Positions 1 to 64,000 are shown, counted from the stretch's first letter. The stretch: 64,000 nucleotides of DNA from Candidatus Omnitrophota bacterium (GCA_043826565.1 JBDRPX010000038.1:6334-70333); one strand, 5' to 3'. Translations and numbers: made by a program. Notes: generated by a model from the sequence alone, not told the origin.

Positions 1-69
1 CGGGATATTGTTAGAGGTATTGTTTTTGCCAATATAGCTAATATGCGTATCTTATTATGGCTATTATCC

Positions 70-98
70 TTGACACTCAGAGAGAGGTGTTTTATTAT
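70..98 (+). promoter_or_regulatory. sigma70-like promoter (TTGACA-17-TATTAT) upstream of the GT1 gene
   Basis: TTGACA at 70-75, a 17-nt spacer and TATTAT at 93-98, read directly from the sequence. Confidence 0.45.
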
Positions 99-136
99 GA
101 GATAATAAATAAAGGACGAAACTAAAATTATCTAAT

Positions 137-1249
137 ATGAAAAACGTTTTATACATTACAAAATTGCCTATAGAGGCGCCTTGGGATGAGGCTAATAAGA
201 ATTTAGCTTATCTTTTGGCAACCCAGTTAAAAAATTATCAGATTTTTTTACTAACGACTAAAAATGGAAGTAGTAATGATCCAAATACGACGTTAGAAAG
301 AATTATAGTCTATTCAAAGCATAATGTTGATTTTTTTCAAAAAGTTAGGATAATGTCGTGGATATTGTCAACCGGCAAGAAAATCGATTTGATACATTCT
401 TTTTTTACGCCGGCCGGAATAACCTCTAATATGCTTAGAATTGCGGTATCTAAGCATAAGGCCAGGCTTATCCAAACGGTTCCGACAGTTAATTTTGAAA
501 AGCATTCCGATTATAAAACTCTGCTCAGGGCCGACGCCGTAGTGGCGGTTTCTGATTATACGGCAGATTTGCTTAAAAAGTATGGTTGTGCGAATGTCCA
601 TAGAATTTATCCGGGGGTTGATCTGAAAAGGTTTTCTCCTGCGGACGGGCATAATACCTTAAGGGACTCTCTGGGGATAGCTTTGAATGCTCCGGTAGTT
701 TTATATGCCGGCGAATACAAAAGATTGCAGTCTTTTGATAATTTATTAAGATGGATGCCGCTTGTGGCTAAAAAGATTCCGGAGGTGAGATTTGTTTTAG
801 CCGTAAGGATTAAGTTTAAATCAGAATTTAAAATCGAATATAGAATAAAAAAGCAAATAGAACAATTGGGATTAAAGGAAAATGTTCTTATTATCAGAGA
901 CATCGAAGATACGGCGCAATTGTATAATCTGGCTACGGTTAATGTCCTGCCGGCTAAAACAATGGCCGGGAAGTTTGATTTACCTTTAAGTGTGTTAGAG
1001 TCTATGGCCTGCGGCTGCCCCATAATAATTTCAGAAAATATGGTTTTAAAAGAATTATTTGAGAGTAATATTGGATATCAAATATCCTATGAAGATACTA
1101 AGCAATGGGCAGAGGTTGTGGCTGATCTTCTAAAAGATCAGCAGAAGTGTACGCAAATCGGAGCTCAGGGGAGGCGTGTGGCAGAAAGTAAATTTAATAT
1201 TACGGATATCGCAAAACAATATGAAGCATTGTATGAGAATATACTATGA
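137..1249 (+). CDS. Glycosyltransferase family 1 (GT4-like)
   Basis: 370 aa with a C-terminal GT1 signature (E..K..FDNL..., ESMACGCPIIISE) and a Rossmann-like N-half. Confidence 0.7.
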   Translation: MKNVLYITKLPIEAPWDEANKNLAYLLATQLKNYQIFLLTTKNGSSNDPNTTLERIIVYSKHNVDFFQKVRIMSWILSTGKKIDLIHSFFTPAGITSNMLRIAVSKHKARLIQTVPTVNFEKHSDYKTLLRADAVVAVSDYTADLLKKYGCANVHRIYPGVDLKRFSPADGHNTLRDSLGIALNAPVVLYAGEYKRLQSFDNLLRWMPLVAKKIPEVRFVLAVRIKFKSEFKIEYRIKKQIEQLGLKENVLIIRDIEDTAQLYNLATVNVLPAKTMAGKFDLPLSVLESMACGCPIIISENMVLKELFESNIGYQISYEDTKQWAEVVADLLKDQQKCTQIGAQGRRVAESKFNITDIAKQYEALYENIL

Positions 1250-2226
1250 GTCAAAAAGAAGTCAATAAAATCAGCGGAGTTTTAAAAGACGTTTTCTCTC
1301 CGGTCTTGAGGCTGGCGGATAAACAGAATAAGTTATTAGAAGATAATGATGTCCTGTTTTTTTACTTGCAGGTGAGCGAGGGGGATAATGAAAAACTATT
1401 AAAATATCGAGAACTATTTAACGAGAGACTTGGTTTGTATAAAAAAATCGATAAAATTTTTAAGGATAAGGGAATTGAATTTATCACGATTAAATCATTT
1501 TTGCAATTTCCTTTTGTTGATAGTGATATAGATATTCTGGTCTTAGATTATCATAAGAGCAAGAAAGTTTTAAAAGATGCTGGCTTTCGGTTGAAATATA
1601 ATTTAAGTAATTTACGTGAGCCGGATAAATGTGTTATGCAAGATGGTAATTTGCGCGTAGTCTGTCACCTGCATGAAAACTTGTCATGGAATGGAATCGT
1701 GACGATTAACAAAGATGAAGTATTAAAAAGAAGCAGGACGATTTCTATTAATGGCCGGGATGTTAAAATCCCCTCTTCGGAAGATGAGGTTCTGATTAAT
1801 GCCGCGCATGCTATTTTTGAGAATTATCATATTAAGCTAAGTGAGGTTATCGCTTTTTACGGGTTGAATGGCAATTTAGATTGGGATTATATTATGGCAA
1901 TGGCCAGACGCTATGAATGGGGGCAGGGAGTAAAAATTTATCTATCCGGATTAAAGCTGATCTTTGAGTATTTGGGAATTAAACAGGAGATTAATGAGGC
2001 GGTTTTAGGACAGGCTGATTTTGTGGACATTAATGTTTTTCCCTGTTTTTTTAAATATAAACAGTTATTGACTAATGTTTATCATGAAAAAATGTTTAAG
2101 CTGGTCAGGGAAAGAAAAATAAAAGATTTATTATGGCAACTTTATGTGTACTACATTGTTGGCATTTTTTGGAAATACTATAGGAGCAAGGCTGAATTTA
2201 AAAACAATTTATTGAAAAATGAATAA
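1246..2226 (+). CDS. Hypothetical protein, possible nucleotidyltransferase-fold (NTP_transf_5-like)
   Basis: 326-aa ORF translationally coupled to the GT1 gene. A weak 'KS...DSDIDILV' pattern resembles the pol-beta NTase motif. No confident family assignment. Confidence 0.3.
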   Translation: MSQKEVNKISGVLKDVFSPVLRLADKQNKLLEDNDVLFFYLQVSEGDNEKLLKYRELFNERLGLYKKIDKIFKDKGIEFITIKSFLQFPFVDSDIDILVLDYHKSKKVLKDAGFRLKYNLSNLREPDKCVMQDGNLRVVCHLHENLSWNGIVTINKDEVLKRSRTISINGRDVKIPSSEDEVLINAAHAIFENYHIKLSEVIAFYGLNGNLDWDYIMAMARRYEWGQGVKIYLSGLKLIFEYLGIKQEINEAVLGQADFVDINVFPCFFKYKQLLTNVYHEKMFKLVRERKIKDLLWQLYVYYIVGIFWKYYRSKAEFKNNLLKNE

Positions 2227-2842
2227 AACTTTGGTAATTACTATTTCGGGTCTTGACGGGGCAGGGAAATCTATGCTTGCTCAAAGAATTTATGAGAGTT
2301 TGCAGTCTCGTAATGTTGCGTGTTATTGTTTTCATTTTATCTCATGGAGTTTAGCTAATTGCATAGGAGGATGGCTAGGCCAGGCCGCTTCCGGGCAGGT
2401 AAATAAGACAAAACAAAAAAGGGATAACAGATCAATAGGTAAGTTTGAAATATTCTTTCGAATAATTACAATTTTTATTGATTTGCTAAGATTTAGGATA
2501 AAGAGGTGGGTAGTTAAACGAAAGGGCTATGCGGTTCTTATTGCTGACCGCTATTTTTGGGATATATTAGTGAGTTTGGAATACTGGGGCTGGAAATCCA
2601 ATATAATAAAAAAGATTTTGTTTGCGCTTGTTCCGGATCCGGAAGTTCCTTTATATGTAGATGTCGATGAAAATGTTGCCTATAGCCGAAAGCCGGAGCA
2701 TTCTGCTGAATATTATAAGATTAAGAAAATGATTTATGAAAAAGACGTTGCTTTGCGGGCGACGAGGGTAAATAGTAATAATGGTGAAGCTGTGATTAGT
2801 CAGGTCGTTGCTTTATTGGAGAACTGTGGTATGCTAAAATGA
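2219..2842 (+). CDS. P-loop kinase, thymidylate-kinase-like fold
   Basis: N-terminal Walker A 'ITISGLDGAGKS' and a later 'DRYFWD' resemble Tmk/dNK family kinases. Overlaps the upstream ORF by 8 nt. Confidence 0.45.
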   Translation: MNKTLVITISGLDGAGKSMLAQRIYESLQSRNVACYCFHFISWSLANCIGGWLGQAASGQVNKTKQKRDNRSIGKFEIFFRIITIFIDLLRFRIKRWVVKRKGYAVLIADRYFWDILVSLEYWGWKSNIIKKILFALVPDPEVPLYVDVDENVAYSRKPEHSAEYYKIKKMIYEKDVALRATRVNSNNGEAVISQVVALLENCGMLK

Positions 2843-2886
2843 TTACTAAAATTATTATAATGAAATAGAAAGGGAGAAGGAAAACA

Positions 2887-4761
2887 GTGAGCAAAAGTGA
2901 AATAATTATCCCGCATGGCGGGACTGAATTAGTAAATAGAATAGTTCCAGAAGCAGAAAGAGCTGCGTTTGTTGAAAAAGCTTTAGGATATAAACAATAT
3001 ACTATTAGCAATGCTGATCTTTCGGTTTTTTACCGAATTGCTGATGGAACATTGTCACCGCTTACCGGACCGATGAATAAGGATGAGTTTTACAGAGTCC
3101 TTGATCATGAGAATATCGAACGGGACGGAAAAGCTTATGCCTGGACAATTCCGATAGCTTTTTCCGCCAAAGAAGAGGAAAATTTTAAAATTGGTGATCT
3201 TGTCGCGATTAAAAATGAATTTGGCCTGATTGTCGGGTCTTTGGAAGTTTCTGATGTATACCGGTTTGATAAACAATATTATAATAAAGCGGTTTACGGT
3301 ACAGATAGACTTGATCATCCCGGTCCGCGAATTGTCAATGATGACCCCAAAGATTATTTGTTAGGCGGAATTATTTGGGCGCTGCCGGAACTTAATCGAA
3401 CACCATATACTAAATATATGCTTGCTCCCAAGCAAATAAGAATATTATTTAAAGAGAAAAACTGGCAGAAGATTGTTGCTTTTCAAACGCGTAATCCGTT
3501 ACATCGGGCGCATGAATATGCAATGATATTCGGGATGGAAAAACTTGTAAAAGAAGGTTCTTTTTGCGGAGTAGTTTTAAACCCGTTGGTGGGAGCAACT
3601 AAGTCAGACGATGTGCCGGCGGATATAAGAATGAAAACATATGAAGCTTTAATAAAAAATAAAATTATTGGGCAGGGGGATAAAGATACTGAATTTTGGA
3701 GTACAAAAGATTATGATTTCAATGACCAATGTTTACTTATCGGTCTGGATATGAAGATGTTTTATGCCGGGCCTAAAGAAGCGATCATGCATGCAATTTA
3801 TCGGCAAAATTGCGGTTTTACTGATATTATCATCGGAAGAAAGCATGCGGATGCTCATTTTGATGATGGGGATCCGCTATGGGGAGATTTTGACGCACAG
3901 GAAAAATTCAGTAATTTAAAAGGGGATTTAAAAATTAGTCCGGTTAAAGTTGGTTTTGCGGCATATTTTGAGGAGTTGGGCAAAGTCGGGTTGATCGAAG
4001 AATTTAAAAACCAAGGGTATCATCAAGTTTCAATTTCCGGTAAAGATCTTAGAAAAAAACTTGTCGATGGAGAAGATATTGATGAGCGGATTATGCGTAA
4101 GTGTGTTTCTCAAATACTTGCAAAATTTTATCGTGCTCAAAAAGAAGGAACAACACCGAAAAGCAAAAATATAACCTGGCACGAAACCGGTATTTCCAAG
4201 CAGGACCGGGAATTACGCAATAAGCACAAAGGAGCGGTTATCTGGCTTACCGGGCTTCCGGCTTCCGGCAAATCAACAATTGCGGTCGAATTACAGGCGT
4301 TTTTGTTTGAGATGGGTTATGCAACTTATGTTTTAGACGGAGATAATATTCGGCATGGACTTAATAGTGATCTTGGTTTTTCACCGGAAGATAGAGAAGA
4401 AAATATTCGCCGGATTGGAGAAGTTGCGAAGTTGTTCTCCGATGCCGGTGTTTTGGTGATTACCGCGTTTATTTCTCCCTATCTCAAAGATAGGGAGAGG
4501 GTAAGGGCTATACTTGCCGAAGGAGATTTTGTGGAAATATTTGTTGAGGCATCTTTAGCGGAATGCGAAAGAAGAGATCCTAAGGGCTTATATAAAAAAG
4601 CCAGACGGGGCGAGATAAAAGAGTTCACCGGAATTTCTGCGCCATACGAATCTCCGCAGCAGCCTGAAATTCACATTAATACCGAGAAAATGACAAAACA
4701 GGAATGTGCTCAGATAATCATTCGCTGGCTTGGGGAAAGAGATTATTTAATCAGCGATTGA
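2887..4761 (+). CDS. sat-cysC: Bifunctional sulfate adenylyltransferase (ATP sulfurylase) / adenylylsulfate kinase
   Basis: ATP-sulfurylase motif '[11 protein letters not shown]' in the N-terminal half. APS-kinase P-loop '[16 protein letters not shown]' and 'DGDNIR' in the C-terminal ~200 aa. GTG start at 2887 preceded by a GGAGAAGG RBS. Confidence 0.9.
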
Positions 4762-4781
4762 GATTTATGCTCGGGAGAGTT

Positions 4782-5054
4782 ATGAAAAGAAAATGCGCGC
4801 ATATATTTTATTCCGGTCGTGTTCAAGGTGTTGGGTTCAGGTATACTGCCGAGCGTATTGCCGAAGCTGCTGGAATTGGCGGTTGGGTTCGGAATTTACC
4901 AGATGGTCGAGTGGAATTGTTGGCGGAAGCTGAGGAAACTAAATTAAAAAATTTCATAAATGCTTTGGAAACAGCTCTAAATCGTTATATTGGGCAAAAG
5001 GATATAGCTTGGGAAAATCCCGAGGGTAATCAGGGCTTTAAAATTAGGTACTAA
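4782..5054 (+). CDS. acyP: Acylphosphatase
   Basis: 'VQGVGFRYTAERIA...GWVRNLPDGRVE' is the classic acylphosphatase signature. ATG at 4782 has a GGGAGAG RBS; the track ORF start at 4704 would overlap sat-cysC. Confidence 0.85.
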   Translation: MKRKCAHIFYSGRVQGVGFRYTAERIAEAAGIGGWVRNLPDGRVELLAEAEETKLKNFINALETALNRYIGQKDIAWENPEGNQGFKIRY

Positions 5055-5113
5055 AATGTGTTACGAAGTTTTTTAAGGCATTTGCGATAGTTTTATGATG
5101 CAAAAAAAAAGCT

Positions 5114-5141
5114 TGTCGAAATAGAGTAAATTAGTTATAAT
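5114..5141 (+). promoter_or_regulatory. sigma70-like promoter (TTGTCG-16-TATAAT)
   Basis: TTGTCG at 5114-5119 and TATAAT at 5136-5141, upstream of the 5214 ORF. Confidence 0.4.
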
Positions 5142-5213
5142 ATATCTAGAATTTAAGAGTAAATTCATAAAGGCAAAAGAGTTTGAATCTTTAGCGGCAA
5201 GACTTGATCAGGG

Positions 5214-5702
5214 ATGATGAAAAAAATTATAAAAATATTAGCAATTATAGGGATACCGCTATTGTTATGCGGATATCGTCTTGGTGATGAAGAAGAAGGT
5301 TTTCATAAGAAAAAAAAAGGGCCCACCGAACCTGTTTCCGAATATGAGGTAACAGTCAAACCGCAGCAATCTGTAGAAGATTTATACCAACAATACCATT
5401 TGCTTATTGTGACTTCTCTTAAGGAAGCTTCGGATTCAATAAATAAAGATTACCATCGGGCTTGCGGAATGATAAAAAATGCCTATCATTATTTGCAAAT
5501 ACTCAGCGAATTATATATTGATGAGCATAAAGACGATCTTAGGGAAATGAAAACACAAATCAAAGAGATTTATTCTTCCTTGGAAAGAAGTAATCTTACG
5601 CAAATTAAAAAAAGTAAAATTGAGCGTCGGCTGAAAGATATTGTAGCTGTCTTAAAGACTGATTATAAGTATGAAAAAATTGCGGAATGGACAAAGGAAT
5701 GA
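5214..5702 (+). CDS. Hypothetical secreted protein or lipoprotein
   Basis: N-terminal signal peptide 'MMKKIIKILAIIGIPLLLCGY' with a possible lipobox. The rest is predicted helical and charged. Confidence 0.5.
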   Translation: MMKKIIKILAIIGIPLLLCGYRLGDEEEGFHKKKKGPTEPVSEYEVTVKPQQSVEDLYQQYHLLIVTSLKEASDSINKDYHRACGMIKNAYHYLQILSELYIDEHKDDLREMKTQIKEIYSSLERSNLTQIKKSKIERRLKDIVAVLKTDYKYEKIAEWTKE

Positions 5703-6298
5703 TATTGGAAACTGTAGTTGTGGGGCAGTTAGAAACAAATTGTTATATTTTTGGATCCAGTGAAACTAAGGAAGTTTTATTGATTGACCCTGGAGCCGAG
5801 CCGGAAAAAATCAAGGCTGTATTAAACAAGATGCAAGCGATTGTAAAAGCGGTAATTTTAACCCATGGACATTATGACCATACCGGGGCAATGGAGGAAT
5901 TTGATGTGCCGATTTATATACATGCTGATGAATTTGATTTTCTTAAAGAAGATACAAGTTGCTATTGCGCGGTAAAGGATCAAAGAATTTTAGATAATTT
6001 TAAGCTAATAAAAGATGGGGACAGTATAAGTGCCGGGATTCAAAAGTTAACAGTTTTAGATACTCCGGGGCATTCTGCTGGAGGCATATCACTTAAGGGG
6101 GAGGGAGTTGTGTTTAGCGGGGATACATTATTTGCCCAGGGAATCGGGCGCACAGATTTGCCGGGAGGGTCTTACCGGCAGTTAATAGACTCGATAAAAA
6201 CAAAGTTAATGATTCTAGATGATGCGGTTGTTGTTCTTCCCGGGCATGGTGCGCAGACAACAATAGGGCAGGAAAGAATGGAATATCTATACTCATGA
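5687..6298 (+). CDS. MBL-fold metallo-hydrolase (glyoxalase II-like)
   Basis: HxHxDH motif 'ILTHGHYDHTGA', then downstream His/Asp ligands (LPGHG). Confidence 0.85.
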   Translation: MDKGMILETVVVGQLETNCYIFGSSETKEVLLIDPGAEPEKIKAVLNKMQAIVKAVILTHGHYDHTGAMEEFDVPIYIHADEFDFLKEDTSCYCAVKDQRILDNFKLIKDGDSISAGIQKLTVLDTPGHSAGGISLKGEGVVFSGDTLFAQGIGRTDLPGGSYRQLIDSIKTKLMILDDAVVVLPGHGAQTTIGQERMEYLYS

Positions 6299-6816
6299 GT
6301 CTAACGCGCAGAGAATTATTTCTTACAGTATTTTATTTGATAATTATCGGTTGTGTTGCTATTTATTTTTTCTTTTATAAATATCTATTTACGCAGTATA
6401 ATAGTATTAATGAAGAGATATTTTCTGTAGAGCAGGCTCTTTCTAAAATAAATTCTATAATGGATAGTAAAGATATTGTAGAAAAAGAATATAGCGAATT
6501 TGAGCAGAAATTATCTTCTGGTAAAATTGAAAAAGCGGCCTCTACTGAGATATTACAGGATATCAAGACCAAAGCAGCTTCTGCGGGATTAAATGTTATT
6601 AATATAAAACCTTTTCTGCTTAAGGAAGAAGGGTTGTACGGAGAATTTGATTTTAAGCTGGAGACCGAGGGTGCGCTTAAAAATCTTGGGCAGTTTTTAT
6701 ACGAGTTAGATGATTCTTTATACCTATTTACGATTAAATATATGCAGGTTAATGCCGGCAGTCAGGGTGAATCATTACAGGTGCAATTAATGCTAAGCGC
6801 TATGCTGGCCAAATAA
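6295..6816 (+). CDS. PilO/GspM-like inner-membrane pilus/secretion assembly protein
   Basis: One N-terminal TM helix, a coiled-coil segment, then an ~80 aa C-terminal domain. It sits immediately upstream of the PilP-like and secretin genes. ATGA overlap with the upstream gene. Confidence 0.5.
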   Translation: MSLTRRELFLTVFYLIIIGCVAIYFFFYKYLFTQYNSINEEIFSVEQALSKINSIMDSKDIVEKEYSEFEQKLSSGKIEKAASTEILQDIKTKAASAGLNVINIKPFLLKEEGLYGEFDFKLETEGALKNLGQFLYELDDSLYLFTIKYMQVNAGSQGESLQVQLMLSAMLAK

Positions 6817-6829
6817 TTGAGGATCTATT

Positions 6830-7330
6830 GTGGGTGAAAAAACAGTAGTTATGCCGGTTCAAAGATTACGTTATCTTGATATTATTAATACTTTATTAAC
6901 TTGCGGATTATTGGTGTTAATAATGGCTGTGATCAGTCTGAAGTTTATGGGAAAAAATGATAATATTCTTAATTTGAAATATTCGGCGGAACAAACAGGT
7001 ATAATCCCGGAATTAAAGATTTTTAAGAAACCATTAGATTATTATGAAAAGATTCTATCAAGGAAAGACTTATTTATTGGACAGCCGCAAGTTAAAAATT
7101 TAAAATCTAAGGTTACCGGCGCAAATAATGGAGGCCAGCTTAGTGAATTGGAATTAATGGGCATTGTGTCCGGTCCGCAAGGTCCGCAGGCAATAATTAA
7201 TAATTCCAAAACAGACAGGTCTTTTTATTGTCAAGGAGGAGAAAATCTTGGTGACTTTACAGTTAAAAAAGTTTATCTTGATCGGGTTCTCTTGGAGAGG
7301 GATGGAGAGGAATTGGAGTTGAGGCTATGA
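6830..7330 (+). CDS. PilP-like (secretin-interacting) protein
   Basis: N-terminal TM helix and a C-terminal beta-rich 'HR'-like domain (…GDFTVKKVYLDRVLLERDGEELEL). Its stop overlaps the secretin start. Confidence 0.45.
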   Translation: MGEKTVVMPVQRLRYLDIINTLLTCGLLVLIMAVISLKFMGKNDNILNLKYSAEQTGIIPELKIFKKPLDYYEKILSRKDLFIGQPQVKNLKSKVTGANNGGQLSELELMGIVSGPQGPQAIINNSKTDRSFYCQGGENLGDFTVKKVYLDRVLLERDGEELELRL

Positions 7331-8841
7331 AAATGATTAAGAAAACCTTAAAGTTGATTCTGCTCTGTTGCGTTTGCTTTTTATTTGTCGGCGTCGCGGT
7401 CCAGGCACAGGAAAGTATGGGGCAAAACATTAATCTTGATGTAAAAAACATGAGTGTGATTGATGTGTTAAGATTGCTTGCTGAGCAGGGGCAGGTAAAC
7501 ATAGTGGCAAGTAAAAATGTGCAAGGCCGGATCACCGCTAAACTGCAGGATATTACTGTGGAGCAGGCACTGGAAGCAATTTTAGACGCAAATAATTTTG
7601 TTTATAAAAAGGACAGAGGGGTTATTAAGGTTTTTGCGATGCAGGATATCTTGCAGCAGGAGCAGACCGAGAAACTTTTTAGCCGAGTATTTCTTCTTAG
7701 CAATATTAAAGCTGCTGATTTCCGGCAGGTATTGAATTCGATTAAATCAGCCCGGGGACGCGTGGAAATCAATACCGTGTCTAATCAGGTTATTGTTACC
7801 GATACTTTGGAAAAAATTGACGAAATCGAGAAGATAATATTTGATTCCGACCGGAATATGATCACGAAAATATATAGTTTAAATTATGCTGATGCTAATG
7901 AGTTGAAGGAAAAATTGGTTGAACTTATTCCGAAGCAATCCGGGGAAGTCTTTGTCGATGAGAGAACTAATGGAATCGTGGTTCGGGCTGTTGCCGAAAC
8001 TATTGAAAAAGTAGATATGTTAATGAAAAGCTGGGACATGAGGTCTGCCCAGGTTTTGATCGAAGCAAAGATCCTGGAAGTTTCTTTTGATAATACAAAA
8101 GGGGTGGGGGTAACCTGGGAGTATCAGTCGGATACGGTTAAAGACAGCGTAGGTGTTTCCGCCAGTTTACCGGTCAGTGTTAGCGGCGGAGGAATTTTTA
8201 AGGTGGGAACTTTAAGCGCAGATGAGTATGCCGTTACGATTCAGGCCTTAGAGAGTTCCACAAATACTAATATTTTGTCGAATCCCAGAATTGTTGTTCT
8301 TGATAATACCGAAGCGAATATACTTGTGGGAAGTGCCGAGCCTTATCTGGTGACTTATATAGATAAAGAGTCAAATACACAAACTGAAGAAACCAAGTTT
8401 ATCGATGTTGGTGTTAAGTTAAATGTTACTCCGAAAATAAGTAAAGATGATTTTATTACTTTAAAAATTCACCCGGAGGTAAGTTCTGCCCGAAGAGTCG
8501 CCGAGGTTAATAATGCTTTAGCGGTTGATACTACACAGGCTGATACTACGGTTGTGATAAAGGACGGAGAAACAATTGTCATGGGCGGGTTGATTAAAGA
8601 TACGACATCAAAAATAAGGACTAAAGTGCCGATTTTAGGGGATATTCCGCTTATTGGATTGTTGTTTAGAAGTTATGTGGATACGAAGGTGAAAAAGGAA
8701 ATTGTGGTGTTCATTACCCCGCATATTCTCAAGGTTCCTTCGATATTGACAAAAGAACAAAAAAGAAGTGAAGCTGTTGAGCAGGCTATGGAAAGGGCTG
8801 GTAAAAAGTGGCAGGAATGGGAAGCAGAAGGAGGTAAATAA
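7327..8841 (+). CDS. pilQ: Secretin (type IV pilus PilQ / T2SS GspD family)
   Basis: Signal peptide. Canonical secretin C-terminal domain 'VPILGDIPLIGLLFRS...EIVVFITPHIL' and N0/N1-like domains before it. Confidence 0.9.
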   Translation: MKMIKKTLKLILLCCVCFLFVGVAVQAQESMGQNINLDVKNMSVIDVLRLLAEQGQVNIVASKNVQGRITAKLQDITVEQALEAILDANNFVYKKDRGVIKVFAMQDILQQEQTEKLFSRVFLLSNIKAADFRQVLNSIKSARGRVEINTVSNQVIVTDTLEKIDEIEKIIFDSDRNMITKIYSLNYADANELKEKLVELIPKQSGEVFVDERTNGIVVRAVAETIEKVDMLMKSWDMRSAQVLIEAKILEVSFDNTKGVGVTWEYQSDTVKDSVGVSASLPVSVSGGGIFKVGTLSADEYAVTIQALESSTNTNILSNPRIVVLDNTEANILVGSAEPYLVTYIDKESNTQTEETKFIDVGVKLNVTPKISKDDFITLKIHPEVSSARRVAEVNNALAVDTTQADTTVVIKDGETIVMGGLIKDTTSKIRTKVPILGDIPLIGLLFRSYVDTKVKKEIVVFITPHILKVPSILTKEQKRSEAVEQAMERAGKKWQEWEAEGGK

Positions 8842-8842
8842 A

Positions 8843-9412
8843 ATGAATAATACGATTAAAATGATTTTTGTTTTTACTTTGGGAGTTTTATTTTTAGTTT
8901 TCTCCGGTGCGGGACATTGCGCGATGCTGTCATTAAGTCCGGAGGAGCTTACCGATGATTCCGATGAGGTTATTATCGGCAGAGTCATTAGTAAAGACTC
9001 TCATTGGAATGAAGATGCCACAGCAATTGTTACCGATGTTAAGGTTCAGATCAATGAGGTTCTTAAGGGAGAAGATATTGAGAATCCGGTAACTATCGAA
9101 ATTCTTGGCGGAGTTGTCGGAGAAATGGAAATGAAAGTCTCGGATGCTGCCTTCTTTGAACAGAATGAGGAAGTTGTGCTTTTTTTAAGTGATAGTGATT
9201 TAAATATTAAAGCGAAGGAATTAACCGGCAATGTTCAGGGAAAATACAGTATAAAGGAAAATCTTTTAACAGGACAAAAGGAAGTTGAATCAGCAGGTGG
9301 TGTTCGTGTAAGTAAAGTTGGGCAAGTGAGTGTTGAATCCAGCCAACCGATTGCTTATGACGAGTTCATTGGTCAGATAAAACAAGTAATTTTAGATGCT
9401 CAGGAAGAATAG
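8843..9412 (+). CDS. Hypothetical secreted protein
   Basis: ATG at 8843 with a GGAGGT RBS and signal peptide 'MNNTIKMIFVFTLGVLFLVFSGAGHCA'. No recognisable family. Confidence 0.55.
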   Translation: MNNTIKMIFVFTLGVLFLVFSGAGHCAMLSLSPEELTDDSDEVIIGRVISKDSHWNEDATAIVTDVKVQINEVLKGEDIENPVTIEILGGVVGEMEMKVSDAAFFEQNEEVVLFLSDSDLNIKAKELTGNVQGKYSIKENLLTGQKEVESAGGVRVSKVGQVSVESSQPIAYDEFIGQIKQVILDAQEE

Positions 9413-9427
9413 AAGAGGAGGATTAGA

Positions 9428-10663
9428 GTGTTTTATAAAAAGACGGCTTTAATACTGGTTATTTGTTTGAATTTGTTTTGTGTTGGGGGAAATAATAATG
9501 TTTTTGGCTATGAGACTTTTGGAAAATGGGCGGATAGTAGTATCCCTGTTCCGTACTACATAAACGCAGATGGCTCAGATAATATCTCAGATGGAAGTGA
9601 TCTTACAGCTTGTCAGACTTCATTTCAAACCTGGACCAATGTGGCGACTACAGATATTGCGGTAACCTATCTTGGGACTAGTACTAGTACCAGTGGTGGA
9701 ACTCTGGATGGCGTTAACCTTTTGTCTTGGGTGGAGAATACCGCAGATCCTCGGTATGTTAATACTGTGAAAGTAGCCGGTACTATTGCGGTATGTGTGG
9801 CATGGGTTTCGAGTGGTACTATAGTGGATGCGGATATTATTTTTAATGGTGCTGATCATACTTGGTCTACCAGCGGAGCTGGAGGAGCTATGGATGTGCA
9901 GAATTTAGCAACGCATGAAATAGGCCATTTTTTTGGATTAGATGATTTATATACTGCTGCGGATACGGAAAAAACCATGTATGGTTATGGATCTACCGGA
10001 GAAACAAAAAAACGCGACTTACATCAGGATGATATTGATGGTATTTCCGCGCTTTATCCGTATTCCGGAATAATTGATTTTTCCGCTAATTCGATTTCTG
10101 TAGCTGATGCAAGCTGGAATACCTTGAGCTGGAAAAACCCCAGCCGAAGTACATTTGTAAGAACGATGATACGCTATCGTACTGATGGTACGCATCCGGC
10201 AAATACTAGCGATGGAACGCTATTAGTTTTACAAAACGGCACTCCCGGGGCTAGTGAATATTATAATCATACCGGACTTATCCCAAACACAACATATTAC
10301 TATACCGCATTTGCTTTTGATTCAGTAAATGGATATAATGCTCCGAATGATGCAAGTAAAAAAAGTGCCGCTTCTTTAGGTGCGGGCGGAGTAGTGGATA
10401 AAGGGGCAAAAAGTGATTGTTTTGTGGCTACCGCATGTTATGGTAATATGCAGGCAGATGAGGTTAAATCATTACGTGAATTTAGAGATAAATATCTTAA
10501 AAAAACAGTGTTGGGAAAAGAGTTTGTTCGGGGTTATTATTTAATCGGTCCATATTTTGCTCAAATGCTCAATGAAAATTTTCAATATAAAGGAATTGTG
10601 CGGATGATGCTGAAACCGGCGGTCAAATTTGCTGATTTTGTTACAAAGGGAGGGTGTTTATAA
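9428..10663 (+). CDS. Secreted Zn metalloprotease (snapalysin/metzincin-like HExxHxxGxxD) with FN3-like region and a conserved Cys-containing C-terminal domain
   Basis: GTG start with a GAGGAGG RBS and a signal peptide. 'HEIGHFFGLDDLY' zinc motif. The C-terminal ~90 aa begin 'CFVATACYG...LREFRDKYL', a recurring C-terminal domain in secreted proteins. Confidence 0.7.
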   Translation: MFYKKTALILVICLNLFCVGGNNNVFGYETFGKWADSSIPVPYYINADGSDNISDGSDLTACQTSFQTWTNVATTDIAVTYLGTSTSTSGGTLDGVNLLSWVENTADPRYVNTVKVAGTIAVCVAWVSSGTIVDADIIFNGADHTWSTSGAGGAMDVQNLATHEIGHFFGLDDLYTAADTEKTMYGYGSTGETKKRDLHQDDIDGISALYPYSGIIDFSANSISVADASWNTLSWKNPSRSTFVRTMIRYRTDGTHPANTSDGTLLVLQNGTPGASEYYNHTGLIPNTTYYYTAFAFDSVNGYNAPNDASKKSAASLGAGGVVDKGAKSDCFVATACYGNMQADEVKSLREFRDKYLKKTVLGKEFVRGYYLIGPYFAQMLNENFQYKGIVRMMLKPAVKFADFVTKGGCL

Positions 10664-11628
10664 TGGTAAAAGGATTTGCGATATTTACAGTGATTTTTAC
10701 AGTCCTTGTGGTTTGCTCAGGTTTGTGTTTTGCCATAGAAGGCGGAACCAGGCCGATTTCTATGGGCGGTGCTTTTGTGGCTATAGCTGATGATGCGCAT
10801 GCGGTTAGTTGGAATCCTGCGGGAATGGCTTGGCAGGAAGATTTCGAATTGACTTATTCGGCCATATTGAATAATCGGGATAAATATATATGCGGTGATT
10901 TTATGAGTGATGATTATTTAAGTTTATGTGCGCCGATTAAGGCCGGATATAAATCTGATTTTAATTCTTTTGGGGCAGTTGGTTTGTTTGTAAATAATAC
11001 CGGGTATAAGCAGGGCGGAGCAAATACAGAAATTTTTCAGCCGGGGATATCTTATGGAAAACAAATTTTTTCCGATAATTTTGCGGTGGGAGTATCCTTG
11101 TCTTCTTATGCGCTGGATGTCAGTGTCCCTAATATAAGTGACAATGACACTGTTTATAGCATTAATCTGGGAGTTTTGTGGTATATTAATGAACATGTTA
11201 CGTTTGGTTGTTTATGGGAGAACGTGAATGAGCCTACTTATTCACTATTTAATATAACAAATCGTTTGGTGAGAAATCTGCGTCCGGGAATCGCGTATTA
11301 TTTTAGTGAAAATACCGTGATTACTATGGACATCTATGATTTAACCGGGAATACGGAGGATCGTGCCAGTGATTATAGTCAGGATATCCGAATTGGATTT
11401 GAACACTATCTTAATGATGATATTTCGCTAAGGGTGGGAGCGCATCATCCTAATTCCGATGTTGATAGCAGTAAATATTATTCATGCGGTTTTGGGTGGC
11501 AGCGGTCAGATTTTATGGGAGTATATCCGGTTAGTTATTATTTGGACTATGGTTTTGTTTATTGGCCGGAAGCACCTACCGGAACGGATACGTATACTCA
11601 TCAGCTTGGTGCGACTTTGAAATTTTAA
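10663..11628 (+). CDS. Outer-membrane beta-barrel protein (FadL/TraF/PorV-like superfamily)
   Basis: Signal peptide. 'GGAFVAIADDAHAVSWNPAGMA' resembles the N-terminal motif of OMPP1/FadL/TraF-like barrels. Alternating amphipathic strands and a C-terminal Phe. Confidence 0.5.
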   Translation: MVKGFAIFTVIFTVLVVCSGLCFAIEGGTRPISMGGAFVAIADDAHAVSWNPAGMAWQEDFELTYSAILNNRDKYICGDFMSDDYLSLCAPIKAGYKSDFNSFGAVGLFVNNTGYKQGGANTEIFQPGISYGKQIFSDNFAVGVSLSSYALDVSVPNISDNDTVYSINLGVLWYINEHVTFGCLWENVNEPTYSLFNITNRLVRNLRPGIAYYFSENTVITMDIYDLTGNTEDRASDYSQDIRIGFEHYLNDDISLRVGAHHPNSDVDSSKYYSCGFGWQRSDFMGVYPVSYYLDYGFVYWPEAPTGTDTYTHQLGATLKF

Positions 11629-11638
11629 GAGGTTGTAA

Positions 11639-12472
11639 ATGAAAAAATTTTTAATAATACTTTTAGGATTTTTTATATTTTCGATGAATATCCTGTTTAT
11701 CGGTTTTCGTCTGAGTAATTTGAAGCATATTCATAGTAAACGTCAGTATATTAATCAGCGTTTAGAATTGATCGCCGTTAGAAGTGCTGCTTTTAAAGTT
11801 TCTTGTCGATTTCCGGAGCAGGGGGCAGCAAGTTCATCCCTAATCGTCGATGTTCCGAAAAATATAATGATTGCGCCTCCACAGATATTAAAGCAAAAAT
11901 TAGTAAAAAATATTCCGATCCGATTGCTGGGTATCGTCAAAGGCAAATCACCGGTGGCTTTTCTGGAATTGCTCGATAAAAAAATCAGCGGAATCTATCG
12001 TGAGGGAGACAATATCGGTGAGGCTACTGTTTGCGGTATATTTTCCGATAAAATATTGCTGCGTATCGATGGGCAGGAGTTTGAACTTACTTTTGAAAAA
12101 ACAATTGCCGATAAACAGGACTTACCTGTAGAATTTATTGCTGATAATGAGCTTTTGATTGAGAAAAAGAGTTTTAGTAAGAAAGTCCTGGATATTGCCG
12201 GCGAAGCTAATAAATTAAAGATTTCCCGGTCAGTGGATATTGATACGCAAAAAATTAAAGGATTGCAGGTTTCTAAAGTGCCGAAAAATGGCTTCATTGA
12301 AAATCTTGGGCTGAAAGATGATGATATTATTAGTAGAGTTAATGGGATGCAGGTAGATAGTATTCCTAAAGCCCTGGGAATTATGAATAAAATAAAGTCT
12401 TCAAATCTAATTAAACTTGAAATTATCAGAAATAATATACCCTTAATGCTTAAATATCAGATAAGGGACTGA
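11639..12472 (+). CDS. TM-anchored PDZ-domain protein (GspC-like)
   Basis: N-terminal TM helix and a C-terminal PDZ '...GLQVSKVPKNGFIENLGLKDDDIISRVNGMQV...'. Confidence 0.45.
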   Translation: MKKFLIILLGFFIFSMNILFIGFRLSNLKHIHSKRQYINQRLELIAVRSAAFKVSCRFPEQGAASSSLIVDVPKNIMIAPPQILKQKLVKNIPIRLLGIVKGKSPVAFLELLDKKISGIYREGDNIGEATVCGIFSDKILLRIDGQEFELTFEKTIADKQDLPVEFIADNELLIEKKSFSKKVLDIAGEANKLKISRSVDIDTQKIKGLQVSKVPKNGFIENLGLKDDDIISRVNGMQVDSIPKALGIMNKIKSSNLIKLEIIRNNIPLMLKYQIRD

Positions 12473-12492
12473 TCCTGCCTTTTGATAGTGTC

Positions 12493-12521
12493 TTGACATA
12501 ATAAATAATCCATGTTATACT
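12493..12521 (+). promoter_or_regulatory. Consensus sigma70 promoter (TTGACA-17-TATACT)
   Basis: TTGACA at 12493-12498, a 17-nt spacer and TATACT at 12516-12521. This is the same architecture as the promoter at 28269. Confidence 0.55.
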
Positions 12522-12601
12522 TAAGGTGAAGCAAGTTTTTTTATGGCAAGTAATTAAGTACTTTTATAATCATTATTGTATCTTCTGACAAGGAGGCGGA
12601 G

Positions 12602-12793
12602 GTGAATAATAATTTATTTATCCAGAGGAGGTTTCAGGTTAAGAGGGACTCAGAGAGTGGTTGTGTGAATTTTTTAGGGTCTATTTATATTGCGTACTAT
12701 TTTTATGTAAATAATGAGTTGTATGTTTCTAAATACGCATTGTGCGTAAAGTTTACCAAAAAGGAATCAGAAATTAAGCAGATGATTAAGTAA
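12602..12793 (+). CDS. Small hypothetical protein (63 aa, Tyr/aromatic-rich) or unrecognised ncRNA
   Basis: GTG start immediately after a strong SD 'AAGGAGGCGGAGG'. The unit is bounded by a consensus promoter upstream and an intrinsic terminator downstream. Confidence 0.3.
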   Translation: MNNNLFIQRRFQVKRDSESGCVNFLGSIYIAYYFYVNNELYVSKYALCVKFTKKESEIKQMIK

Positions 12794-12823
12794 CTCTATA
12801 TTTTTCAAATAGTTTAGGATTTT

Positions 12824-12852
12824 AAGCTCCTCATATTGAGGAGCTTTTTTAT
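12824..12852 (+). terminator. Rho-independent terminator
   Basis: Hairpin 'AAGCTCCTCA-TATTG-AGGAGCTT' followed by TTTTTT. Confidence 0.65.
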
Positions 12853-12929
12853 TTGACATTAGGCTCTAATATGAGTACAATTATAAAGTTAATTAAAGAT
12901 ATTAAATGATATTGTTAAAAAGGATGCAG

Positions 12930-14213
12930 ATGTATAAGATTTCCGTGCTTGATAGTGGTGTGAAAATTGTAACTTATACTGATTCCAGGGTTAGTTCTGA
13001 GGCCGTAGGCGTTTGGATCGGCGCTGGGGGGCGATATGAAAGCACTCCGGAAAATGGGGTTTCTCATTTTCTTGAGCATTTGGTTTTTAAGGGCACGAAA
13101 AATCGCACTTATCGCCAAATTAAAGAGTCAATTGAAGGTTTTGGGGGTATTCTTAACGGATTTACTTCTGATGAGTTAACTTGTTTTCTCGCTAAAGTCC
13201 TTTCCGGACAAGTTGCGACCGCAGTTGATGTTCTCATGGATTTGACATTTAATTCGCTGATTAAAACCAGCGATATCCAGAAGGAAAGATTGGTTGTCTA
13301 TGAAGAAATAAAAATGTATTCTGATTTACCCCGGCATCTTGCTTATGACGGTTTAATGCAATTGCTTTGGCCAGACCACCCCTTAGGAAGAAATATTGCC
13401 GGTACCGTGGAAACTCTGAAGGAAATGACCAGAAAAGATATCCTTAACTATAAAGAAACACATTATAGTCCTAAAAATATTTTGATTGCTGCCTGCGGTA
13501 ATGTTGCCCACGATGTTATTGTGAAGAATGCTGAGAAATTTATCACGAAAAATCGCCTGAATAAAGCATGTTGCGAAAAACCTGTTTATCAGCTATCTCA
13601 AGCTTTTAAAAATGAGTCGAAAACTTCGTTTATTATTAAAAATATTGAGCAAACGCATTGTTGTTTAGGAGTTCGTGCTCCGGATCGAAAGTCATCTTTA
13701 CGTCATGCGCTGACTCTGTTGAATATTATTTTAGGAGCAAATATGTCTAGCCGCCTTTTTAATGAAGTACGTGAAAGAAAGGGACTTGCTTATGATATCG
13801 GTACCGGGATTAAGCGTTTAAGTGATGATGGTGCATTCATTGTCCATGCTGGTGTAGTTAATGAAAAAGTAAAAGAAACCCTGACGGTAATTTTTAAAGA
13901 GCTAAAGAAGATTGTCCGGACTTTGGCGGATAAAGATGAGTTCACGAGAGCTAAATTGTATTATATCGGTCAGCTTACCATGGGAATTGAGGATACTTCT
14001 GAGCATATGTCTTATATCGGGGAGACACTATTGTGTGAAGGGAATGTTAAGAAAATAAAAGAGGTCATTAAAGAAATTGAGAAAGTTAAAGTTGAAGACA
14101 TAAGAAAAGTTGCGGAAATGATATTTAAGAGGGAGAACTTAACGCTGTCAATAGTGGGGCCTTTGCAAAAAGGACAAGATGAGCAGCTTAAGCAATTAAT
14201 GCAAACGTTTTAA
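12930..14213 (+). CDS. M16 family zinc peptidase (insulinase-like)
   Basis: Inverted zinc motif HxxEH in 'HFLEHLVFKGT'. M16 N- and C-domain architecture. Start chosen at the ATG with an AAGGAT RBS; the track ORF began at 12906. Confidence 0.85.
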   Translation: MYKISVLDSGVKIVTYTDSRVSSEAVGVWIGAGGRYESTPENGVSHFLEHLVFKGTKNRTYRQIKESIEGFGGILNGFTSDELTCFLAKVLSGQVATAVDVLMDLTFNSLIKTSDIQKERLVVYEEIKMYSDLPRHLAYDGLMQLLWPDHPLGRNIAGTVETLKEMTRKDILNYKETHYSPKNILIAACGNVAHDVIVKNAEKFITKNRLNKACCEKPVYQLSQAFKNESKTSFIIKNIEQTHCCLGVRAPDRKSSLRHALTLLNIILGANMSSRLFNEVRERKGLAYDIGTGIKRLSDDGAFIVHAGVVNEKVKETLTVIFKELKKIVRTLADKDEFTRAKLYYIGQLTMGIEDTSEHMSYIGETLLCEGNVKKIKEVIKEIEKVKVEDIRKVAEMIFKRENLTLSIVGPLQKGQDEQLKQLMQTF

Positions 14214-14239
14214 TAATCATTAAAAAGGGAGTGCCGCGT

Positions 14240-14908
14240 ATGAAGAAGAAAAAAAATAAAGAATCTCTGTTGATATCTCCATCGATTCTTTCCGCGGATT
14301 TCTGCCGACTGGAAAAAGATATTTCTTCGGTAGAAAAAGCCGGGGCAGATATGCTTCATGTTGATGTTATGGATGGAAATTTTGTGCCGAATATTACGAT
14401 TGGTCCGGTTGTTGTAAAGGCTATACGTAAACGCACAAAATTACCGTTAGATGTGCATTTAATGATCAAAGACCCGCTTTTTTTTCTTGATGATTTTATC
14501 AAAGCAGGAAGTTCGATAATCACGGTGCATATTGAAACATGTCCATTTACTCAGATAAAAAAAATTAAGAAAAAACTCCAAGCCGCCGGAGTTAAACTTG
14601 GAGTGTCTTTAAATCCTTCAACGTCAATAGGTAAAATTAAAAAGGTTTTAAAATTGGCGGATTTGATTTTGATTATGAGTGTGAATCCCGGTTTCGCGGG
14701 GCAGTCTTTTATGCATGAAGTTCTCCCGAAGATTACCCAATTGCGGGCGATATATGACGGTGATATTGAAGTCGATGGTGGTATTACTGATAAAACTGCG
14801 CCGCTTGTCGTTGAGCGGGGAGCAAATATTCTGGTTGCCGGATCCTATGTTTTTGGGGCGAAAGATAGAAAACTTGCGATAGGAAAATTAAAAAATGCAG
14901 GAAATTAA
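14240..14908 (+). CDS. rpe: Ribulose-phosphate 3-epimerase
   Basis: 'SPSILSADF...HVDVMDGNFVPNITIGP...DVHLM' are classic Rpe motifs. ATG at 14240 after an AAAAAGGGA RBS. Confidence 0.9.
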   Translation: MKKKKNKESLLISPSILSADFCRLEKDISSVEKAGADMLHVDVMDGNFVPNITIGPVVVKAIRKRTKLPLDVHLMIKDPLFFLDDFIKAGSSIITVHIETCPFTQIKKIKKKLQAAGVKLGVSLNPSTSIGKIKKVLKLADLILIMSVNPGFAGQSFMHEVLPKITQLRAIYDGDIEVDGGITDKTAPLVVERGANILVAGSYVFGAKDRKLAIGKLKNAGN

Positions 14909-16280
14909 ATTCGGGACTGACGGTTTTCGCGGAATTATCGCGGATAATTTTACTTTTAATAATGTGCGGCGAATCGGCCGGGCAATGGCAAAATACATAA
15001 AAAAATTAAAATTGTCCCCTTTGCGAAGAAAAATCATTGTTGGATATGACCGCCGCTTTTTATCCGATAAATTTGCGGATGCGATAGCTAAGGAAATCAG
15101 CAGTGAGGGGGTATCTGTATTGCTTAGCGATACTCCGGTGCCTACTCCGGCAGTCAGTTTTTATATTAGGGCGCAAAAATTGCCTGGCGGAATAATAATA
15201 ACCGCCAGCCATAATCCGGCCCATTTTAACGGAGTTAAAATTAAAAATGAATTTGGTGCTTCTGCGGAAAACCGTGTAACTACAGCAATAGAAAACTGGG
15301 TTAATACAGAGAAAACTGGACGTTTAAATAAAGTTGACGCGAAAAAGGTTAAAAGCGTAAAAATCATTGCTCCATACATAAAGAATTTGTGTAATTATTT
15401 AAATTTTTCTTTGTTAAAAAAATGTCGATTTAAGATTTTGGTGGATGTTATGCATGGTTCCGGAAGCGGGGTTATTGAGCAAATATTAAAAGGCACAGAC
15501 TGCGAAGTTACCACGATACATCAGGAGAATAATCCGCTTTTTTCCGGAGTAAACCCGGAACCGATTGAAATCAATCTGCAGGAATTATCCGGACAAATGA
15601 AAAAAAATAAATATGATTTGGGTATCGCCTTAGATGGGGATGCTGACCGGATTGGGGCAATGTGTCCGGGGGGTGGATTTATTAGTTCTCATTATGCTAT
15701 TTGTCTACTCTTGTTGCATTTTATTGAAAATAAGAGATGGACCGGCCGGGTTCTTAAAAGTTTAAATACTACCACGATGGTTGAAAAAATTACCAACCAT
15801 TTTGGATTGCCGCTGGAGGTGGTTCCAGTGGGTTTTAAATATATTGCTAAGGAGATGCTTAAAGGTGATGTTTTGCTCGGAGGAGAAGAATCCGGAGGTA
15901 TCGGCTTTAAGGGGTATATGCCGGAGAGAGACGGTATTCTTTCCGGATTACTTTTATTGGAAATGATGGCTTATCGCAAGCAGTCTATATTGGAAATTAT
16001 TAAAGATATGGAAAAGCGCTTTGGCTGTTTTTTTTATTTAAGAAAAGATTTGCACCTAAAACGTGTAATCTCTCAGAATAAAATTCGGCATCCAAAAAGT
16101 ATTTTAGGCCAAAAGGTAATTGATGTAAAAACTTATGATGGGACAAAATTTATTATGGAAGATGAGAGTTGGTTATTGATAAGGGCGTCCGGAACTGAGC
16201 CGATTGTGCGAATTTATGCAGAGTCAAAAAGTCCGAGCCGGACAAAAAAACTTATTACTTTTGGATGTGATCAGGTATGA
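14895..16280 (+). CDS. Phosphoglucomutase/phosphomannomutase family (alpha-D-phosphohexomutase)
   Basis: Active-site 'TASHNP', metal-binding 'DGDADR' and sugar-binding 'GGEESGG'. Confidence 0.9.
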
Positions 16281-18067
16281 ATAAAGAATTAATCAGAAAT
16301 TTTTGTGTAATTGCTCATATTGACCATGGTAAATCTACTTTGGCTGACCGGCTAATGCAGCTTACCCAGACTATTGATGAAAGAGACTTCCATGATCAGA
16401 TGCTTGATGACATGGATCTGGAACGCGAGAGAGGTATTACGATAAAAGCATCGGCAGTGAGAATGATTTATGAAGCTAAAGATGGGAATAAATATCAAAT
16501 TAATTTAATTGATACTCCCGGACACGTGGATTTTAGTTATGAAGTCACTAAATCCCTCTCGGCTTGTGACGGAGCGTTGTTGCTTGTTGATGCTGTTCAG
16601 GGGGTGGAAGCACAAACTGTGGCAAATTATTATCTGGCGATCGAGCAGAATTTAAAAATTATACCGGTTATTAATAAAATAGATTTACCGCACGCAAATC
16701 CGGAAAACATAAAGCATCAGATTCATGATGTTCTGCTCATTGAAGAAGACCCGTTATTAGCCAGCGCAAAGATGGGGATAGGCACTCGGGAAATAATGGA
16801 AGCGGTAGTGGAAAAGATCCCACCTCCATCCGGTAATAGCGAGGCTTCTTTGCAGGCATTGATTTTCGATTCTGTGTTTGATATTTATCGGGGAGTGATT
16901 GTGTATATTCGGATAATGAATGGTAAGATTGCTCCTAAAATGAACATCGAGTTTATGGATTCAGGTAAAATTTTTGAGGTTCTGGAAACCGGTATATTCA
17001 GTCCTACGCCTAAAAAAGTGGAAAGTCTTTCCTGTGGAGAAGTTGGGTATATATGCTGCAATATTAAAGATCCCCGGGAAATCCTTATTGGAGATACGAT
17101 AACTGATGCAAAAAATCCGTCCAAAACTCCTTTGCCGGGATTAAAAAAGATACGGCCGCTTGTTTTTTGCGGACTTTATCCCATAAATAGTAAGGATTTT
17201 GACAATTTGAGAGATGCCATGAATAAATTAAGGCTGACAGATATTGGGTTTGTTTTTGAGCAGGAGAGCAGTCCGTCATTAGGATTTGGATTTAGATGCG
17301 GGTTTCTTGGACTGCTGCATATGGATATTATCCAGGAGAGATTAGAAAGAGAGTTTGAGCTTAGTCTGGTGGCAACAACGCCGAGTGTAATCTATAGAGT
17401 TAAGCTTAATAACGGCGAGGAAATTGAAGTTGATAATCCGGCAAAATTCCCGGAGACTGTAAAAATTAATTTTATAGAAGAGCCTTATATTAAAGCGCTG
17501 ATGATTGTTCCGCATGATTCCTTGGGCGCGGTAATGAATATCGCGCAGTCAAAGCGCGGTATTTATGTAAGTAAAGAGTTTTTGGATCAACAGCGGATGA
17601 TGCTGACTTATGAATTTCCCTTAGCAGAAATAATTATTGATTTTTATGACAAGTTAAAATCAATAACCAGCGGGTATGGATCATTGGATTATGAAGTCAC
17701 CGGATATCGAGTGACGAAGCTGGTGAAAATGGATATTTTGATAAACGGTGAGCCTTGCGATGCTCTTTCTTTTCTTGTTCACAAAGACGGTGCGCAGTAT
17801 AAGGGCAGACAGATTGTTTCTAAGCTGCGGGAGTTGATTCCCCGGCAGCTTTTTGAGGTGGCAATTCAGGCGGCAATCGGCGCCAAGGTTATTGCGCGGG
17901 AGACTGTTCGTGCGCAGGGTAAGAATGTTACCGCGAAATGCTATGGCGGCGATATTACCCGAAAAAGAAAACTTTGGGAAAAACAGAAAATGGGACGTAA
18001 ACGAATGAAACAGTTTGGTAAAGTTCAGATTCCCCAAGAAGCATTTATGGCGGTTTTAAAACTATAA
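16277..18067 (+). CDS. lepA: Elongation factor 4 (LepA)
   Basis: GTPase motifs 'AHIDHGKST', 'DTPGHVDF', 'NKID', and a LepA-specific C-terminal domain. Confidence 0.95.
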
Positions 18068-18095
18068 TTTAATAATCTCAACAAAAGGATATAGG

Positions 18096-18635
18096 ATGAA
18101 TCCAAAAACTAAAGCTATTATTAGAGAGTATGCGGAGTCATTGCTGATTGCATTTATTTTAGCCATGATTATCAGGACATTTGTCGTGCAGGCTTTCAAA
18201 ATTCCGACCGGTTCGATGATCCCTACACTTATTGAAGGAGATCGTATTTTAGTGAATAAGTTTATCTTCAAATTTCGAAAGGTTCAAGACGGAGAAGTGA
18301 TTGTTTTTAAATATCCGGAAAATCCGAAAATCGCATTTATAAAAAGGCTCATCGCCCAAGGACAGGAAAAAGTCGAGCTTAAAGGCGGACGTGTCTATAT
18401 AAATGATGAAAAAATTCAGGAGCCCCGGATTAATTCCCGGTTTTATTATAATCGGGGTGATTATGGCCAGGTTGATCAGGTTATCGATGTCCCGGAAAAT
18501 AATTTTTATGTTCTCGGGGATAATAGCGCTAATAGCCGGGATTCCCGATATTGGGGGTTTGTGCCGAAAAAGAATCTTATTGGGAAAGCAATTTTAATAT
18601 ATTGGCCGTTACATAGGATTCGATTAATAGAGTAA
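18096..18635 (+). CDS. lepB: Signal peptidase I
   Basis: 'IPTGSMIPTL' Ser box and 'VLGDNSANSRDSRYWGFV' box E. Confidence 0.95.
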   Translation: MNPKTKAIIREYAESLLIAFILAMIIRTFVVQAFKIPTGSMIPTLIEGDRILVNKFIFKFRKVQDGEVIVFKYPENPKIAFIKRLIAQGQEKVELKGGRVYINDEKIQEPRINSRFYYNRGDYGQVDQVIDVPENNFYVLGDNSANSRDSRYWGFVPKKNLIGKAILIYWPLHRIRLIE

Positions 18636-18665
18636 AATTAATTTTTGAGAAAGATTAGCGATATA

Positions 18666-19226
18666 ATGAATTTAGCAAATTGGATATCAATATTCAGAAT
18701 TATTTTAATACCTTTTTTTATTAGTTCCATTGTTTACTATACTCCGGAAAAGGATTACCTTAGATATGTATCAATCGGAATCTTTTTTTTGGCCGTAATA
18801 AGTGATGGTATTGATGGATATATTGCGCGTACTAAAAAACTGAAGACAGTATTAGGTTCATTTCTCGATCCGGTGGCGGATAAACTTCTGCTTAGCTCGA
18901 GTTTTATTACTCTGGCATTAGCACAAAATGTTCCTTTAACCATAAAGCTCCCCTTGTGGGTGCCGATCGTTGTAATATCCCGGGATTTAATACTTGCGTT
19001 AGGATCATCTTTAATTCATGTGATTACGGGAAATCTAAAGATTACGCCAAGTGTTTTAGGTAAGCTTACTACATGTTTTCAAATGAGTACCATAATCTGT
19101 GTTCTTTTGCAGGTGGATTTTTCTTATCTGATCTGCTATATCGCCGTATTTTTTACGGTTGTTTCCGGGTTTGATTATATTGTAAAAGGTGTACGGATTA
19201 TAAACAATAATACACATGTTAAATAA
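18666..19226 (+). CDS. pgsA: CDP-alcohol phosphatidyltransferase (CDP-diacylglycerol--glycerol-3-phosphate 3-phosphatidyltransferase-like)
   Basis: 'DGIDGYIAR...G...DPVADK' CDP-OH-P transferase motif. ATG 18666 chosen ('MNLANWISIFRIIL'); an alternative TTG lies at 18645. Confidence 0.85.
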   Translation: MNLANWISIFRIILIPFFISSIVYYTPEKDYLRYVSIGIFFLAVISDGIDGYIARTKKLKTVLGSFLDPVADKLLLSSSFITLALAQNVPLTIKLPLWVPIVVISRDLILALGSSLIHVITGNLKITPSVLGKLTTCFQMSTIICVLLQVDFSYLICYIAVFFTVVSGFDYIVKGVRIINNNTHVK

Positions 19227-20589
19227 AATGAAAAAAGAACCTATTGTCGCAATTATTGGCCGCCCTAATGTGGGAAAGTCTTGTCTGTTTAATCGTATTT
19301 TAGGCAGACGCAAGGCAATTGTTGAATCAATCAGCGGTGTTACTCGGGATCGGGTGTTTACGGATGTTTTCTGGGAAGGCCGGAAATTCCAATTAGTGGA
19401 TACCGGAGGATTGCATTTCCAGGCTGGTGATGAGATGACCATGGCTGTTCTTGCTCAAACTCAAAAAGCGCTTAAGGAGGCAGACATTGTGCTTTTTGTT
19501 GTTGATGCAAAGAGCGGGCTTGTTGCCGAGGATCGTGACCTGGCAAATTTTATAAGAAAATTTAATAAGACGGTTATTTTAGTTGTGAATAAAGTCGATA
19601 ATTTCGCTAAAATTGAAGAGCACAGTGAATTTTATGAACTTGGCTTTGCCGAGGTTTATTTTTTGTCAGCGTTACATAATATTAATATAGAGGATTTGCT
19701 TGATGAGGTTGTAAAATTGATCCAGCCGGCTGTGCTACAGGATGAAGATGAATCTAATATTCTAAAGGTAGCTATTGTTGGGCGCCCTAATGTGGGTAAA
19801 TCGTCTTTTTTAAATCGGATTCTCAAAGAAGAGCGAGTTGTGGTTAGCGCTGTTCCCGGGACCACCCGGGATACGGTGGATACTAAGTTGAATGTTAATG
19901 GGCAGGAGATGCTGTTTATTGATACTGCCGGAATTAAAAAAAGCCGGAAGACACGAGAAACCCTGGATGTTTATTCGCGTTCCCGGACTATTGAGGCGAT
20001 TAACCGGGCGGATGTATGCATAGTTCTTGTCGATGCTCAGGATGGAATTCTTAATGATGATCTGCATCTTTTTAGTTTAGTCAAGGACGCGAAAAAATGT
20101 TGTGTGCTTGCTGTAAACAAAATTGATCTTGCCGAAATAAAACTTAAAGATTTTGTCTATACGATATCGAAAAAAGCTGCGTTTATGCGTTTTGCTTTTC
20201 CGGTCCTTTGCTCAGCTAAAAAGGGGATAAATTTGCCTACGGTGCTTAAGTTAGCCCAACAGGCGCAGCAGAACAGTAAAAGGAAGATTAAGCAAAGTGA
20301 TTTAAATGAAACTTTAAACAGAGTTGCGGAAAATAGTCTGCAATTGCGTTCCCAGGGAGTGCTTAAATTACATTATCTTACTCAGACAAAAGCTAGTCCT
20401 CCAACATTTGTGATAATTGTAAATAAACTTGAATTAATAAAAAATGCATTTATAAGATATTTAGAAAATACTTTGCGTAAGAATTATGATTTTCAAGGGT
20501 CTCCGATTTATATTGTCGGAAAAGTAAAAGAAGGAAAAAGAAAGAGTAGTCTTAATTATAAAACAAAGAGGAAAAAAAAGGTATGGTAA
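19216..20589 (+). CDS. der: Ribosome-associated GTPase Der (EngA)
   Basis: Two tandem G-domains ('IIGRPNVGKS' and 'IVGRPNVGKS') plus a KH-like C-terminus. Confidence 0.95.
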   Translation: MLNKMKKEPIVAIIGRPNVGKSCLFNRILGRRKAIVESISGVTRDRVFTDVFWEGRKFQLVDTGGLHFQAGDEMTMAVLAQTQKALKEADIVLFVVDAKSGLVAEDRDLANFIRKFNKTVILVVNKVDNFAKIEEHSEFYELGFAEVYFLSALHNINIEDLLDEVVKLIQPAVLQDEDESNILKVAIVGRPNVGKSSFLNRILKEERVVVSAVPGTTRDTVDTKLNVNGQEMLFIDTAGIKKSRKTRETLDVYSRSRTIEAINRADVCIVLVDAQDGILNDDLHLFSLVKDAKKCCVLAVNKIDLAEIKLKDFVYTISKKAAFMRFAFPVLCSAKKGINLPTVLKLAQQAQQNSKRKIKQSDLNETLNRVAENSLQLRSQGVLKLHYLTQTKASPPTFVIIVNKLELIKNAFIRYLENTLRKNYDFQGSPIYIVGKVKEGKRKSSLNYKTKRKKKVW

Positions 20590-21194
20590 GCTTAATTATC
20601 GGACTTGTTCTAAGCTATTTGTGTGGAGCGATACCGGCTGCTTATTTATTCGCGAAGTTTGTTAAAGGAGTTGATATCCGGGAACAGGGCAGTGGGAATG
20701 TGGGAGCGACAAATGCCTTAAGGGTTTTGGGAAAGTTGCCGGGATTTCTAGTATTAACATTTGATATATTAAAAGGTGTTTTTGCTGTTTTGGTTATTAG
20801 CCGAATCTTTGCCGAAAGTACAGGCTTGGAGTTTGAGTGTGTGCAGGCTATTTTTGGCGGTGGCGCTGTTTGTGGGCATGTATTCAATGTGTTTTTGAAA
20901 ATGAAAAGTGGTAAAGGTGTGGCCACAAGTGCCGGAGTTCTTTTGGCATTATCGCCGCTTTCGGTTTCCATTGGATTCTTGTTTTTTCTTGCCGTTGTAG
21001 GAATTACCCGAATTGTTTCTCTGGGTTCAATTATTGCGAGTATCGTAATACCTTTTTGTATGCTTTTTCTTAAGGTTCATTATAGCTTTATAGTTCTTAG
21101 CGGATTTTTGTGTATAATTATTGTTGCCAAACATAAGTCCAACATATATAGGCTATTAACGGGGCGGGAAAGAAAGGTGTTTGAAAAAAAATGA
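20583..21194 (+). CDS. plsY: Glycerol-3-phosphate acyltransferase PlsY
   Basis: 'GSGNVGATNALR' PlsY signature and a multi-TM profile. Confidence 0.9.
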   Translation: MVSLIIGLVLSYLCGAIPAAYLFAKFVKGVDIREQGSGNVGATNALRVLGKLPGFLVLTFDILKGVFAVLVISRIFAESTGLEFECVQAIFGGGAVCGHVFNVFLKMKSGKGVATSAGVLLALSPLSVSIGFLFFLAVVGITRIVSLGSIIASIVIPFCMLFLKVHYSFIVLSGFLCIIIVAKHKSNIYRLLTGRERKVFEKK

Positions 21195-22180
21195 ATATTT
21201 CAGTAATAGGAGACGGTGGCTGGGGTACGGCAATTGCTGTTCTTTTAAAGCAGAAAGGGCTAGGAGTTAAGGTCTGGGGTGCTTTTCCGGAGTATGTTAA
21301 AATTTTAAACAGTAAAAGGGATAATTTAAAATTTCTCCCCGGCGTAAAGATTCCTAGGGGTATTCTTTTTAGTAATGATTTAAATGAGGTGGTGGATAAT
21401 ACTGACCTTGTTGTTCTGGCGGTGCCTTCTAAATATTTGCGGGGAGTATGCCAGAGCCTCAGTAAATTTAATGTCGGAAAGATGGATTTTCTTTCCGTGG
21501 CTAAGGGGATAGAATATGATACTCTGATGAGGATGTCGGAAGTTATTTCTCAGGAACTTGGCCGGGTTAGATTAGCCGTGATGTCCGGTCCAAATATAGC
21601 AAGTGAGGTTGCCCGGGGGATTCCCTCTGCTGCGGTTTGCGCATCCCGCCATAATAAATTGACGAGTAAAGTACAGGAAATTTTCATGACTAATTCATTC
21701 CGTGTGTATACGCATAATGATTTGGTGGGTGTGGAATTGGCCGGCGCTTTAAAGAACATTATTGCAATTGCCTGTGGGATCTCCGATGGATTAGGGTATG
21801 GAACAAATACCAAGGCCGCACTTTTAACCAGAGGATTAGCGGAAATTGCCCGTTTAGGCTGTTCTGTCGGCGCAAAGCAGAGGACTTTTAGCGGATTATC
21901 CGGAATGGGAGATTTGGTTACAACCTGCTTTAGCAAAGAAAGCCGTAATCGTGGGCTGGGCGAACAACTTGGTAAAGGCAAGAAACTTAATGATATTCTC
22001 GCTAAAACTGAAATGATTGTCGAAGGGGTTATTACAACTAAATCTGCAGTTAAATTAGCTAAAAATAATGGAATTGAATTGCCCATTGCTAATGAAGTTT
22101 TTAATGTTCTTTTTCGAAATAAAAATCCTTTTACTGCCGTGCAATCATTGATGTTAAGAAAAAAGACTAAGGAAACCTAG
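21191..22180 (+). CDS. gpsA: NAD(P)H-dependent glycerol-3-phosphate dehydrogenase
   Basis: 'ISVIGDGGWGTAIA' NAD-binding motif and GpsA C-terminal domain motifs (KN...AIA.G..DGLG.G.N). Confidence 0.95.
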   Translation: MNISVIGDGGWGTAIAVLLKQKGLGVKVWGAFPEYVKILNSKRDNLKFLPGVKIPRGILFSNDLNEVVDNTDLVVLAVPSKYLRGVCQSLSKFNVGKMDFLSVAKGIEYDTLMRMSEVISQELGRVRLAVMSGPNIASEVARGIPSAAVCASRHNKLTSKVQEIFMTNSFRVYTHNDLVGVELAGALKNIIAIACGISDGLGYGTNTKAALLTRGLAEIARLGCSVGAKQRTFSGLSGMGDLVTTCFSKESRNRGLGEQLGKGKKLNDILAKTEMIVEGVITTKSAVKLAKNNGIELPIANEVFNVLFRNKNPFTAVQSLMLRKKTKET

Positions 22181-22270
22181 ATATTTACTGTATTTTGTCA
22201 GTACATTTTTCTTGAAATTTAAGTGTTTTTATTATAACCTATTGATTAAGTTAGTGAAGCATTAAAATAA

Positions 22271-22306
22271 AAAGTTTGCGAAAAAGTCGGGGCGTGGCGC
22301 AGTTTA
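22271..22306 (+). repeat. Partial direct duplication of the tRNA-Pro 5' end plus 17 nt of its upstream flank (pseudo-tRNA fragment)
   Basis: 36 nt 'AAAGTTTGCGAAAAAGTCGGGGCGTGGCGCAGTTT' recur at 22414-22449 with one mismatch. The first copy lacks any matching tRNA 3' half. Confidence 0.6.
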
Positions 22307-22429
22307 ATGAGCCCCTAACTTACGGAGCAAAGCGAGGTAAGTCAGCCGGGCGAATTATATCGAATATATTAAAGATATATTCGATGAGGCTAGGCCGTTT
22401 GTGTTCAAATAAAAAGTTTGCGAAAATGT

Positions 22430-22507
22430 CGGGGCGTGGCGCAGTTTGGCTAGCGCGCTTGAATGGGGTTCAAGAGGTCGGTGGTTCGAGTCCACTCGCC
22501 CCGACCA
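22430..22507 (+). tRNA. tRNA-Pro (anticodon GGG), CCA encoded
   Basis: Manual fold gives a cloverleaf: 7/7 acceptor stem CGGGGCG/CGCCCCG, D-stem GCGC/GCGC, anticodon stem CUUGA/UCAAG with loop AUGGGGU, T-arm GGUGG-UUCGAGU-CCACU, discriminator A and CCA. Confidence 0.8.
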
Positions 22508-22555
22508 TTTAAAGTGATTTAATGTAACCAAAACATGTAATAACTATATAAAGGT

Positions 22556-22999
22556 GTGCTTTTGGACGACCAGATTCATTATCAAAATGATGATAACAGG
22601 ACCGGCGAAAGAAGGAATTTTGTACGCATAAATGCAAACTTCGTGGTGAGTTATTATAAATATCCGGGAGAAGTCAATCACACGGATATGAGTCTAACCC
22701 GTAATATTAGTCTGGGCGGGATATGTTTTACTACAGATAATGATTTTGAACTCGGCGCAATTTTACATATTACCTTAAGACTGCCTAAAGTTACGAAATT
22801 AATCGAGTTTTTGGGGGAAGTGGTATTTACTAAGCAGGAAAAAGGAAAGAATTCTATCTTTGATATCGGGGTAAAATTTGTGCAGGCACAAGAAGAAGAC
22901 CTCTATATTTTGCAAAACATCATAAAAGACTGTGCGGCTAGTGATAGTACTATTATTATAAACATTACCGAAAGAAGAAAAGAAGAGGACAATGAATAG
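22556..22999 (+). CDS. PilZ-domain protein (c-di-GMP receptor)
   Basis: RxxxR 'ERRNFVRI' and D/NxSxxG 'NISLGG' motifs in the typical PilZ spacing. GTG/TTG start, exact position uncertain. 8-nt overlap with hom. Confidence 0.7.
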   Translation: MLLDDQIHYQNDDNRTGERRNFVRINANFVVSYYKYPGEVNHTDMSLTRNISLGGICFTTDNDFELGAILHITLRLPKVTKLIEFLGEVVFTKQEKGKNSIFDIGVKFVQAQEEDLYILQNIIKDCAASDSTIIINITERRKEEDNE

Positions 23000-24287
23000 T
23001 GTTAATGTCGGGCTTATAGGTTTTGGGACTATTGGGAGCGGGGTAGTTAAAGTTTTTAAAAAGCGAAGCCTGGCTATTGCGAAAAAACTTGGAATAAAAT
23101 TAAACCTGAAATATGTTTGTGATCAGGATATTTCTTCTGACCGGGGTGTTACGGTAAATCCTAAAGTATTAGTTACTGATGTTAATAAAATATTAGAAGA
23201 TGATGATATTAAAATAGTAGTTGAACTTATCGGGGGCATTCATCCGGCAAAAGAATTTATTTTAAAAGCACTTAATAATAAAAAATATGTTGTTACGGCG
23301 AACAAGGCTTTATTGGCAGAGAATGGTGAAGAGATTTTTAAAGCTGCTGAGAAAAACAATGTTGATGTTTACTTTGAGGCAAGCGTTGGCGGAGGAATCC
23401 CTATAATTAAGTCTTTAAGGGAAGGCTTGGTTGCCTCACAGGTACAAAATATTTTTGGAATTATTAATGGTACTTCAAATTATATACTTTCACAAATGTC
23501 GCTAAAGGGGTGTGATTTTAAAACCGCGCTTCGTGAGGCGCAGTCAAAAGGTTATGCGGAAAAGGATCCGAAGCTTGATATTAACGGGATGGATTCTGCT
23601 CACAAAATTGCGATTTTGGCCAGGATATGCTTTAATTACAAAGTTTCTTTTAAGGATATTTATGTTGAGGGGATAGAAGAGATTAGCTTAAGCGATATTA
23701 AATATGCTGATGAGCTAGGATATTGTGTTAAACTACTGGCAATTGCCAAAAAATCCGGTGAAAAGGTTGAAATCAGAGTTCATCCGACCTTACTCCCTAA
23801 AAAGCATTTATTGTCAAATGTAAATGGTGTTTTTAATGCAATTTTTATTAATAGTGATCTTGTCGGAGAAATGCTTTTTTATGGCCCGGGAGCGGGGCAA
23901 ATGCCCACGGCAAGTGCGGTAATGAGTGATATTGTTGAAATAGCCCAAAAAATCACCAATCCGCAGGCAGTTAATTTATTGGCCATTAAAAATGGACAGC
24001 GTTCTTCCCGAATGTGTTCTATCGATAATATTGAAACCCGGTATTATCTTCGTTTTTTGGCTTTGGATGAACCTGGCGTTTTATCCAAAGTCTCAGAAAT
24101 ACTGGGAAAACAAAAAATTAGTATTTATAATGTGATTCAAAAAGGCAGACGACAAGCTCAGGCTGTTCCGATTGTTATGATGGTTCATGAAGCTAAGGAA
24201 AAAAATTTACGCAAGGCTCTCTCACAAATTGATAAACTGCCGATAATAAAGAGAAAAACTGTAGCGATTCGTGTGGAAAGGGGCTAA
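22992..24287 (+). CDS. hom: Homoserine dehydrogenase with C-terminal ACT domain
   Basis: NAD-binding 'VGLIGFGTIGSGV', catalytic-domain motifs, and a C-terminal ACT ('RFLALDEPGVLSKVSEILG'). Confidence 0.9.
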   Translation: MNSVNVGLIGFGTIGSGVVKVFKKRSLAIAKKLGIKLNLKYVCDQDISSDRGVTVNPKVLVTDVNKILEDDDIKIVVELIGGIHPAKEFILKALNNKKYVVTANKALLAENGEEIFKAAEKNNVDVYFEASVGGGIPIIKSLREGLVASQVQNIFGIINGTSNYILSQMSLKGCDFKTALREAQSKGYAEKDPKLDINGMDSAHKIAILARICFNYKVSFKDIYVEGIEEISLSDIKYADELGYCVKLLAIAKKSGEKVEIRVHPTLLPKKHLLSNVNGVFNAIFINSDLVGEMLFYGPGAGQMPTASAVMSDIVEIAQKITNPQAVNLLAIKNGQRSSRMCSIDNIETRYYLRFLALDEPGVLSKVSEILGKQKISIYNVIQKGRRQAQAVPIVMMVHEAKEKNLRKALSQIDKLPIIKRKTVAIRVERG

Positions 24288-24348
24288 AGAAATAATTAAT
24301 TAGCAATTGTCAATTAGCACTTAAAATTAGAAAGTAGGGTCAGAAAAA

Positions 24349-25410
24349 ATGTGGCAGGGATTAATTAATAAATACAGAGAATTCCTTCCGGTCTCTGATA
24401 AAACTCCGGTAATTACTTTAAATGAGGGGAATACGCCACTTATTTTAGCGGAGCATATTAGCAGTCTTGTGGGAAAAAATGCTAAGATTTATCTTAAGTA
24501 TGAAGGGCTTAATCCTTCCGGATCATTCAAAGATCGAGGAATGACCATGGCTATTTCCAAGGCCATGGAAGAAGGTGCTAAGGCGGTTATGTGTGCTTCT
24601 ACCGGAAATACTTCTGCTTCGGCAGCGGCATATAGCGCCCGGGCAAATCTTAAATGCATTGTCGTAATCCCTAAAGGAGCGATTGCGTTGGGAAAGCTGG
24701 CCCAAGGATTGATTCACCGAGCGCAGGTTTTAGCTGTCGATGGTAATTTTGATGATGCTTTAAAATTAGTAAAGGAGATAACCAGTAATTATCCGGTTAC
24801 ATTAGTTAATTCAATTAATCCTTATCGGATTGAGGGGCAGACAACTGGTGCATATGAGGTTTGTGATCAATTAGGCAAGGCACCGGATATATTGGCTATT
24901 CCGGTTGGTAATGCCGGGAACATCACGGCTTACTGGAAAGGGTTTAAGCGGTATAAGGAATCCGGTAATATTGAAAACTTGCCTAAAATGTTCGGATTTC
25001 AGGCGGCAGGGGCTGCGCCGATTGTAAATAAAAAAATAATTGAAGATCCCCGGACAATTGCTACGGCTATTAAGATTGGGAATCCGGCAAGTTGGCAAAT
25101 GGCTGAAGCTGCCCGAGACGAATCCGGAGGGATAATTGAAGCGGTTACGGATGAAGAAATATTGGAGGCGTATAAACTTCTGGCTTATAGAGAAGGAGTT
25201 TTTGTTGAGCCGGCTTCTGCAGCATCAGTTGCCGGAGTTTTAAAATCTGCTGCCAGCGGATTAATAAACAAAGATGAAGAAATAACCATTGTGTGTGTGC
25301 TTACCGGACATGGCCTTAAAGATCCGGACAGGGCAATAAAAACAATTCAAGAACCGGTTGTAATAGCACCAACTGTGGAAGCGGTTTTAAAAGAGATTGG
25401 GTTGGCTTAG
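24349..25410 (+). CDS. thrC: Threonine synthase
   Basis: PLP-lysine motif 'SGSFKDRGM' and the Trp-synthase beta fold. Confidence 0.95.
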
Positions 25411-26621
25411 TGAAAAAAACTAAATATATTGTACTAGTTGCCGATGGTATGGCGGATTTACCTATAGAAGAGTTAGGCGGAAGGACACCTCTTGAGGTTG
25501 CTCGAACGCCGCATATGGATTACTTAGCTAAGCATGGAAAAATCGGAGAGGCTTTGTTTGTTCCTCAAGGAATGGTTCCGGGCAGCGATATAGCCAATTT
25601 GTCTATATTGGGCTATGATCCAAAAGAATATTATTGTGGTCGAGGACCATTAGAAGCAAGTAATTTAGGGGTTGAAATTCATGCTGGTGAGGTGGCTTTT
25701 CGCTGCAATCTTGTAACAATTGAAGATGATATTTTGGTCGATTATAGCGCGGGGCACATATCTACTAAAGAAGCCAGGATAATCATCGAGTTCCTAAATA
25801 AAGAGCTCTTTGATGATACGATACGTTTTCATGCGGGCATAAGTTACCGTCATTTGATGATCATAAAGGGAAACACTGAAGATTTGCTAAAGCTTACTTG
25901 CTTTGCGCCGCATGATATAATGGGTAAAAAAATTTCCAAATATTTACCGGATGGGCCAAGTTGTAATCGGATTATTGAAACTATGAACAGGTCCAAAGAA
26001 ATTTTAAATAAACATGAAGTAAATCAAGTTCGTATAGACTTAAAAGAAAATCCGGCTAATATGATTTGGCTCTGGGGTCAGGGTAAAAAGATTAAATTTC
26101 CTTCGTTTAAAGAAAAATATGGGGTAACTGGTTCGGTCATATCTGCCGTAGATCTTATTAAAGGAATGGGTAGATCCGTGGGGCTAAAGCCTATTTCGGT
26201 GCCGGGAGCTACGGGATATTATGATACAGATTATAAAGCTAAGGCGGACTATGCGTTGAAAAGTCTGGTAAATCATGATTTTGTTTTCGTCCATGTGGAG
26301 GCCCCGGATGAGGCCGGGCACAATGGGGATATGCGGGCAAAAATTACCGCGATTGAAAATTTTGACCGCCTAGTTGTCGGAACGATTATTGATTATTGTA
26401 AGAAAAATAAAGATGTCCGAGTATTAGTTCTGCCGGATCACCCTACACCAGTCGATTTAAAAACTCATACTTCTGACCCAGTCTGTTTTTTGATGTATGG
26501 AGAAGGGGTTCAAAAAGACAATTTTGATATTTATAATGAAGCTATTGCCCGAAAAAGCCAGCTAAAGATCACCGAGGGGCATACGCTAATGGATATTTTT
26601 ATTAAACAAGAAAATATATGA
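25410..26621 (+). CDS. Cofactor-independent phosphoglycerate mutase homolog (ApgM family); candidate non-orthologous homoserine kinase
   Basis: N-terminus 'YIVLVADGMADLPIEELGGRTPLEVARTPHMDYLA' is typical of the archaeal-type iPGM/ApgM metalloenzyme family. GTG start overlaps the thrC stop. Confidence 0.8.
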   Translation: MKKTKYIVLVADGMADLPIEELGGRTPLEVARTPHMDYLAKHGKIGEALFVPQGMVPGSDIANLSILGYDPKEYYCGRGPLEASNLGVEIHAGEVAFRCNLVTIEDDILVDYSAGHISTKEARIIIEFLNKELFDDTIRFHAGISYRHLMIIKGNTEDLLKLTCFAPHDIMGKKISKYLPDGPSCNRIIETMNRSKEILNKHEVNQVRIDLKENPANMIWLWGQGKKIKFPSFKEKYGVTGSVISAVDLIKGMGRSVGLKPISVPGATGYYDTDYKAKADYALKSLVNHDFVFVHVEAPDEAGHNGDMRAKITAIENFDRLVVGTIIDYCKKNKDVRVLVLPDHPTPVDLKTHTSDPVCFLMYGEGVQKDNFDIYNEAIARKSQLKITEGHTLMDIFIKQENI

Positions 26622-28240
26622 ATTCTGCAGTAATTCTTCTTATTACGCTAATCCTGTTTATCTTCGCATATAAATTCTTTGGTAAAAAATTAAAAGTACT
26701 TTTTGGTGTCGATCCTAATCGAAGGACACCGGCGTATAGTTCATTTGATGGAATCGACTATGTTCCTGCCCGGCATTGGACAATGCTTTTTGGACATCAT
26801 TTTGCCAGTATTGCTGGCGCCGGACCGATTATTGGTCCGGTTATCGCATGTGCCTTCTGGGGATGGGGGCCTTGTGTTATCTGGATAATAGTAGGTTCAA
26901 TTTTTTTCGGGGCTGTCCATGATTTTGGTGCTTTAATGATTTCGATAAGGCATAATGGCAGTACGATCGGTCAAATTTGCGAGCAAGTTGTTAGTAAGCC
27001 CGTTAGAATTATCATGGGCATTTTTCTCTGGATGACCTTGATACTTGTAATCGGAGTATTTGTTTTTTTTAGTGCTAATTCCTTTATTGCCGAGCCAAAG
27101 ATAATTTTGCCGAGTATCGGAATGATTCCGGTAGCTGTGCTGATTGGCTTCCTTTTATATCGTCGAAAATTAAATCAGCTGGGAGTGACTGTTTTTGGTC
27201 TAATACTTTTGGTCGGATTAATTTTTTTAGGGGCGATTATTCCTATTGAATTAACGCAAAATGCATTTCTAATCTGGTGTATCAGTTTATTGGTGTATGC
27301 TTTTTTTGCTTCAATAGTTCCCGTACAAGTGCTGCTGCAGCCACGGGATTATTTAACCAGTTTTCTATTATACTTCGGGATTGGGTGTGCAATTTTGAGT
27401 ATTTTTATTTCCCATCCGGTAACGGCAACAAAACCTTTTGTTTCTTTTTCTCCACCGGAAGGCAACTTATTCCCGATGCTGTTTGTAACAGTTGCCTGCG
27501 GGGCTGTTTCCGGATTCCACGCGCTGGTGGCCAGTGGAACTACTTCTAAACAAATTCCAACGGAAAAATTTGCTTTTAGAATCAGCTATGGAGGAATGTT
27601 ATTGGAAGGGGTATTAGCGATTATCGCGGTTATTGCGGTCAGTGCTGGGTTTTCTAATCATAGTGAATTGCTGGCGATGATGAAAGATCCTTCGGGTGGT
27701 CCGGTAATTGTTTTTGGAAAGGGGTTTGATGCAGTGACTAAGGTTGTTTTCTGTGGTTATGGCGGGTTATTGGCAATGACATTATTAAATGCTTTTATCC
27801 TGACAACTTTGGATACAGCAACAAGAATTGCCCGGTATTTAACAGAAGAATTATTTTATATAAAGAATAGATATGTATCAACTTTGATTGTAGTTTTTCT
27901 GGGGGGAATTTTAGCTGTGACTGGGGTGTGGAAACATATTTGGCCGGTTTTTGGTGCCGCTAATCAGCTGATTGCTGCACTAGCTTTAATGGTTTTAACG
28001 CTTTGGCTGGTAAAATCCGGAAAAAGTGCCAGGTTCACTTTTTTCCCGGGAGTTATTATGTTTATTTTAGCAATTATTGCGCTTATGAACCAATTTAGAG
28101 ACAATTTAGTGCAAAAAAACTGGATGCTTTTGCTAATTTGCGGTTTTTTAGCGGTGTTGGGAGTGTTTATTTTTATAAAATGCGGAATAATTTTTTCAAG
28201 TATTCGTAATAGCCTAAAAACAAAAAGGTTAGAGCTATAA
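26618..28240 (+). CDS. cstA: Carbon starvation protein A (CstA family peptide transporter)
   Basis: 'ASIAGAGPIIGPV' CstA hallmark and multiple TM helices. Confidence 0.85.
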   Translation: MNSAVILLITLILFIFAYKFFGKKLKVLFGVDPNRRTPAYSSFDGIDYVPARHWTMLFGHHFASIAGAGPIIGPVIACAFWGWGPCVIWIIVGSIFFGAVHDFGALMISIRHNGSTIGQICEQVVSKPVRIIMGIFLWMTLILVIGVFVFFSANSFIAEPKIILPSIGMIPVAVLIGFLLYRRKLNQLGVTVFGLILLVGLIFLGAIIPIELTQNAFLIWCISLLVYAFFASIVPVQVLLQPRDYLTSFLLYFGIGCAILSIFISHPVTATKPFVSFSPPEGNLFPMLFVTVACGAVSGFHALVASGTTSKQIPTEKFAFRISYGGMLLEGVLAIIAVIAVSAGFSNHSELLAMMKDPSGGPVIVFGKGFDAVTKVVFCGYGGLLAMTLLNAFILTTLDTATRIARYLTEELFYIKNRYVSTLIVVFLGGILAVTGVWKHIWPVFGAANQLIAALALMVLTLWLVKSGKSARFTFFPGVIMFILAIIALMNQFRDNLVQKNWMLLLICGFLAVLGVFIFIKCGIIFSSIRNSLKTKRLEL

Positions 28241-28268
28241 ACATCTGGTGTGTTTTTGTTTGATTATC

Positions 28269-28297
28269 TTGACATATCGCTAGATGCATGATATACT
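28269..28297 (+). promoter_or_regulatory. Consensus sigma70 promoter (TTGACA-17-TATACT) driving the riboswitch leader
   Basis: TTGACA at 28269-28274, a 17-nt spacer and TATACT at 28292-28297. Confidence 0.55.
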
Positions 28298-28375
28298 TAT
28301 TACAGGATTTAAAAAACTTTTAATTAGTTTACAACTTTGTGAGGACTTTATCCGAAAATCCGTATTATTACGGAT

Positions 28376-28472
28376 TCGCCTATTATGGGCGGAGGCAAAC
28401 CTCGAGAAATCGGGGGACGCAAAGCCACGGGTCTGTTAGTAAAGCTATGATCGCCGGGCGCACCGACAACGT
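28376..28472 (+). ncRNA. c-di-GMP-I (GEMM) riboswitch aptamer
   Basis: 'GGCAAACC-UCGA-GAAA-UCGG-GGGACGCAAAGCCACGGGUC...CGCCGGGCGCACCGAC' matches the GEMM-I signature: P2 hairpin with GAAA tetraloop, invariant ACGCAAAGCC junction, P3 with tetraloop receptor, 3' 'GC.GGG...ACCG'. Compare V. cholerae Vc2 'GGGCAAACCAUUCGAAAGAGUGGGACGCAAAGCCUCCGGCC...AGCGGGGUUACCG'. Confidence 0.7.
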
Positions 28473-28489
28473 TATAGCGTACTTATGAT

Positions 28490-28529
28490 AGCCGAGCTGC
28501 CGAGATATACGCAGTTCGGCTTTATTTTT
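28490..28529 (+). terminator. Intrinsic terminator (riboswitch expression platform)
   Basis: 9-bp stem GCCGAGCUG/CAGUUCGGC (one G-U pair) with a 12-nt loop, followed by UUUAUUUUU. It lies ~20 nt after the aptamer and 156 nt before the giant ORF start. Confidence 0.65.
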
Positions 28530-28685
28530 AATAAATAAAATAGATATATGAAAGGGGGGTGATAAACAAAAAGCATGGTACAGTCAAAATTTAGCAGAGG
28601 AACATTTATACTATTATATATATATATTATACAAATATTTTTATAACAATTCATTTAAGTTTATAACATAAAAAGGGAGGATAGA

Positions 28686-31600
28686 ATGAAAACATATTAT
28701 CGCAATTATTCTGTTTTGGTAATCTGCTGTTTCCTCGCATACGTGTTCTTACCGAGCACTGCGATGGCTCAGTCTTTTGATGATTTCATGGAGAGCGGAT
28801 TAAGTCAGGAAGTTCTTCAGGGATTATTCAATTCCAGTGATCCTATCAGCGATCAAAGTGACGCGGCAAATCTTTCACAAACCGAAATCGCTCCACCTCC
28901 TATGGTTATTACTACTTCGGGCGGGGATATTTATTTGCTTCAGGGCGATGGCGTAAAAGCTAAATTAAAAATCGATCAACAAGGGACTCTGGAAACTACT
29001 TATTCACTTGACGGTTCTGATCTCAAAATGATTAATGAATTTGGTGAAGAATTCCATTATGAATATTCTCGTGATGGACAGACCGTGCAGATTCTTAATG
29101 CCAATGACGAGGTTATTGCCACACATTCTTTTGAATTAGGTAAAGTTACTGCTTTTTCAAGTCAAGGGAAAATCACTTATCAATATGCTAATGATGGCAG
29201 TGATCGCATGATTTCCTCTACTGATGAATGGGGCAATGTAACTAATTATGATGATTTGGGCCGTCCGGCTACAATAACTGATAGTAAAGGAGTTGTTGTT
29301 GGTCAGTATAAGTTTGATAACAAAGGAAAAATAGAAACATTCACAGATCATAATGGTAGTGTAACGGTATTTGATAGTGAAGGTTTGAGACCTCTTTATA
29401 CAAAGAATGCTCAGGGAACAAAAACTCAGGAATATCGTTATGATTCAACAGGGCATCTTACCGCGGTTTTGAATAATGTAAACGGTCAGATGACGGAAGT
29501 TGAAAACGGATACTATACTATAATTTATAATACAGTTGAAGCCACTACTCCTGACGGTACTGTGATAACTGATGATGAGGGAAATCCGATACTTGAATAT
29601 GTGGCCACCGGAGTATATAGTTATGATGCCGCTGGTAATGTTGAGGCAATTAATGATGTCGGGCCTGGTGGTATTATCACCGGTTGGACTGAATATGATG
29701 ATTATGGCAGAGTTTCGGCAACCTATAATGCCGAGGGAACAAAGATCCAGGAATATGCCTATAACCAGCATGGTTTTCTGGAGATGACAATTTCCTTAGG
29801 GTCTGTTGATGCTTTGACCGGGCAGCAGACAATGCAGAGTTATACGGTTTTTGATGGTCATGGCCGTCCTAGCGAAGTTTGGCAGATCGGCGATACCGCT
29901 AGTGATAAAGTTAAGATCCAGGAATATACTTATAAGGCAGATGGGTTACTTGATGTAACTTATTCCTTGGGGATAAAGAGAGATGATTTGGGTAATGCCA
30001 TCTTAGATGATGCCGGTGAGTATGTTTACATAACTACATCTAAAACTGTTTATGATACAAAAGGCCGTCCGAATGCTGTTTATGGAATGGTTCGTGACGA
30101 AAGCGGTGAAATTGTAAATGATGATATGGGTAATCCTATTTTGGAAGTTCAGCAGAAGTATACTTACGATAACAAAGGGTTCTTATCAAAAACAACATCG
30201 TATGGGTTTGGCGGAATAAAAACAGGGGAAACAGTGTTTGATGCATATAGCCGTCCGACAGAATCTTTTAACTCATCCGGAGCTTTAACTCAGACATATA
30301 CCTATGGTAATGATGGATTTCTTAAAGAGACATCTAATTATGGTGAAAATGGAGCATTTACCGGTTATACTCTTTATGACGCAAAAGGTAAGCCAACGGA
30401 TGTTTATAACCATGAAGGAAGTCTGACCCAAAAATATATCTATGACCAGAATGGTTTATTGTTAATGAGTTTAAGTTTATCTGCGGAAGCCGGTGGTAAT
30501 GATGCAGTAGTTGCCACTCTTTCTGATAAAATGACAATCGCACAATTATGGAATAGTGAATGGGATTCTCAATATGATTTCCTTGATCCGGACAATCAGT
30601 TAACATCAGAGCACTTAATTGCAGAAGCTTGGAGTGCCTTAGAAAGTGGAGATACGGAAAAGGCAAAAGCATTTTCTCTTAAATGTATTCAGACATTCTC
30701 CGCTGATGCAACATCTCAGCAAAAGCAAAATGATTCTTTACCGGCAGGGCCGGCTATTTTTGACAACTGGGCTTTAAATGATGTGGGAACCGGTTATTTT
30801 ATTCTTGGTCAAGCATTGGAAACAGAGGGTTCTAATGATGCCGCTGCCAGTGCTTATAAAATTCAGGCCGCTGAATTTGAATTCGCGCAATGTTGGGATC
30901 CGGCAGAAGGTAGTTTCTGGGTTGTTAGTGACGGCTCTAAAGTTCAGCTTAACGCGGATCACTTAAATGTAAACACATCAGTAGTAACCGGGTATACTCT
31001 TTTTGGCGGAGATTCCAAGCCGATCGCGTCATATCAGTTCTATGAAAAATTTGATGAAAATGGCGCAAGTCTTGGTGTCCAGGAAACCAAAGTGCAGGAG
31101 TATGTTTACACATATCAGGCAAACGTAAAAGTAATAGATCCGGTTTCCGGAGAAACTTCAACAGTCGCAGTTACTAAGAATTCCGGCTTTGTCCAGAAAA
31201 CGGTTAATTTTGGTGATATCATTGATCAGGCTACCGGAGAACAGGAAGTAACCGGATATACGACATTTGATAAGCTGGGCCGGCAGGACAGTACGTTTAA
31301 TTCAGATGACCAGCTTGTGCAAAGTTACAAATATTCCGGAGAAGGGTTTTTGAAATATACATATAGTTATGGTGCAAACAAGGCTAAAACCGGAACCACA
31401 TTGTTTGATCATTATTCACGGCCGGTAGCTAGTTTTAATATGGCCGGAACAGAAATTACTAAGATTCCGCAAGAACTTATTCGTGCTTTAGGCAGCGGAT
31501 TAACCGAAGCTGACTTAGCTAATCAGGATTGGCAGCCATATTTAAAAGGTCTAAATCAGACTTTTGAATATGACAGTAATGGATTTTTAAGTTCCAGTAA

Positions 31601-34600
31601 GTCTTATGGAGAAGGATTAGTCTTAAGTACCAGCCAAATATCCGGGCTTGTTGCGGCAATGGGATCATCTGTTGGAGATGCAGCGTACGATGTTACTTGT
31701 GATTATAATGAAGACGGCACGGTGAATTATGATGATATGGTTATTCTTAATGAGGCATTTGATGGCGCGGAAATGTTTGCGAATACATATGGCTCAAAAG
31801 CCGGCGATGGTAATTACTTCGCTCAATATGATTATGACAGCGATGGAGATGTAGATAAGAAGGATTTGTCATCATTTGGAAAGACTTTTGAGAAATCAAC
31901 AGAGTATCGGCCGACATGGACCGGTGTGACAAATTATGATAAATACGGTAAAGCAGATACTGTTATGAATGTTATCGAGGATGCTTCCGGAAATCAAGTT
32001 GAGGGAGTGCTGGTCCAGAAGTATGAGTATAATGAGCGCGGGTTTATGGAGAGATCAGTTTCTTATGGAATTCTTACTGATGATCAGGGTAATGTGATTA
32101 AAGATGGTGAGAATCCGATATCCATAGCCACAGGTTTTACACAGTTTGATGCTGGCTCACGGCCTGTAGCAACGTATAGCTTGTATGATGATGGGCTTAA
32201 TGGTTTGCAGGAATCTAAAATACAGGAATATGTATACGATAAAGGGTTCCTTACACAAACTGTTAACTTTGGTGATATCATTGATCAATCTACAGGTGAA
32301 TTGGCAAAGGCTGGTTATACTAATTTTGATAATTTTGGCCGGCAGACAACTAGTTATAACGAAGAAGGCCAAAAAACAACTGTATTTAAATATTCCATCC
32401 AGGGATTTATGTCCGAGACATACAACTATGGCAGCGGCGGAGCATATTTAGGAAAGACGGTGTTTAATAAAGCCGGCAGACCTACGGAAGCTTATAATAT
32501 GTATGCGAGCAAGAGCGGCACACAGAACGGTCTAACCCAGAAATTCAATTATAATGAGTATGGTTTTATGAGTCACAGTGAAAGCTTTGGACAGGATCAG
32601 ACTTTGACGAGTACAACTTACTATAATGGACATGGAAAAGGTTTAAGGGTAGAAAATGAAAAAGGGTTTGTAATTTCATCTTATCAGTATAATGAACGCG
32701 GATTCATGGAAAAGACTCAGAGTCTTGCGTTTATTGAAGTAACTGATCCGGCGGAAATTGCGAATCTGCAATCTCAGGGTCTTTATGTTCAGGAAACTGC
32801 AATTGATGATAATACCGGAGAAGCAGTAACCCAGGGAGGATTTTACGCGGTTACCGGGTATACGACATTTGATGCAAATTCGCGGCCAACCGAATCATAT
32901 CAGTGTTATTGGACTACTCAGGGCGAAGGTCAGGGGGTAAAGGTTCAAGAATATGTATATAAAGACGGATTCTTAGTAGAAACACTTAATTTTGGAAGGC
33001 CGGAAGGCGGAGAACAGCGAGTGGTGGGTACGACCTCGTTTGATAAATTCGGACGTCAGAGTGCTTCCTATAATGAACTAGGGCAGGTGACAACAAAGTA
33101 TCAATATTCAAACCAGGGTTTTTTAAGCGGCACAACGAATCATGGAGAAAAAGGTGTTAAGACGGGAAGTACGGAGATTAGTGCTTTAGGACGTCCAACC
33201 GCCGCTTATAACCATAAGGGTACTTTAGTTCAGGCATTTGGATATGACAGCGTTACCGGACAATTAACCGGAAGTACATCTTATGGGGAGCCGGATCCGG
33301 ATACAGGTGATCCGACTATGACTGGTACGACTACATATGATGCTTATGGTAAGGCGACAGGTGCTTATAATGATATGGGTGCTAAAGTTCAGGAATATGT
33401 TTACGATCCGCAGGGCTTTATGGTGGAAACTTTGAGCCTTGGAGATGATGACGGGAGTGGAAATCCAGTGATAACTGGTAGAACAGTTTATGATGATGCC
33501 AGTAAGCCGGTAGAATCCTACACAAGATCTAGTAGTGGTGTGGAGACCAGAGTTCAGGTGTTTGTATATAATACAGCAGTTGATTTAAGTAACTATGCTG
33601 ATTATGTAGCCAATCCTGATAATTATAGTGAGACAAAAACCGGATTCTTGAGTTCAACGTTTAGTCATGGTAAAGACAATTATCTGAGTGGATATACTAA
33701 GTTTAATCAGTATGGTCAACAGACAAACTCATATAATGAATTTAATGAGCTGACTGTGGCTTATAAATATTCTGGTTCCGGATTCATGAATGAATCATGG
33801 AGTTATGGGTTAAATAGTTTGCGTACTGGTAAAACGGTGTATTCATCTTCAGGCAGGCCGGAAGCTTCTTATAATGAAAAAGGCGCTGTAGTTCAGCAGT
33901 TTAACTATAATGCCAACGGTTTCATGGCATCAACAACGTCATTTGGCGATGTTGGAGACGATGGTAATCCTACACAGACACAGACTACCTATTATGATGG
34001 ATATGGAAAACAGACTCACAGTATGAATACCGAAGGTAGTATTGTTCAGACATTTCAATATGATGATGCCGGGTTTTTACTGAAATCTCAGGGCTGGGCG
34101 CAATATGAAGGTGTCCCGGACGGTCTAACATGGTATGAAGTTCTCGACCAGGGATATGCCGTAGAAACAAGTTATACAACATATGATAATGCTTCCAGAC
34201 CAGTTGAGTCTTATATAGTTTATCAGGGTGATTCCGGAAGAAGAGAAGTCAAGACTCAGAGTTTTATTTACAACACTGGAGTTGATTCGACTAATTACCA
34301 GGATTATTTAGCGAATCCGGATAGCTATAGCGGTACACAGACTGGTTTTATGACCCAATCTGTATCTTATACTCTAAATAACGATGAAAACGGAGCTCCG
34401 GTATCTCATGAAGCGAATGGCGGCCGGGTTGCCAATGCTGTAGGTACAGAAGTAGTTGTTTCCGGGCTGACAACATATAATAGTTTTGGGCGGCCGGATA
34501 AGACATATAATCATCTCGGGCAAGTTGTTTCGGTAAGTTCATACAATGCGAATGGGTTCTTAAAAGAAACGCAAAACTTCGGTGAGAATGGTGCATATAG

Positions 34601-35540
34601 CGGAAAACTAATTTATAATGCCGCGGGAAGACCAACCGAAGCTTATAATAACTTGCATACAAAGGTAACAGAGTATATATACAATGACCAGGGTGTTCTT
34701 TCCCAGACAGTCAGCTTTAACCAGGGACTGGTTACTCAATATACAACTTATGATATTTACTCCAAAGCTATTGAATCCAGACAGTGTTTTACCGCTGGAG
34801 AAACCACGCATAATTTCCCCAATAGTACAGGGTATCAATTTGGTGAAGGTCAGGCGAACTACAGCGTTGCCTATAATGATGATGGCAGCATATCTGAGGT
34901 TACCGGTGGTGCTTTAAGCCAGCAGAGTTTCTATAATGAGTTTGGCTTTATGAAGGCATCAGTCAGTTATGGGAGAACAGGGCAGGCGACAAGTTATGTT
35001 GTCTTTGATAAATACCAGAGGCCGACTGAGGTCTATAATATTACACCAGACGCAGGAGCTAACCGTGATGCGATAATGTCCAGTATTATCGTACAGTCTG
35101 AAGTTGTTTTAACTGGGGCTGCGGCTGAGGCTCATAATTCTGCTCGGGTACAGAAATATAATTACAATGAGAAGGGGTTCCTGGTATCAACGATTTCCTA
35201 TCAGCGTACAAAAGAATATGATGATCAAGGAAATCCGTTATCTGCAGAAACCTGGGAAAAAGAATCATCCATTACATATTACAACACTGTTGGACAGCAA
35301 ACATCTACGTATTTACTTAAGGATGATGGTACCGATGGTGCTAAACAGGCAACTTACACATACAATAACCAGGGATTCTTAACTCAGGCAGTCAATTACA
35401 ACGGCAATACGAGAACCGGTTATACAGAGTATGATGCCAGTGGTAGGCAGGTAATTAGTTATAATGCTAGTAATTCACCTGTTAATAAATACTGGTATGA
35501 TTTAAATGGGTTCTTAATCGGAAATACAAATGTTCAGTAA
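28686..35540 (+). CDS. Giant secreted YD-repeat (Rhs/teneurin-like) surface protein, 2284 aa, with an internal dockerin-like pair; no Rhs core or toxin domain
   Basis: AAAGGGAGG RBS and signal peptide 'MKTYYRNYSVLVICCFLAYVFLPSTAMAQ'. Dozens of YD repeats (e.g. 'YRYDSTGHLTAV', 'YxYNxxGFL...GYTxFDxxGRP'). Dockerin-like 'DYNEDGTVNYDDMVIL' and 'DYDSDGDVDKKDL'. No PxxxxDPxGL core. Confidence 0.85.
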   Translation: MKTYYRNYSVLVICCFLAYVFLPSTAMAQSFDDFMESGLSQEVLQGLFNSSDPISDQSDAANLSQTEIAPPPMVITTSGGDIYLLQGDGVKAKLKIDQQGTLETTYSLDGSDLKMINEFGEEFHYEYSRDGQTVQILNANDEVIATHSFELGKVTAFSSQGKITYQYANDGSDRMISSTDEWGNVTNYDDLGRPATITDSKGVVVGQYKFDNKGKIETFTDHNGSVTVFDSEGLRPLYTKNAQGTKTQEYRYDSTGHLTAVLNNVNGQMTEVENGYYTIIYNTVEATTPDGTVITDDEGNPILEYVATGVYSYDAAGNVEAINDVGPGGIITGWTEYDDYGRVSATYNAEGTKIQEYAYNQHGFLEMTISLGSVDALTGQQTMQSYTVFDGHGRPSEVWQIGDTASDKVKIQEYTYKADGLLDVTYSLGIKRDDLGNAILDDAGEYVYITTSKTVYDTKGRPNAVYGMVRDESGEIVNDDMGNPILEVQQKYTYDNKGFLSKTTSYGFGGIKTGETVFDAYSRPTESFNSSGALTQTYTYGNDGFLKETSNYGENGAFTGYTLYDAKGKPTDVYNHEGSLTQKYIYDQNGLLLMSLSLSAEAGGNDAVVATLSDKMTIAQLWNSEWDSQYDFLDPDNQLTSEHLIAEAWSALESGDTEKAKAFSLKCIQTFSADATSQQKQNDSLPAGPAIFDNWALNDVGTGYFILGQALETEGSNDAAASAYKIQAAEFEFAQCWDPAEGSFWVVSDGSKVQLNADHLNVNTSVVTGYTLFGGDSKPIASYQFYEKFDENGASLGVQETKVQEYVYTYQANVKVIDPVSGETSTVAVTKNSGFVQKTVNFGDIIDQATGEQEVTGYTTFDKLGRQDSTFNSDDQLVQSYKYSGEGFLKYTYSYGANKAKTGTTLFDHYSRPVASFNMAGTEITKIPQELIRALGSGLTEADLANQDWQPYLKGLNQTFEYDSNGFLSSSKSYGEGLVLSTSQISGLVAAMGSSVGDAAYDVTCDYNEDGTVNYDDMVILNEAFDGAEMFANTYGSKAGDGNYFAQYDYDSDGDVDKKDLSSFGKTFEKSTEYRPTWTGVTNYDKYGKADTVMNVIEDASGNQVEGVLVQKYEYNERGFMERSVSYGILTDDQGNVIKDGENPISIATGFTQFDAGSRPVATYSLYDDGLNGLQESKIQEYVYDKGFLTQTVNFGDIIDQSTGELAKAGYTNFDNFGRQTTSYNEEGQKTTVFKYSIQGFMSETYNYGSGGAYLGKTVFNKAGRPTEAYNMYASKSGTQNGLTQKFNYNEYGFMSHSESFGQDQTLTSTTYYNGHGKGLRVENEKGFVISSYQYNERGFMEKTQSLAFIEVTDPAEIANLQSQGLYVQETAIDDNTGEAVTQGGFYAVTGYTTFDANSRPTESYQCYWTTQGEGQGVKVQEYVYKDGFLVETLNFGRPEGGEQRVVGTTSFDKFGRQSASYNELGQVTTKYQYSNQGFLSGTTNHGEKGVKTGSTEISALGRPTAAYNHKGTLVQAFGYDSVTGQLTGSTSYGEPDPDTGDPTMTGTTTYDAYGKATGAYNDMGAKVQEYVYDPQGFMVETLSLGDDDGSGNPVITGRTVYDDASKPVESYTRSSSGVETRVQVFVYNTAVDLSNYADYVANPDNYSETKTGFLSSTFSHGKDNYLSGYTKFNQYGQQTNSYNEFNELTVAYKYSGSGFMNESWSYGLNSLRTGKTVYSSSGRPEASYNEKGAVVQQFNYNANGFMASTTSFGDVGDDGNPTQTQTTYYDGYGKQTHSMNTEGSIVQTFQYDDAGFLLKSQGWAQYEGVPDGLTWYEVLDQGYAVETSYTTYDNASRPVESYIVYQGDSGRREVKTQSFIYNTGVDSTNYQDYLANPDSYSGTQTGFMTQSVSYTLNNDENGAPVSHEANGGRVANAVGTEVVVSGLTTYNSFGRPDKTYNHLGQVVSVSSYNANGFLKETQNFGENGAYSGKLIYNAAGRPTEAYNNLHTKVTEYIYNDQGVLSQTVSFNQGLVTQYTTYDIYSKAIESRQCFTAGETTHNFPNSTGYQFGEGQANYSVAYNDDGSISEVTGGALSQQSFYNEFGFMKASVSYGRTGQATSYVVFDKYQRPTEVYNITPDAGANRDAIMSSIIVQSEVVLTGAAAEAHNSARVQKYNYNEKGFLVSTISYQRTKEYDDQGNPLSAETWEKESSITYYNTVGQQTSTYLLKDDGTDGAKQATYTYNNQGFLTQAVNYNGNTRTGYTEYDASGRQVISYNASNSPVNKYWYDLNGFLIGNTNVQ

Positions 35541-35578
35541 TTAGTTTTAGGTTGTTGGTTTTAGAATCAAGTGTTTTA

Positions 35579-35619
35579 AGCAACAGCTTCCTGCGAAAGT
35601 GGGAAGCTGTTGCTTTTTA
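35579..35619 (+). terminator. Rho-independent terminator after the giant gene
   Basis: 12-bp perfect stem GCAACAGCTTCC/GGAAGCTGTTGC, a 10-nt loop, then TTTTT. Confidence 0.75.
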
Positions 35620-35675
35620 ACATGTTACATTAATTAAACAACAGCTTAAAATCCCCTAATTATCTTAATTTTTCC

Positions 35676-35703
35676 TTGAATTAATTGCTGAGTTATTGTA
35701 CAA
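35676..35703 (+). promoter_or_regulatory. sigma70-like promoter (TTGAAT-16-TACAAT) for the kds-lpt-pts operon
   Basis: TTGAAT at 35676-35681 and TACAAT at 35698-35703. Confidence 0.35.
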
Positions 35704-35779
35704 TAATATATCATAGTTATCTGGGGGGATTAGCTTAATAATATGGTTATCAACGGAAGTATAAAATTTACATAATGTT

Positions 35780-36613
35780 ATGAATTTTTTAGATTTAAAT
35801 TATTTTTTTCAATCTCTCAAGAGCTTGCCGAAAAAGAAAAAGCTGTTCTTGATTGCCGGGCCTTGCGTGATTGAGTCTGAAAAAATGTGCCTTGAACACG
35901 CGCAGGTTTTAAAAGATATTTGTCTGAGTCTTAATGTGCCGTTTATTTTTAAGGCAAGTTATGATAAAGCAAACCGTACATCAGTTAGTTCCTTTCGCGG
36001 CCCGGGGATTTTAAAGGGCTTGTCTATTCTCGCTAAAATAAAGAAAAAGCTCAAAATCCCGATTATTAGTGATGTCCATAGAGTTTGCGAGGTAAAAGCA
36101 GCAGCGCAGGTTTTGGATATATTGCAGATTCCGGCATTGCTAAGCAGACAGACTGACCTGTTGATTGCTGTGGCAAAAACAAAAAAAATAGTTAATATAA
36201 AAAAAGGCCAGTTTATGGCTCCGCTGGATATCAAGAATGTGATCGCTAAAGTGAAAAGTACCGGAAATGAAAAAATTATGCTTACTGAGCGGGGAGTTTG
36301 TTTTGGATATAATAACTTAGTTAGTGATATGAGGTCGATACCAATAATGAAACAATATGGTTATCCTGTTGTTTATGACGCTACACATAGTGTGCAGCTG
36401 CCCAGCGCAGGAATCGGTACATCATCAGGAGAACGTGAGTTTGTCGAAACCTTGGCATTGAGTGCGGTTGCGGCTGGGTGTGATGGGCTGTTTATGGAAG
36501 TTCATAAGCAGCCGGGTAAAGCTCTTTGTGACGGACCGAATATGGTTGATTTTGCCGAGATGAAGAAAATTTTAGAAAAAGCATGTAAAATTAGAGAAAT
36601 AGTAAATGATTGA
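35780..36613 (+). CDS. kdsA: 2-dehydro-3-deoxyphosphooctonate aldolase (KDO-8-phosphate synthase)
   Basis: 'LFLIAGPCVIES', 'KASYDKANRTS', and DAHP/KDO8P synthase TIM-barrel motifs. Confidence 0.9.
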   Translation: MNFLDLNYFFQSLKSLPKKKKLFLIAGPCVIESEKMCLEHAQVLKDICLSLNVPFIFKASYDKANRTSVSSFRGPGILKGLSILAKIKKKLKIPIISDVHRVCEVKAAAQVLDILQIPALLSRQTDLLIAVAKTKKIVNIKKGQFMAPLDIKNVIAKVKSTGNEKIMLTERGVCFGYNNLVSDMRSIPIMKQYGYPVVYDATHSVQLPSAGIGTSSGEREFVETLALSAVAAGCDGLFMEVHKQPGKALCDGPNMVDFAEMKKILEKACKIREIVND

Positions 36614-37574
36614 AAAAAAATATGAAAAAATAGCCAGGCAGGTATTAAGATCGGAAGCAAAAGCAATAACGGATTTACTGCCGAGAATTAATAAAGATTT
36701 TGATAAGGCCGTTGAACTTATTGTCAGGTGTAAAGGCCGGATTGTTATTACCGGAATGGGTAAGCCTGGTATTATCGGAAAAAAGATTTCCTCAACCATG
36801 GCTAGTTTGGGAGTTCCCAGTTTGTATTTACATCCTGCTGATGCCGTTCACGGCGACTTAGGCCGGGTTACTAAGGATGATATTATTATCGCGATTTCCA
36901 ATAGTGGTCAGACAGAAGAAATTGTAAGACTTTTGCCGATAATTAAGAAGATCGGCGTTAAGCTGATATCCTTAACCGGTAATATCAAATCCTTACTTGC
37001 GCAATATAGCGATGTTATTCTTAACGTTGGAGTTAAAAAGGAAGCTTGTCCGTTTAATCTAGCTCCGACTTCAAGTACAACGGCAACATTGGCGATGGGG
37101 GATGCTTTAGCGGTGGCGGTGCTGGTAAGAAGCGGTTTTAAGATTGAAGATTATGCTTTTTATCATCCCGGAGGAAGCCTGGGGAAAAAATTGCTTAAAG
37201 TAAAAGACCTTATGCGTAAAGGACCGGATAATCCGATTGTCAGCGAAAAAACAATGGTTAAAACAGTTTTACTGCAGATTACTAAATCAAGGGCCGGATG
37301 TGCGGTTGTTGTAAATAAGAAAAAACAAATGATCGGTATTTTTACCGATGGTGATTTACGCCGTCATATTGAAAGTGAACCTGATTTATTGCAAAAAGAA
37401 GTACGATTGGTTATGACTAAGAAACCGATGTCGATTAATCGGGAAAAACTTGCGGTTGAGGCAGTAAAACTTCTCAAAGATAAAAAAATCGATGAATTAC
37501 CTGTTGTTGATGAACAGGGCCGGCCCGTAGGACTTTTGGATGTTCAGGACTTATTAAAAGCCGGCATAGTTTAA
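36606..37574 (+). CDS. kdsD: Arabinose-5-phosphate isomerase (SIS + tandem CBS; KpsF/GutQ family)
   Basis: SIS-domain 'GRIVITGMGKPGIIGKKISSTMASLG' and two C-terminal CBS domains. Confidence 0.9.
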   Translation: MIEKKYEKIARQVLRSEAKAITDLLPRINKDFDKAVELIVRCKGRIVITGMGKPGIIGKKISSTMASLGVPSLYLHPADAVHGDLGRVTKDDIIIAISNSGQTEEIVRLLPIIKKIGVKLISLTGNIKSLLAQYSDVILNVGVKKEACPFNLAPTSSTTATLAMGDALAVAVLVRSGFKIEDYAFYHPGGSLGKKLLKVKDLMRKGPDNPIVSEKTMVKTVLLQITKSRAGCAVVVNKKKQMIGIFTDGDLRRHIESEPDLLQKEVRLVMTKKPMSINREKLAVEAVKLLKDKKIDELPVVDEQGRPVGLLDVQDLLKAGIV

Positions 37575-37605
37575 TATTTAAGTATGAAGTTGAGTTTGTA
37601 TAATT

Positions 37606-38121
37606 ATGAATAATAAAGCTGAAAAAATAAAAGCGCTGATCGTCGATGTTGATGGGATTCTTACCAGCGGCTCTATTGTATATGGTAATTTCACCGATGA
37701 CTATCGTGCTTTTCATGTGCATGATGGTATGGGGTTTGTTTTGTGGCATAAGGCGGGATTAAAATCAGCAATAATTACTTCCAAATCATCTCGAGCAGTA
37801 AGTCGACGCGTTAAGGAATTAAAAATTGGTATAATTGCTAAGAATGTGAAAAACAAATTGGTTATTTTTAATAAAATGCTTAAAAAAATGAAGCTTAATG
37901 CAGATGAAGTTTGTTATATCGGCGATGATCTTCTGGATATGGCGGTTTTGCAAAGTGTGGGATTTTCGGCTACCGTTCCGCAAGCTTGTGACGATGTTAA
38001 AGGTTGTGTTGATTATATAACTAATAAAAGTGCCGGTAAGGGTGCGGTAAGAGAAGTAATCGAGTTAATCTTAAAATATCAAGGGAAATGGGAATCATTA
38101 GTTAAACAGTATTCTCTATAA
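37606..38121 (+). CDS. kdsC: KDO-8-phosphate phosphatase (HAD family)
   Basis: 'ALIVDVDGILTSGSIVY' HAD motif I and 'GDDLLDM' motif IV, typical KdsC size. Confidence 0.85.
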   Translation: MNNKAEKIKALIVDVDGILTSGSIVYGNFTDDYRAFHVHDGMGFVLWHKAGLKSAIITSKSSRAVSRRVKELKIGIIAKNVKNKLVIFNKMLKKMKLNADEVCYIGDDLLDMAVLQSVGFSATVPQACDDVKGCVDYITNKSAGKGAVREVIELILKYQGKWESLVKQYSL

Positions 38122-38126
38122 AAATC

Positions 38127-38858
38127 ATGGAAGATAGTCATCTTTTAAAAACTGAATTTATTTCAAAATCATACCACAATAAAAAAATTGTCGATGCTGT
38201 TAGTATCCACATAAAAAAAGCAGAGGTTGTGGGATTATTAGGTCCTAACGGGGCAGGTAAGACAACTACGTTTTATATGATCGTGGGATTAATATCACCT
38301 GATAAAGGCAAGATATTTTTTGATAATAAAGAAATAACGCATATGGCTATGTATAAACGAGCCCGCTGCGGGATAGGATATTTGTCTCAGGAGCCGTCAA
38401 TCTTTAGGAAGTTGACTGTTGAAGAAAATATTATGGCTGTATTGGAAACTCTCAAGATTACTAAGGCAGAACGTAAAAAGCGGCTGGAGCAGTTATTGGA
38501 AGAGTTGAGAATGACCTCTTTGGCAAAGAGTAAGGCCATGACACTTTCCGGCGGTGAAAGACGGAGACTTGAAATTACCCGATGCCTGGTAACTAACCCA
38601 TCATTTATTTTACTGGATGAGCCTTTTAGCGGGGTTGATCCAATCGCGGTTTTTGAGGTGCAGCAAATAATTGAGGATTTAAAGAAAAAAGGATTAGGTA
38701 TCTTACTTACTGATCATAATGTCCGGGAAACTTTAAGTATTACGGATAGAAGTTATATAATGACGCAGGGGAATATTTTAATGTCGGGGACAGCGCAGGA
38801 CTTAATTAATAATCCGGAAGCTAAAAAAATATATCTTGGTGAGAAATTCACGATGTAG
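38127..38858 (+). CDS. lptB: LPS export ABC transporter ATP-binding protein
   Basis: Walker A 'GLLGPNGAGKTTTF', ABC signature 'LSGGERRRLEI', Walker B 'ILLDEPFSGVDP'. Its position after kdsC matches the conserved kdsDC-lptB neighbourhood. Confidence 0.9.
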   Translation: MEDSHLLKTEFISKSYHNKKIVDAVSIHIKKAEVVGLLGPNGAGKTTTFYMIVGLISPDKGKIFFDNKEITHMAMYKRARCGIGYLSQEPSIFRKLTVEENIMAVLETLKITKAERKKRLEQLLEELRMTSLAKSKAMTLSGGERRRLEITRCLVTNPSFILLDEPFSGVDPIAVFEVQQIIEDLKKKGLGILLTDHNVRETLSITDRSYIMTQGNILMSGTAQDLINNPEAKKIYLGEKFTM

Positions 38859-38919
38859 TGTTCTTGACGTTTAAACGAAATAGTGATAGTATTACAATAT
38901 TATAAATTTGAGAGGAGGA

Positions 38920-39273
38920 ATGAATTTGCAAATTACTATAACCGGAAGAAAATTAACAGTTGGTGAAGATTTAAAAGAACATGTCCAAAAAAGGGTGGAT
39001 AGGTTTAATAAATATTCTCGCGACTTGATTGAAGCCCATGTAGTTTTAGAAGTTGAGAAATATCGCAAAAATGCTGAGGTTTCAGTTTTTGGGAAAAGTC
39101 TTAAAATTACTGAAAAAAGTACTGGTGAGACTATGTTTGCGGCGGTTGACGATGTGTGTTCTCGAGTCGAAAGAGCCTTAAGACGATACAAAGATAAAGT
39201 GAAGGCGCATCGAAAGAAAGATACAGACAAATACAATTTAGAAGAAAACGATGTAGAGGGAGGTCTTGAATGA
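38920..39273 (+). CDS. hpf: Ribosome hibernation promoting factor (HPF/RaiA, short form)
   Basis: '(M)QITITGRKLTVGEDLKEHVQKRVDRFNKY' matches the HPF N-terminus. GAGGAGG RBS; the true start may be TTG at 38926, giving better spacing than ATG 38920. Confidence 0.85.
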   Translation: MNLQITITGRKLTVGEDLKEHVQKRVDRFNKYSRDLIEAHVVLEVEKYRKNAEVSVFGKSLKITEKSTGETMFAAVDDVCSRVERALRRYKDKVKAHRKKDTDKYNLEENDVEGGLE

Positions 39274-39731
39274 AAATAATGGAATTTCTCCACGAGAAAG
39301 CGTTATGCGCAGATATAAAGGCAACTACTAAAGAAGGTGTCATTGAGGAACTGGTCGGGTTGCTGGTCGATGCGCAGGTAATAAAAGATAAGGAAAAACT
39401 TACTAAAATTTTGCTTGAACGTGAAGCATTAGGATCAACCGGTATCGGCCAGGGGGTTGCTATTCCTCATGGTAAGTCAGAAAGCGTTAAAAAATTAGTA
39501 GCTGCTTTTGGCTTATCTCAAAAAGGGGTGAATTTTGATTCTTTGGATGGAGAGCCGGTTTATATTTTCTTTTTACTTGTTGCTCCCGAAGATTCTGCCG
39601 GGCCACATCTTAAGGCTTTAGCTAGAATATCGCGGATACTTAAAGATAAATATTTTAGGGATACATTGCGTTCCGCCAAAGAAAATAAAATAATTTTACA
39701 GATTATTAAACAAGAAGACGTTAGAAAATAA
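39270..39731 (+). CDS. ptsN: PTS IIA-like nitrogen regulatory protein (EIIA-Ntr)
   Basis: 'LGSTGIGQGVAIPHGK' with the active-site His in PTS_EIIA_2 context. ATGA overlap with hpf. Confidence 0.85.
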   Translation: MKIMEFLHEKALCADIKATTKEGVIEELVGLLVDAQVIKDKEKLTKILLEREALGSTGIGQGVAIPHGKSESVKKLVAAFGLSQKGVNFDSLDGEPVYIFFLLVAPEDSAGPHLKALARISRILKDKYFRDTLRSAKENKIILQIIKQEDVRK

Positions 39732-39734
39732 AAA

Positions 39735-40985
39735 ATGCGGATCCTGAAATGGCTATACCCTGGAATGAAAGTAAAGCGCTGGATATTTTTAAGCGCTTTG
39801 GGAATCGTTTTGGTTGTTGCCGGAACTATTCAAGCAGTAAAACAATATGAACTTAAGCAAATTTCTGTTGCCGGAGCTGTTTTATTGCTTTGTGGAATCA
39901 GTTTATTAATTGTCGGTTCCAAGCAAATGACTAAATCATTTATTACTTTATTTGCTCCGCTATACCGGGAAAAGGAATTAGTCGATATTGTTTACAAAAA
40001 ACGTCAGCTTAGCAAGGGGCCGAAGATTGTCGTAATTGGCGGTGGTACAGGATTATCTGTTCTTTTACACGGGCTTAAAGCATATACTTCTAATTTAACT
40101 GCGATTGTAACGGTTGCTGATGATGGGGGAAGCTCAGGTAGATTGCGTAAGCAGTTTAATATGCTGCCGCCGGGAGATATCCGGAATTGTCTGGTTGCGC
40201 TTGCCGAGGCTGAGCCTCTGATGATGGAATTGTTTCAGTTTCGTTTTCAGGAAGGAACAGAATTGGCGGGACATAATTTCGGTAATTTGTTTATTACCGC
40301 AATGACTAAAATTTCCGGTGATTTCGAGAAAGCCATAAAAGATATAAGTAAGGTTTTAGCGATTAGCGGACAAGTGATCCCCTCTACTCTAAAAAGAGTT
40401 ACCTTGGTAGCAGAACATGATGACGGGACAAGAACATACGGAGAAACCCGGATATCCAAAAGTGCAGGTCTTATTAAACGCGTAAAGCTTATGCCGGAAA
40501 ATTGTGTTCCTACGGAAAGTGCGTTAGAGGCGATCAATGATGCTGAGGCGATTATCTTAGGGCCGGGAAGTTTATATACAAGTGTTCTTCCGAATTTAGT
40601 GATTAAAAACATGTCTGAGGCAATTCAGGCTTCGCAGGCAATAAAAGTTTATATATGCAATGTGATGACTCAATCTGGGGAAACAGATAATTTTACCGCT
40701 TATGACCATATTAAAGCGATCAAATCACATACTGCTTGTGACCTGATTGATTATTGTATTGTTAATACCGGTATTGTGCCTGCTGAGTTTTTGAAAAAAT
40801 ATAAAAAAGAGGGAGCTGTGCCGGTAAAAGCTGATATTGAAAATATAAAGGCTAATGGGGTCTCGGTTATAGCTGATAATGTAATAAGTACTAAGGATCA
40901 TGTTAGACATAATTCTGAGAAAATAGCAAAGAATGTAATTGATCTAATTCTGGATTTAAAAGCAAAGAGTGGTGTTTACGTTTAA
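39735..40985 (+). CDS. yvcK: YvcK/UPF0052 (CofD-like gluconeogenesis factor) with ~90-aa N-terminal TM extension
   Basis: 'KIVVIGGGTGLSVLLHGLK', 'TAIVTVADDGGSSGRLR', 'LPPGDIRNCLVAL' motifs. The first ~90 aa contain two hydrophobic helices. Confidence 0.85.
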   Translation: MRILKWLYPGMKVKRWIFLSALGIVLVVAGTIQAVKQYELKQISVAGAVLLLCGISLLIVGSKQMTKSFITLFAPLYREKELVDIVYKKRQLSKGPKIVVIGGGTGLSVLLHGLKAYTSNLTAIVTVADDGGSSGRLRKQFNMLPPGDIRNCLVALAEAEPLMMELFQFRFQEGTELAGHNFGNLFITAMTKISGDFEKAIKDISKVLAISGQVIPSTLKRVTLVAEHDDGTRTYGETRISKSAGLIKRVKLMPENCVPTESALEAINDAEAIILGPGSLYTSVLPNLVIKNMSEAIQASQAIKVYICNVMTQSGETDNFTAYDHIKAIKSHTACDLIDYCIVNTGIVPAEFLKKYKKEGAVPVKADIENIKANGVSVIADNVISTKDHVRHNSEKIAKNVIDLILDLKAKSGVYV

Positions 40986-41014
40986 AATAATAGTATTGAA
41001 TGAGATAATGCAGG

Positions 41015-41314
41015 GTGAAAATGGATAGAAATTCGAAAATAATAGAAAAAAGTGTAATTATAAAAAGCAAGGCTGGCCTGCATGCCAGACCGGCGGCGAT
41101 TTTTGTGCAGGTAGCAAATAAATTTGATAGCGAAATTACGATAACTAAGGGGCATCAAAAAGTTAATGGAAAATCAATTATGGGTGTGCTGATGTTGGCG
41201 GCAGGTCAGGGGCAAGAGGTAATTATTATTGCGGAAGGTCCGGATGCTGAAATGGCGATAAGGGAGCTTGAAAAAATACTTTTAAATGATGAAGACAGGA
41301 AAACGACTACATAA
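41015..41314 (+). CDS. ptsH: Phosphocarrier protein HPr/NPr
   Basis: Active-site His context 'KSKAGLHARPAAIFV'; ~90 aa. Confidence 0.9.
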   Translation: MKMDRNSKIIEKSVIIKSKAGLHARPAAIFVQVANKFDSEITITKGHQKVNGKSIMGVLMLAAGQGQEVIIIAEGPDAEMAIRELEKILLNDEDRKTTT

Positions 41315-43049
41315 AACAGTACTTAAAGGCATTGCTGCTTCTCCGGGAATAGCCATGGGCAGTGTCTATCTTTGGGACAGTGAAGATTATAATGTCCATA
41401 TGTATGCAATTAAGGACTCCCAGATTGGCAGAGAAATTGTGCGGCTGGAAGAGGCTTTAATAAAAACACGTGCGGAAATTTTAGATATACAAAAAAAGAT
41501 TTCAAGCGGCATGGGGGTTGAACATGCGGAAATTTTTAATGCGCATCTTCTAGTTTTAGAAGACAGGATGTTGATTGAAGAAGTAATAAACAAGATTAAA
41601 AAAGAAAAGACCAATGTAGAAAGTATCTTTGTCGCAGTGCTGAGAAAATACTGCGATATATTTGCCAAGATGGACGATGAGTATTTAAAGGAACGTCTCA
41701 TAGATATCCAGGATGTGGGAAAAAGAGTACTGCATAATTTACTGGGTAAACAGCGTCAGGAACTTTTTGACCTAAAAAAAGAAGTAATCGTAGTTGCTGC
41801 TAACTTGTCCCCTTCGGATACGGCTTTAATCCAAAAAGAAAAAGTAATTGCCTTTGCTACTGATATGGGAGGCAGAACTTCACATACTGCAATATTGGCA
41901 CGCTCTCAAGAAATACCTGCTGTAGTTGGGCTGAAGACACTTACTGCGATTGTAAAGCAGGGAGATACGATAATTATTGACGGGAATCAGGGGGTAGTAA
42001 TAATTAATCCTACCGCTAGTGACCTAATAAAATATAAACAAGAAAAAAGAAGATTTGCTAACTTTGAGCGGGGGCTTTCAAGATTAAAGGAATTACCTTC
42101 AGTAACCAAAGATAATCATAGTGTGCTTGTGGGGGCAAATATTGAATTCCCTGAAGAAATCGCGTCTATTTTAGCCCATGGTGCCGAAGGGGTTGGGCTT
42201 TATCGTACGGAATATATGTATCTCAATAGGACTGATTTACCCACTGAGGCTGATCATTTTAAAGCATATAAGAAGGTTGCGCAGTGTATGCAGAAATCTT
42301 CTGTGGTTATCCGGACGATTGATTTAGGCGGGGATAAGTTTGCTTCTCATCTTGATTTGCCAAATGAAATGAATCCGCTTATGGGAATGCGCGCAATCAG
42401 ATTTTGTCTTGCCCGCCCGGATATTTTTAAAACACAGCTTTCCGGAATATTGAGAGCTAGTGTCTACGGGAATCTGAAAATTATGTATCCGATGATTTCC
42501 GGATTAGGAGAACTCAGGAAGGCGAATATAATTTTACAGGAAGTTAAGATGGATCTAAAAAAACAAAAGATCCCTTTTGATGAAAATATCGAAGTAGGCA
42601 TAATGATTGAGGTTCCCTCAGCAGCACTTATTGCCGATATTTTAGCTAAAGAGGCTGATTTTTTTAGTATCGGAACTAATGACTTGATTCAATACGCCCT
42701 GGCAGTTGACCGGATTAATGAAAAGATAACATATCTTTATGAGCCGGCGCACCCTGCGGTTTTACGACTTATAAAATCAGTTATTGATACAGCACATAAG
42801 GAGGGAATCTGGGTTGGAATGTGCGGAGAGATGGCTGCGGAGCCGCCGTTTATTCTGGTCTTATTGGGATTAGGATTGGATGAATTTAGTGCCAGTGCTG
42901 TGGCTATCCCGGAGATTAAAAAGATTATTAGATCGGTTACCTATGAGCAGGCTAAGAAAATCGCTGAAAAAGCCTTAACTTTTTCAACAGGTAAAGAGAT
43001 TGAAAGCTATCTTCGCACAAAACTAAGTGAACTTATTTACTATAAATAA
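41286..43049 (+). CDS. ptsI: Phosphoenolpyruvate-protein phosphotransferase (Enzyme I)
   Basis: Phospho-His motif 'GGRTSHTAILAR' and the PEP-utilising C-terminal TIM barrel ('IGTNDLIQY', 'VGMCGEMA'). Confidence 0.95.
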   Translation: MMKTGKRLHKTVLKGIAASPGIAMGSVYLWDSEDYNVHMYAIKDSQIGREIVRLEEALIKTRAEILDIQKKISSGMGVEHAEIFNAHLLVLEDRMLIEEVINKIKKEKTNVESIFVAVLRKYCDIFAKMDDEYLKERLIDIQDVGKRVLHNLLGKQRQELFDLKKEVIVVAANLSPSDTALIQKEKVIAFATDMGGRTSHTAILARSQEIPAVVGLKTLTAIVKQGDTIIIDGNQGVVIINPTASDLIKYKQEKRRFANFERGLSRLKELPSVTKDNHSVLVGANIEFPEEIASILAHGAEGVGLYRTEYMYLNRTDLPTEADHFKAYKKVAQCMQKSSVVIRTIDLGGDKFASHLDLPNEMNPLMGMRAIRFCLARPDIFKTQLSGILRASVYGNLKIMYPMISGLGELRKANIILQEVKMDLKKQKIPFDENIEVGIMIEVPSAALIADILAKEADFFSIGTNDLIQYALAVDRINEKITYLYEPAHPAVLRLIKSVIDTAHKEGIWVGMCGEMAAEPPFILVLLGLGLDEFSASAVAIPEIKKIIRSVTYEQAKKIAEKALTFSTGKEIESYLRTKLSELIYYK

Positions 43050-43072
43050 ACTAGCAGATAAAGAACGATAAA

Positions 43073-43837
43073 ATGAAAATTTTGATTTTAGCAGCAGGGT
43101 ATGCAACGAGGTTATATCCTTTAACAAAGCACTGGCCTAAACCATTATTAATGGTTAAAGAAAAGCCGATTATTTGGCATATTATCAGCAATGTGAGATT
43201 TTTAGAGGGTCTTAAGGAAATAATTATTGTAACTAATGATAAATTTTCGCTGAATTTCCAGAAGTGGTCTTCCGGGGTTGATTTTGGAGTTCCCATAACA
43301 ATTATTAATGATGAGACTACATCGGAAAAAAACAGACTAGGGGCTATCGGTGATATTGATTTTGTTTTAAAAAATCATCCGGTTGAGGAGGATTTGTTAG
43401 TTATCGGAGGGGATAATCTTTTTTCTTTTAATCTGGGAAGTTTTCTCAAGTATGCTAAAGAAAAAAATAATTCATGTACCATAGGTCTGCATGAGTTAAA
43501 TGATCCGGAAAATATTAGCCGTTATGGAGTTGTTAGTATTGACAGCAAAGGAAAATTAATTAGTTTTGAGGAAAAGCCGAAGAATAGCACTTCAAGGTTA
43601 ATTTCTATGTGTATATATTATTTTCCTAAAAAAACCATCGGTTTTATTCCGGAGTATTTGAGCCAAGACCACAGTAGTGATGCAACCGGAAGTTATATCC
43701 GGTGGTTGCATGAAAAAATAGATGTTTGGGGTTATGTGTTAAAAGGGGTTTGGTATGATATCGGGGATATTGATACTTTTTACCATACCAGTGTGACTTA
43801 TGATGATACCTGGGAAAAAGTCGTTAAATTGGATTAG
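43073..43837 (+). CDS. Sugar-phosphate nucleotidyltransferase (NTP_transferase family)
   Basis: '[24 protein letters not shown]' G-x-G-T-R-L motif of nucleotidyl-sugar pyrophosphorylases. Confidence 0.75.
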
Positions 43838-43868
43838 AAAAGGTAAAATAACGAAAGGGAAAAGGAAA

Positions 43869-44972
43869 ATGAAATATTTTTTTACTTCAGAGTCTGTCGG
43901 GCAAGGTCATCCGGATAAAGTTGCTGACGCTATATCCGATGCTGTCTTAGATAAGATGTTAGAGCAAGATCCAAAATCAAGAGTTGCTTGCGAAACAATG
44001 TGCGCTAAAGGAACTATTATTGTGTCCGGTGAGGTTACAACTGAGGCATATGTTGATGTAAATAGAGTGGTATCTGACACGCTAACACGTATTGGTTATG
44101 ATGCCAATCAGTTTGGTGTCTTAACATCAATTCATACTCAGTCACCGGATATTGCTCAGGGAGTCGATACAGGCGGAGCCGGTGATCAGGGATTGATGTT
44201 TGGATATGCTTGTAAACAAACAGAAGAGCTTATGCCGCTTCCCATAACGCTTGCACATAAGTTAATCAAAAGGTTAGATGAGTATAGAAGGGGTGTTGAG
44301 TATTTAAGGCCTGACACAAAAGCTCAGGTTACTGTTGAATATGAGGATAAGACTCCCCAGAGAATAGAAGCTATTGTTATCGCTGCTTCTCATGATTCTC
44401 ATGTAAGTATGGAAACGCTTCGTAAAGAGATTCACAAAGAAGTTATTGAAAAAGTTATTCCGGCAGAAATGATTGATGAAAACACAAAATATCATATTAA
44501 TGCAACAGGCCGTTTTGAAGAGCATGGCCCTGCGGCAGATGTAGGATTAACCGGCCGAAAGATTATTGTTGATACATACGGTGGATGGTCACGTCATGGC
44601 GGCGGAGCTTTTTCCGGCAAAGACTCAACAAAAGTTGACCGTTCAGCAGCTTATATGGCTCGCTATATAGCTAAAAATATTGTCGCGGCAGATCTTGCCG
44701 ATGAAGCAGAAGTACAATTAGCATATTGTATCGGTGTGGCCGAACCTGTGTCTGTATTTATCGATACTTTTGGTACAGGCAAAGTATGTGAAGAAAAATT
44801 ATCTGAAGTTGTCAGAGCTATTTTTCCACTTCACCCACAAGAAATAATTGAACATTTGGAATTACGTAAACCTGTATTTTCTCCGACTTCAGCTCACGGG
44901 CATTTTGGAAATCCTGACTATCGCTGGGAGAAGACAGATATGGTTAAAGAATTAAAGAAAGCTTTTGCTTAA
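43869..44972 (+). CDS. metK: S-adenosylmethionine synthetase
   Basis: '[16 protein letters not shown]', '[12 protein letters not shown]', 'GGGAFSGKD' MetK signatures. ATG 43869 follows a purine-rich RBS. Confidence 0.95.
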
Positions 44973-44988
44973 AAATAAAGGTAAGCAT

Positions 44989-46392
44989 ATGGAAAATTAT
45001 AAAGTAGCAGATATGTCCTTAGTTGATTTTGGACGCAAAGAAATTGAAATAGCAGAGCATGAAATGCCGGGTCTTATGGCAACACGTGCTAAGTATGGTA
45101 AAGAGAAACCTTTAATGGGTGTCCGTATAATGGGTTCGCTTCACATGACAGTTCAAACAGCTGTATTAATTGAGACTTTGGTTGAATTAGGTGCCGATGT
45201 TCGTTGGGCTTCTTGTAATATTTACTCAACTCAGGATCATGCTGCTGCTGCAATTGCTGCTGCCGGAGTACCTGTGTTTGCATGGAAAGGCGAAACATTG
45301 GAAGAGTATTGGGATTGTACTTTAAAGGCTCTGTCTTTTCCTGACGGAAAAGGCCCTGAACTCATTGTTGATGACGGAGGAGATGCTACTCTTCTAATTC
45401 ACTGGGGATTAAAAGCTGAAAAAGATGCTTCATTTCTTGATCGGGAAGCAGGTCACGAAGAAGAACAGTGTATTTTAGATCTTTTAAAAAGAGAACTTAA
45501 AACTGACTATGGGAAATGGAGACGTTTTGTTAAAGACTGGAAGGGCGTTTCTGAAGAAACAACAACCGGAGTACATCGTCTATACCAGATGTTGGAAGAG
45601 GGTGAACTACTTGTTCCGGCAATTAATGTTAATGATTCTGTAACAAAATCAAAATTCGACAATCTTTATGGTTGTCGTGAATCTTTAGCAGATGGAATTA
45701 AGCGTGCAACTGATGTTATGGTGGCCGGTAAAACAGTTTGTATCTTAGGTTATGGTGATGTAGGTAAAGGCTGTGCTCAGTCTATGCGGGGATTTGGCGC
45801 ACGCGTATTGATCACTGAAATTGATCCTATTTGTGCTCTTCAGGCCGCAATGGAAGGCTTTGAAGTAACAACAATGGAAGAGGCTGTGGCAGAGGCAAAT
45901 ATTTTTGTTACAACGACGGGTAATGTTGGTGTTATTTCAATAGACCATTTAGAGGCTATGAAAGACCAGGCAATTGTTTGTAATATCGGGCACTTTGATT
46001 CAGAGATAGAAGTCGACAAGCTTGAAAAATTTCCCGGGATAACTATAATAAATATCAAACCTCAGGTTGATAAGTTTACCTTTCCAAAAGGTAACTCTAT
46101 TTATTTGCTGGCCAGCGGTCGTTTGGTTAATTTAGGATGTGCTACTGGGCATTCGTCGTTTGTTATGTCAAATTCGTTCACTAATCAGGTTCTTGCTCAA
46201 ATCGATCTCTGGGCAAATAAGGATAAATATAAAGTGGGCGTTTATCGGCTCTCAAAGCAGCTGGATGAGGAAGTGGCAAGATTACATCTTCAAAAAATCG
46301 GAGTGAAACTTACAAAGTTAACTAAAAAGCAGGCTGATTATTTAGGCGTTCCCGTAGAGGGGCCGTATAAGCCGGAGCATTATAGGTACTAG
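44989..46392 (+). CDS. ahcY: Adenosylhomocysteinase
   Basis: '[27 protein letters not shown]' N-terminus and NAD-binding '[10 protein letters not shown]'. ATG 44989 chosen over the track start at 44965. Confidence 0.95.
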
Positions 46393-46658
46393 AAATATTG
46401 TATATTAAGTTACAAATCACAATTAACAAATTACAAGCAATATACAATTACCAAAATTAAAAAAACTAAAAACTAGGTTGTGAATTATTAGTGATTCTAT
46501 ATCATTTATTGGGGATGTAATTTTGTAATAGCATAAATGTTTTTTAATTGTATATTGGAGTTTGTTGCGCTTTGCGGAATTTTGCTTGTCCTGTTGATTT
46601 GTAATTTGGATTTTGTTTATTGTTTATTTTAAGGTTTGAAAAAAGGAGGCATTGGGTT

Positions 46659-47666
46659 ATGGCGTTGTATAAAGAGTTAGGGTTAGTAAATACTCGCGAG
46701 ATGTTTAAGAAGGCAATGGAAGGTAAATACGCTGTTCCCGCGTATAACTTTAATAACATGGAACAGATACAGGCAATAATTGTTGCTTGTGTTGAATCTC
46801 AGTCCCCGGTGATTTTACAGGTTTCCAGTGGTGCCAGAAAATATGCTAACCAGACCTTATTGCGGTATATGGGGCAAGGTGCTGTGGAGATGATGAAAGA
46901 TATAGCAAAAGAAAAAGGTTTGAAGGAAATTCCCATTGCCTTACATCTTGATCATGGGGATACTTTTGAACTTTGCAAATCTTGTATTGAATCTGGGTTT
47001 TCCTCTGTTATGATCGATGGATCTCACCACTCATTTGAAAAAAACATAGCATTAACCAAGCAGGTGGTTGATTATGCGCACCGGTTTGATGTTACGGTTG
47101 AGGGTGAGCTCGGGGTTTTAGCTGGTATTGAGGATGCTGTTGTCGCAGAAAAGTCTACCTATACGAAACCGGAAGAGGTTATCGAATTTGTGGAAAAGAC
47201 AGGTGTTGATTCGCTGGCAATTTCTATCGGCACATCGCATGGCGCAAATAAATTTAAACCGGAGCAGTGCACAAGGAACGCCGATGGAGTGTATATTCCT
47301 CCGGAGCTGCGTTTCGATATTTTAAGTGAAATCGAAGAAAAAATACCAGGTTTTACAATAGTTTTACACGGATCGTCTTCAGTACCGATAGAAGCCGTTA
47401 AGATTATTAACGCAAATGGGGGAGCCTTAAAAGATTCAGTGGGTATCCCTGAGGAGCAAATCAGAAAAGCGACCAAGTCTGCGGTTTGTAAAGTAAATAT
47501 TGATTCCGACGGAAGACTATGGATGACTGCGGCGATCAGAAAGCTTTTCAATGAGAAGCCGGCGGAATTTGATCCCCGTAAATATTTAGGACCGGCAAGA
47601 GAAGCCCTGGTTGCTATGTACAAACATAAAAATGAAAACGTACTTGGGTCTGCGGGAAAAGCATAA
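46659..47666 (+). CDS. fba: Fructose-bisphosphate aldolase, class II
   Basis: 'LHLDHGDTFE' and 'IGTSHGANKF' class II FBA motifs. ATG 46659 with an AAGGAGG RBS. Confidence 0.9.
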   Translation: MALYKELGLVNTREMFKKAMEGKYAVPAYNFNNMEQIQAIIVACVESQSPVILQVSSGARKYANQTLLRYMGQGAVEMMKDIAKEKGLKEIPIALHLDHGDTFELCKSCIESGFSSVMIDGSHHSFEKNIALTKQVVDYAHRFDVTVEGELGVLAGIEDAVVAEKSTYTKPEEVIEFVEKTGVDSLAISIGTSHGANKFKPEQCTRNADGVYIPPELRFDILSEIEEKIPGFTIVLHGSSSVPIEAVKIINANGGALKDSVGIPEEQIRKATKSAVCKVNIDSDGRLWMTAAIRKLFNEKPAEFDPRKYLGPAREALVAMYKHKNENVLGSAGKA

Positions 47667-47676
47667 TAACATGTAG

Positions 47677-47723
47677 GGACAGGTCGTGACCTGTCCGAAG
47701 CCGCGTAATGGCTGTTCGTTTTT
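47677..47723 (+). terminator. Terminator region between convergent fba (+) and lptG (-)
   Basis: 8-bp hairpin GGACAGGT/ACCTGTCC, then a second weak hairpin and TTTTTT at 47717-47722. Confidence 0.45.
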
Positions 47724-47744
47724 TCTTAACATTCAATTGTAGGG

Positions 47745-48836
47745 TTATTTTCTTGCGGATTCCTCGATAAGCCAAATACCGGTAAAAAGAAATATTGTAT
47801 TAGTCATCCATGCGGAAATAAACGGCGGCAAGATCCCGATTTTACCAAAAGACATACATACGGCATGTACCGTCCAGTAGCTAAAACTTATGGCGATACT
47901 GATCGTTATTCCCAGGATAGTGCTGGTATTTCTTTTTTGTGTCAGGGTAAACGGAACCACAAAAAATATAATTATAAAGTTAGCCAAAGGAAAAGATACT
48001 TTACTATAAAATTCAACTAATTCCTTCCGGGCTTTAAACCCGTTGTTTTCCAGACGGCGGATGTATTTCTTAAGCTGCCAATAACTCATCAGGTTAGGTT
48101 GTATATTAGCTCGCTTAAAATCTTTTGGTTGTTCATCAATTAATATTACTTTTTCCACATAGTGCTCAGGGCTGCCGACCAATTCACCTTTAGAATATTC
48201 GCTGATAATACAATCATAGAATAGCCAATATCCTTCAACCCACTGAGCGCGTTTGGCGACAACCTGCCGGGATACTTCATTTTTACTATTATTTTCCGAA
48301 ATTATTATGTTATTCATTTGATAGCGTTTTGCGTCATAACTATTAATGATAAAAATCCTATTGTGCGACCCATATAAAGTTAAGTCTTTCATTATGTTGT
48401 TTTTTTCTTTTTTTGCATTAGTTTTAAAATATGATTCTTTAAGATTTTCCGCGTGCAAATATGAATCCGGCTTGATAAGCTCATTTATGCTAAAGCTTAC
48501 CGAGCTTATAAATAAACCGAAAATAATAAAAATCCCGATAATGCTCCAGAGATTAACTCCAATCGCCTTAATGGCCATGATCTCATTATTTTTATTTAAC
48601 GTGCTTAGGGTATAAATAGTTGCCAGGATCATAATAACCGGGCTGATCTGAACGAAAATATAAGGGGTCAGCGAGAAATAATAATCGCAAAGTACAAACA
48701 ACGGTACTTTTGCTTTGGCGATCTCATCGAGATGTTCAAAGAGGTCAATAATCCAGGATAAAGAAATAAATAAAATTAAACACCAGACATACGGTTTTAA
48801 AAACTCACCAAGAATATATTTTTTCAGTATTTTCAT
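47745..48836 (-). CDS. lptG: LPS export permease LptG (YjgP/YjgQ family)
   Basis: 363 aa, 6-TM YjgP/YjgQ architecture with a periplasmic beta-jellyroll insertion. Immediately downstream of its paralog. Confidence 0.75.
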   Translation of the reverse strand: MKILKKYILGEFLKPYVWCLILFISLSWIIDLFEHLDEIAKAKVPLFVLCDYYFSLTPYIFVQISPVIMILATIYTLSTLNKNNEIMAIKAIGVNLWSIIGIFIIFGLFISSVSFSINELIKPDSYLHAENLKESYFKTNAKKEKNNIMKDLTLYGSHNRIFIINSYDAKRYQMNNIIISENNSKNEVSRQVVAKRAQWVEGYWLFYDCIISEYSKGELVGSPEHYVEKVILIDEQPKDFKRANIQPNLMSYWQLKKYIRRLENNGFKARKELVEFYSKVSFPLANFIIIFFVVPFTLTQKRNTSTILGITISIAISFSYWTVHAVCMSFGKIGILPPFISAWMTNTIFLFTGIWLIEESARK

Positions 48837-48838
48837 AA

Positions 48839-49933
48839 TTAATCTTCTATTACCTTAAAGGTTAAAATAACTCCACTGATAAACATTACTGTATTTGGCA
48901 GCCAAACGCCGATTATCGGGTCAATTTTACCGCGCAATGCAAAACTTTCTCCAAAAGCCATTAGCAAATAGTATAGTAGACAAATAATGAGGCTTAAGCC
49001 AAAACCCAGCGAACGTTCGCGCCGTTTAACGCGGATTGCCAGGGGCATGCCGATTAAAATGAAGACAAGACTGCTGAAGGAAAGTGAAAATTTTCGATAA
49101 AGTCCTACAAGTAGCGGTGTTTCATCAATATCTAATTTTTGCATAGCTTTAATTTCTTCCTTGACCTCATTTATGCTCATGTCGGAAACTTTTTTCCCGA
49201 GTTGAGTTGAAGTCTGAACTTCATTAAGGTAAAGAGATAAATGGTATGTTTTAAAATTTAATTTATAAAAAATGTCTGGATCCTCAAAGCTGGGCTCATC
49301 AGCAGTTCCATTTTTAAGCTCAAGTTTTAAAGAACCTTTTTCCGGGATGGGGATAAATGAGCCTGATTTTGCCACAATAGTTCTCGTGGGTTTGTTCTCC
49401 TGAGGCTGATAAATCCGGATATCTTGAAAACTATCATTGGTAATTTTGAATATAAAAATAATTTGATTTTTAAATGCTTTAATGAAAGTTTTTTCCTCAA
49501 GATATGCGGTTGGTTTTTTTATCCCGATTTCATTAACAATTGATCGCATTGTATAATGGGATTTCGGGATAATGGTATCGTTAAAATAAAGACAAAGCAA
49601 ACTAAACATTAACCCAATAAGAAATAAATCTATAGCAAGTGTATAAAGACTGATTCCGCTGGATCTTAAAGCAGTAATTTCATTATCCGATGACAGCCGG
49701 CCAAAGGTTAAAAGTGTGGCGGTGAGTATTGAAATAGGAATAGAAAATATAAGCAAAGAAGGCAATAGTGATAAAAACAATTTCAAGACAGTGCCAGGCG
49801 TAACTCCTTTAGCTATAACTAGTTCTGCAAGTTTAACCAGATTTCCTATAACCAAAACAAAACTTATAATTATAACTGAAAGCAGTAAAAGGGAAAACCA
49901 TTCTTTAAGTATATAATTTTTTAGTATTTTCAT
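48839..49933 (-). CDS. lptF: LPS export permease LptF (YjgP/YjgQ family)
   Basis: Paralog of the adjacent gene. Start chosen at 'MKILKNYILKEW' (49933), the canonical YjgP N-terminus, rather than track 50008. Confidence 0.75.
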   Translation of the reverse strand: MKILKNYILKEWFSLLLLSVIIISFVLVIGNLVKLAELVIAKGVTPGTVLKLFLSLLPSLLIFSIPISILTATLLTFGRLSSDNEITALRSSGISLYTLAIDLFLIGLMFSLLCLYFNDTIIPKSHYTMRSIVNEIGIKKPTAYLEEKTFIKAFKNQIIFIFKITNDSFQDIRIYQPQENKPTRTIVAKSGSFIPIPEKGSLKLELKNGTADEPSFEDPDIFYKLNFKTYHLSLYLNEVQTSTQLGKKVSDMSINEVKEEIKAMQKLDIDETPLLVGLYRKFSLSFSSLVFILIGMPLAIRVKRRERSLGFGLSLIICLLYYLLMAFGESFALRGKIDPIIGVWLPNTVMFISGVILTFKVIED

Positions 49934-49938
49934 TTGCT

Positions 49939-50622
49939 TTATCTCTGCCGGGCAAAAGTAAAAGTTGTTATTTTTTCTGCTCCGGCAATTTTTAAAATGC
50001 GGGAGCATTCATTTAGAGTAGCTCCGGTTGTAAATATATCATCAACTAGAAGTATTTTTTTATTTTTAAATAAATGATCTTTTGTGCACTTAAATGCATT
50101 GCCGACATTAGCCAGCCGTTCTTTTCTGGATAAATCAAACTGCGATCCAGTTTTTTTAATTCTAAGTAAGCTGCCGCATGAACAAGGGATATTAAAACGC
50201 CGGCCTATCGTGTTGGCCAAAATCTGCGCTTGGTTAAAGCCGCGTGTAGAAAATTTCGCTCTATGCAAAGGTACAGCAACTATAACATCCAGATCATTTG
50301 TATTTATATGCTTATCTAAAAATGAAGCCATTAATTCAGCCAATGCTTTTGCTAACCGTGTTTTTCTTCGATATTTAATCAAGTGTAAGCATTTGCGGGC
50401 TATCCCGCTATATGCAAATACACTTAAAGTTTTTTCAAAAAAGAACTGCTTGTTTTTTCTGGAAATACAAACAGGCAGCCCGGTTTTTTCTAGCCTAGCC
50501 AAGCAGTCTTTGCAAATATCCTGATCCTGAGGGCTGATTTTAATTTTACAAATCGGGCAAAATGCCGGAAAAATTATGTTTAGTAAATAATTAAGATAAG
50601 AATTTATTTTTAATAACCACAT
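49939..50622 (-). CDS. comF: ComF family protein (phosphoribosyltransferase domain with N-terminal Cys4 zinc finger)
   Basis: N-terminal 'CPICKIKISPQDQDICKDCL' and C-terminal PRTase motif 'ILLVDDIFTTGATL'. Confidence 0.8.
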   Translation of the reverse strand: MWLLKINSYLNYLLNIIFPAFCPICKIKISPQDQDICKDCLARLEKTGLPVCISRKNKQFFFEKTLSVFAYSGIARKCLHLIKYRRKTRLAKALAELMASFLDKHINTNDLDVIVAVPLHRAKFSTRGFNQAQILANTIGRRFNIPCSCGSLLRIKKTGSQFDLSRKERLANVGNAFKCTKDHLFKNKKILLVDDIFTTGATLNECSRILKIAGAEKITTFTFARQR

Positions 50623-50710
50623 AGTTTAATAATGTTAACTAAGTCTTTAATATAACACAAATAAGAACATTTTTCAAATAGGCAATCTGAATTTGCCGGG
50701 ATAGGAAGAA

Positions 50711-50762
50711 CTGGAAAATAAATTCCCTATGCCAAAATATTTATCGGCATAGGGAATTTTTA
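50711..50762 (-). terminator. Bidirectional intrinsic terminator downstream of the GT2 gene
   Basis: 12-bp perfect stem ATTCCCTATGCC/GGCATAGGGAAT with a 12-nt loop and T-rich flanks on both strands. Confidence 0.6.
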
Positions 50763-50784
50763 AATTACCCGGACATTAGTATAT

Positions 50785-51939
50785 TTAAAAACTGGGCTCA
50801 ATACAAAATGTTTTAAATTCTCTTGAGCGCTGTAAGCCGCCTTTTATGAACATCAGGTTAGTCATATATTTCATTTTGCACCAGGTAAAGAAATGCTTAC
50901 GCGGCTCCATAATAAAACAGTAATGGAAAAAGCGCTTAGCCAGAAACAGCGTGATCAAGGCGCTGATACTCGCTGTAATCAGAAGTGCTTGTCCGCCGAT
51001 TCCCAAAGCTAGGAGGATGGCACTTATAATAGCTAAAAGCCCAGTAACATGCATAATATGAAAATCACCGATGTAAATAAATCCTTTAATCGGAGAAGGT
51101 ATCTTGACCATCGGCATTTTCGGCCAGGCACCAAATGACTGGAATATAATGTCCATGTAATTTGAAGCATGTGCTGCCAATAGAGGTGCATGAGCTTTTC
51201 CATAAGTTACCCACACTTTTTTAAGAGCCGGGAAGTCTGCCCGATGCATATGATCAACTTTGGCTTGTGGTGCGAAATAGAGTTTCCAGCCGTTTTGTTG
51301 TATTCTCAGGCCGAATTCAATATCCTCACCGGTGGGTTCTTTCCAGAATTCTGCCTTGGCCTGGTCAATAGCCTCTTTTCTATATGCGGCATTTGCCGTA
51401 ACGAAAAAGTAAGCCCGATGTCCCGCAATCTGAGTGGGGGATTTATCTGTTAATGGAGGGAAATATCCTTCCTCGATATGCCCATAGCGTGGGGCGACAC
51501 TATTAAATCTAAAATGTTCACAAAATAATTCGGTAAGGTTATTAGAATCAACTCGAAGAGTAAAAATTTCTCCGCCGACAATCCCGACTTTCGGGTCTTT
51601 GGCAAAAATTGCCAGCATTTCGGCTATCCAGTTTTCACACGGGGCACAGTCACCGTCGGTAAAAAAAATAAACTCACCCTTTACCGCTTTTAAGGCTTTA
51701 TTACGAGCGTATCCCGGGCAAGGGCAGTTAGGTACCTCAACCAGCTTTATGAACGGATGTTTGCTTTGCCATTCTTTAATTACATCAAGGGTTTTATCCG
51801 AGCTGCCTCCGTCAGAGATGACGATTTCCATCTTTTCCCGCGGATATTTAACGTTAAGTAAGTATTCAAAGGTTTTTCCCAGAGTTCGCTCAGCATTTCT
51901 CACGGGAACTATAATTGAAATAAAAGGTTCTATTGCCAC
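50785..51939 (-). CDS. Glycosyltransferase family 2 with C-terminal TM region
   Basis: 'IISIIVPVRNAERTL...VISDGGSSDKT' GT-A DxD context, 'FFTDGDC', and C-terminal hydrophobic helices. Confidence 0.8.
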   Translation of the reverse strand: MAIEPFISIIVPVRNAERTLGKTFEYLLNVKYPREKMEIVISDGGSSDKTLDVIKEWQSKHPFIKLVEVPNCPCPGYARNKALKAVKGEFIFFTDGDCAPCENWIAEMLAIFAKDPKVGIVGGEIFTLRVDSNNLTELFCEHFRFNSVAPRYGHIEEGYFPPLTDKSPTQIAGHRAYFFVTANAAYRKEAIDQAKAEFWKEPTGEDIEFGLRIQQNGWKLYFAPQAKVDHMHRADFPALKKVWVTYGKAHAPLLAAHASNYMDIIFQSFGAWPKMPMVKIPSPIKGFIYIGDFHIMHVTGLLAIISAILLALGIGGQALLITASISALITLFLAKRFFHYCFIMEPRKHFFTWCKMKYMTNLMFIKGGLQRSREFKTFCIEPSF

Positions 51940-52070
51940 GATGACCTCCTTTTTGCACAGCTGGCTTTGTGCCAGCCGAAGTTAATATTTTAGCTGATTC
52001 ATTATAATTTTTAGTCTTAATAATGTCAAGGAATAATAAGGCATTAGTTTTAATTTTTTTATTTTTTGCA

Positions 52071-52099
52071 ATTGACAATTTATTGAGCAAAGTGTATAA
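52071..52099 (+). promoter_or_regulatory. Consensus sigma70 promoter (TTGACA-17-TATAAT)
   Basis: TTGACA at 52071-52076 and TATAAT at 52094-52099. Confidence 0.55.
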
Positions 52100-52132
52100 T
52101 TTATTATCAGAAAAGGAGATAAAGATATCAGG

Positions 52133-52816
52133 ATGGAGCCAGGAGATAAACTATTTAAGACTACTTTTTTTATTTCTTTATTGTTTCACGCGTTTGTGTT
52201 GTTGCCGATCCCGGATTTGAATTCAAATAATCAGCATCAAGATACAACTCCGTATTTTCGTTATTTGAATATCAATGCTAATCAGGCATCTGATCTGAAA
52301 ATTAGCCAAAAAGCTAATATGGAAAAACAAGATGTTTCTTCCCAAAGAAAACGTATCGAAGCTAAAAAAACGCCACGAAAAACTGCGCAGAGAACAGCTA
52401 ATAAGCCGGCAAAAGACTTAACATCTATAAAGTCGCAAAATCAAGAAATTGCCGGGGAAACAGAGGTTCTTCCGGAACAGCAAATTATTACCAAAAACGA
52501 ACCAGTTAATAAGTCTTTAAAAAATGATAAAGCTTATATTAAATACTATGAGATTATAAATCAAAAATTGCGGGAATCTATAGTTTATCCTCAGTATTTC
52601 TCTGAGGGAGAGGTTTCTGTGTCATTCGTGGTTACTGCTGACGGAAAATTAATGAGCGTTGATGTTGTTAATGACAATTCTTCCGGGAATTCAATTCTTA
52701 GAGACACGGCTGTTCAAATAGTTGAAAAGGCCTCGCCGTTTCCTCCATTTCCGGAGAGTCTCCGGCGTATACAACTTACGTTTAATGTGGTTATTTGTTT
52801 TCGAGAACAAAGTTGA
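52133..52816 (+). CDS. TonB family protein (C-terminal TonB domain)
   Basis: N-terminal TM helix, a Lys/Pro/Thr-rich linker, and C-terminal 'YPQYFSEGEVSVSFVVTADGKLMSVDVV...SGNSILRDTAVQ' TonB_C. Confidence 0.65.
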   Translation: MEPGDKLFKTTFFISLLFHAFVLLPIPDLNSNNQHQDTTPYFRYLNINANQASDLKISQKANMEKQDVSSQRKRIEAKKTPRKTAQRTANKPAKDLTSIKSQNQEIAGETEVLPEQQIITKNEPVNKSLKNDKAYIKYYEIINQKLRESIVYPQYFSEGEVSVSFVVTADGKLMSVDVVNDNSSGNSILRDTAVQIVEKASPFPPFPESLRRIQLTFNVVICFREQS

Positions 52817-52851
52817 ATATCTTTTCGTTCAATTGATCTCCAAAGGTAGGT

Positions 52852-53586
52852 ATGTACGGAAAAAGAGTATATCGGTCTTCTGTCAAAAATTCCGGTTTGT
52901 TGAAGTTTCGAGTGCAGTATTATGAAAGCGATCTATTTATATGCGCAGAAAGTAATTTACAATCAAAAGCAAAGGAATTGCTGGTTTTTTACCATTCGTT
53001 AATCAGTAAATACATTGAACATAATCAGGTATTTGCAAATTCATTAACTCCTGTCGCGGTAGATGTTCAAGCTCCGCTTATCGTGGAAAACATGATAAAT
53101 GCGGCATTGAAGGCCGAGGTGGGGCCGATGGCCTGTGTGGCCGGAGCTATTGCTGAATTTGTGGGTAATGATTTGCTTAAATATTCCAAAGAAATTATCG
53201 TAGAGAATGGAGGGGATATATTTTTATCCATCAAAGAACCGAGAAGAGTAGGCATTTTTGCCGGGGTTAACAGTATTTATAATAAAATTGCTTTACGTTT
53301 TACTCCTGAAAAAACTCCTTGCGGTATATGCACTTCCAGCGGGACAATCGGACATTCATTAAGTTTTGGGTCAACTATGGCCACGGTTATAATAGCTGAT
53401 TCTGCTCTTGTTGCTGACGGTTTTGCAACTGCCATAGCAAATAGAGTTAAATCTGATGAAGATATCCCGATAGTGCTCGAGAGAATTAAATTTGAAAGGT
53501 TAATAAAAGCGGCAGTAATAATTACGGCTAAAGAGTTTGCCGTGCACGGCGATATAGAGTTGGAGATTCTTGACAAAGCGCTCTAG
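52852..53586 (+). CDS. ApbE-like / UPF0280 family protein
   Basis: 244 aa. 'GPMACVAGAIAEFVG' and C-terminal 'ADGFATAIAN' resemble ApbE-superfamily motifs. Length fits UPF0280. Confidence 0.45.
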   Translation: MYGKRVYRSSVKNSGLLKFRVQYYESDLFICAESNLQSKAKELLVFYHSLISKYIEHNQVFANSLTPVAVDVQAPLIVENMINAALKAEVGPMACVAGAIAEFVGNDLLKYSKEIIVENGGDIFLSIKEPRRVGIFAGVNSIYNKIALRFTPEKTPCGICTSSGTIGHSLSFGSTMATVIIADSALVADGFATAIANRVKSDEDIPIVLERIKFERLIKAAVIITAKEFAVHGDIELEILDKAL

Positions 53587-53662
53587 CGTTGCTATAATAA
53601 TTCTACTTTTCTTAAATTTTACATAAAAACCTCTAAAAAACGCATAGGAATATATAACCACT

Positions 53663-56281
53663 ATGAAACAAAAAATTTACTTTTTCCTGTTGCTGATTAT
53701 TATTGTGTATTCTGTTGTTGCTCCAGCAAATGCAGCCGGCATAGATAACCGGTCTGAACTTTCCAAAAACTCAATAAAAATTGAAAAATTTAAACTTAAA
53801 AATGGTCTGACTGTTCTCATTCAGGAAAATCACAATTCGAAACTTGCTGCTTTTGAAATGCTTGTTAAAACCGGTAGTTTGTCTGAAGGTCAAAAGCAAG
53901 GTTCGGGAATTGCGCATCTTATTGAGCATATGTTGTTTAAAGGCACTCCTACGCGCCCGCAGGGGAAGATAGAGGATGAAGTAAGGTCTCTAGGCGGTAG
54001 TATTAACGGCTATACAGCGCACCAGTTTACGGGGTTTCCTTTGGTTGTCCCCTCAGACAAAATAGACCATGGATTAAATCTTCTTCGCGATATGATTTTT
54101 AATCCGCAGTTTGACCCGGAGGAACTTCAAAAGGAAAAAGGTGTTATTTTAAGCGAAATACGGCTTAATCAAGATGACCCGCAAAGGTATTTAAACCGTA
54201 CTTTTTGGGAAACAATCTATGCAACTGCACCGTATAATTTTCCGGTTATCGGATTAGAAATATTATTTGTAAAATTAAAACAGGAAGATTTGCTTGAATT
54301 CCATCGCAAATGGTATATTCCCAATAATATGATAATCTCAATATCCGGTGATGTTAACACTTATTTAACTTTGGAAAAGGTTAAGAATATGTTCGGAAAT
54401 TTAGAAATGCAGGATTTTCCGCAACTTCTTCTGGATAAAACTCCGGAATTTCGTTCTCAAACAGAACTTGCGGAACCTTTTGACGTGAATGTTTCGTATC
54501 TGATGATTGGGTTTCCCAGTGTGAAAACAAATCATCAAGACGCAGCCTGTCTGGATATTATTGCCAGTATTTTGGGGCAGGGGCAGAGTTCCCGTTTACA
54601 TAAATCCCTTGTCGAAGATAAAAAACTTGCCTATTCTATCGAGGCCTATAATTATACTCCGGAGTTTCCGGGATTTTTTGCTGTTTCCTGCTTATTTGAT
54701 TATGAAAACCGTGAAATTATTAAGGAAAATATATTTTCGCAATTAGAGTTTCTGGAACGTGATAAAGGATTGGAAACAGAAATAGAGAAAGCAAAAAACA
54801 GCTACTTTAGTGAGTATTTGTTTTCCCAAAAAACAGTCCAGTCCCAAGCTCAAACGGCAGCTCATGATGAGGCATATTCCCAGGACCCTTATTTTTCACA
54901 AAAATATCTCAAAAGAATTTCCCGGGTTAGCGCACAAGATGTTCGGCGATGCGTCAGGGATTATTTCCAGCCTGAAAAAGTGGTGAGTATAATATTATTT
55001 CCTAAAGATATTGTTTTAGAAAAAGAAATTGAAAAAATGCAATCCACGGAGCCAATAAAAAAAATCATGCTGGATAATGGCTTGACAGTTTTATTGAAAA
55101 AAAATCCTGCCAGTGCTACGGTATCGTTACATGCGGTATTCGGCGGCGGGGTTAGAAGAGAGGATGAAACAAATAATGGATTGTTTAATTTGCTTAGTAA
55201 AATGTTAATCCGGGGAACAAAACATTATAATGGTAAACGAATAGCTGAAGAAATAGAATATATCGGGGGAGATGTATCTGTTTTTAGCGGATATAATAGT
55301 TTTGGCCTTAATCTGGAGATTCTTAGTAAGGATATTGATCAAGGACTTGATTTCTTTACGGAAATGGTTAGAAATTCGGTTTTTCCGGATAAAGAGTTTC
55401 AGGTGGAAAAACACCTGGCTCTTAAAAATATAGAAATTCAGAATGACGAAATTTTTCAAGACACATTTAATCGTTTAAAGGAAACACTTTTTGTTTTTTT
55501 GCCATATCATTTCACAAAAGTTGGTAAAAAAACTAGCGTAGATGCTATAACTCGTGAACAGCTTTTATCTTATTATCGTAAGTTTTGCGTTCCGAATAAT
55601 ACGGTGATCTCAGTTTTTGGGGATATTGATCCGGAAAAAATAGAGATACTATTGAAGAAAAACTTTTCTAACTGGAAACCAGGCCAAATAGAAAAACAGG
55701 TTTATCCTGATCTCCTGCCGCAGGAAAAGCAAAGAATTGTAAGAAATGAACGGGATAAAAAACAGGCCGTTGTTATGATTGGGTTCCCGGGGGTTCAGTT
55801 GCATAACCGGGAACGATTTGGGTTGTTATTTTTAAGCCGTGTTTTAAGTGCTCCCGGGTCGGTATTGTATCAAAGAATACGTGACGAATTGGGGCTTGCT
55901 TATAGTTTGGGCGGCGATGTGGTTAGTGGTTTAGACGGCGGGTATTTTTATATTTACGTTGCGACGACTCCTGCAAATACAGAGCAGGTTACTAAGATTG
56001 TTTTTGAGGAAATTGAAAAAATTAAGAAACAGATGCTGAGTGACCAAGTAATCGAGACTACGAAGAGCGATTTGATCGGACAACACCGATTACAGCGGGA
56101 AGCAGATTCTGAACTGAGTTTTATTTGTTCGCTAGAGGAGCTTTTTGGCCTAGGCTATGATTATTATAATAAGATCGAAGAAGAAATAAAAATACTTGAT
56201 GCCCAGACATTAAATCTTTTAGCTAATAAATATTTAAATATTGATAAGAGTGTTGTTGTTGTAACGAAAAGTGAATTCTAA
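53663..56281 (+). CDS. Secreted tandem M16 zinc peptidase (two pitrilysin-like units)
   Basis: Signal peptide. HxxEH 'GIAHLIEHMLFKGT' in the first unit and a second M16-like unit (LHAVFGGG..., GIPGVQL...). Confidence 0.85.
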   Translation: MKQKIYFFLLLIIIVYSVVAPANAAGIDNRSELSKNSIKIEKFKLKNGLTVLIQENHNSKLAAFEMLVKTGSLSEGQKQGSGIAHLIEHMLFKGTPTRPQGKIEDEVRSLGGSINGYTAHQFTGFPLVVPSDKIDHGLNLLRDMIFNPQFDPEELQKEKGVILSEIRLNQDDPQRYLNRTFWETIYATAPYNFPVIGLEILFVKLKQEDLLEFHRKWYIPNNMIISISGDVNTYLTLEKVKNMFGNLEMQDFPQLLLDKTPEFRSQTELAEPFDVNVSYLMIGFPSVKTNHQDAACLDIIASILGQGQSSRLHKSLVEDKKLAYSIEAYNYTPEFPGFFAVSCLFDYENREIIKENIFSQLEFLERDKGLETEIEKAKNSYFSEYLFSQKTVQSQAQTAAHDEAYSQDPYFSQKYLKRISRVSAQDVRRCVRDYFQPEKVVSIILFPKDIVLEKEIEKMQSTEPIKKIMLDNGLTVLLKKNPASATVSLHAVFGGGVRREDETNNGLFNLLSKMLIRGTKHYNGKRIAEEIEYIGGDVSVFSGYNSFGLNLEILSKDIDQGLDFFTEMVRNSVFPDKEFQVEKHLALKNIEIQNDEIFQDTFNRLKETLFVFLPYHFTKVGKKTSVDAITREQLLSYYRKFCVPNNTVISVFGDIDPEKIEILLKKNFSNWKPGQIEKQVYPDLLPQEKQRIVRNERDKKQAVVMIGFPGVQLHNRERFGLLFLSRVLSAPGSVLYQRIRDELGLAYSLGGDVVSGLDGGYFYIYVATTPANTEQVTKIVFEEIEKIKKQMLSDQVIETTKSDLIGQHRLQREADSELSFICSLEELFGLGYDYYNKIEEEIKILDAQTLNLLANKYLNIDKSVVVVTKSEF

Positions 56282-57201
56282 TGATAAGTATTTCTACGGC
56301 ATGGAACTCTAGCATTGATAATGTTAACGGTAATTTAATCGTTGATCAAATAAAGGAAATCGGAGTTAGGAATATTGAGCTTGGATTTAGCCTTTCCGCC
56401 AAGACTGTAGATGAAATAATTAACCGGCAAAAATCAGGCGAAATAGTGATCACAAGTGTGCATAATTTTTGCCCGGTACCGGAAGGTTTTGATCTTTCTA
56501 CGTTTACCCCTGATTTTTACTCTTTATCCAGCGATCAGTCAGAGCAGAGAAAGAAGGCGGTTGATCTTACGAAGGAGTCTATAAATACTGCGTCTTTTGT
56601 GCAGGCTAAGGCTTTGGTATTGCATTCCGGCAGAGTCGAAATGCCGCAAAGAACTAAGACATTAATAGAGTTGTATGAGCGGGGATTAAAAGGTCAGCCT
56701 GAGTTCGAAAAATATTTTTCTTCAATGCGGGAAGAACGGGCAAATAAAAGCCCGGTATTTTTGAAATCAATAATTAACAGTTTGGAAGAGCTGCTGCCTT
56801 TTGCAAAAAAAAGAGGGGTAAATATTTGTCTGGAAAATAGATTCTATTATCGTGAGATTCCTTCATTAACTGAATTTGAGGAAATTTTTGATTATTTTTC
56901 CGGAGCGGACAATTTGTTTTACTGGCATGATTGCGGACATGCTCAAGTTGCGGGAAATTTGGGCTTTGCCAAGCATTCTGAATATCTTGAGCGGTATGGA
57001 AATAAAATGCTGGGGATCCATCTGCATGATGTTACTGGGGCAAAAGACCATCAGGCTCCGGGGCTGGGAAATTTAAATTTTTCTGTGTTAAAACCCTATC
57101 TTAATGGTGATATAATACAAGTTATTGAGGTACACCAGCCGACTACTTCCCGGCAAATTAAGGAAGGTATTGAGCATTTGCGGGAAATCGGGATTGTTTA
57201 A
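56281..57201 (+). CDS. Sugar phosphate isomerase/epimerase (xylose-isomerase-like TIM barrel)
   Basis: AP_endonuc_2-type pattern 'LVLHSG...ICLEN...WHDCGHAQV...IHLHD'. Function unknown. Confidence 0.6.
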   Translation: MISISTAWNSSIDNVNGNLIVDQIKEIGVRNIELGFSLSAKTVDEIINRQKSGEIVITSVHNFCPVPEGFDLSTFTPDFYSLSSDQSEQRKKAVDLTKESINTASFVQAKALVLHSGRVEMPQRTKTLIELYERGLKGQPEFEKYFSSMREERANKSPVFLKSIINSLEELLPFAKKRGVNICLENRFYYREIPSLTEFEEIFDYFSGADNLFYWHDCGHAQVAGNLGFAKHSEYLERYGNKMLGIHLHDVTGAKDHQAPGLGNLNFSVLKPYLNGDIIQVIEVHQPTTSRQIKEGIEHLREIGIV

Positions 57202-57224
57202 AATAATGACCAGAAAGATTAATT

Positions 57225-58031
57225 ATGGATAGAAAAGCTGTTGTTGCCGGTCATTTTTACTCGAATGATAAAAATACGTTGCGGGAAGATATTGCGAGGT
57301 TAACCGCAGAAACTGGAGCGCAGAAAAAGAAGGCGATAGCTGCGATTATGCCTCATGCCGGGTATGTTTATTCCGGGGTAGTTGCGGGAAAAACCATTGC
57401 AGAACTGGAAGTCCCGGATACTGTAGTAATCATGGGCCCGAACCATACCGGCTTAGGCAAACCTTATAGTATTGTAACTTCCGGAGTTTGGGAAACTCCG
57501 TTAGGCCAGACTTTTATCGACGAGAATTTAGCGAGTTTAATAGTCGGTAATTCTCAATTTATTGAAGAGGACGAAAGTGCTCATATGTATGAGCATTGTA
57601 TTGAGGTTGAGATTCCCTTTTTTCAATATATAAACAAAAATATTAATATTGTACCCATGGTGATCAATGATTTAATATTGAAATCGTTTAAAATTGTGGG
57701 GGAAGATATTGCGCGGGCAATTGGGGAATTCAAGAAGCCTGTTTTAATTGTTGCCAGTTCGGATATGACGCATTATGAACCTCAAGCTCAGGCCCAGGAA
57801 AAAGATCGGGAAGCAATTGATTGCATCCTCGAACTTAATCCTGAAAAATTGCATGAGGTAGTTATGAGGCGTAATATCTCTATGTGCGGGTTTGCTCCGG
57901 TTTGTGTAGCACTGTATGCGTGTAAATCATTAAATGCTCAAGCCGGAAACTTAGTGGCCTATCAGACCAGCGGAGATTTTTCCGGAGATTATGATAGTGT
58001 TGTCGGTTATGCGGGAATAATAATAAGTTAA
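57225..58031 (+). CDS. MEMO1-family protein (AmmeMemoRadiSam system protein B-like)
   Basis: 'AVVAGHFYSNDKNTLREDI...AAIMPHAGYVYSGVVAG' matches the MEMO-like N-terminal signature. Confidence 0.8.
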   Translation: MDRKAVVAGHFYSNDKNTLREDIARLTAETGAQKKKAIAAIMPHAGYVYSGVVAGKTIAELEVPDTVVIMGPNHTGLGKPYSIVTSGVWETPLGQTFIDENLASLIVGNSQFIEEDESAHMYEHCIEVEIPFFQYINKNINIVPMVINDLILKSFKIVGEDIARAIGEFKKPVLIVASSDMTHYEPQAQAQEKDREAIDCILELNPEKLHEVVMRRNISMCGFAPVCVALYACKSLNAQAGNLVAYQTSGDFSGDYDSVVGYAGIIIS

Positions 58032-58045
58032 TAAGGAGTTTGATT

Positions 58046-58390
58046 ATGGATGAAAAACATGTTGATGAAAGCTGGAAGGAGCAGGTAGAAAAAGACAAGG
58101 TTGGGGCTCATGAAGAACCGGAAAGTCAGGCCCCGGAGCAGGAAATGCCGCCGGTAAGCTTTGCTTTATTTATCTCAAGCTTAGGGATGCAGGCGCTGAT
58201 GTCTTTAGGTGAAATTGAAAATCCGATGACAAATCAAAAAGAGGTGGATATTAATCAGGCTAAATATTTGATTGATACTATGGAGATGCTTGCCCAAAAA
58301 ACAACCGGGAATTTATCTGAAGAAGAAAATAAAATTGTTGATCAGTTATTGTATGAGCTGCGCATGAAATTTATCAGCTTAAATAAATAA
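58046..58390 (+). CDS. Small acidic hypothetical protein (DUF1844-like)
   Basis: 'SFALFISSLGMQALMSLGEIENP' resembles the DUF1844 core. ATG 58046 lies 7 nt after AAGGAG. Confidence 0.45.
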   Translation: MDEKHVDESWKEQVEKDKVGAHEEPESQAPEQEMPPVSFALFISSLGMQALMSLGEIENPMTNQKEVDINQAKYLIDTMEMLAQKTTGNLSEEENKIVDQLLYELRMKFISLNK

Positions 58391-58443
58391 CTCATTGAAA
58401 AATAAGGATGTTAAGTTTATAATAGTTAACCTTGGAGGAAAAG

Positions 58444-59484
58444 ATGGAAAAGAAAAGCACGAAAGTCGTTAAAGAAGATTCTAAACCGACGGACGAGAAG
58501 CTAAAAGCATTAGATCTTGCGCTTAGCCAGATAGAAAAACAGTTCGGAAAAGGTTCAATCATGAGACTTGGACAAGACTCCCGGTTAAATGTCGCCTCAA
58601 TTCCCACGGGATCACTGTCTTTGGATATCGCATTGGGAATTGGCGGATTCCCTCGTGGAAGAGTAGTTGAAGTTTACGGTCCGGAGTCAAGCGGTAAAAC
58701 AACATTAAGTATAAGTGTGGCTGCGCAGGCGCAGAAACTTGGAGGCGTAGCAGCTTTTATTGATGCTGAGCACGCATTTGATCCTACTTATGCTAAGAAA
58801 CTGGGAATAAATCTTGATGAATTGCTGATTTCACAGCCGGATACCGGCGAACAGGCCTTGGAAATTGCCGAAACCTTAGTAAGAAGTAATGCGGTGGATG
58901 TTATTATTATTGACTCGGTTGCGGCACTTACGCCTAAAGCTGAGATTGAAGGTGATATGGGTGATTCCCATATGGGGTTACAAGCACGTCTTATGTCACA
59001 AGCTTTAAGAAAGCTTACGGCGGCAATATCTAAATCAAAAACTTGTGTTATCTTTATTAATCAAATTCGTATGAAGATCGGCGTTATGTTTGGAAACCCG
59101 GAAACAACTACGGGTGGAAATGCCTTAAAGTTTTATGCATCGGTCAGGCTCGATATAAGACGGATTGAAACATTGAAACTGTCAGATGTTGTTGTCGGCA
59201 GCCGCGTGCGTGTTAAGGTGGTAAAAAATAAAGTAGCTGCGCCGTTCCGGCAAGCTGAATTTGAAATCAACTATAAAGAAGGCCTTTCCCGCGAATCAGA
59301 TATTCTTGATATGGCAATCCGTCATGAATTAGTCCAGAAATCAGGTGCTTGGTTTAATTGCGGAGATGAAAAACTCGGACAAGGAAGAGAAGCGGCCAAA
59401 GAAACATTGCGTAATAATGCAAAGCTTACCAATGAATTAGAAAAAAAGATAAAAGAAAAAGTTTCTTTAGATAAAGATAATTGA
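58444..59484 (+). CDS. recA: Recombinase RecA
   Basis: Walker A '[10 protein letters not shown]' and the RecA L1/L2 regions. ATG 58444 lies 5 nt after GGAGG. Confidence 0.97.
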
Positions 59485-59492
59485 TCTATAAA

Positions 59493-60950
59493 ATGATAAA
59501 GAATCGGTTAATATCTATCAGCCTAATGTTGTTAGCGATTTGCTTAACTGCAGATTCGGTTTGCGCTGATACTGATAACTCTCTGGAAATTCTATCTCAA
59601 ATAGAAAGAGGTGTTGAGCGGATTTCGGGTAGTGTCGGTAGTGCGGTGGTTTCAATTAGTACCGAAAGAACTGATTTGCTCAAAGAATACCAGCGTTCAT
59701 CTGATGATGATGTTGTTGAGCAATTTTTTCGCAATTTTCTTTATGGAGAAATTCCGAAAAGAAAATATAAGCACATGGGGCTAGGATCAGGTGTGCTTAT
59801 TGATGCGCAAGGACATATTATTACTAATGAACATATCATTAATGGTGCGGATAAAATCACCGTGACCCTTGGTGACGGCAGGAGATTTTTCGCTCATATT
59901 AAAGCATCTGATTTTCAGTCGGATCTAGCAATTATTAAAATTGAAGCAAATGAACTTCCTTGGTTAGAACTCGGTGATTCAAATCAACTTAAGGCGGGAC
60001 AATGGGCAATTGCCGTGGGCAATCCCTTTGGTTTTTCTACCGGGAATCCCGAACCATCATTTTCATTTGGGGTGGTAAGTGCTTTGCATCGGTCTTTGCC
60101 TCGTTTTGCTCAAAGAGACCGGGTGTATTATGATTTAATACAGACTGACGCGACGATAACGCCGGGTAATTCCGGGGGGCCTCTGGTTAATTTAAAAGGT
60201 GAGGTTATTGGCATTAACTTAGCAGTCCATAGTCCTGGGGTTTCGGCAAATGGGATCGGATTTGCTATTCCGGTAAATTATGTCCGAGCTATATTTGATC
60301 GATTATTAAAAGGTGAGGAGATTCTTTACGATTGGCTGGGGATAAGAATTCATGATTTGAATCCGGCACTTGCTAATTATTTTGGAATGAACAAGCCTAA
60401 TGGTGTGCTTATCGCTGATGTATCTGCCGGAAGTATTGCGGAAAAGGCTGGATTTCAGGAACAGGATGTTATTGTTAAGTTTGGTGAAGATAAAATTGAA
60501 AATACTCTTGAGTTTATTGCGAATATAGAAAACTGCAAAGTTGGACAGAAAGTTAAGGTTAAAGTAAATAGACGGACTTTATTACGTGAATTAAATTTAA
60601 TTATTGGAAAGCGTCCGTCTGTTTTAATAAATAATAAGAAGATTAGGGCTTCTATATCAACAGAGCAGATTGCCGGGGCCAAGAAGGAAGAATTTCAAAA
60701 GTGGCGTGGTATGTCGGTGAGCCCGATTTCTCCGGAGGGTTCAGATGACGGGAATGCGGATGGTGTTTTGGTTATAGAAGTTGCCCCGGATAGTCCGGCG
60801 TATGATGCGGGGATTAGGAAAGATGATATTTTAAATAGAATAGATACGCAAGAGATCCATTCTATAGATGATTATGAGAAAGCAGTTACTAAAGCTTCGG
60901 GGAGTATTTTAGTAAAGACCGAAAATGGTTATTTGGTTATCAGGGAATAA
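59493..60950 (+). CDS. htrA: HtrA/DegP-family periplasmic serine protease with two PDZ domains
   Basis: Signal peptide and the catalytic triad context 'TNEHIING', 'DLAIIKI', 'GNSGGPLVN'. Two C-terminal PDZ domains. Confidence 0.9.
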   Translation: MIKNRLISISLMLLAICLTADSVCADTDNSLEILSQIERGVERISGSVGSAVVSISTERTDLLKEYQRSSDDDVVEQFFRNFLYGEIPKRKYKHMGLGSGVLIDAQGHIITNEHIINGADKITVTLGDGRRFFAHIKASDFQSDLAIIKIEANELPWLELGDSNQLKAGQWAIAVGNPFGFSTGNPEPSFSFGVVSALHRSLPRFAQRDRVYYDLIQTDATITPGNSGGPLVNLKGEVIGINLAVHSPGVSANGIGFAIPVNYVRAIFDRLLKGEEILYDWLGIRIHDLNPALANYFGMNKPNGVLIADVSAGSIAEKAGFQEQDVIVKFGEDKIENTLEFIANIENCKVGQKVKVKVNRRTLLRELNLIIGKRPSVLINNKKIRASISTEQIAGAKKEEFQKWRGMSVSPISPEGSDDGNADGVLVIEVAPDSPAYDAGIRKDDILNRIDTQEIHSIDDYEKAVTKASGSILVKTENGYLVIRE

Positions 60951-61423
60951 TGGAAAGAACTATTGAAAAAGCTAAAAACTATGCTTTTTTGTTGTTAAGA
61001 TATCGTTTGCGTACTAAAAAGGAGATCGCCGAGCGACTGCTTAAAAAAAATTTTACGGAAAAACAAGTCGAAGAAGTTATTGTTTTTTTGGTCGATTTGG
61101 AGTATCTTGATGATTTAAAATTTGCTCAATTATGGGTAAAAGACAGGTTGCGAGGTAAGCCCAGAAGTAAACGTTTCCTATCTTATGAGTTAGAAAAAAA
61201 AGGGGTGCCTCGAGAAATTGCCGAAAAAGTGTTAGAAACAGTAACTGAACAGATAGAATTTGAGGCGGCAAAGTCTTTTGCGCAGGCAAAGTTAAAAAGT
61301 TTAAAAAAATATGATAAATTGATCGCCAAAAGAAGAATGTTTGGATACTTGCAGAGACGCGGGTTTAATGCACACATAAATTATAGAATAATAAATGAGT
61401 TAATGGATAAAGATGAAAAGTAA
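60950..61423 (+). CDS. recX: Recombination regulator RecX
   Basis: 'YAFLLLRYRLRTKKEIAERLLKKNFTEKQVEEVIVFLVDLEYLDDLKFAQLWV' shows the RecX three-repeat helical pattern. Conserved position upstream of alaS. Confidence 0.8.
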   Translation: MERTIEKAKNYAFLLLRYRLRTKKEIAERLLKKNFTEKQVEEVIVFLVDLEYLDDLKFAQLWVKDRLRGKPRSKRFLSYELEKKGVPREIAEKVLETVTEQIEFEAAKSFAQAKLKSLKKYDKLIAKRRMFGYLQRRGFNAHINYRIINELMDKDEK

Positions 61424-64000
61424 TCAAGTTAGAACTAAATTCCTGGAATTTTTTGCATCTAAGGGGCATCGGATTGTTCCTAGCGATTCTTTAGTCCCGC
61501 AAAATGATCCGTCTGTTTTATTTACTTCCGCAGGGATGAATCAGTTTAAAGAACAGTTTATGGGGAAAATAACTGATTTTAGCCGTGCGGCAAGCTCTCA
61601 GAAATGTATGCGTACGGCTGACTTAGTGAATGTCGGCAATAGCCCGACTCACCATACTTTTTTTGAAATGCTGGGAAACTTTTCATTTGGTGACTATTTT
61701 AAAGAAGATGCAATTAAATGGGCGTGGGGATTTGTCACTGAGGTACTCGAAATTCCCCGGGATCGTTTATGGATTACGGTACATAATAATGATCAGCAGG
61801 CTTATAATATCTGGGTGAATCAGGTTGGTATTCCAGCTTCAAAAATTCTCAAGCTGGGTGATAAAGACAACTTTTGGCCGGCAAATGCGCCGACTGACGG
61901 TCCGAACGGACCGTGTGGGCCATGTTCAGAAATATTCTATGACTGGACGGATACTTATGGATGTAAGAGTCCGGATTGTTCTCCGGCTTGTGATTGCGGG
62001 AGATTTACCGAGATTTGGAATCTTGTGTTTACGCAGTTTGATAGACAGCCTGACGGCTGTTTGAATCCGCTGCCGAGTAAAAATATTGATACAGGTATGG
62101 GGTTAGAGCGGATTGTTAGTGTAATGCAGAATGTGCGGGAAAACTATCAAACTGATTTATTTGTTCCGATTCTCGCAGATATTAAAGAGCAATTAAAAAG
62201 AGAAAATATCAATCCGGACAGTGAATGGTTAAACACTAAAGCAAAAGCCATTGCTGACCATATTCGCGCGGTAACGTTTGCTATTGCCGATGGCGTTGTC
62301 CCATCTAATGAAAACCGGGGATATGTTATCCGTAAATTAATACGTCGTTCGATTGTTTATTTGAAACAGGTCGGCATCAGCGCGCCGTTTTGTTATAAAC
62401 TAGTGTATGCCATAAGTGCTAATATGCAGGAACCTTATCCGGAAGTTTATAAGCGTCATGTGACAATTGCCGGGATAATCCGGAAAGAGGAGGAAATGTT
62501 TTGGGTTATTATTAAAGAGCGTGCGCCTCAGGCAGAAGAAGCTTTTAAAACATTATCAAGGAAAGCCGGCATCATTGATTTAACTAAAGACGCTGCGGTT
62601 TGCGCTTTTTTGCAATATGATACATTTGGTGTTCCTTTGGAGATTAGTAAAGAAATAGCGGAAAAATATGACTTAAAAATTTCCGATGATGATTTCGAAA
62701 ATGAGATGGAAAAACAAAGAGAGAGGTCACGCAGCGGGACTCAAATGGCCGGAGAGATTTTTGCAAAAACCACTGGGCACCTTATCCAGGGTGTAAAAAG
62801 TGAGTTTGTCGGATATGAGTGCCGGGAGGTGCAGTCGGAAGTGCTGGCAATTATTAATAATGATAAGATTGTTGATATTGCCCAAGGTAATGATGAGTTT
62901 GATATTATTCTGGCTAAAACACCTTTTTATGCGGAAGCCGGAGGTCAGATTGGTGATCAAGGGACAATTAGCAATGATGAGTTTATGGCTAATGTCTTTA
63001 CTACGGTAAAAGTAGATGAGGCAATATTACATAAAATAAAAATTAAAAAAGGAGCAATTTCAAAAGGCGACATAGTTCTGGCAACAATTAATCAAAAGCG
63101 AAGAACGGCAACTATGCGAAATCATACGGCAACGCATCTTTTGCAGTATGCATTGAGAAAAACGCTGGGGGATCACGTTGAACAGTCGGGTTCTTATGTA
63201 AACCCGTCTAAGTTGCGTTTTGATTTTACACATCTTGCTCCGCTTTCCAAAGAGACAATTTTAAATATCGAGCAGATTGTCAATGAATGTATCCTGGGCA
63301 ATTTTTCGGTCAATACAGATGTTATGACTAGAGAAAAAGCAAAAGAGAGCGGTGCCCTGGCGTTTTTTCAGGAAAAATACGCAGATACGGTGCGCGTGGT
63401 TTCAATTGCCGGGCATTCCCGCGAATTTTGTGGCGGAACACATGTAAATGCTACCGGAGAAATCGGGTTATTTAAAATTATCTCCGAAAGCTCCATTGCC
63501 CAGGGGATTCGCCGGATCGAAGCAGTTACGGGCAAAGAAGCGTTTAATCTGACAAATATCAATGCGCAGTTTATTAGTGAAATAGCCCAGCTTTTAAAAA
63601 CTTCACCGGATGATCTGGTCGTTTCTGTGGAAAAATTGCTTGAACAGATAAAGACGCAGGAAAAGGAATTAACTAAATTAAGAGGTGCGTCTTTATCTCA
63701 GGAAGCAGTGGAATTAATGAATTCCGCTAAGAATATAAATGATGTTTCGGTTATTGTTTCCGAATTAAATAATTATGATATGGATGCTTTAAGAAAAACA
63801 TATGACAACCTTAAAACAAAAATTGATCCGCTGGTGTGTGTACTGGCTTCAACCGGAGGAAATAAACCATTATTGATTGTGGGGATTAGCCGCAGTCTCT
63901 CGGAAAAAGGCTTGGACGCAGTCAAGATTATTAAAAGTATTACCCAGACTGTTGGCGGCAGCGGCGGAGGAAGAAAAGAACTGGCTCAGGCTGGAGCCAA
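61413..64000 (+). CDS. alaS: Alanine--tRNA ligase (3' end beyond window)
   Basis: Translation from ATG 61413: 'MKSNQVRTKFLEFFASKGHRIVPSDSLVPQNDPSVLFTSAGMNQFK...', the class II AlaRS N-terminus. The frame stays open to the window end. Confidence 0.95.
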   Translation, partial: MKSNQVRTKFLEFFASKGHRIVPSDSLVPQNDPSVLFTSAGMNQFKEQFMGKITDFSRAASSQKCMRTADLVNVGNSPTHHTFFEMLGNFSFGDYFKEDAIKWAWGFVTEVLEIPRDRLWITVHNNDQQAYNIWVNQVGIPASKILKLGDKDNFWPANAPTDGPNGPCGPCSEIFYDWTDTYGCKSPDCSPACDCGRFTEIWNLVFTQFDRQPDGCLNPLPSKNIDTGMGLERIVSVMQNVRENYQTDLFVPILADIKEQLKRENINPDSEWLNTKAKAIADHIRAVTFAIADGVVPSNENRGYVIRKLIRRSIVYLKQVGISAPFCYKLVYAISANMQEPYPEVYKRHVTIAGIIRKEEEMFWVIIKERAPQAEEAFKTLSRKAGIIDLTKDAAVCAFLQYDTFGVPLEISKEIAEKYDLKISDDDFENEMEKQRERSRSGTQMAGEIFAKTTGHLIQGVKSEFVGYECREVQSEVLAIINNDKIVDIAQGNDEFDIILAKTPFYAEAGGQIGDQGTISNDEFMANVFTTVKVDEAILHKIKIKKGAISKGDIVLATINQKRRTATMRNHTATHLLQYALRKTLGDHVEQSGSYVNPSKLRFDFTHLAPLSKETILNIEQIVNECILGNFSVNTDVMTREKAKESGALAFFQEKYADTVRVVSIAGHSREFCGGTHVNATGEIGLFKIISESSIAQGIRRIEAVTGKEAFNLTNINAQFISEIAQLLKTSPDDLVVSVEKLLEQIKTQEKELTKLRGASLSQEAVELMNSAKNINDVSVIVSELNNYDMDALRKTYDNLKTKIDPLVCVLASTGGNKPLLIVGISRSLSEKGLDAVKIIKSITQTVGGSGGGRKELAQAGA

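What the first reader, a model, noticed from the sequence alone, without database searches (positions are those of the whole stretch)
5214..12472. Secretin-centred cluster without pilins or ATPase
Nine co-directional, tightly packed genes lie behind one promoter: a lipoprotein, an MBL hydrolase, PilO/GspM-like, PilP-like, secretin, a secreted 21-kDa protein, a snapalysin-like metzincin, an OM beta-barrel and a TM-PDZ protein. It looks like a T4P/T2SS hybrid: a PilP-like HR-domain protein plus a separate GspC-like PDZ protein. There is no PilM/N, PilB/T ATPase or (pseudo)pilin within 7 kb. The cargo candidate appears to be the metzincin encoded inside the operon. This could be a dedicated, minimal secretin pathway or one half of a split T4P/T2SS locus.
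Basis: inference. Interest (0 to 1): 0.6.

Follow-up and report, generated by a model that had tools for sequence, protein, structure and literature searches.

The report
Split type II secretion module, tagged protease
This operon from an uncultured Omnitrophota bacterium encodes the outer half of a type II protein-secretion machine. It also encodes a protease with an uncharacterised C-terminal "CFI-box" domain and a PorV-like outer-membrane barrel, which hints at how such machines pick and keep their cargo.

Summary
The nine co-directional genes at 5214-12472 are real, and the 64-kb window holds no pilin, ATPase or PilM/N gene. The cluster is conserved in at least 12 Omnitrophota species genomes.

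The core is GspM/PilO-like, an HR-only GspC/PilP-like protein and a 504-aa secretin. The next gene slot holds a swappable protease: M10 metzincin here, C25 gingipain-like in most relatives. All versions keep the same FN3-like region and CFI-box-CTERM tail. A PorV/FadL-like barrel follows.

A second GspC-like protein (HR+PDZ, g9) and a pro-domain-like protein (g6) occur only in the M10-type loci.

One metagenomic relative (L054) has a 43%-identical secretin in the same GspM, HR-only, secretin order. There it sits inside a T2SS-like operon with GspG, a PilM/GspL-like protein, a GspE/PilB-family ATPase and an adjacent CFI-box cargo. The "split T2SS locus" reading is therefore favoured over a minimal ATPase-free pathway.

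CFI-box cargo genes elsewhere repeatedly sit next to GspC-like, secretin, GspL/M, GspE or PorV-like genes (16 of 53 non-redundant loci).

The link between the CFI-box tag, the T2SS and PorV-like barrels is inferred from gene neighbourhoods only. The rest of this genome could not be inspected.

The parts
5113..5141 (+). Sigma-70-like promoter candidate for the operon (TTGTCG-17-TATAAT).
   Evidence: (10 of 12 matches). A consensus match only; not shown to function.
5214..5702 (+). g1: 162-aa secreted or signal-anchored helical protein of unknown role. A pilotin-like helper is possible but untested.
   Evidence: No significant family or PDB hit. Present in the syntenic Omnitrophota loci that extend far enough upstream and not detected in the other CFI-box loci. 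The lipobox Cys is not conserved.
5687..6298 (+). g2: MBL-fold hydrolase (GloB/YcbL-like) with no signal peptide, probably cytoplasmic. Its reading frame overlaps g1 and g3.
   Evidence: Lactamase_B 101 bits; TIGR03413 84 bits, below its cut-off. About 50% identity in the syntenic loci that cover this region. Absent from L054.
6295..6816 (+). g3: GspM/PilO-like bitopic inner-membrane protein (N-terminal transmembrane helix plus a periplasmic domain).
   Evidence: T2SSM_b 28.2 bits and PilO 25.0 bits, both above Pfam cut-offs. GspM_XpsM E 1.4e-9, below its cut-off. 25% identical to L054 GspM, E 6e-17.
6830..7330 (+). g4: transmembrane-anchored protein carrying only a GspC-type HR domain. It is the predicted contact with the secretin N0 domain (the PilP/GspC-HR role) and the constant partner of the secretin.
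   Evidence: T2SSC 35.8 bits against 27; no PilP hit. Found immediately upstream of the secretin in nearly all syntenic loci and in L054. Its HR domain is 33% identical to that of g9.
7327..8841 (+). g5: 504-aa secretin with signal peptide, N0 (STN), two Secretin_N domains, the secretin domain and a conserved C-terminal KWxEWE tail.
   Evidence: Scores nearly equally as PilQ (263.8 bits, cut-off 284.35) and GspD (262.5 bits, cut-off 351.35). 43% identical over 500 aa to the L054 secretin.
8843..9412 (+). g6: 189-aa secreted protein. It is a free-standing version of a domain that sits at the N-terminus of another M10 protease, so a pro-domain, inhibitor or chaperone role is inferred.
   Evidence: Residues 31-116 match residues 22-107 of P0116, E 8e-9. 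Found only in loci with the M10-type cargo. No family or PDB hit.
9428..10663 (+). g7: the cargo. Signal peptide, M10 metzincin domain (HEIGHFFGLDD with a TMYGY Met-turn), an FN3-like region, a Gly-rich linker and the CFI-box-CTERM domain (about 10418-10660).
   Evidence: Peptidase_M10 39.2 bits against 24; fn3 below threshold; CFI_box_CTERM 76.6 bits against 40. AF2 models the tail as a compact four-helix domain, pLDDT 87. NCBI names the identical protein 'CFI-box-CTERM domain-containing protein'.
10663..11628 (+). g8: PorV/FadL-superfamily outer-membrane beta-barrel with a conserved N-terminal WNPAG (NPA) motif. Proposed partner or anchor of the CFI-box cargo.
   Evidence: PorV_fam E 8e-16, below cut-off. 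The family profile hits only PorV (6h3i_F) in the PDB, E 4.4e-5. AF2 pLDDT 76.7; Foldseek top matches are FadL and TodX, E 2e-9. Always follows the cargo gene in the syntenic loci that reach that far.
11639..12472 (+). g9: accessory GspC paralogue with a transmembrane anchor, an HR domain and a C-terminal PDZ domain. Proposed cargo-specific adaptor.
   Evidence: GspC_delta E 3.8e-17; TIGR01713 E 2.5e-9; PDZ 23.3 bits. Present only in M10-type loci. Homologues are the most recurrent neighbour of CFI-box cargo genes elsewhere.

Best explanation
The operon encodes the outer-membrane-proximal subcomplex of a type II secretion system (T2SS) found in Omnitrophota, together with one dedicated substrate set.

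Shown:
- g3 is GspM/PilO-like. g4 and g9 carry GspC-type HR domains, and g9 also has a PDZ domain. g5 is a secretin.
- g7 is a Sec-exported metzincin with a C-terminal CFI-box-CTERM domain. g8 is a PorV/FadL-like barrel.
- The arrangement is conserved in many Omnitrophota genomes.
- A relative has the orthologous module inside a T2SS-like operon.

Inferred:
- The missing pseudopilins, GspL, GspE, GspF and prepilin peptidase are encoded elsewhere in this genome.
- g4, and g9 where present, bridge the inner-membrane platform to the N0 ring of the secretin.
- The protease folds in the periplasm. g6 may act there as a detached pro-domain or inhibitor.
- The protease is selected with help from the PDZ-bearing GspC paralogue g9 and pushed through the secretin by the pseudopilus.
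- It is then kept at the cell surface through its CFI-box domain, possibly by docking to the PorV-like barrel g8.
For: - Domain assignments.
- Conservation: the order acylphosphatase, g1, MBL, GspM, HR-only, secretin, cargo, PorV-like recurs in 12 species genomes and in further contigs.
- Cargo swap: the slot between the secretin and the PorV-like gene holds an M10 protease in the window, L002, L016/L039, L019 and L021. It holds a Propeptide_C25 + Peptidase_C25 protein in at least 12 other loci. The FN3-like and CFI-box tail stays 40-54% identical throughout.
- L054 gene order: CFI-box cargo, two opposite-strand regulator genes, GspC (HR+PDZ), GspG (156 bits against a cut-off of 88.85), PilM/GspL-like, GspM, HR-only, secretin (43% identity, 503 against 504 aa), GspC2, GspE/PilB.
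- Other independent arrangements: GspL and GspM followed by tandem CFI-box C25, C39-like and GH10 cargos (L037, L046). A secretin followed by a CFI-box PKD protein (L092). A CFI-box cargo directly followed by a GspC-like gene (L020, L055, L061, L074). A 3226-aa CFI-box protein with a GspE/PilB-family ATPase fragment downstream (L081) and a prepilin-like ORF on the related contig L075.
- Counts: 16 of 53 non-redundant CFI-box loci, and 10 of 23 with at least 4 kb of flank, have T2SS-like or PorV-like neighbours. In an unbiased clustering, the GspC-like protein is the most recurrent non-cargo neighbour, in 6 independent groups.
- Precedents: the GlyGly-CTERM protease VesB needs the T2SS (PMC6219818) and the EpsC PDZ domain, through its Ig-fold (PMC12369372). 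MYXO-CTERM proteins need a T2SS, and Synerg-CTERM co-occurs with a divergent T2SS (10.1101/2023.06.07.544157; PMC11980579).
- Omnitrophota carry gspD/E/F-type loci elsewhere in their genomes (10.1101/2023.11.21.568195; 10.64898/2026.06.07.730766).
Against: - The rest of this genome could not be searched, so the 'other half' is assumed and not seen. No ATPase or pilin lies within 10 kb on either side of the secretin (or to the contig end) in any of the syntenic loci.
- The secretin, GspC and GspM matches fall below NCBIfam's curated cut-offs. The secretin scores as well for PilQ as for GspD, and the L054 secretin passes the PilQ subfamily cut-off.
- Most CFI-box loci (37 of 53) show no T2SS or PorV-like neighbour, although many of those contigs are short.
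- The CFI-box family is very large: 17,556 representative clusters. Some small members have zinc-ribbon-like Cys motifs near the N-terminus and no evident signal peptide, and some have an added transmembrane tail. It is therefore not simply a T2SS tag.
- The syntenic genomes are close enough that housekeeping neighbours (M16 peptidase, rpe, pgm, lepA) are conserved too. Synteny within this clade alone is weak evidence of function.
- The role proposed for g8 rests on adjacency only.
Confidence: 0.6

Rival explanations
1. The module is a PilO-PilP-PilQ-type part of a type IVa pilus or competence machine. The secretin lets a pilus or DNA pass, and the protease and PorV-like genes are unrelated passengers in the operon.
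For: The PilQ subfamily model scores slightly better than GspD: 263.8 against 262.5 bits here, and 299.6 bits (above the cut-off) in L054. HofQ models also match. PilO Pfam is above its cut-off. The L054 ATPase scores best as PilB, and its L-like protein matches PilM. pilMNOPQ operons are commonly separate from the pilin and ATPase genes (textbook knowledge).
Against: There is no PilP Pfam hit, and g4 and g9 match T2SSC/GspC. PDZ-bearing GspC is a T2SS component. The pilin in L054 passes the GspG equivalog cut-off. There are no AMIN domains and no PilM/N next to the PilO-like gene. Cargo genes with a shared tail recur beside these genes in independent arrangements.
Confidence: 0.15
2. The cluster is a self-sufficient, ATPase-free secretin pathway. 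GspM-like, HR proteins and the secretin alone export the protease, which the PorV-like barrel captures.
For: No ATPase, platform or pilin gene lies in the 64-kb window or within 10 kb of the secretin in at least 12 syntenic genomes. All the envelope parts, the cargo and an outer-membrane partner sit in one operon.
Against: The orthologous module in L054 is embedded with GspG, a GspL-like protein and GspE. GspM homologues work with GspL and GspE in every characterised system (established knowledge). No energy source for export would be present. Omnitrophota are reported to encode gspE/F elsewhere (10.1101/2023.11.21.568195).
Confidence: 0.1
3. The operon is a mixed bag. The secretin module and the protease/PorV-like pair are functionally unrelated and are neighbours only through inherited synteny in one Omnitrophota clade. 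The CFI-box would be a general membrane- or surface-association domain unrelated to secretins.
For: Housekeeping genes are equally syntenic in these genomes. 37 of 53 CFI-box loci have no T2SS or PorV-like neighbour. Some CFI-box proteins have zinc-ribbon-like N-termini without evident signal peptides. A cytoplasmic MBL hydrolase sits in the same operon.
Against: T2SS-type neighbours of CFI-box genes recur in at least 8 different gene arrangements outside the syntenic clade. A chance rate of about 1% per 10-20 kb is my estimate, not a computed figure. The GspC-like protein is the top recurrent neighbour in an unbiased clustering. The cargo was swapped in place while the tail and both flanking genes were kept.
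Confidence: 0.15

Closest known systems
Classical type II secretion system (Gsp/Eps/Pul), in particular V. cholerae Eps secreting the surface protease VesB
   Same: A secretin with N0 and N domains. GspC with a transmembrane anchor, an HR domain and a PDZ domain. GspM. The cargo is a Sec-exported protease with an Ig-like domain and a C-terminal tag. In Vibrio the EpsC PDZ domain is needed specifically for VesB (PMC12369372), and tagged cargo stays on the surface (PMC6219818).
   Different: Here the locus is split: no GspE, F, G-K, L or O in 64 kb. There are two or three HR-domain paralogues, including an HR-only protein. The secretin is short (504 aa) and is as PilQ-like as it is GspD-like. 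The tag is a folded 70-aa helical CFI-box domain, not a GlyGly-CTERM transmembrane signal. No rhombosortase is evident. A PorV-like barrel is encoded next to the cargo.
Cys-containing C-terminal sorting signals linked to T2SS (MYXO-CTERM/myxosortase, Synerg-CTERM)
   Same: An invariant Cys after a Gly/Ser-rich linker at the C-terminus of secreted hydrolases, many-to-one with a secretion apparatus. g7 also matches the myxosortase-dependent metalloprotease family MXAN_2677/2678 (E 2.3e-18). g9 matches the GspC models built for the Myxococcota (delta) and Synergistota systems.
   Different: The CFI-box is not tripartite. In the window protein there is no transmembrane helix or Arg cluster after the motif, and AF2 gives a soluble four-helix domain. 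No CPBP-type protease was seen in the neighbourhoods. No published description of the CFI-box was found.
T9SS PorV with CTD-tagged cargo such as gingipains (Bacteroidota)
   Same: A PorV-family-like outer-membrane barrel is encoded next to a C-terminally tagged protease. In most relatives that protease belongs to the gingipain family C25, complete with its propeptide.
   Different: No SprA, PorU or other T9SS genes and no T9SS CTD (PF18962) were found. The translocon encoded alongside is a secretin. g8 is below the PorV family cut-off, and structurally it is equally FadL-like.
T4aP alignment subcomplex PilMNOPQ
   Same: The order PilO-like, HR-domain protein, secretin mirrors pilO-pilP-pilQ. 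The HR domain plays the same structural role as PilP.
   Different: No PilM/N and no AMIN domains. The HR protein is transmembrane-anchored and matches T2SSC, not PilP. A PDZ-bearing GspC paralogue and a cargo gene are present.

Membership tests
Type II secretion system (Gsp) | Outer-membrane secretin GspD | tested here: inconclusive
   Secretin Pfam 166.6 bits, clearly a secretin. The GspD equivalog scores 262.5 bits against a cut-off of 351.35, and PilQ scores 263.8 against 284.35. The best PDB sequence match is a GspD (5wln, E 1.4e-39), closely followed by PilQ.
Type II secretion system (Gsp) | GspC: transmembrane anchor, HR domain and a PDZ or coiled-coil domain | tested here: met
   g9 has an N-terminal transmembrane helix, an HR domain and a PDZ domain. 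GspC_delta E 3.8e-17 and TIGR01713 E 2.5e-9, both below the equivalog cut-offs. g4 scores T2SSC 35.8 bits against 27.
Type II secretion system (Gsp) | GspM (with its partner GspL) | tested here: inconclusive
   g3 scores T2SSM_b 28.2 bits against 21.7, and GspM_XpsM 37.8 bits against 60. No GspL is present in the window. GspL-like genes precede the g3 homologues in L054, L037 and L046.
Type II secretion system (Gsp) | Major pseudopilin GspG and minor pseudopilins | tested here: not met
   No prepilin-type ORF occurs in the 64-kb window or in the syntenic loci. GspG is present in the relative L054 (156 bits against 88.85).
Type II secretion system (Gsp) | GspE ATPase and GspF platform | tested here: not met
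   Absent from the window. A GspE/PilB-type ATPase lies next to the orthologous module in L054 and next to a CFI-box giant protein in L081. Genome-wide presence is not testable with these tools.
Type IVa pilus PilMNOPQ subcomplex | PilP lipoprotein (PF04351) and PilM/PilN adjacent to PilO and PilQ | tested here: not met
   No PilP hit at E<=1. g4 has a transmembrane anchor and no lipobox. No PilM/N in the window. PilO Pfam itself is met (25.0 bits against 22).
T9SS PorV/PorQ family | Score above the NF033709 cut-off, and co-occurrence with T9SS CTD cargo and SprA/PorU | tested here: not met
   58.5 bits against 90, E 8e-16. The profile's only significant PDB hit is PorV 6h3i_F, E 4.4e-5. The fold is FadL-like. 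The cargo has no T9SS CTD hit. I therefore file g8 as PorV/FadL-like and not as a PorV.
CFI-box-CTERM domain (NF041770) | C-terminal domain of about 69 aa beginning with CF[IV]ATA and scoring above the curated cut-off | tested here: met
   76.6 bits against 40, covering residues 331-399 of 411. The invariant residues C, F, A, T, G, FRD, YY and P are shared with relatives. NCBI gives the identical protein that name.
Tripartite Cys-type sorting signals (MYXO-, Synerg-, JDVT-, CGP-CTERM) | Signature motif with Cys, then a transmembrane helix, then an Arg-rich cluster | tested here: not met
   The Cys and the Gly/Ser linker are present. No transmembrane helix or basic tail follows in g7. AF2 models a four-helix soluble domain, pLDDT 87. 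34 of 144 representative CFI-box proteins do carry an extra transmembrane-like tail.
Peptidase M10 / metzincins | HExxHxxGxx[H/D] zinc site with a Met-turn, and a Pfam PF00413 match | tested here: met
PF00413 39.2 bits against 24. HEIGHFFGLDD and TMYGY can be read in the sequence.

The most novel reading that the evidence does not exclude
The CFI-box-CTERM domain is a portable sorting and retention module for a secretin-based (T2SS-type) pathway. Cargo-specific PDZ-bearing GspC paralogues select CFI-box proteins, perhaps through the adjacent Ig/FN3-like domain. After passage through the secretin, the folded helical CFI-box docks to a PorV/FadL-like outer-membrane barrel that holds the enzyme on the cell surface. 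This would be a secretin counterpart of the T9SS CTD-PorV hand-off, used by predatory or epibiotic Omnitrophota to display proteases.
Probability: 0.25. Interest if true: 0.8.

Novelty: new variant of a known kind. Interest (0 to 1): 0.55.

Why it matters
How T2SSs recognise their substrates is a long-standing open question, because most substrates carry no common linear signal. This work points to a large family of secreted hydrolases and adhesins that share a compact, confidently modelled C-terminal domain. The phmmer search found 17,556 representative clusters. Their genes repeatedly lie beside GspC-PDZ paralogues, secretins and PorV-like barrels.

If the link is functional, it supplies a defined tag, a defined candidate receptor (the accessory GspC) and a candidate surface anchor. 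Each can be tested by fusion and interaction experiments.

It would also show how Omnitrophota, which are uncultured, ultra-small and possibly predatory, arm their surface with gingipain-like and metzincin proteases. If the link is not functional, the locus is simply a split T2SS operon with a neighbouring protease.

Tried and rejected
- Literature searches for CFI-box or CFIATAA returned no paper. Searches for Omnitrophota plus secretin gave nothing relevant.
- Cluster look-ups gave little taxonomy for CFI-box proteins: only Omnitrophota, Cloacimonadota and Ratteibacteria were named.
- An attempt to walk beyond the window end failed because the gene was not on record.
- I rejected g1 as a firm lipoprotein, because its Cys is not conserved.
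- I rejected g4 as PilP.
- I rejected g8 as a bona fide T9SS PorV: it scores below the family cut-off, and neither the window nor the cargo shows any T9SS feature.
- I rejected the CFI-box as a classical tripartite sortase-type signal, because it has no transmembrane helix or Arg tail and folds as a helical domain.
- I considered a ComEC-like DNA-uptake role for the MBL protein g2 and dropped it. g2 is a small GloB-type enzyme with no competence domains.

Full report
**Origin and setting.** The window matches Candidatus Omnitrophota. An identical 28.7-kb contig sits in a Logan assembly. NCBI holds the same proteins on a 134.5-kb Omnitrophota MAG contig. Twelve of the 13 related genome loci found with the secretin are closely related, and nearly all are titled Omnitrophota or PVC-group MAGs. 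The window is 36-41% G+C with a strong positive GC skew and almost wholly co-directional genes. It encodes KDO and Lpt functions, so the organism has an outer membrane.

Nine + strand ORFs fill 5214-12472 with overlaps or gaps of at most 16 nt.
- A sigma-70-like site lies in the upstream gap (5113-5141).
- After g9 come a near-consensus promoter (12493-12521), a small conserved ORF and a strong terminator (12824-12846). The operon therefore probably ends at g9.
- Pfam and NCBIfam confirm the MBL hydrolase, a GspM/PilO-like protein, a T2SSC (HR-domain) protein, a secretin (STN, two Secretin_N, Secretin), an M10 metzincin, and a transmembrane protein with HR and PDZ domains that matches GspC.
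- None of the long ORFs scanned elsewhere in the 64 kb is a pilin, PilB/T/C, PilM/N or GspE/F/L.
- A six-frame scan for prepilin leader motifs is empty for the window and all syntenic loci. The same scan picks up the GspG of L054.

- g6 and g8 probably start at 8843 and 10663.
- The Cys of the g1 'lipobox' is replaced in 5 of 13 distinct orthologue N-termini.
- g4 is anchored by a transmembrane helix and has no PilP match.
- g2 lacks a signal peptide.

- The metzincin ends in a CFI-box-CTERM domain (NF041770, 76.6 bits against a cut-off of 40). The domain follows an FN3-like region that scores below threshold and a Gly-rich linker.
- The 'OM beta-barrel' is homologous to the PorV/PorQ family (E 8e-16, but below the curated cut-off). 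A profile of its family hits only PorV (6h3i_F, E 4.4e-5) among PDB sequences. Its AF2 model (pLDDT 76.7) is a FadL/TodX-type barrel. The FadL/PorV-type NPA motif is invariant.
- g6 matches the N-terminal region of another M10 protease (P0116, E 8e-9). It looks like a detached pro-domain or inhibitor-like module.

**Conservation and cargo swapping.** In the related genomes the order is acylphosphatase, g1, MBL, GspM-like, HR-only, secretin, cargo, PorV-like, small ORF, M16 peptidase, rpe.
- The slot between the secretin and the PorV-like gene differs between loci. The window, L002, L016/L039, L019 and L021 have g6 plus the M10 protease, and g9 follows the barrel wherever the contig extends that far.
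- At least 12 other loci have instead a single protein of about 850 aa with Propeptide_C25 and Peptidase_C25 (the gingipain family). These loci have no g6 and no g9.
- Both cargo types end in the same FN3-like and CFI-box tail. The tail region shows 40-47% identity by tblastn, and the CFI-box itself 41-54%.
- The catalytic head was therefore exchanged in place while the tail and the flanking genes were kept.
- Housekeeping neighbours are also syntenic in this clade. Synteny inside the clade is thus weak evidence on its own.

**Independent contexts.** I scanned JGI metagenome contigs with the CFI-box motif and obtained 78 loci. I searched their ORFs with profiles built from the window proteins.
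- L054: a secretin 43% identical over 500 aa (503 against 504 aa) keeps the GspM, HR-only, secretin order but sits in a fuller operon. That operon reads CFI-box cargo, two opposite-strand regulator genes, GspC (HR+PDZ), GspG (TIGR01710, 156 bits against 88.85), PilM/GspL-like, GspM, HR-only, secretin, a second GspC, and a GspE/PilB ATPase.
- L037 and L046: GspL and GspM are followed by a C25 propeptide protein and two or three tandem CFI-box cargos. In L037 these are a C25 peptidase, a C39-like peptidase and a GH10 xylanase.
- L092: a secretin is followed by a CFI-box PKD-repeat protein.
- L020, L055, L061 and L074: a CFI-box cargo is directly followed by a GspC-like HR+PDZ gene, with best NCBIfam hits to GspC at E 1e-22 to 1e-33.
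- L081 has a 3226-aa CFI-box protein with a GspE/PilB-family ATPase fragment downstream. The related contig L075 carries a prepilin-like ORF.
- Two further groups (the L050 and L028 types) have a larger PorV/BamG/FadL-like barrel, a Peptidase_MA-like protein and a CFI-box cargo, but no secretin nearby.
- After redundancy removal, 16 of 53 groups have a T2SS-like or PorV-like neighbour. Among groups with at least 4 kb of flank the figure is 10 of 23.
- In an unbiased all-against-all clustering of neighbour ORFs, with the whole syntenic clade collapsed to one group, the GspC-like protein is the most recurrent non-cargo neighbour (6 groups). The secretin and an unnamed 184-aa membrane protein each recur in 3.
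- A random region of 10-20 kb would be expected to contain a T2SS gene about 1% of the time. This is my estimate and was not computed.

**The CFI-box itself.**
- A full phmmer scan of 1.84 billion representatives finds 17,556 clusters at E<=1e-3.
- Among the best 144 motif-bearing members, the Cys lies 60-120 residues from the C-terminus in 140 of 144.
- 34 carry an additional transmembrane-like tail, and about 45% have a Gly/Ser-rich linker before the Cys.
- Some small members have zinc-ribbon-like Cys motifs near the N-terminus and no evident signal peptide. The domain is therefore not exclusive to secreted proteins.
- AF2 with a 33-sequence alignment gives a confident compact four-helix domain (pLDDT 87). 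Foldseek finds no PDB analogue.
- It is not a classical tripartite sorting signal of motif, transmembrane helix and Arg cluster. No paper in the searchable library mentions it.

**Interpretation.** The most economical reading is that 6295-8841 plus g9 encode the secretin-proximal part of a T2SS. The pseudopilins, GspL, GspE and GspF would lie elsewhere in the genome. This fits reports that Omnitrophota carry gspD/E/F-type loci (10.1101/2023.11.21.568195; 10.64898/2026.06.07.730766). g7, with g6, is a cognate substrate.

Known precedents make the cargo side plausible. The V. cholerae protease VesB carries a GlyGly-CTERM tag, needs the T2SS and stays on the surface (PMC6219818). It is the one substrate that fully depends on the EpsC PDZ domain, acting through VesB's Ig-fold (PMC12369372). 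MYXO-CTERM proteins need a T2SS, and Synerg-CTERM co-occurs with a divergent T2SS (10.1101/2023.06.07.544157; PMC11980579).

By analogy, the variable PDZ-bearing GspC paralogues may act as cargo-specific adaptors, and the HR-only protein would be the constant link to the secretin. The PorV-like barrel may then receive or anchor the CFI-box domain. All of these steps are inferences from gene neighbourhood and homology.

**What remains open.**
- I could not inspect the rest of this genome. The split-locus reading is supported by a relative and is not proven for this organism.
- The secretin is equally PilQ-like and GspD-like, so a pilus-type function is not excluded.
- The roles of g1, g2 and g8 are unproven.
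- Most CFI-box loci show no secretion genes nearby, although many of those contigs are short.

**Verdict.** The locus is a new variant of a known kind: a split T2SS with multiple GspC paralogues. Its possible coupling to the CFI-box tag and to PorV-like barrels has no description in the searchable literature and can be tested.

Noticed in passing
window 12493-12846: A 63-aa ORF (12602-12793) has its own near-consensus promoter (TTGACA-17-TG-TATACT, 12493-12521) and a strong terminator (12824-12846). It is conserved at 57-79% identity in nearly all syntenic Omnitrophota loci that reach this region, between the secretion cluster and the M16 peptidase gene. Its function is unknown.
   Followed up: partly
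window 7327-8841 (C-terminal residues about 475-504): The secretin tail carries a motif conserved across the clade (QA[MI]xxA...KW[RQ]EWE). It is probably an amphipathic helix resembling an S-domain. It could be the binding site for a pilotin-like helper such as g1, but no complex prediction was possible.
   Followed up: partly
window 28686-35540 and 22556-22999: A 2284-aa RHS-repeat protein and a separate PilZ-domain protein lie downstream. Published work notes very long proteins, PilZ genes and T2SS-like loci as recurring neighbours in Omnitrophota. The RHS protein has no CFI-box motif.
   Followed up: no
L037 1886-10231; L046 2743-10228: Two or three tandem CFI-box cargo genes (in L037 a C25 peptidase with a separate C25-propeptide protein, a C39-like peptidase and a GH10 xylanase) lie directly downstream of a GspL-GspM pair. 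They have near-identical Gly-rich linkers and CFI-box tails, which suggests cassette duplication.
   Followed up: partly
L050 5110-9733 (and the related L028, L032, L040 and L041 loci): In another lineage a 496-aa PorV/BamG/FadL-like barrel, a Peptidase_MA-like protein, a CFI-box beta-propeller-like protein and a conserved 184-aa multi-pass membrane protein form a recurring unit, with no secretin within about 7 kb. The membrane protein has no family hit and recurs in 3 independent groups.
   Followed up: partly
Representative proteins P0190, P0194, P0240, P0182; P0291, P0236, P0252, P0276: Some small CFI-box proteins begin with zinc-ribbon-like Cys motifs (CxxC pairs) and show no evident signal peptide. 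Others add a transmembrane helix and an Arg/Lys tail after the CFI-box. The domain is used in more than one topological setting.
   Followed up: no
window about 47700-52000: The GC skew drops to about zero exactly where the only block of minus-strand genes lies (LptF/G, a phosphoribosyltransferase-domain protein with a double zinc ribbon, and a GT2 glycosyltransferase). Everywhere else genes are on the + strand with a skew of +0.1 to +0.3. Strand composition therefore tracks transcription direction strongly in this genome.
   Followed up: no
L022 421-1011; L029 243-857: Homologues of g6 occur immediately downstream of a CFI-box protein on two short contigs. This is the reverse of the order in the window, and it reinforces a g6-cargo partnership that does not depend on gene order.
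   Followed up: no

Follow-up and report, generated by a model that had tools for sequence, protein, structure and literature searches.

A predicted transcriptional ON riboswitch of the c-di-GMP-I class upstream of a giant YD-repeat protein gene in a PVC/Omnitrophota-like genome

Riboswitches of the c-di-GMP-I class number in the thousands. Among them the OFF type is common, as in several examples from Clostridioides difficile, and the cGAMP-selective GEMM-Ib form typically has an A in place of G20. In Vc2 from Vibrio cholerae the nucleotides that contact the ligand are G20, A47 and C92 (PMC11218506). Bc2, which lies in the 5′ UTR of cap in Bacillus thuringiensis, terminates by default; c-di-GMP then gives rise to an anti-terminator and de-represses the collagen adhesion protein (PMC4933901).

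Here we describe an element in a 64-kb stretch of DNA from a PVC/Omnitrophota-like lineage (this whole stretch is the window referred to below). In our judgement, the likely best explanation of this element overall is an ON riboswitch of the c-di-GMP-I (GEMM-I) class that acts on transcription; there are precedents for its RNA class, for its ligand logic and for a large extracellular protein as the type of target. It resembles Bc2 in its aptamer class, in the same ON logic and in having a large secreted or surface protein as its target; Bc2, however, has been validated experimentally whereas the window element is predicted from sequence. Bc2 belongs to the Bacillota and serves a collagen-binding adhesin, whereas the window comes from a PVC/Omnitrophota-like, apparently LPS-making organism and the gene concerned encodes a YD-repeat protein of 2284 aa. 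Two extra hairpins, an insertion in P2 and a spacer of ~156 nt with a small ORF further distinguish the window from Bc2. With Vc2 the window shares the GAAA hairpin, the GACGCAAAGC junction, G20, A47 and C92, and UAUG on the 3′ side of the tetraloop receptor. Vc2 is nevertheless a three-helix junction with a short P2 and UAAG as the 5′ half of the receptor, whereas in the window P2 is longer by ~37 nt, the junction is predicted to be five-way and the receptor half reads UGUUAG. The literature that we searched, including searches at the level of the phylum, gave no riboswitch or c-di-GMP link for Omnitrophota, and it gave no c-di-GMP riboswitch tied to YD-repeat proteins; both are weak evidence of novelty. 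The same literature held no regulatory mechanism for the large surface proteins of Omnitrophota.

The whole 64-kb window was scanned using Infernal against Rfam 15 (4227 families). Two matches exceed their gathering thresholds in the window, one being a tRNA and the other RF01051 (c-di-GMP-I) at 28384-28504 on the plus strand, with 64.1 bits against a gathering threshold of 35 (E 3.2e-10). The score is 29 bits above gathering and the model is matched over its full length, 1-87. This result confirms the class that a sequence-only reading of the same DNA had named, and the aptamer is almost certainly of the c-di-GMP-I class. When the entire leader was scanned permissively against Rfam, nothing further was credible, CRISPR-DR11 (20 bits) and mir-73 (15 bits) both being far below gathering. 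The canonical parts are as follows; other than the Rfam limits, all positions are from the Infernal alignment, and G20, A47 and C92 follow the Vc2 numbering.

28384..28504, + strand: c-di-GMP-I aptamer, limits of Rfam RF01051
28394, + strand: G20
28395-96 with 28419-20, + strand: G-C pairs
28400-28415, + strand: P1a hairpin, GAAA loop at 28406-09
28421, + strand: A47
28423-33, + strand: 5′ strand of P2
28487-98, + strand: 3′ strand of P2
28500, + strand: C92

Both the hairpin with the GAAA cap (28400-28415) and the junction GACGCAAAGCC agree with their description in the sequence-only reading. The same reading took CGCCGGGCGCACCGAC for the 3′ strand of the second hairpin and placed the aptamer at ~28376-28472; CGCCGGGCGCACCGAC proves instead to be the core of a ~37-nt distal insertion in P2, and the aptamer actually ends at ~28504-28507. 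The real 3′ strand of P2 is GAUAGCCGAGCU, followed by G-C92-CGAG (28487-28504), and the alignment reads 28480-28504 as UACU-UAU-GAU-AG-CCGAGCU, then G-C92-CGAG.

Related loci were collected in two ways. When GTDB genomes were scanned with the N-terminal 500 aa of the giant protein, two loci emerged: L001, from a PVC-group bacterium MAG (73% identity), and L002, from a Candidatus Omnitrophota MAG (46% identity), whose locus is cut at the contig end; L001 is hence the sole protein-selected locus with upstream DNA. The affiliation of the window to a PVC/Omnitrophota-like lineage is drawn from these two nearest relatives. In L001 the riboswitch is in the same place, and the leader aligns to that of the window from the promoter through the start codon. 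Against a protein database, the N-terminal 300 aa of the giant protein yielded 830 word-sharing candidates, none of them at E<=1e-5. Six further loci (L003-L008) came from a metagenome scan using a pattern of the junction plus the P2 insertion. This pattern fixes 26 aptamer positions, which are invariant in L003-L008 by construction and were excluded from the evidence. Each of the six has a gathering-level match to the c-di-GMP-I clan. The comparison set consists of eight sequences (window, L001 and L003-L008) that are phylogenetically close. Promoter, aptamer, insertion and terminator are retained in the seven relatives, which derive from PVC/Omnitrophota MAGs and metagenomes.

In the eight-sequence alignment 95% of the cells in the aptamer helices are paired, compared with 25-37% in slid controls, and for P2 the figure is 98.8%. 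Covariation in the helices had been expected by the sequence-only reading, and the aptamer helices do covary among the relatives. Seven pairs show compensatory (both-side) changes, mostly in the GAAA hairpin, where 4/6 pairs of P1a are so changed across the eight loci; 0-1 of 500 shuffles reach this level. The residues at G20, A47 and C92 are G, A and C, and the GAAA tetraloop is present, in 8/8 sequences, A47 being fixed by the search pattern in L003-L008 and so invariant there by construction. The 3′ half of the tetraloop receptor, UAUG, is present in P2 of the window. The window and L001 have UGUUAG as the 5′ half, where the consensus and L003-L008 have CUAAG or CUAAAG, and this non-canonical half might weaken the aptamer of the window. 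P2 of the window also has a C.A mismatch (28426/28495) at a place where all the relatives have U-A.

We conclude that the predicted pocket is the canonical c-di-GMP pocket, and c-di-GMP is very probably the ligand. A different ligand acting through the same expression platform, either 3′3′-cGAMP as for GEMM-Ib or the ligand of the c-di-GMP-I-GGC variant (RF03167), appears unlikely. RF03167 is the reported, best-scoring family for L001, L004 and L006 (65.8-68.9 bits against a gathering threshold of 59), and the extra hairpins, P2 insertion and altered receptor make this other than a textbook aptamer. The window itself, however, scores 56.3 bits with RF03167, which is below gathering, and passes RF01051. 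The two families belong to the same clan (CL00126) and RF03167 has the overall fold, including a modelled P1, in common with the window; the contrast lies in the junction, for which the consensus is GACGC-A-AAGC in RF01051 and GACGC-G-AAGC in RF03167, and all eight sequences have the A. Judged by the marks of the variant, namely at least 59 bits and a G replacing A47 (consensus GACGCGAAGC), the window has neither. The name ‘GGC’ we take to give the identities at positions 20, 47 and 92. The GEMM-Ib feature, A for G20, is likewise absent, with G at 28394 and also in all of the relatives, and C92 is a C. RF03167 wins exactly the three loci in which P1 adjoins G20; since the model includes P1, the RF03167 labels of L001, L004 and L006 are probably an effect of clan competition. 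For annotation this carries a caveat, as relatives with the canonical pocket pass RF03167 gathering and clan competition can thus mislabel them.

The sequence-only reading placed a terminator with a 9-bp stem and a U-tract at 28490-28529, immediately following the aptamer. Its position and U-tract are upheld. The stem, however, is 11 bp, comprising seven G-C, three A-U and one G.U pair in the RNAfold structure of 28384-28530, and rather than following the aptamer the terminator has a 5′ arm that overlaps the 3′ strand of P2 and C92. The z-score of this fold versus shuffles is -3.1. A simple terminator scanner missed the hairpin, the loop being 10 nt and the limit of the scanner 8 nt.

28490..28529, + strand: predicted intrinsic terminator, RNAfold MFE, z -3.1, kept in 8/8 loci
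28490-28500, + strand: terminator 5′ arm AGCCGAGCUGC, which is P2 3′ strand plus C92
28501-10, + strand: terminator loop, 10 nt, containing the 3′ strand of P1
28511-21, + strand: terminator 3′ arm GCAGUUCGGCU
28522-29, + strand: terminator U-tract UUUAUUUUU

Over the eight loci the terminator is 93% paired. Its helix shows one-sided changes only and no two-sided covariation across these loci, as would be expected of a 5′ arm that is held fixed by an additional function. Exclusivity between the aptamer 3′ strand and the terminator 5′ strand had been put forward as a check, and the strands do coincide: P2 3′ strand and C92 (28487-28500) overlap 28490-28500, and hence sensor and terminator are mutually exclusive. 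For the full element the terminator-containing fold has an energy of -52.3 kcal/mol compared with -40.3 kcal/mol for the aptamer-containing fold, a difference of ~12 kcal/mol. The terminator fold is also clearly favoured in 6/7 relatives, with L001 about even. The greater stability of this fold implies that the default without ligand is termination and, taken together with the mutual exclusion, leads to the prediction of an ON switch that works by antitermination. We consider this direction probable. Second-messenger control through an intrinsic terminator, which the sequence-only reading had left as ‘by termination or antitermination’, is supported, and the helix reassignment makes this undirected prediction specific, namely that high c-di-GMP gives read-through.

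When the aptamer helices alone are enforced, a shorter hairpin of 6 bp is still possible, formed by the same 3′ arm with another copy of GCCGAG, which comprises C92 and the P1 3′ strand. For termination to be fully suppressed, the ligand should hence have to lock C92 and P1 in place, and not P2 alone. We infer c-di-GMP binding, an ON direction in vivo and kinetic control.

The start of the leader is marked by a promoter with the following parts.

28269..28297, + strand: sigma-70-type promoter, 11/12 consensus matches plus extended -10 TG, footprint in 8/8 loci
28269-74, + strand: -35 element TTGACA
28289-90, + strand: extended -10 TG, at the end of the 17-nt spacer
28292-97, + strand: -10 element TATACT

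This is the textbook TTGACA-17-TATACT promoter that had been claimed for 28269-28297, and a consensus scan ranks it as the top match of the region (11/12 plus TG). By itself the scan finds five sites versus 5.6 expected by shuffling, with no excess over chance, and so the match alone proves little. The arrangement TTGAC[AT]-17-TGnTATACT is, however, found in 8/8 related loci, with spacers that are otherwise unrelated in sequence. Because hexamers and 17-nt spacing persist although the spacers themselves differ in sequence, the footprint is, on this comparative evidence, the mark of a real promoter. Transcription is predicted to start near 28304.

In the mechanism that we propose, the sigma-70-type promoter at 28269-97 would start a leader of ~380 nt, and ~28349-28507 would fold into the aptamer, with P1 closing a junction with P1a, the long P2 and the two extra hairpins. 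At low c-di-GMP the terminator would form once its 3′ arm (28511-21) has been transcribed, and RNA polymerase would halt at ~28522-29. At high c-di-GMP the ligand would lock G20, A47 and C92, P1 and P2 together, so that the terminator 5′ arm is sequestered and transcription would read through into the small ORF and the 2284-aa YD-repeat gene.

The opposite direction, an OFF switch in which c-di-GMP promotes termination and represses the YD-repeat gene, would place the element with the many c-di-GMP-I riboswitches that are OFF, and sequence alone cannot prove the direction. It would, however, require a separate antiterminator that the bound aptamer disrupts, and none appears in the folds. Furthermore, P2 3′ strand and C92 serve in this element as the terminator 5′ arm, and the terminator is thereby excluded whenever the aptamer is bound. 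We regard an OFF switch as very unlikely.

Downstream of the terminator lie the giant gene and, ahead of it, a short reading frame with its own ribosome-binding signal.

28551-28566, + strand: strong Shine-Dalgarno-like block GAAAGGGGGGUGAUAA, conserved
28575..28646, + strand: small upstream ORF, 23 aa, MVQSKFSRGTFILLYIYIIQIFL, gene status uncertain
28686..35540, + strand: gene for a 2284-aa secreted YD/RHS-repeat protein, Pfam PF05593, E 8e-17

The YD-repeat ORF of 2284 aa at 28686-35540 starts 156 nt past the U-tract, as the sequence-only reading stated. The protein has a single N-terminal hydrophobic segment, which is a signal peptide with a cleavage-type site between AMA and Q, and ~25 YD-type motifs that run from about residue 100-125 to residue 2275 of 2284. 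In a central non-repeat insert, TPR and dockerin/EF-hand domains are matched weakly, with scores under the Pfam gathering thresholds. We found no DPxGL motif, toxin tip, sortase motif or second membrane segment in the 2284 aa, and a phmmer search against the PDB sequences gave no match. The NCBIfam RHS_core model scores 38 bits against a cut-off of 2000. Rhs/YD polymorphic toxins and teneurin-like YD shells share with this protein the many YD/RHS repeats and secretion by a signal peptide. The Rhs polymorphic toxins differ from it in having an Rhs core, a DPxGL autoprotease motif and a C-terminal toxin domain, which the window protein lacks. An Rhs-family toxin was considered and rejected, given that there is no PxxxxDPxGL motif, that the repeats reach residue 2275 and that RHS_core is far below its cut-off. 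With no DPxGL, no toxin tip and an RHS_core score of 38 bits, the protein is, to judge by its domain content, no classical Rhs toxin but a secreted protein with YD repeats from end to end. The description ‘surface or adhesin-like’ agrees with the signal peptide and the end-to-end YD repeats; there is no anchor, and adhesion is the inferred part of the description. The protein may thus have a role in adhesion, attachment or at the surface.

Six of the eight riboswitches (window, L001, L003, L004, L006 and L007) precede orthologues of the same YD-repeat protein. These orthologues have 42-76% identity to the window protein over the first 200 residues and share the signal peptide, an IAPPP..ITTS..G N-terminal region and then YD repeats, so that the association of riboswitch and gene persists across orthologues diverged to ~42% identity. 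L006 is syntenic with the window (tRNA-Pro, small ORF, hom, thrC, apgM, riboswitch, YD gene). The riboswitches of L005 and L008 precede another operon, the first gene of which encodes a 165-aa protein with a hydrophobic N-terminus, and in L008 the second gene of this operon encodes a PilZ-domain protein (Pfam 31.7 bits). The element offers a concrete, testable point of entry to the regulation of a very large secreted repeat protein from an uncultivated lineage that is PVC/Omnitrophota-like. Its interest is modest for riboswitch specialists and greater for work on the surface proteins of Omnitrophota.

The AT-rich 156-nt spacer between U-tract and gene could house a second, unregulated promoter, which is a point against the ON riboswitch as the best explanation. 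A search of the spacer for a second promoter found just one weak 9/12 match, overlapping the start codon, and a promoter there is unsupported.

An SD-led small ORF is found between the terminator and the main gene in 6/6 YD loci. On this basis the riboswitch could chiefly control, or work through, this small ORF, for example by translation-coupled protection of the leader, with the giant gene affected indirectly; the strong SD-like block and short ORF in all six YD loci are in keeping with such a role, as is L001, in which the stop of the small ORF overlaps the main start codon (ATATGA). The peptides, however, are poorly conserved and differ in length (23-46 aa); the small ORF of L003 is joined in frame with the main ORF, and L005 and L008 have repeated hairpins in place of an equivalent small ORF. 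Such a layer would in any case act after the termination decision and is compatible with it. We give little credence to the small ORF as the chief target.

As regards the genomic setting, kdsA and kpsF are present as neighbour genes, and they indicate that the host is an LPS-making diderm. The PilZ gene noted by the sequence-only reading at 22556..22999 is present and encodes a PilZ-domain protein (Pfam E 1e-13); it is located 5.4 kb upstream as part of a different gene cluster, and shows only that the organism has c-di-GMP effectors. A six-frame scan for GGDEF, EAL and HD-GYP motifs found no c-di-GMP turnover enzyme in the window. The cstA gene ends at 28240 in the window and is missing at L006 and L001.

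That the aptamer is a relic or chance match, with the hairpin serving as a constitutive attenuator or as the terminator of the upstream cstA, is scarcely credible: the window does have the C.A mismatch in P2 and the non-canonical receptor half, and the hairpin would also block transcription running on from cstA (end at 28240), but the match has E 3e-10 and is 29 bits over gathering, the aptamer shows compensatory changes, the promoter, aptamer and terminator are kept as a unit in eight loci while the adjoining intergenic sequence has diverged, and the module is unchanged in L001 and L006, both of which are without cstA.

Relative to the RF01051 model, the riboswitch of the window carries several additional parts.

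28349..28354, + strand: proposed 5′ strand of P1, UAUCCG, within the 8/8-invariant UAUCCGAAAA, pairing with CG.A.GAUA at 28501-28507
28357..28376, + strand: extra hairpin A, AAUCCGUA / UACGGAUU, between P1 and G20, 5/8 loci
28377..28391, + strand: extra hairpin B, CGCCUA / UGGGCG, directly 5′ of G-A-G20, 5/8 loci
28444..28478, + strand: distal P2 extension, stem 28444-51 / 28471-78 around the invariant core GAUCGCCGGGCGCACCGAcAAC (28449-28470)

The 10-nt block UAUCCGAAAA is invariant in 8/8 loci and lies outside the search pattern. Its 3′ partner sequences (CGAGAUA, CGAAGUAUA, CGGGUAA and CGAAUGA) are different and all still complementary, and in 6/8 loci the unconstrained MFE structure of the pre-terminator transcript includes P1. 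Because the 5′ strand is invariant, P1 shows no two-sided covariation across the eight loci. The block stands directly before G20 in L001, L004 and L006; two hairpins part it from G20 in the window, L003, L005, L007 and L008. In L007 the stem of hairpin A is maintained through U-A to C-G changes. For hairpin B there are four unrelated stem sequences (CGCCUA, CCGCU, UCACCAG and UGUUU), each of which folds as a hairpin at this place. Folded without constraints, the pre-terminator transcript (28346-28510) reaches -54.7 kcal/mol as a five-way junction made up of P1, A, B, P1a and P2, and the aptamer-enforced fold with P1 (-54.1 kcal/mol) is within 0.6 kcal/mol of this minimum; the junction is accordingly modelled as five-way.

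The insertion at the tip of P2 is 37 nt in the window versus 3 nt in the RF01051 model. Within the distal extension lies GAUCGCCGGGCGCACCGAnAAC, which has a single occurrence in the window and an identical counterpart in L001, the locus selected by protein, whereas the 14 central bases of the P2 core are invariant in L003-L008 by construction of the search.

These lineage-specific elaborations are modest, and may or may not matter for function. As a tentative proposal, and a rather doubtful one, the two hairpins together with the invariant ~20-nt P2 module might define a distinct Omnitrophota/PVC-specific subclass of GEMM-I, in which the extra parts would adjust the response to the ligand or take up a further input, for instance from a protein or RNA partner, and which would head a small c-di-GMP regulon governing attachment. 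Were this true, the regulon would consist of giant YD-repeat secreted proteins and a PilZ-containing operon, in a lineage thought to comprise host-dependent nanobacteria.

Two candidate structures for the P2 core were rejected. A pseudoknot with hairpin B has a complementary site that is inconsistent across the loci, and for a kink-turn the C-stem pairing does not fit, the window and L001 having G-U there. Tandem G.A/A.G pairs could form in the P2 core of L003 and L007.

Two of the metagenome loci recovered through the riboswitch pattern, L005 and L008, carry the same riboswitch subtype ahead of an operon other than the giant YD-repeat gene. The operon encodes two proteins that have no Pfam match, one of 165 aa whose N-terminus is hydrophobic and one of 239 aa, and in L008 the gene for a PilZ-domain protein lies between the two.

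L008, 514-894 (-): second gene of the operon behind the riboswitch, encoding the PilZ-domain protein
L005, 1273-2565: operon behind the riboswitch

Since the same subtype heads a second operon, which contains PilZ in L008, our data suggest a small c-di-GMP riboswitch regulon with a c-di-GMP receptor among its members.

Comparison of the aptamers showed that the fourth pair of helix P2 (28426/28495) is a C.A mismatch in the window, in contrast to U-A in all seven relatives. This single U-to-C change would make the aptamer slightly weaker and leave the terminator unaffected, since the terminator fold retains the pairing of A28495 with U. Three of the relatives reach at least the gathering score of RF03167, the c-di-GMP-I-GGC variant model, and have A rather than G at the position that distinguishes the variant consensus.

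L001, 3678-3799: riboswitch passing RF03167 gathering
L004, 1682-1805 (-): riboswitch passing RF03167 gathering
L006, 8221-8343: riboswitch passing RF03167 gathering

RF03167 probably wins in these loci because helix P1 is part of that model, and its label on A-bearing riboswitches may lead to wrong annotations in Rfam-based pipelines.

In each of the six YD loci (the window, the PVC-group locus L001, and L003, L004, L006 and L007), the stretch that separates the riboswitch terminator from the giant gene holds a conserved, purine-rich Shine-Dalgarno-like block, which reads GAAAGGGGGGUGAUAA in the window and GGAAGGGAGGUGAUAA in L001, together with a short ORF.

Window, 28551-28646: Shine-Dalgarno-like block and short ORF
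L001, 3852-3992: Shine-Dalgarno-like block and short ORF
L004, L006, L007 and L003: equivalent elements

The encoded peptides are 23-46 aa long, rich in Y, I and L and poorly conserved in sequence. The stop codon of the short ORF overlaps the main ATG in L001, and in L003 the short ORF shares its frame with the main ORF. Possible readings of the region are a leader peptide, a device for translational coupling and a non-coding element.

The leaders of four relatives also contain an exact 13-mer, GGAUGAAAUAAUC, in 1-3 copies 3' of the terminator, with additional near-copies in L005 and L008.

L004, ~1589-1601 (-): 13-mer site
L005, 1059-1125: 13-mer sites
L006, 8370-8382: 13-mer site
L008, 1537-1657 (-): 13-mer sites

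A hairpin follows every exact copy in these four sequences. In some of the hairpins the loop reads UACAGGAUGU, which resembles the CsrA high-affinity consensus. The 13-mer/hairpin module is absent from the window.

The gene neighbourhood includes two further features.

Window, 22430-22507: tRNA-Pro(GGG), directly followed by the PilZ gene (22556-22999) and then hom-thrC-apgM
Window, 26618-28240: cstA (carbon starvation protein), between apgM and the riboswitch promoter

L006 shares both the tRNA (identical score of 58.2 bits) and the gene order. The PilZ protein of the window has only a weak match to NCBIfam TIGR02266, scoring 38.5 bits where the cut-off is 68.7. At the corresponding place in the syntenic L001 and L006 cstA is missing and the riboswitch directly follows apgM; the difference is a lineage-specific gene insertion or loss beside the regulatory region.

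Within the 2284-aa giant protein, the sole non-YD part is a central insert.

Window, 31701-31871 (residues ~1006-1062) and ~30600-30700: central insert

It holds paired dockerin/EF-hand-like calcium loops, DYNEDGTVNYDD and DYDSDGDVDKKD, with a Pfam Dockerin_1 match below gathering (E 0.002), and also matches TPR weakly. Giant proteins that bear dockerins have been described as a class in Omnitrophota (bioRxiv 10.1101/2023.11.21.568195), although the window protein is far smaller than these and is dominated by YD repeats.

Follow-up and report, generated by a model that had tools for sequence, protein, structure and literature searches.

In animals, teneurins use a YD scaffold for cell-cell adhesion and not for intoxication (PMC5851990, PMC13018210), while bacterial TLPs still enclose a toxin, of which the protein family described here shows none (PMC13018210). 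On the regulatory side, the c-di-GMP-I ON riboswitch Bc2 of Bacillus thuringiensis controls the large collagen adhesion protein Cap (PMC4933901), and CbpA of the same species is a second case of a riboswitch-controlled adhesin (PMC7423583). Giant proteins of the Omnitrophota, with ORFs of >20 kb or at least 30,000 aa, have been described (PMC10066038; bioRxiv 10.1101/2023.11.21.568195). These proteins, for which attachment to host or prey has been proposed (Archaeovorin type, Dockerin type), are poorly conserved and carry HEAT, TSP3, SecA-like, and enzyme domains as well as transmembrane anchors, some with dockerin-type calcium modules (bioRxiv 10.1101/2023.11.21.568195; PMC10066038). The family studied here is unmentioned in these papers (PMC10066038; bioRxiv 10.1101/2023.11.21.568195) and differs from the giant proteins in its size (2.2 to 3.0 kaa), its YD repeats, and its well-conserved, syntenic character; the link to giant proteins drawn by a first-pass annotation of this DNA is therefore loose.

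The gene lies in a window of 64,000 nucleotides (the whole stretch of DNA analyzed, GCA_043826565.1 JBDRPX010000038.1:6334-70333), on the plus strand, as do all features described below. It is a complete CDS of 28686 to 35540, stop codon included, encoding a 2,284-aa YD-repeat protein from an ATG start, exactly as first annotated. An Omnitrophota origin, also suspected at that stage, is borne out by an identical protein recorded from an Omnitrophota MAG ([quoted passage not shown]). We propose, with moderate confidence, that it encodes a c-di-GMP-induced, Sec-exported, toxin-less YD scaffold that would serve attachment or cell contact. Support is good for the regulation and the architecture, and analogy with the systems above suggests the adhesin function.

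At least 10 full-length orthologues of 2,160 to 2,294 aa were found, together with one of 2,981 aa, and at least nine other MAGs carry such orthologues (42 to 68% identity) in the same gene neighborhood. The seven loci with DNA on both sides share the order tRNA-PilZ-hom-thrC-iPGM-(CstA)-[gene]-kdsA-kdsD-kdsC-lptB; locus L005 has no upstream DNA and L010 deviates downstream. Altogether, the gene is best explained as lineage specific and vertically inherited in a clade of Omnitrophota, the reading as a whole keeping the moderate confidence given above. For a repetitive gene recovered from a MAG and missing the C-terminal core, an assembly artifact or an Rhs toxin pseudogene undergoing decay had to be considered, and the first-pass annotation had itself raised collapsed repeats as a concern. 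We regard this explanation as scarcely credible: intact ORFs of near-equal length occur in at least nine independent assemblies, with a consensus running through the same C-terminal motif, in which the aligned orthologues also end; repeats at the DNA level within the gene reach at most 75% identity over at most 115 nt; repeat units are better kept between orthologues (50 to 60% identity) than the inserts; and an exhaustive search again recovered the same architecture. On these sequence comparisons, an assembly artifact is excluded because full-length orthologues share the neighborhood in at least nine other MAGs.

After the signal peptide, the protein consists of ~33 double-YD units of 45 to 46 aa, grouped in roughly seven super-repeats of ~230 aa, a periodicity that replaces the 33/66-aa alternation initially proposed. 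The YD nature of the repeats stands: both motifs quoted at first are present, and the profile support whose lack would have spoken against them was found with Pfam RHS_repeat (PF05593; 61.6 bits versus a gathering score of 22, over three stretches of the whole protein) and with TIGR01643 (16.7 versus a threshold of 15.8). Canonical-looking repeats occupy aa 96 to 330 (28971 to 29675), the part matching Rhs proteins by sequence, which contains the best RHS_repeat stretch (aa 170 to 203) and a local match to the RHS core model NF041261 (aa 101 to 260). Five double-YD units follow at aa 331 to 605 (29676 to 30500; unit HMM i-E values of 1e-15 to 1e-21), modeled by AF2 as hairpins with a pLDDT of about 80 to 90. 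Further double-YD units occur at aa 768 to 980 (30987 to 31625), where the super-repeat region starts, and ~22 units in super-repeats of ~230 aa run from aa 1079 to 2283 (31920 to 35534), up to the C terminus, according to repeat analysis and an AF2 model of this region (pLDDT of 81.7, pTM of 0.75). The ORF had been said to end inside a repeat; in fact, there is no truncation, the last unit ending at residue 2283 and the orthologues ending likewise.

A unit HMM of the 45-aa unit, built from this protein alone, matches canonical Rhs proteins (best full-sequence E value of 4.5e-19, 7 to 20 domains each) and gives no match in the window's 87 other ORFs. The family profile matches RhsA (7q97; E value of 1.5e-6) and Tse5, and a long profile of the C-terminal half, searched against 1.84 billion representatives, reached no canonical Rhs protein. 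The top Foldseek matches, down to an E value of 2.7e-27, are Rhs effectors, teneurins, and TcB/TcC. The overall fold may be a closed shell or an open spiral. All high-ranked solved structures among these matches are encapsulating shells (Rhs, TcB/TcC, teneurin, SGS1), which argues for a container of the Rhs/Tc/teneurin type, i.e., a closed YD shell that encloses cargo supplied in trans (a toxin or another protein) or the protein's own TPR or dockerin-like insert. The TcB-TcC cocoon is, moreover, comparable in size to the ~2,000 aa of YD repeats found here. We consider a container improbable.

Although its hairpins are homologous to those of the Rhs toxins (RhsA, 7q97; Tse5, 8cp6) and of TcB-TcC, its best structural matches, the protein differs from these systems by the absence of the PxxxxDPxGL core, the autoproteolysis domain, the toxin, the plug/DUF6531, and the PAAR, VgrG, or TcA partners, and by the presence of a Sec signal peptide, a regular 230-aa super-repeat, TPR and dockerin-like inserts, and a riboswitch. 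A regex search found neither PxxxxDPxGL nor DPxGL anywhere in the protein, and profile searches of the Pfam/TIGRFAM type detected no toxin, Rhs core, or plug domain in it; NF041261 scored 38 bits versus a cutoff of 2,000, a local match to the repeats only. The N terminus holds no plug, DUF6531, or PAAR domain. In the C-terminal 513 aa, RHS_repeat is the sole domain (22.5 bits for this part alone) and the last unit ends at 2283; kdsA is the next gene downstream, in place of a variable C-terminal toxin with an adjacent immunity gene. Within ~6 kb of the gene, in the window as in nine orthologous loci, there are no VgrG, TcA/TcB, T6SS, or Tc genes, the genes on each side belonging chiefly to central metabolism, LPS synthesis, and PTS. 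The lack of an autoproteolytic core and toxin noted at first was thus confirmed, and re-inspection by regex and domain searches brought up no canonical Rhs core and toxin. Likewise, the protein shares the YD scaffold with teneurins and the bacterial TLP (9ifo), teneurin structures being among its matches, but FN-plug, NHL propeller, ABD, and Tox-GHH were undetected, RHS_repeat being the only Pfam match. The absence of a toxin and of a self-cleaving core, together with the riboswitch found in every relative examined (see below), points away from a toxin and toward a scaffold, induced by a signal, for the surface or for attachment.

The N terminus carries a Sec-type signal peptide (aa 1 to 28; 28686 to 28769), in agreement with the first-pass annotation. 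The segment MKTYYRNYSVLVICCFLAYVFLPSTAMA, with the predicted cleavage between AMA and QS, has an AxA site after a basic n-region and hydrophobic core, a layout kept in the orthologues (ANA before Q, AFA before F, ALA before L) with no conserved lipobox. We infer that the protein is exported beyond the inner membrane of a host that is probably diderm, given the adjoining kdsA-C and lptB. The preferred reading places this ~250-kDa Sec-exported YD scaffold at the surface or in the envelope, where it would serve attachment or cell contact.

Two inserts interrupt the repeats, both anticipated by the first-pass annotation. The first, at aa 612 to 755 (30519 to 30950), is helical and comprises about three helix-turn-helix repeats that form the TPR fold. 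The second is a dockerin-like pair of calcium-binding loops (aa 1006 to 1062; 31701 to 31871; DYNEDGTVNYDD ... DYDSDGDVDKKD), for which Pfam Dockerin_1 (PF00404) falls just below its gathering score of 22.9 (17.0 bits for the whole protein, 21.8 bits for the segment). A family profile matches solved dockerins (E values of 4e-4 to 5e-3), loop residues D1006, N1008, G1011, and D1017 are kept in at least 90% of sequences, and one orthologue (P0008), which has a Pfam annotation, is named "dockerin type I domain-containing protein" by NCBI. Both inserts are best explained as protein-interaction modules between units, which would tether the scaffold to partner proteins.

These same features bear on another reading, in which the protein is a structural coat or scaffold of the periplasm or envelope, held between the membranes after Sec export, its TPR module contacting envelope proteins. 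The protein showed neither a membrane anchor nor a sorting signal or lipobox, and no secretion partner in the outer membrane was found, which counts against surface display; the combination of a Sec signal peptide with no recognizable outer-membrane route and no anchor would fit such retention. The TPR insert best matches the periplasmic YbgF/CpoB TPR domain, with LpoP, BamD, and YfgM also listed, but designed consensus TPRs score almost equally well, showing that the matches are generic. The LPS genes kdsA, kdsD, kdsC, and lptB adjoin the gene in 8 of the 9 orthologous loci, a neighborhood that nevertheless looks like housekeeping synteny and not an operon, the gene having its own promoter, riboswitch, and strong terminator. 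Dockerin-like modules, moreover, typify extracellular proteins, and we hold such a structural role to be unlikely.

The transcriptional isolation first claimed for the gene was confirmed at both ends. Upstream, a sigma-70-type promoter (28269 to 28297; TTGACA-17 nt-TATACT, 11/12 matches) carries a TG before the -10 hexamer, and several orthologous leaders (L004, L001, and L010 among them) have a comparable TTGACA...TATACT pair upstream. Downstream, an intrinsic terminator (35578 to 35620) combines a 17-bp stem, a GAAA loop, and a T-run (-34.4 kcal/mol, z-score of -5.3). The 5' leader contains a conserved element, ATCCGAAAA, and after it a small hairpin (TCCGT-loop-ACGGA; together 28350 to 28376), both seen in orthologous leaders; a CRISPR-DR11 match at this hairpin was below threshold and spurious. 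Next comes a full-length match to the c-di-GMP-I riboswitch aptamer RF01051 (28384 to 28504; 64.1 bits versus a gathering score of 35, E value of 3e-10); 37 nt are inserted in its distal P3 loop. In all eight orthologous loci having upstream DNA, the gene is directly preceded by a homologous aptamer (36.7 to 67.9 bits, each above its own family threshold, L001 being best matched as the RF03167 variant). Judging from these leaders, the c-di-GMP link is far stronger than the first-pass annotation could know.

The aptamer is followed by an expression platform in the form of an intrinsic terminator (28490 to 28529), whose 5' arm AGCCGAGCTGC (28490 to 28500) is also the 3' strand of aptamer P3 and whose 3' arm GCAGTTCGGCT (28511 to 28521) precedes a T-tract. 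This sharing of a strand is seen in all eight orthologous leaders. The terminator conformer is the minimum-free-energy fold in five of six folded leaders; in the sixth (L001), it comes to within 2 kcal/mol of that fold. Leaders with the terminator are 7 to 16 kcal/mol more stable than the best fold leaving its 3' arm unpaired. From this architecture and thermodynamics, we infer an ON switch, because the 3' strand of the aptamer doubles as the 5' arm of the terminator. Transcription started at the gene's own promoter would thus meet the riboswitch; in the absence of ligand, the more stable terminator would fold and transcription would stop, while bound c-di-GMP would keep the shared strand in the aptamer and allow the polymerase to read through. 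With an ON switch, the protein would therefore be made when c-di-GMP is high, which in most bacteria corresponds to the sessile or attached state. Past the terminator, an SD-like purine run, GAAAGGGGGG (28550 to 28559), is kept in all nine leaders and precedes a short upstream ORF of 23 codons (ATG at 28575, stop at 28646; together 28550 to 28646), the peptide of which is not conserved; the large ORF has its own Shine-Dalgarno sequence, AAGGGAGGA (28673 to 28681).

The closest regulatory parallel is with Bc2-Cap and CbpA, which likewise have a class I aptamer and a terminator-based ON platform (predicted here) in the 5' UTR of a very large secreted protein; in contrast, our protein is built of YD repeats, has no LPXTG anchor or collagen-binding domains, and comes from a probably diderm Omnitrophota host. 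Of the c-di-GMP-regulated adhesin initially suggested, the riboswitch part stood (8/8 loci), and the adhesin part is a possibility suggested by analogy and context. A secreted biofilm-matrix or polysaccharide-binding protein, binding glycans via its YD surface instead of acting as a cell-to-cell adhesin, would also fit a c-di-GMP ON switch, and the missing anchor agrees with release. Carbohydrate binding has historically been proposed for YD/Rhs repeats. Pfam searches found no carbohydrate-binding module, however, and since this matrix role overlaps the attachment scaffold that we favor, we consider it rather improbable as a separate explanation.

The aptamer differs from the Rfam consensus by a conserved 23-nt internal element, GATCGCCGGGCGCACCGACAACG, near-invariant in the alignment of leaders and located within the P3 insertion (28449 to 28471). 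This element resembles the 3' strand of the aptamer and alone yields a 47.6-bit aptamer alignment, so that the switch logic may be more complex than, or opposite to, ON. A pattern scan found it in 12 riboswitch leaders, 8 of which precede other genes. The same platform, with compensatory changes in its arms, occurs in eight other leaders of this riboswitch type, whose downstream genes encode signal-peptide proteins, a GspE/PilB-like ATPase, and a MotA/ExbB-like protein.

The stretch 28686-35540 (+) forms one ORF of 2284 codons without an in-frame stop, and an identical protein, annotated as hypothetical, is recorded for a Candidatus Omnitrophota MAG. We show here that this YD protein is a conserved, exported YD-repeat protein without Rhs core or toxin, which carries a TPR insert (aa 612-755) and a dockerin-like insert (aa 1006-1062). 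Its N-terminus, MKTYYRNYSVLVICCFLAYVFLPSTAMA|QS, is laid out like a Sec signal peptide, a layout kept in the orthologues, in agreement with the signal proposed by the first-pass annotation; since the two cysteines of this region are not conserved among the orthologues, a lipoprotein signal is unlikely. The relatives retrieved by database search are full-length (2160-2294 aa, 42-68% identity), with named source MAGs assigned to Omnitrophota or the 'PVC group', and they align end to end with the YD protein, the consensus continuing through the same C-terminal motif. The gene has a constant position in 7/7 loci with DNA on both sides (nine were recovered with flanks; L005 has no upstream DNA, and L010 shares the upstream genes with a different downstream set). 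Conserved upstream are a tRNA and the genes for PilZ, homoserine dehydrogenase, a threonine-synthase-like PALP enzyme and iPGM, with or without CstA, and downstream kdsA, kdsD, kdsC, lptB, hpf, PTS-EIIA, CofD, HPr and PtsI. The first-pass annotation had allowed for an ORF born of collapsed repeats. Such a collapse is implausible because internal DNA repeats reach at most 75% identity over 115 nt and a search of the ORF DNA found no tandem array, and together with the conserved length of the orthologues this rules it out. Altogether, an artefact or a pseudogene is effectively excluded, and the YD gene has been inherited vertically and kept under constraint within its clade.

The assignment of the repeats to the YD type was upheld by Pfam RHS_repeat (61.6 bits versus a threshold of 22) and by TIGR01643 (16.7 versus 15.8 bits), and the C-terminal 513 residues alone reach 22.5 bits with RHS_repeat. 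The proposed 33/66-aa periodicity proved wrong. An HMM built iteratively from the repeats of the YD protein itself defines units of 45-46 aa, with the 45-residue pattern TGxTxFDxxGRPxxxYNxxGxxxQxYxYNxxGFLxxTxxYGxxG, each corresponding to two YD hairpins or four strands, and it identifies ~33 copies with confidence in the span aa 183-2283. On a larger scale, self-comparison by BLAST reveals a super-repeat: segments of 200-260 aa align to one another with 31-43% identity when shifted by 221-241 aa or a multiple thereof, and by inspection a recurring order of units is seen, from an SRP type with a long inserted hairpin through GRQ and GRP to GK. The unit HMM finds canonical Rhs proteins (7-20 domains each, best full-sequence E 4.5e-19) and has no match among the 87 other long ORFs in the window, which argues that the units are true, though diverged, YD repeats. 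This divergence is large: a profile of the C-terminal half had no match among PDB sequences and, among 1.84 billion representative proteins, retrieved only 33, of which 14 at E <= 1e-30 include known family members and new proteins, the latter full-length or fragment-sized.

No PxxxxDPxGL or DPxGL motif occurs in the YD protein, the Rhs core model NF041261 scores 38 bits against a cut-off of 2000, and no toxin, plug, DUF6531, PAAR, NHL or Tox-GHH domain was found, the last repeat unit stopping one residue ahead of the stop codon; the absence of an Rhs core and toxin, already noticed in the first reading, is thus confirmed. Within ~6 kb on each side in all loci, the neighbors are mostly central-metabolism, LPS-synthesis and PTS genes, with no T6SS, Tc or immunity-like genes. 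The model of the C-terminal half (aa 1090-2284), obtained from 9 sequences, is confident (pLDDT 81.7, pTM 0.75) and consists of hairpins almost throughout. For the N-half, modeled from 8 sequences, the top Foldseek matches are Rhs effectors, teneurins, a bacterial teneurin-like protein, SGS1 and TcB/TcC, with E down to 2.7e-27 and TM-scores of only ~0.15. The models and this ranking point to a local architecture that is predicted to be a YD sheet, in which the 230-aa super-repeat (~20 strands) would represent one turn of a longer, regular spiral. A rival reading is a container whose cargo is supplied in trans; the models do not demonstrate a closed Rhs-like cocoon.

Orthologues share less identity in the inserted modules than in the scaffold (~36-37% in the inserts versus 50-60% in the repeats). 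In the dockerin-like insert, two calcium-loop motifs, DYNEDGTVNYDD and DYDSDGDVDKKD, have their loop residues conserved in the alignment, and one orthologue carries a dockerin annotation. For this calcium-binding pair, suspected earlier, the family profile matches solved dockerins (E 4e-4 to 5e-3), and Dockerin_1 reaches 21.8 bits, just under its threshold of 22.9. The helical insert alone gave nothing significant against PDB sequences.

This study shows that transcription of the YD gene runs from a promoter of its own through a conserved c-di-GMP riboswitch, whose terminator and aptamer compete. The promoter, near-consensus in sequence, is found at 28269-28297 and is followed by a c-di-GMP-I aptamer at 28384-28504 (Rfam, 64.1 bits versus 35), the distal P3 loop of which holds an insertion of 37 nt. 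A riboswitch directly precedes the orthologous gene in 8/8 loci with upstream DNA, at scores of 36.7-67.9 bits, each over the gathering score of its own family. All leaders have the aptamer 3' strand AGCCGAGCTGCC, a gap of 6-10 nt and then its complement with a T-tract (L007 has a 47-nt insertion between strand and complement). Because the complement and T-tract follow that strand, the aptamer 3' strand is also the 5' arm of the terminator. In 5/6 leaders folded, the terminator conformer has the minimum free energy, and in the sixth, L001, it comes within 2 kcal/mol of the minimum; leaders with the terminator are 7-16 kcal/mol more stable than their best fold with the terminator 3' arm unpaired. 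From this layout we infer an ON-switch architecture. The Bc2 riboswitch, located before the large adhesin Cap in Bacillus thuringiensis, has been experimentally characterized and works as an ON switch (PMC4933901), and the regulation of the YD gene resembles that system. A strong terminator of its own closes the gene at its 3' end; with its own riboswitch leader, the YD gene therefore forms a monocistronic unit predicted to be gated by c-di-GMP, and the isolated transcription first proposed holds.

Within the P3 insertion lies GATCGCCGGGCGCACCGAYAACG (28449-28471), a near-invariant element similar to the aptamer 3' strand. Its 23-nt consensus, GAUCGCCGGGCGYAYCGAYAACG, is absent from the Rfam consensus and marks a c-di-GMP-I subtype found in Omnitrophota and neighboring lineages: in the window, at the orthologous loci L001, L002, L004 and L006-L010, and ahead of other genes at L013, L109, L018, L020, L058, L082, L092 and L117. 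A scan of GTDB genome contigs with a degenerate 23-nt pattern gave at least 120 matches, mostly by chance in high-GC genomes, from which a second motif filter retained 12 leaders, 4 ahead of YD-gene orthologues and 8 ahead of other genes. The latter encode several signal-peptide proteins (170-1500 aa), a GspE/PilB-like ATPase, whose source is labelled Firestonebacteria, and a MotA/ExbB-like protein; L020 belongs to the same MAG as the orthologue P0012. All eight also carry the outer strand and the terminator, with compensatory changes between the terminator arms (e.g., GCUGC/GCAGU versus GUUGU/GCAAC), which argues that the ON-type platform is general in the subtype. Being found in leaders of other genes, the 23-nt element is a recurrent sub-domain of the subtype, not peculiar to the YD gene, and might act as a second choice of pairing partner or as an additional tertiary domain. 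Judged by the genes it precedes, the subtype may control a c-di-GMP regulon with envelope and secretion functions. An OFF switch, in which the aptamer would really close with 28449-28471 as its 3' strand and leave the outer strand as anti-terminator, is unlikely: the element by itself aligns with RF03167 at 47.6 bits, under the threshold of 59, the outer strand could not be an anti-terminator because even without ligand the terminator is favored over the closed aptamer by 7-16 kcal/mol, and both the internal element and the outer strand recur in the eight leaders of other genes.

We propose that, with this ON switch, the ligand would keep the shared strand in the aptamer and permit read-through, so that the YD protein would be induced at high c-di-GMP, would reach the envelope or surface and may act there in attachment, contact or matrix formation. 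Such a role is suggested by the fact that c-di-GMP generally favors sessile or adhesive states and that riboswitch-adhesin pairs are known (PMC4933901, PMC7423583), by teneurins, which show that the YD scaffold can serve adhesion (PMC5851990), by the secreted or pilus/secretion-related products of the other genes behind the subtype, and by the host-attached lifestyle proposed for Omnitrophota (PMC10066038). Counting against attachment, no anchor, outer-membrane route or ligand was identified for the YD protein; rival readings are an envelope scaffold kept in the periplasm and a released matrix or glycan-binding protein. A bolder version of the attachment reading, which we consider improbable, is a cargo-free, self-sufficient YD structure in the form of an open, regular beta-spiral or tube of ~7 turns, one per 230-aa super-repeat, lacking plug, core and toxin, offering the TPR and dockerin-like modules as docking points and serving as a c-di-GMP-induced contact or attachment device of host-dependent Omnitrophota. 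If true, bacteria would have put the Rhs shell to adhesive or architectural use on their own, in parallel with the animal teneurins.

The YD protein is a member of the YD/RHS-repeat superfamily, but the defining tests of the Rhs core/polymorphic-toxin family and of teneurin-like proteins all place it outside these groups. The link to the giant proteins of Omnitrophota that had been drawn in the first-pass annotation is loose, as those (ORFs >20 kb or proteins >=30,000 aa, with other domains) are unrelated in architecture and scale, and the papers describing them make no mention of Rhs, YD repeats or riboswitches (PMC10066038; bioRxiv 10.1101/2023.11.21.568195). The YD family, small and lineage-restricted, is unusual in combining a conserved c-di-GMP riboswitch of predicted ON type with a toxin-less YD scaffold that has a regular super-repeat and carries the TPR and dockerin-like inserts. 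To our knowledge, YD/Rhs shells are known almost solely as toxin containers, the well-studied exception being the animal teneurins, in which the shell has turned adhesion receptor, and a YD-repeat protein under riboswitch control would be a first. A bacterial family keeping ~2000 residues of YD scaffold without core or toxin would show a non-toxic bacterial use, a point strengthened by the gain of the inserted modules and of c-di-GMP control; interest would rise further with an open, cargo-less YD spiral serving attachment. For uncultured and probably host-dependent Omnitrophota, the system opens a concrete, testable way to study the switch to the attached state, with RNA sensor and output gene both defined and a broader set of genes lying behind the same riboswitch subtype.

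Several further features of the leaders were observed. At L001, the closest orthologous locus (68% protein identity), the best model for 5690-5811 is the c-di-GMP-I-GGC variant (RF03167, 67.9 bits) and not RF01051. In L002 (5645-5828) and L010 (5751-5904), the P2 hairpin is set apart from the P3 5' strand by an additional insertion of ~60-70 nt, which brings the Rfam scores down to 42 and 37 bits, respectively. On the 5' side of the window aptamer, 28350-28376 holds a conserved ATCCGAAAA motif and a small hairpin, whose match to CRISPR-DR11 is spurious (20 bits versus a threshold of 45); L001, L002 and L010 are without this extra hairpin, and there the motif directly abuts the aptamer. Past the riboswitch terminator by 10-25 nt, a strong SD-like purine run (28550-28559 in the window) is present in 9/9 orthologous leaders, followed by a short AT-rich ORF (23 codons in the window, ending at 28646). 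A conserved leader peptide is ruled out, as these short ORFs vary in sequence and length and only the SD-like run is kept. In L004 and L010 the short-ORF start is in frame with the large ORF, and the annotated proteins have N-terminal extensions of 77 and 24 aa ahead of the signal peptide.

The most distant orthologue, P0012 (L010, 6001-14946; 2981 aa, 33% identity), has a C-terminal part of 2040 aa versus 1195 aa in the window protein, hence an expanded repeat number; L010 continues downstream with aspartate kinase, LeuA and ValRS, and retains the upstream synteny and the riboswitch. A separate protein, P0066 (1089 aa), has an N-terminal TIR domain (PF13676, 40.5 bits) and a C-terminal region weakly similar (E 1e-6) to the last repeat units of the family. 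The CstA gene (carbon starvation/pyruvate transporter family; 26618-28240) lies between iPGM and the riboswitch, as in L004 and L010, and is missing from that position in L001, L002 and L006-L009. About 6 kb upstream of the riboswitch-gated gene, a tRNA gene (22430-22504) is followed by a stand-alone gene (22556-22999) for a PilZ domain, a c-di-GMP receptor family, and this pair is kept in the orthologous loci reaching far enough upstream (tRNA detected in six). The window has a G+C content of ~38% and a strongly positive GC skew, ~+0.2 across nearly its whole length, with nearly all genes co-oriented on the + strand; the exception is a group of four minus-strand ORFs at 47745-51939, where the skew falls to about zero.
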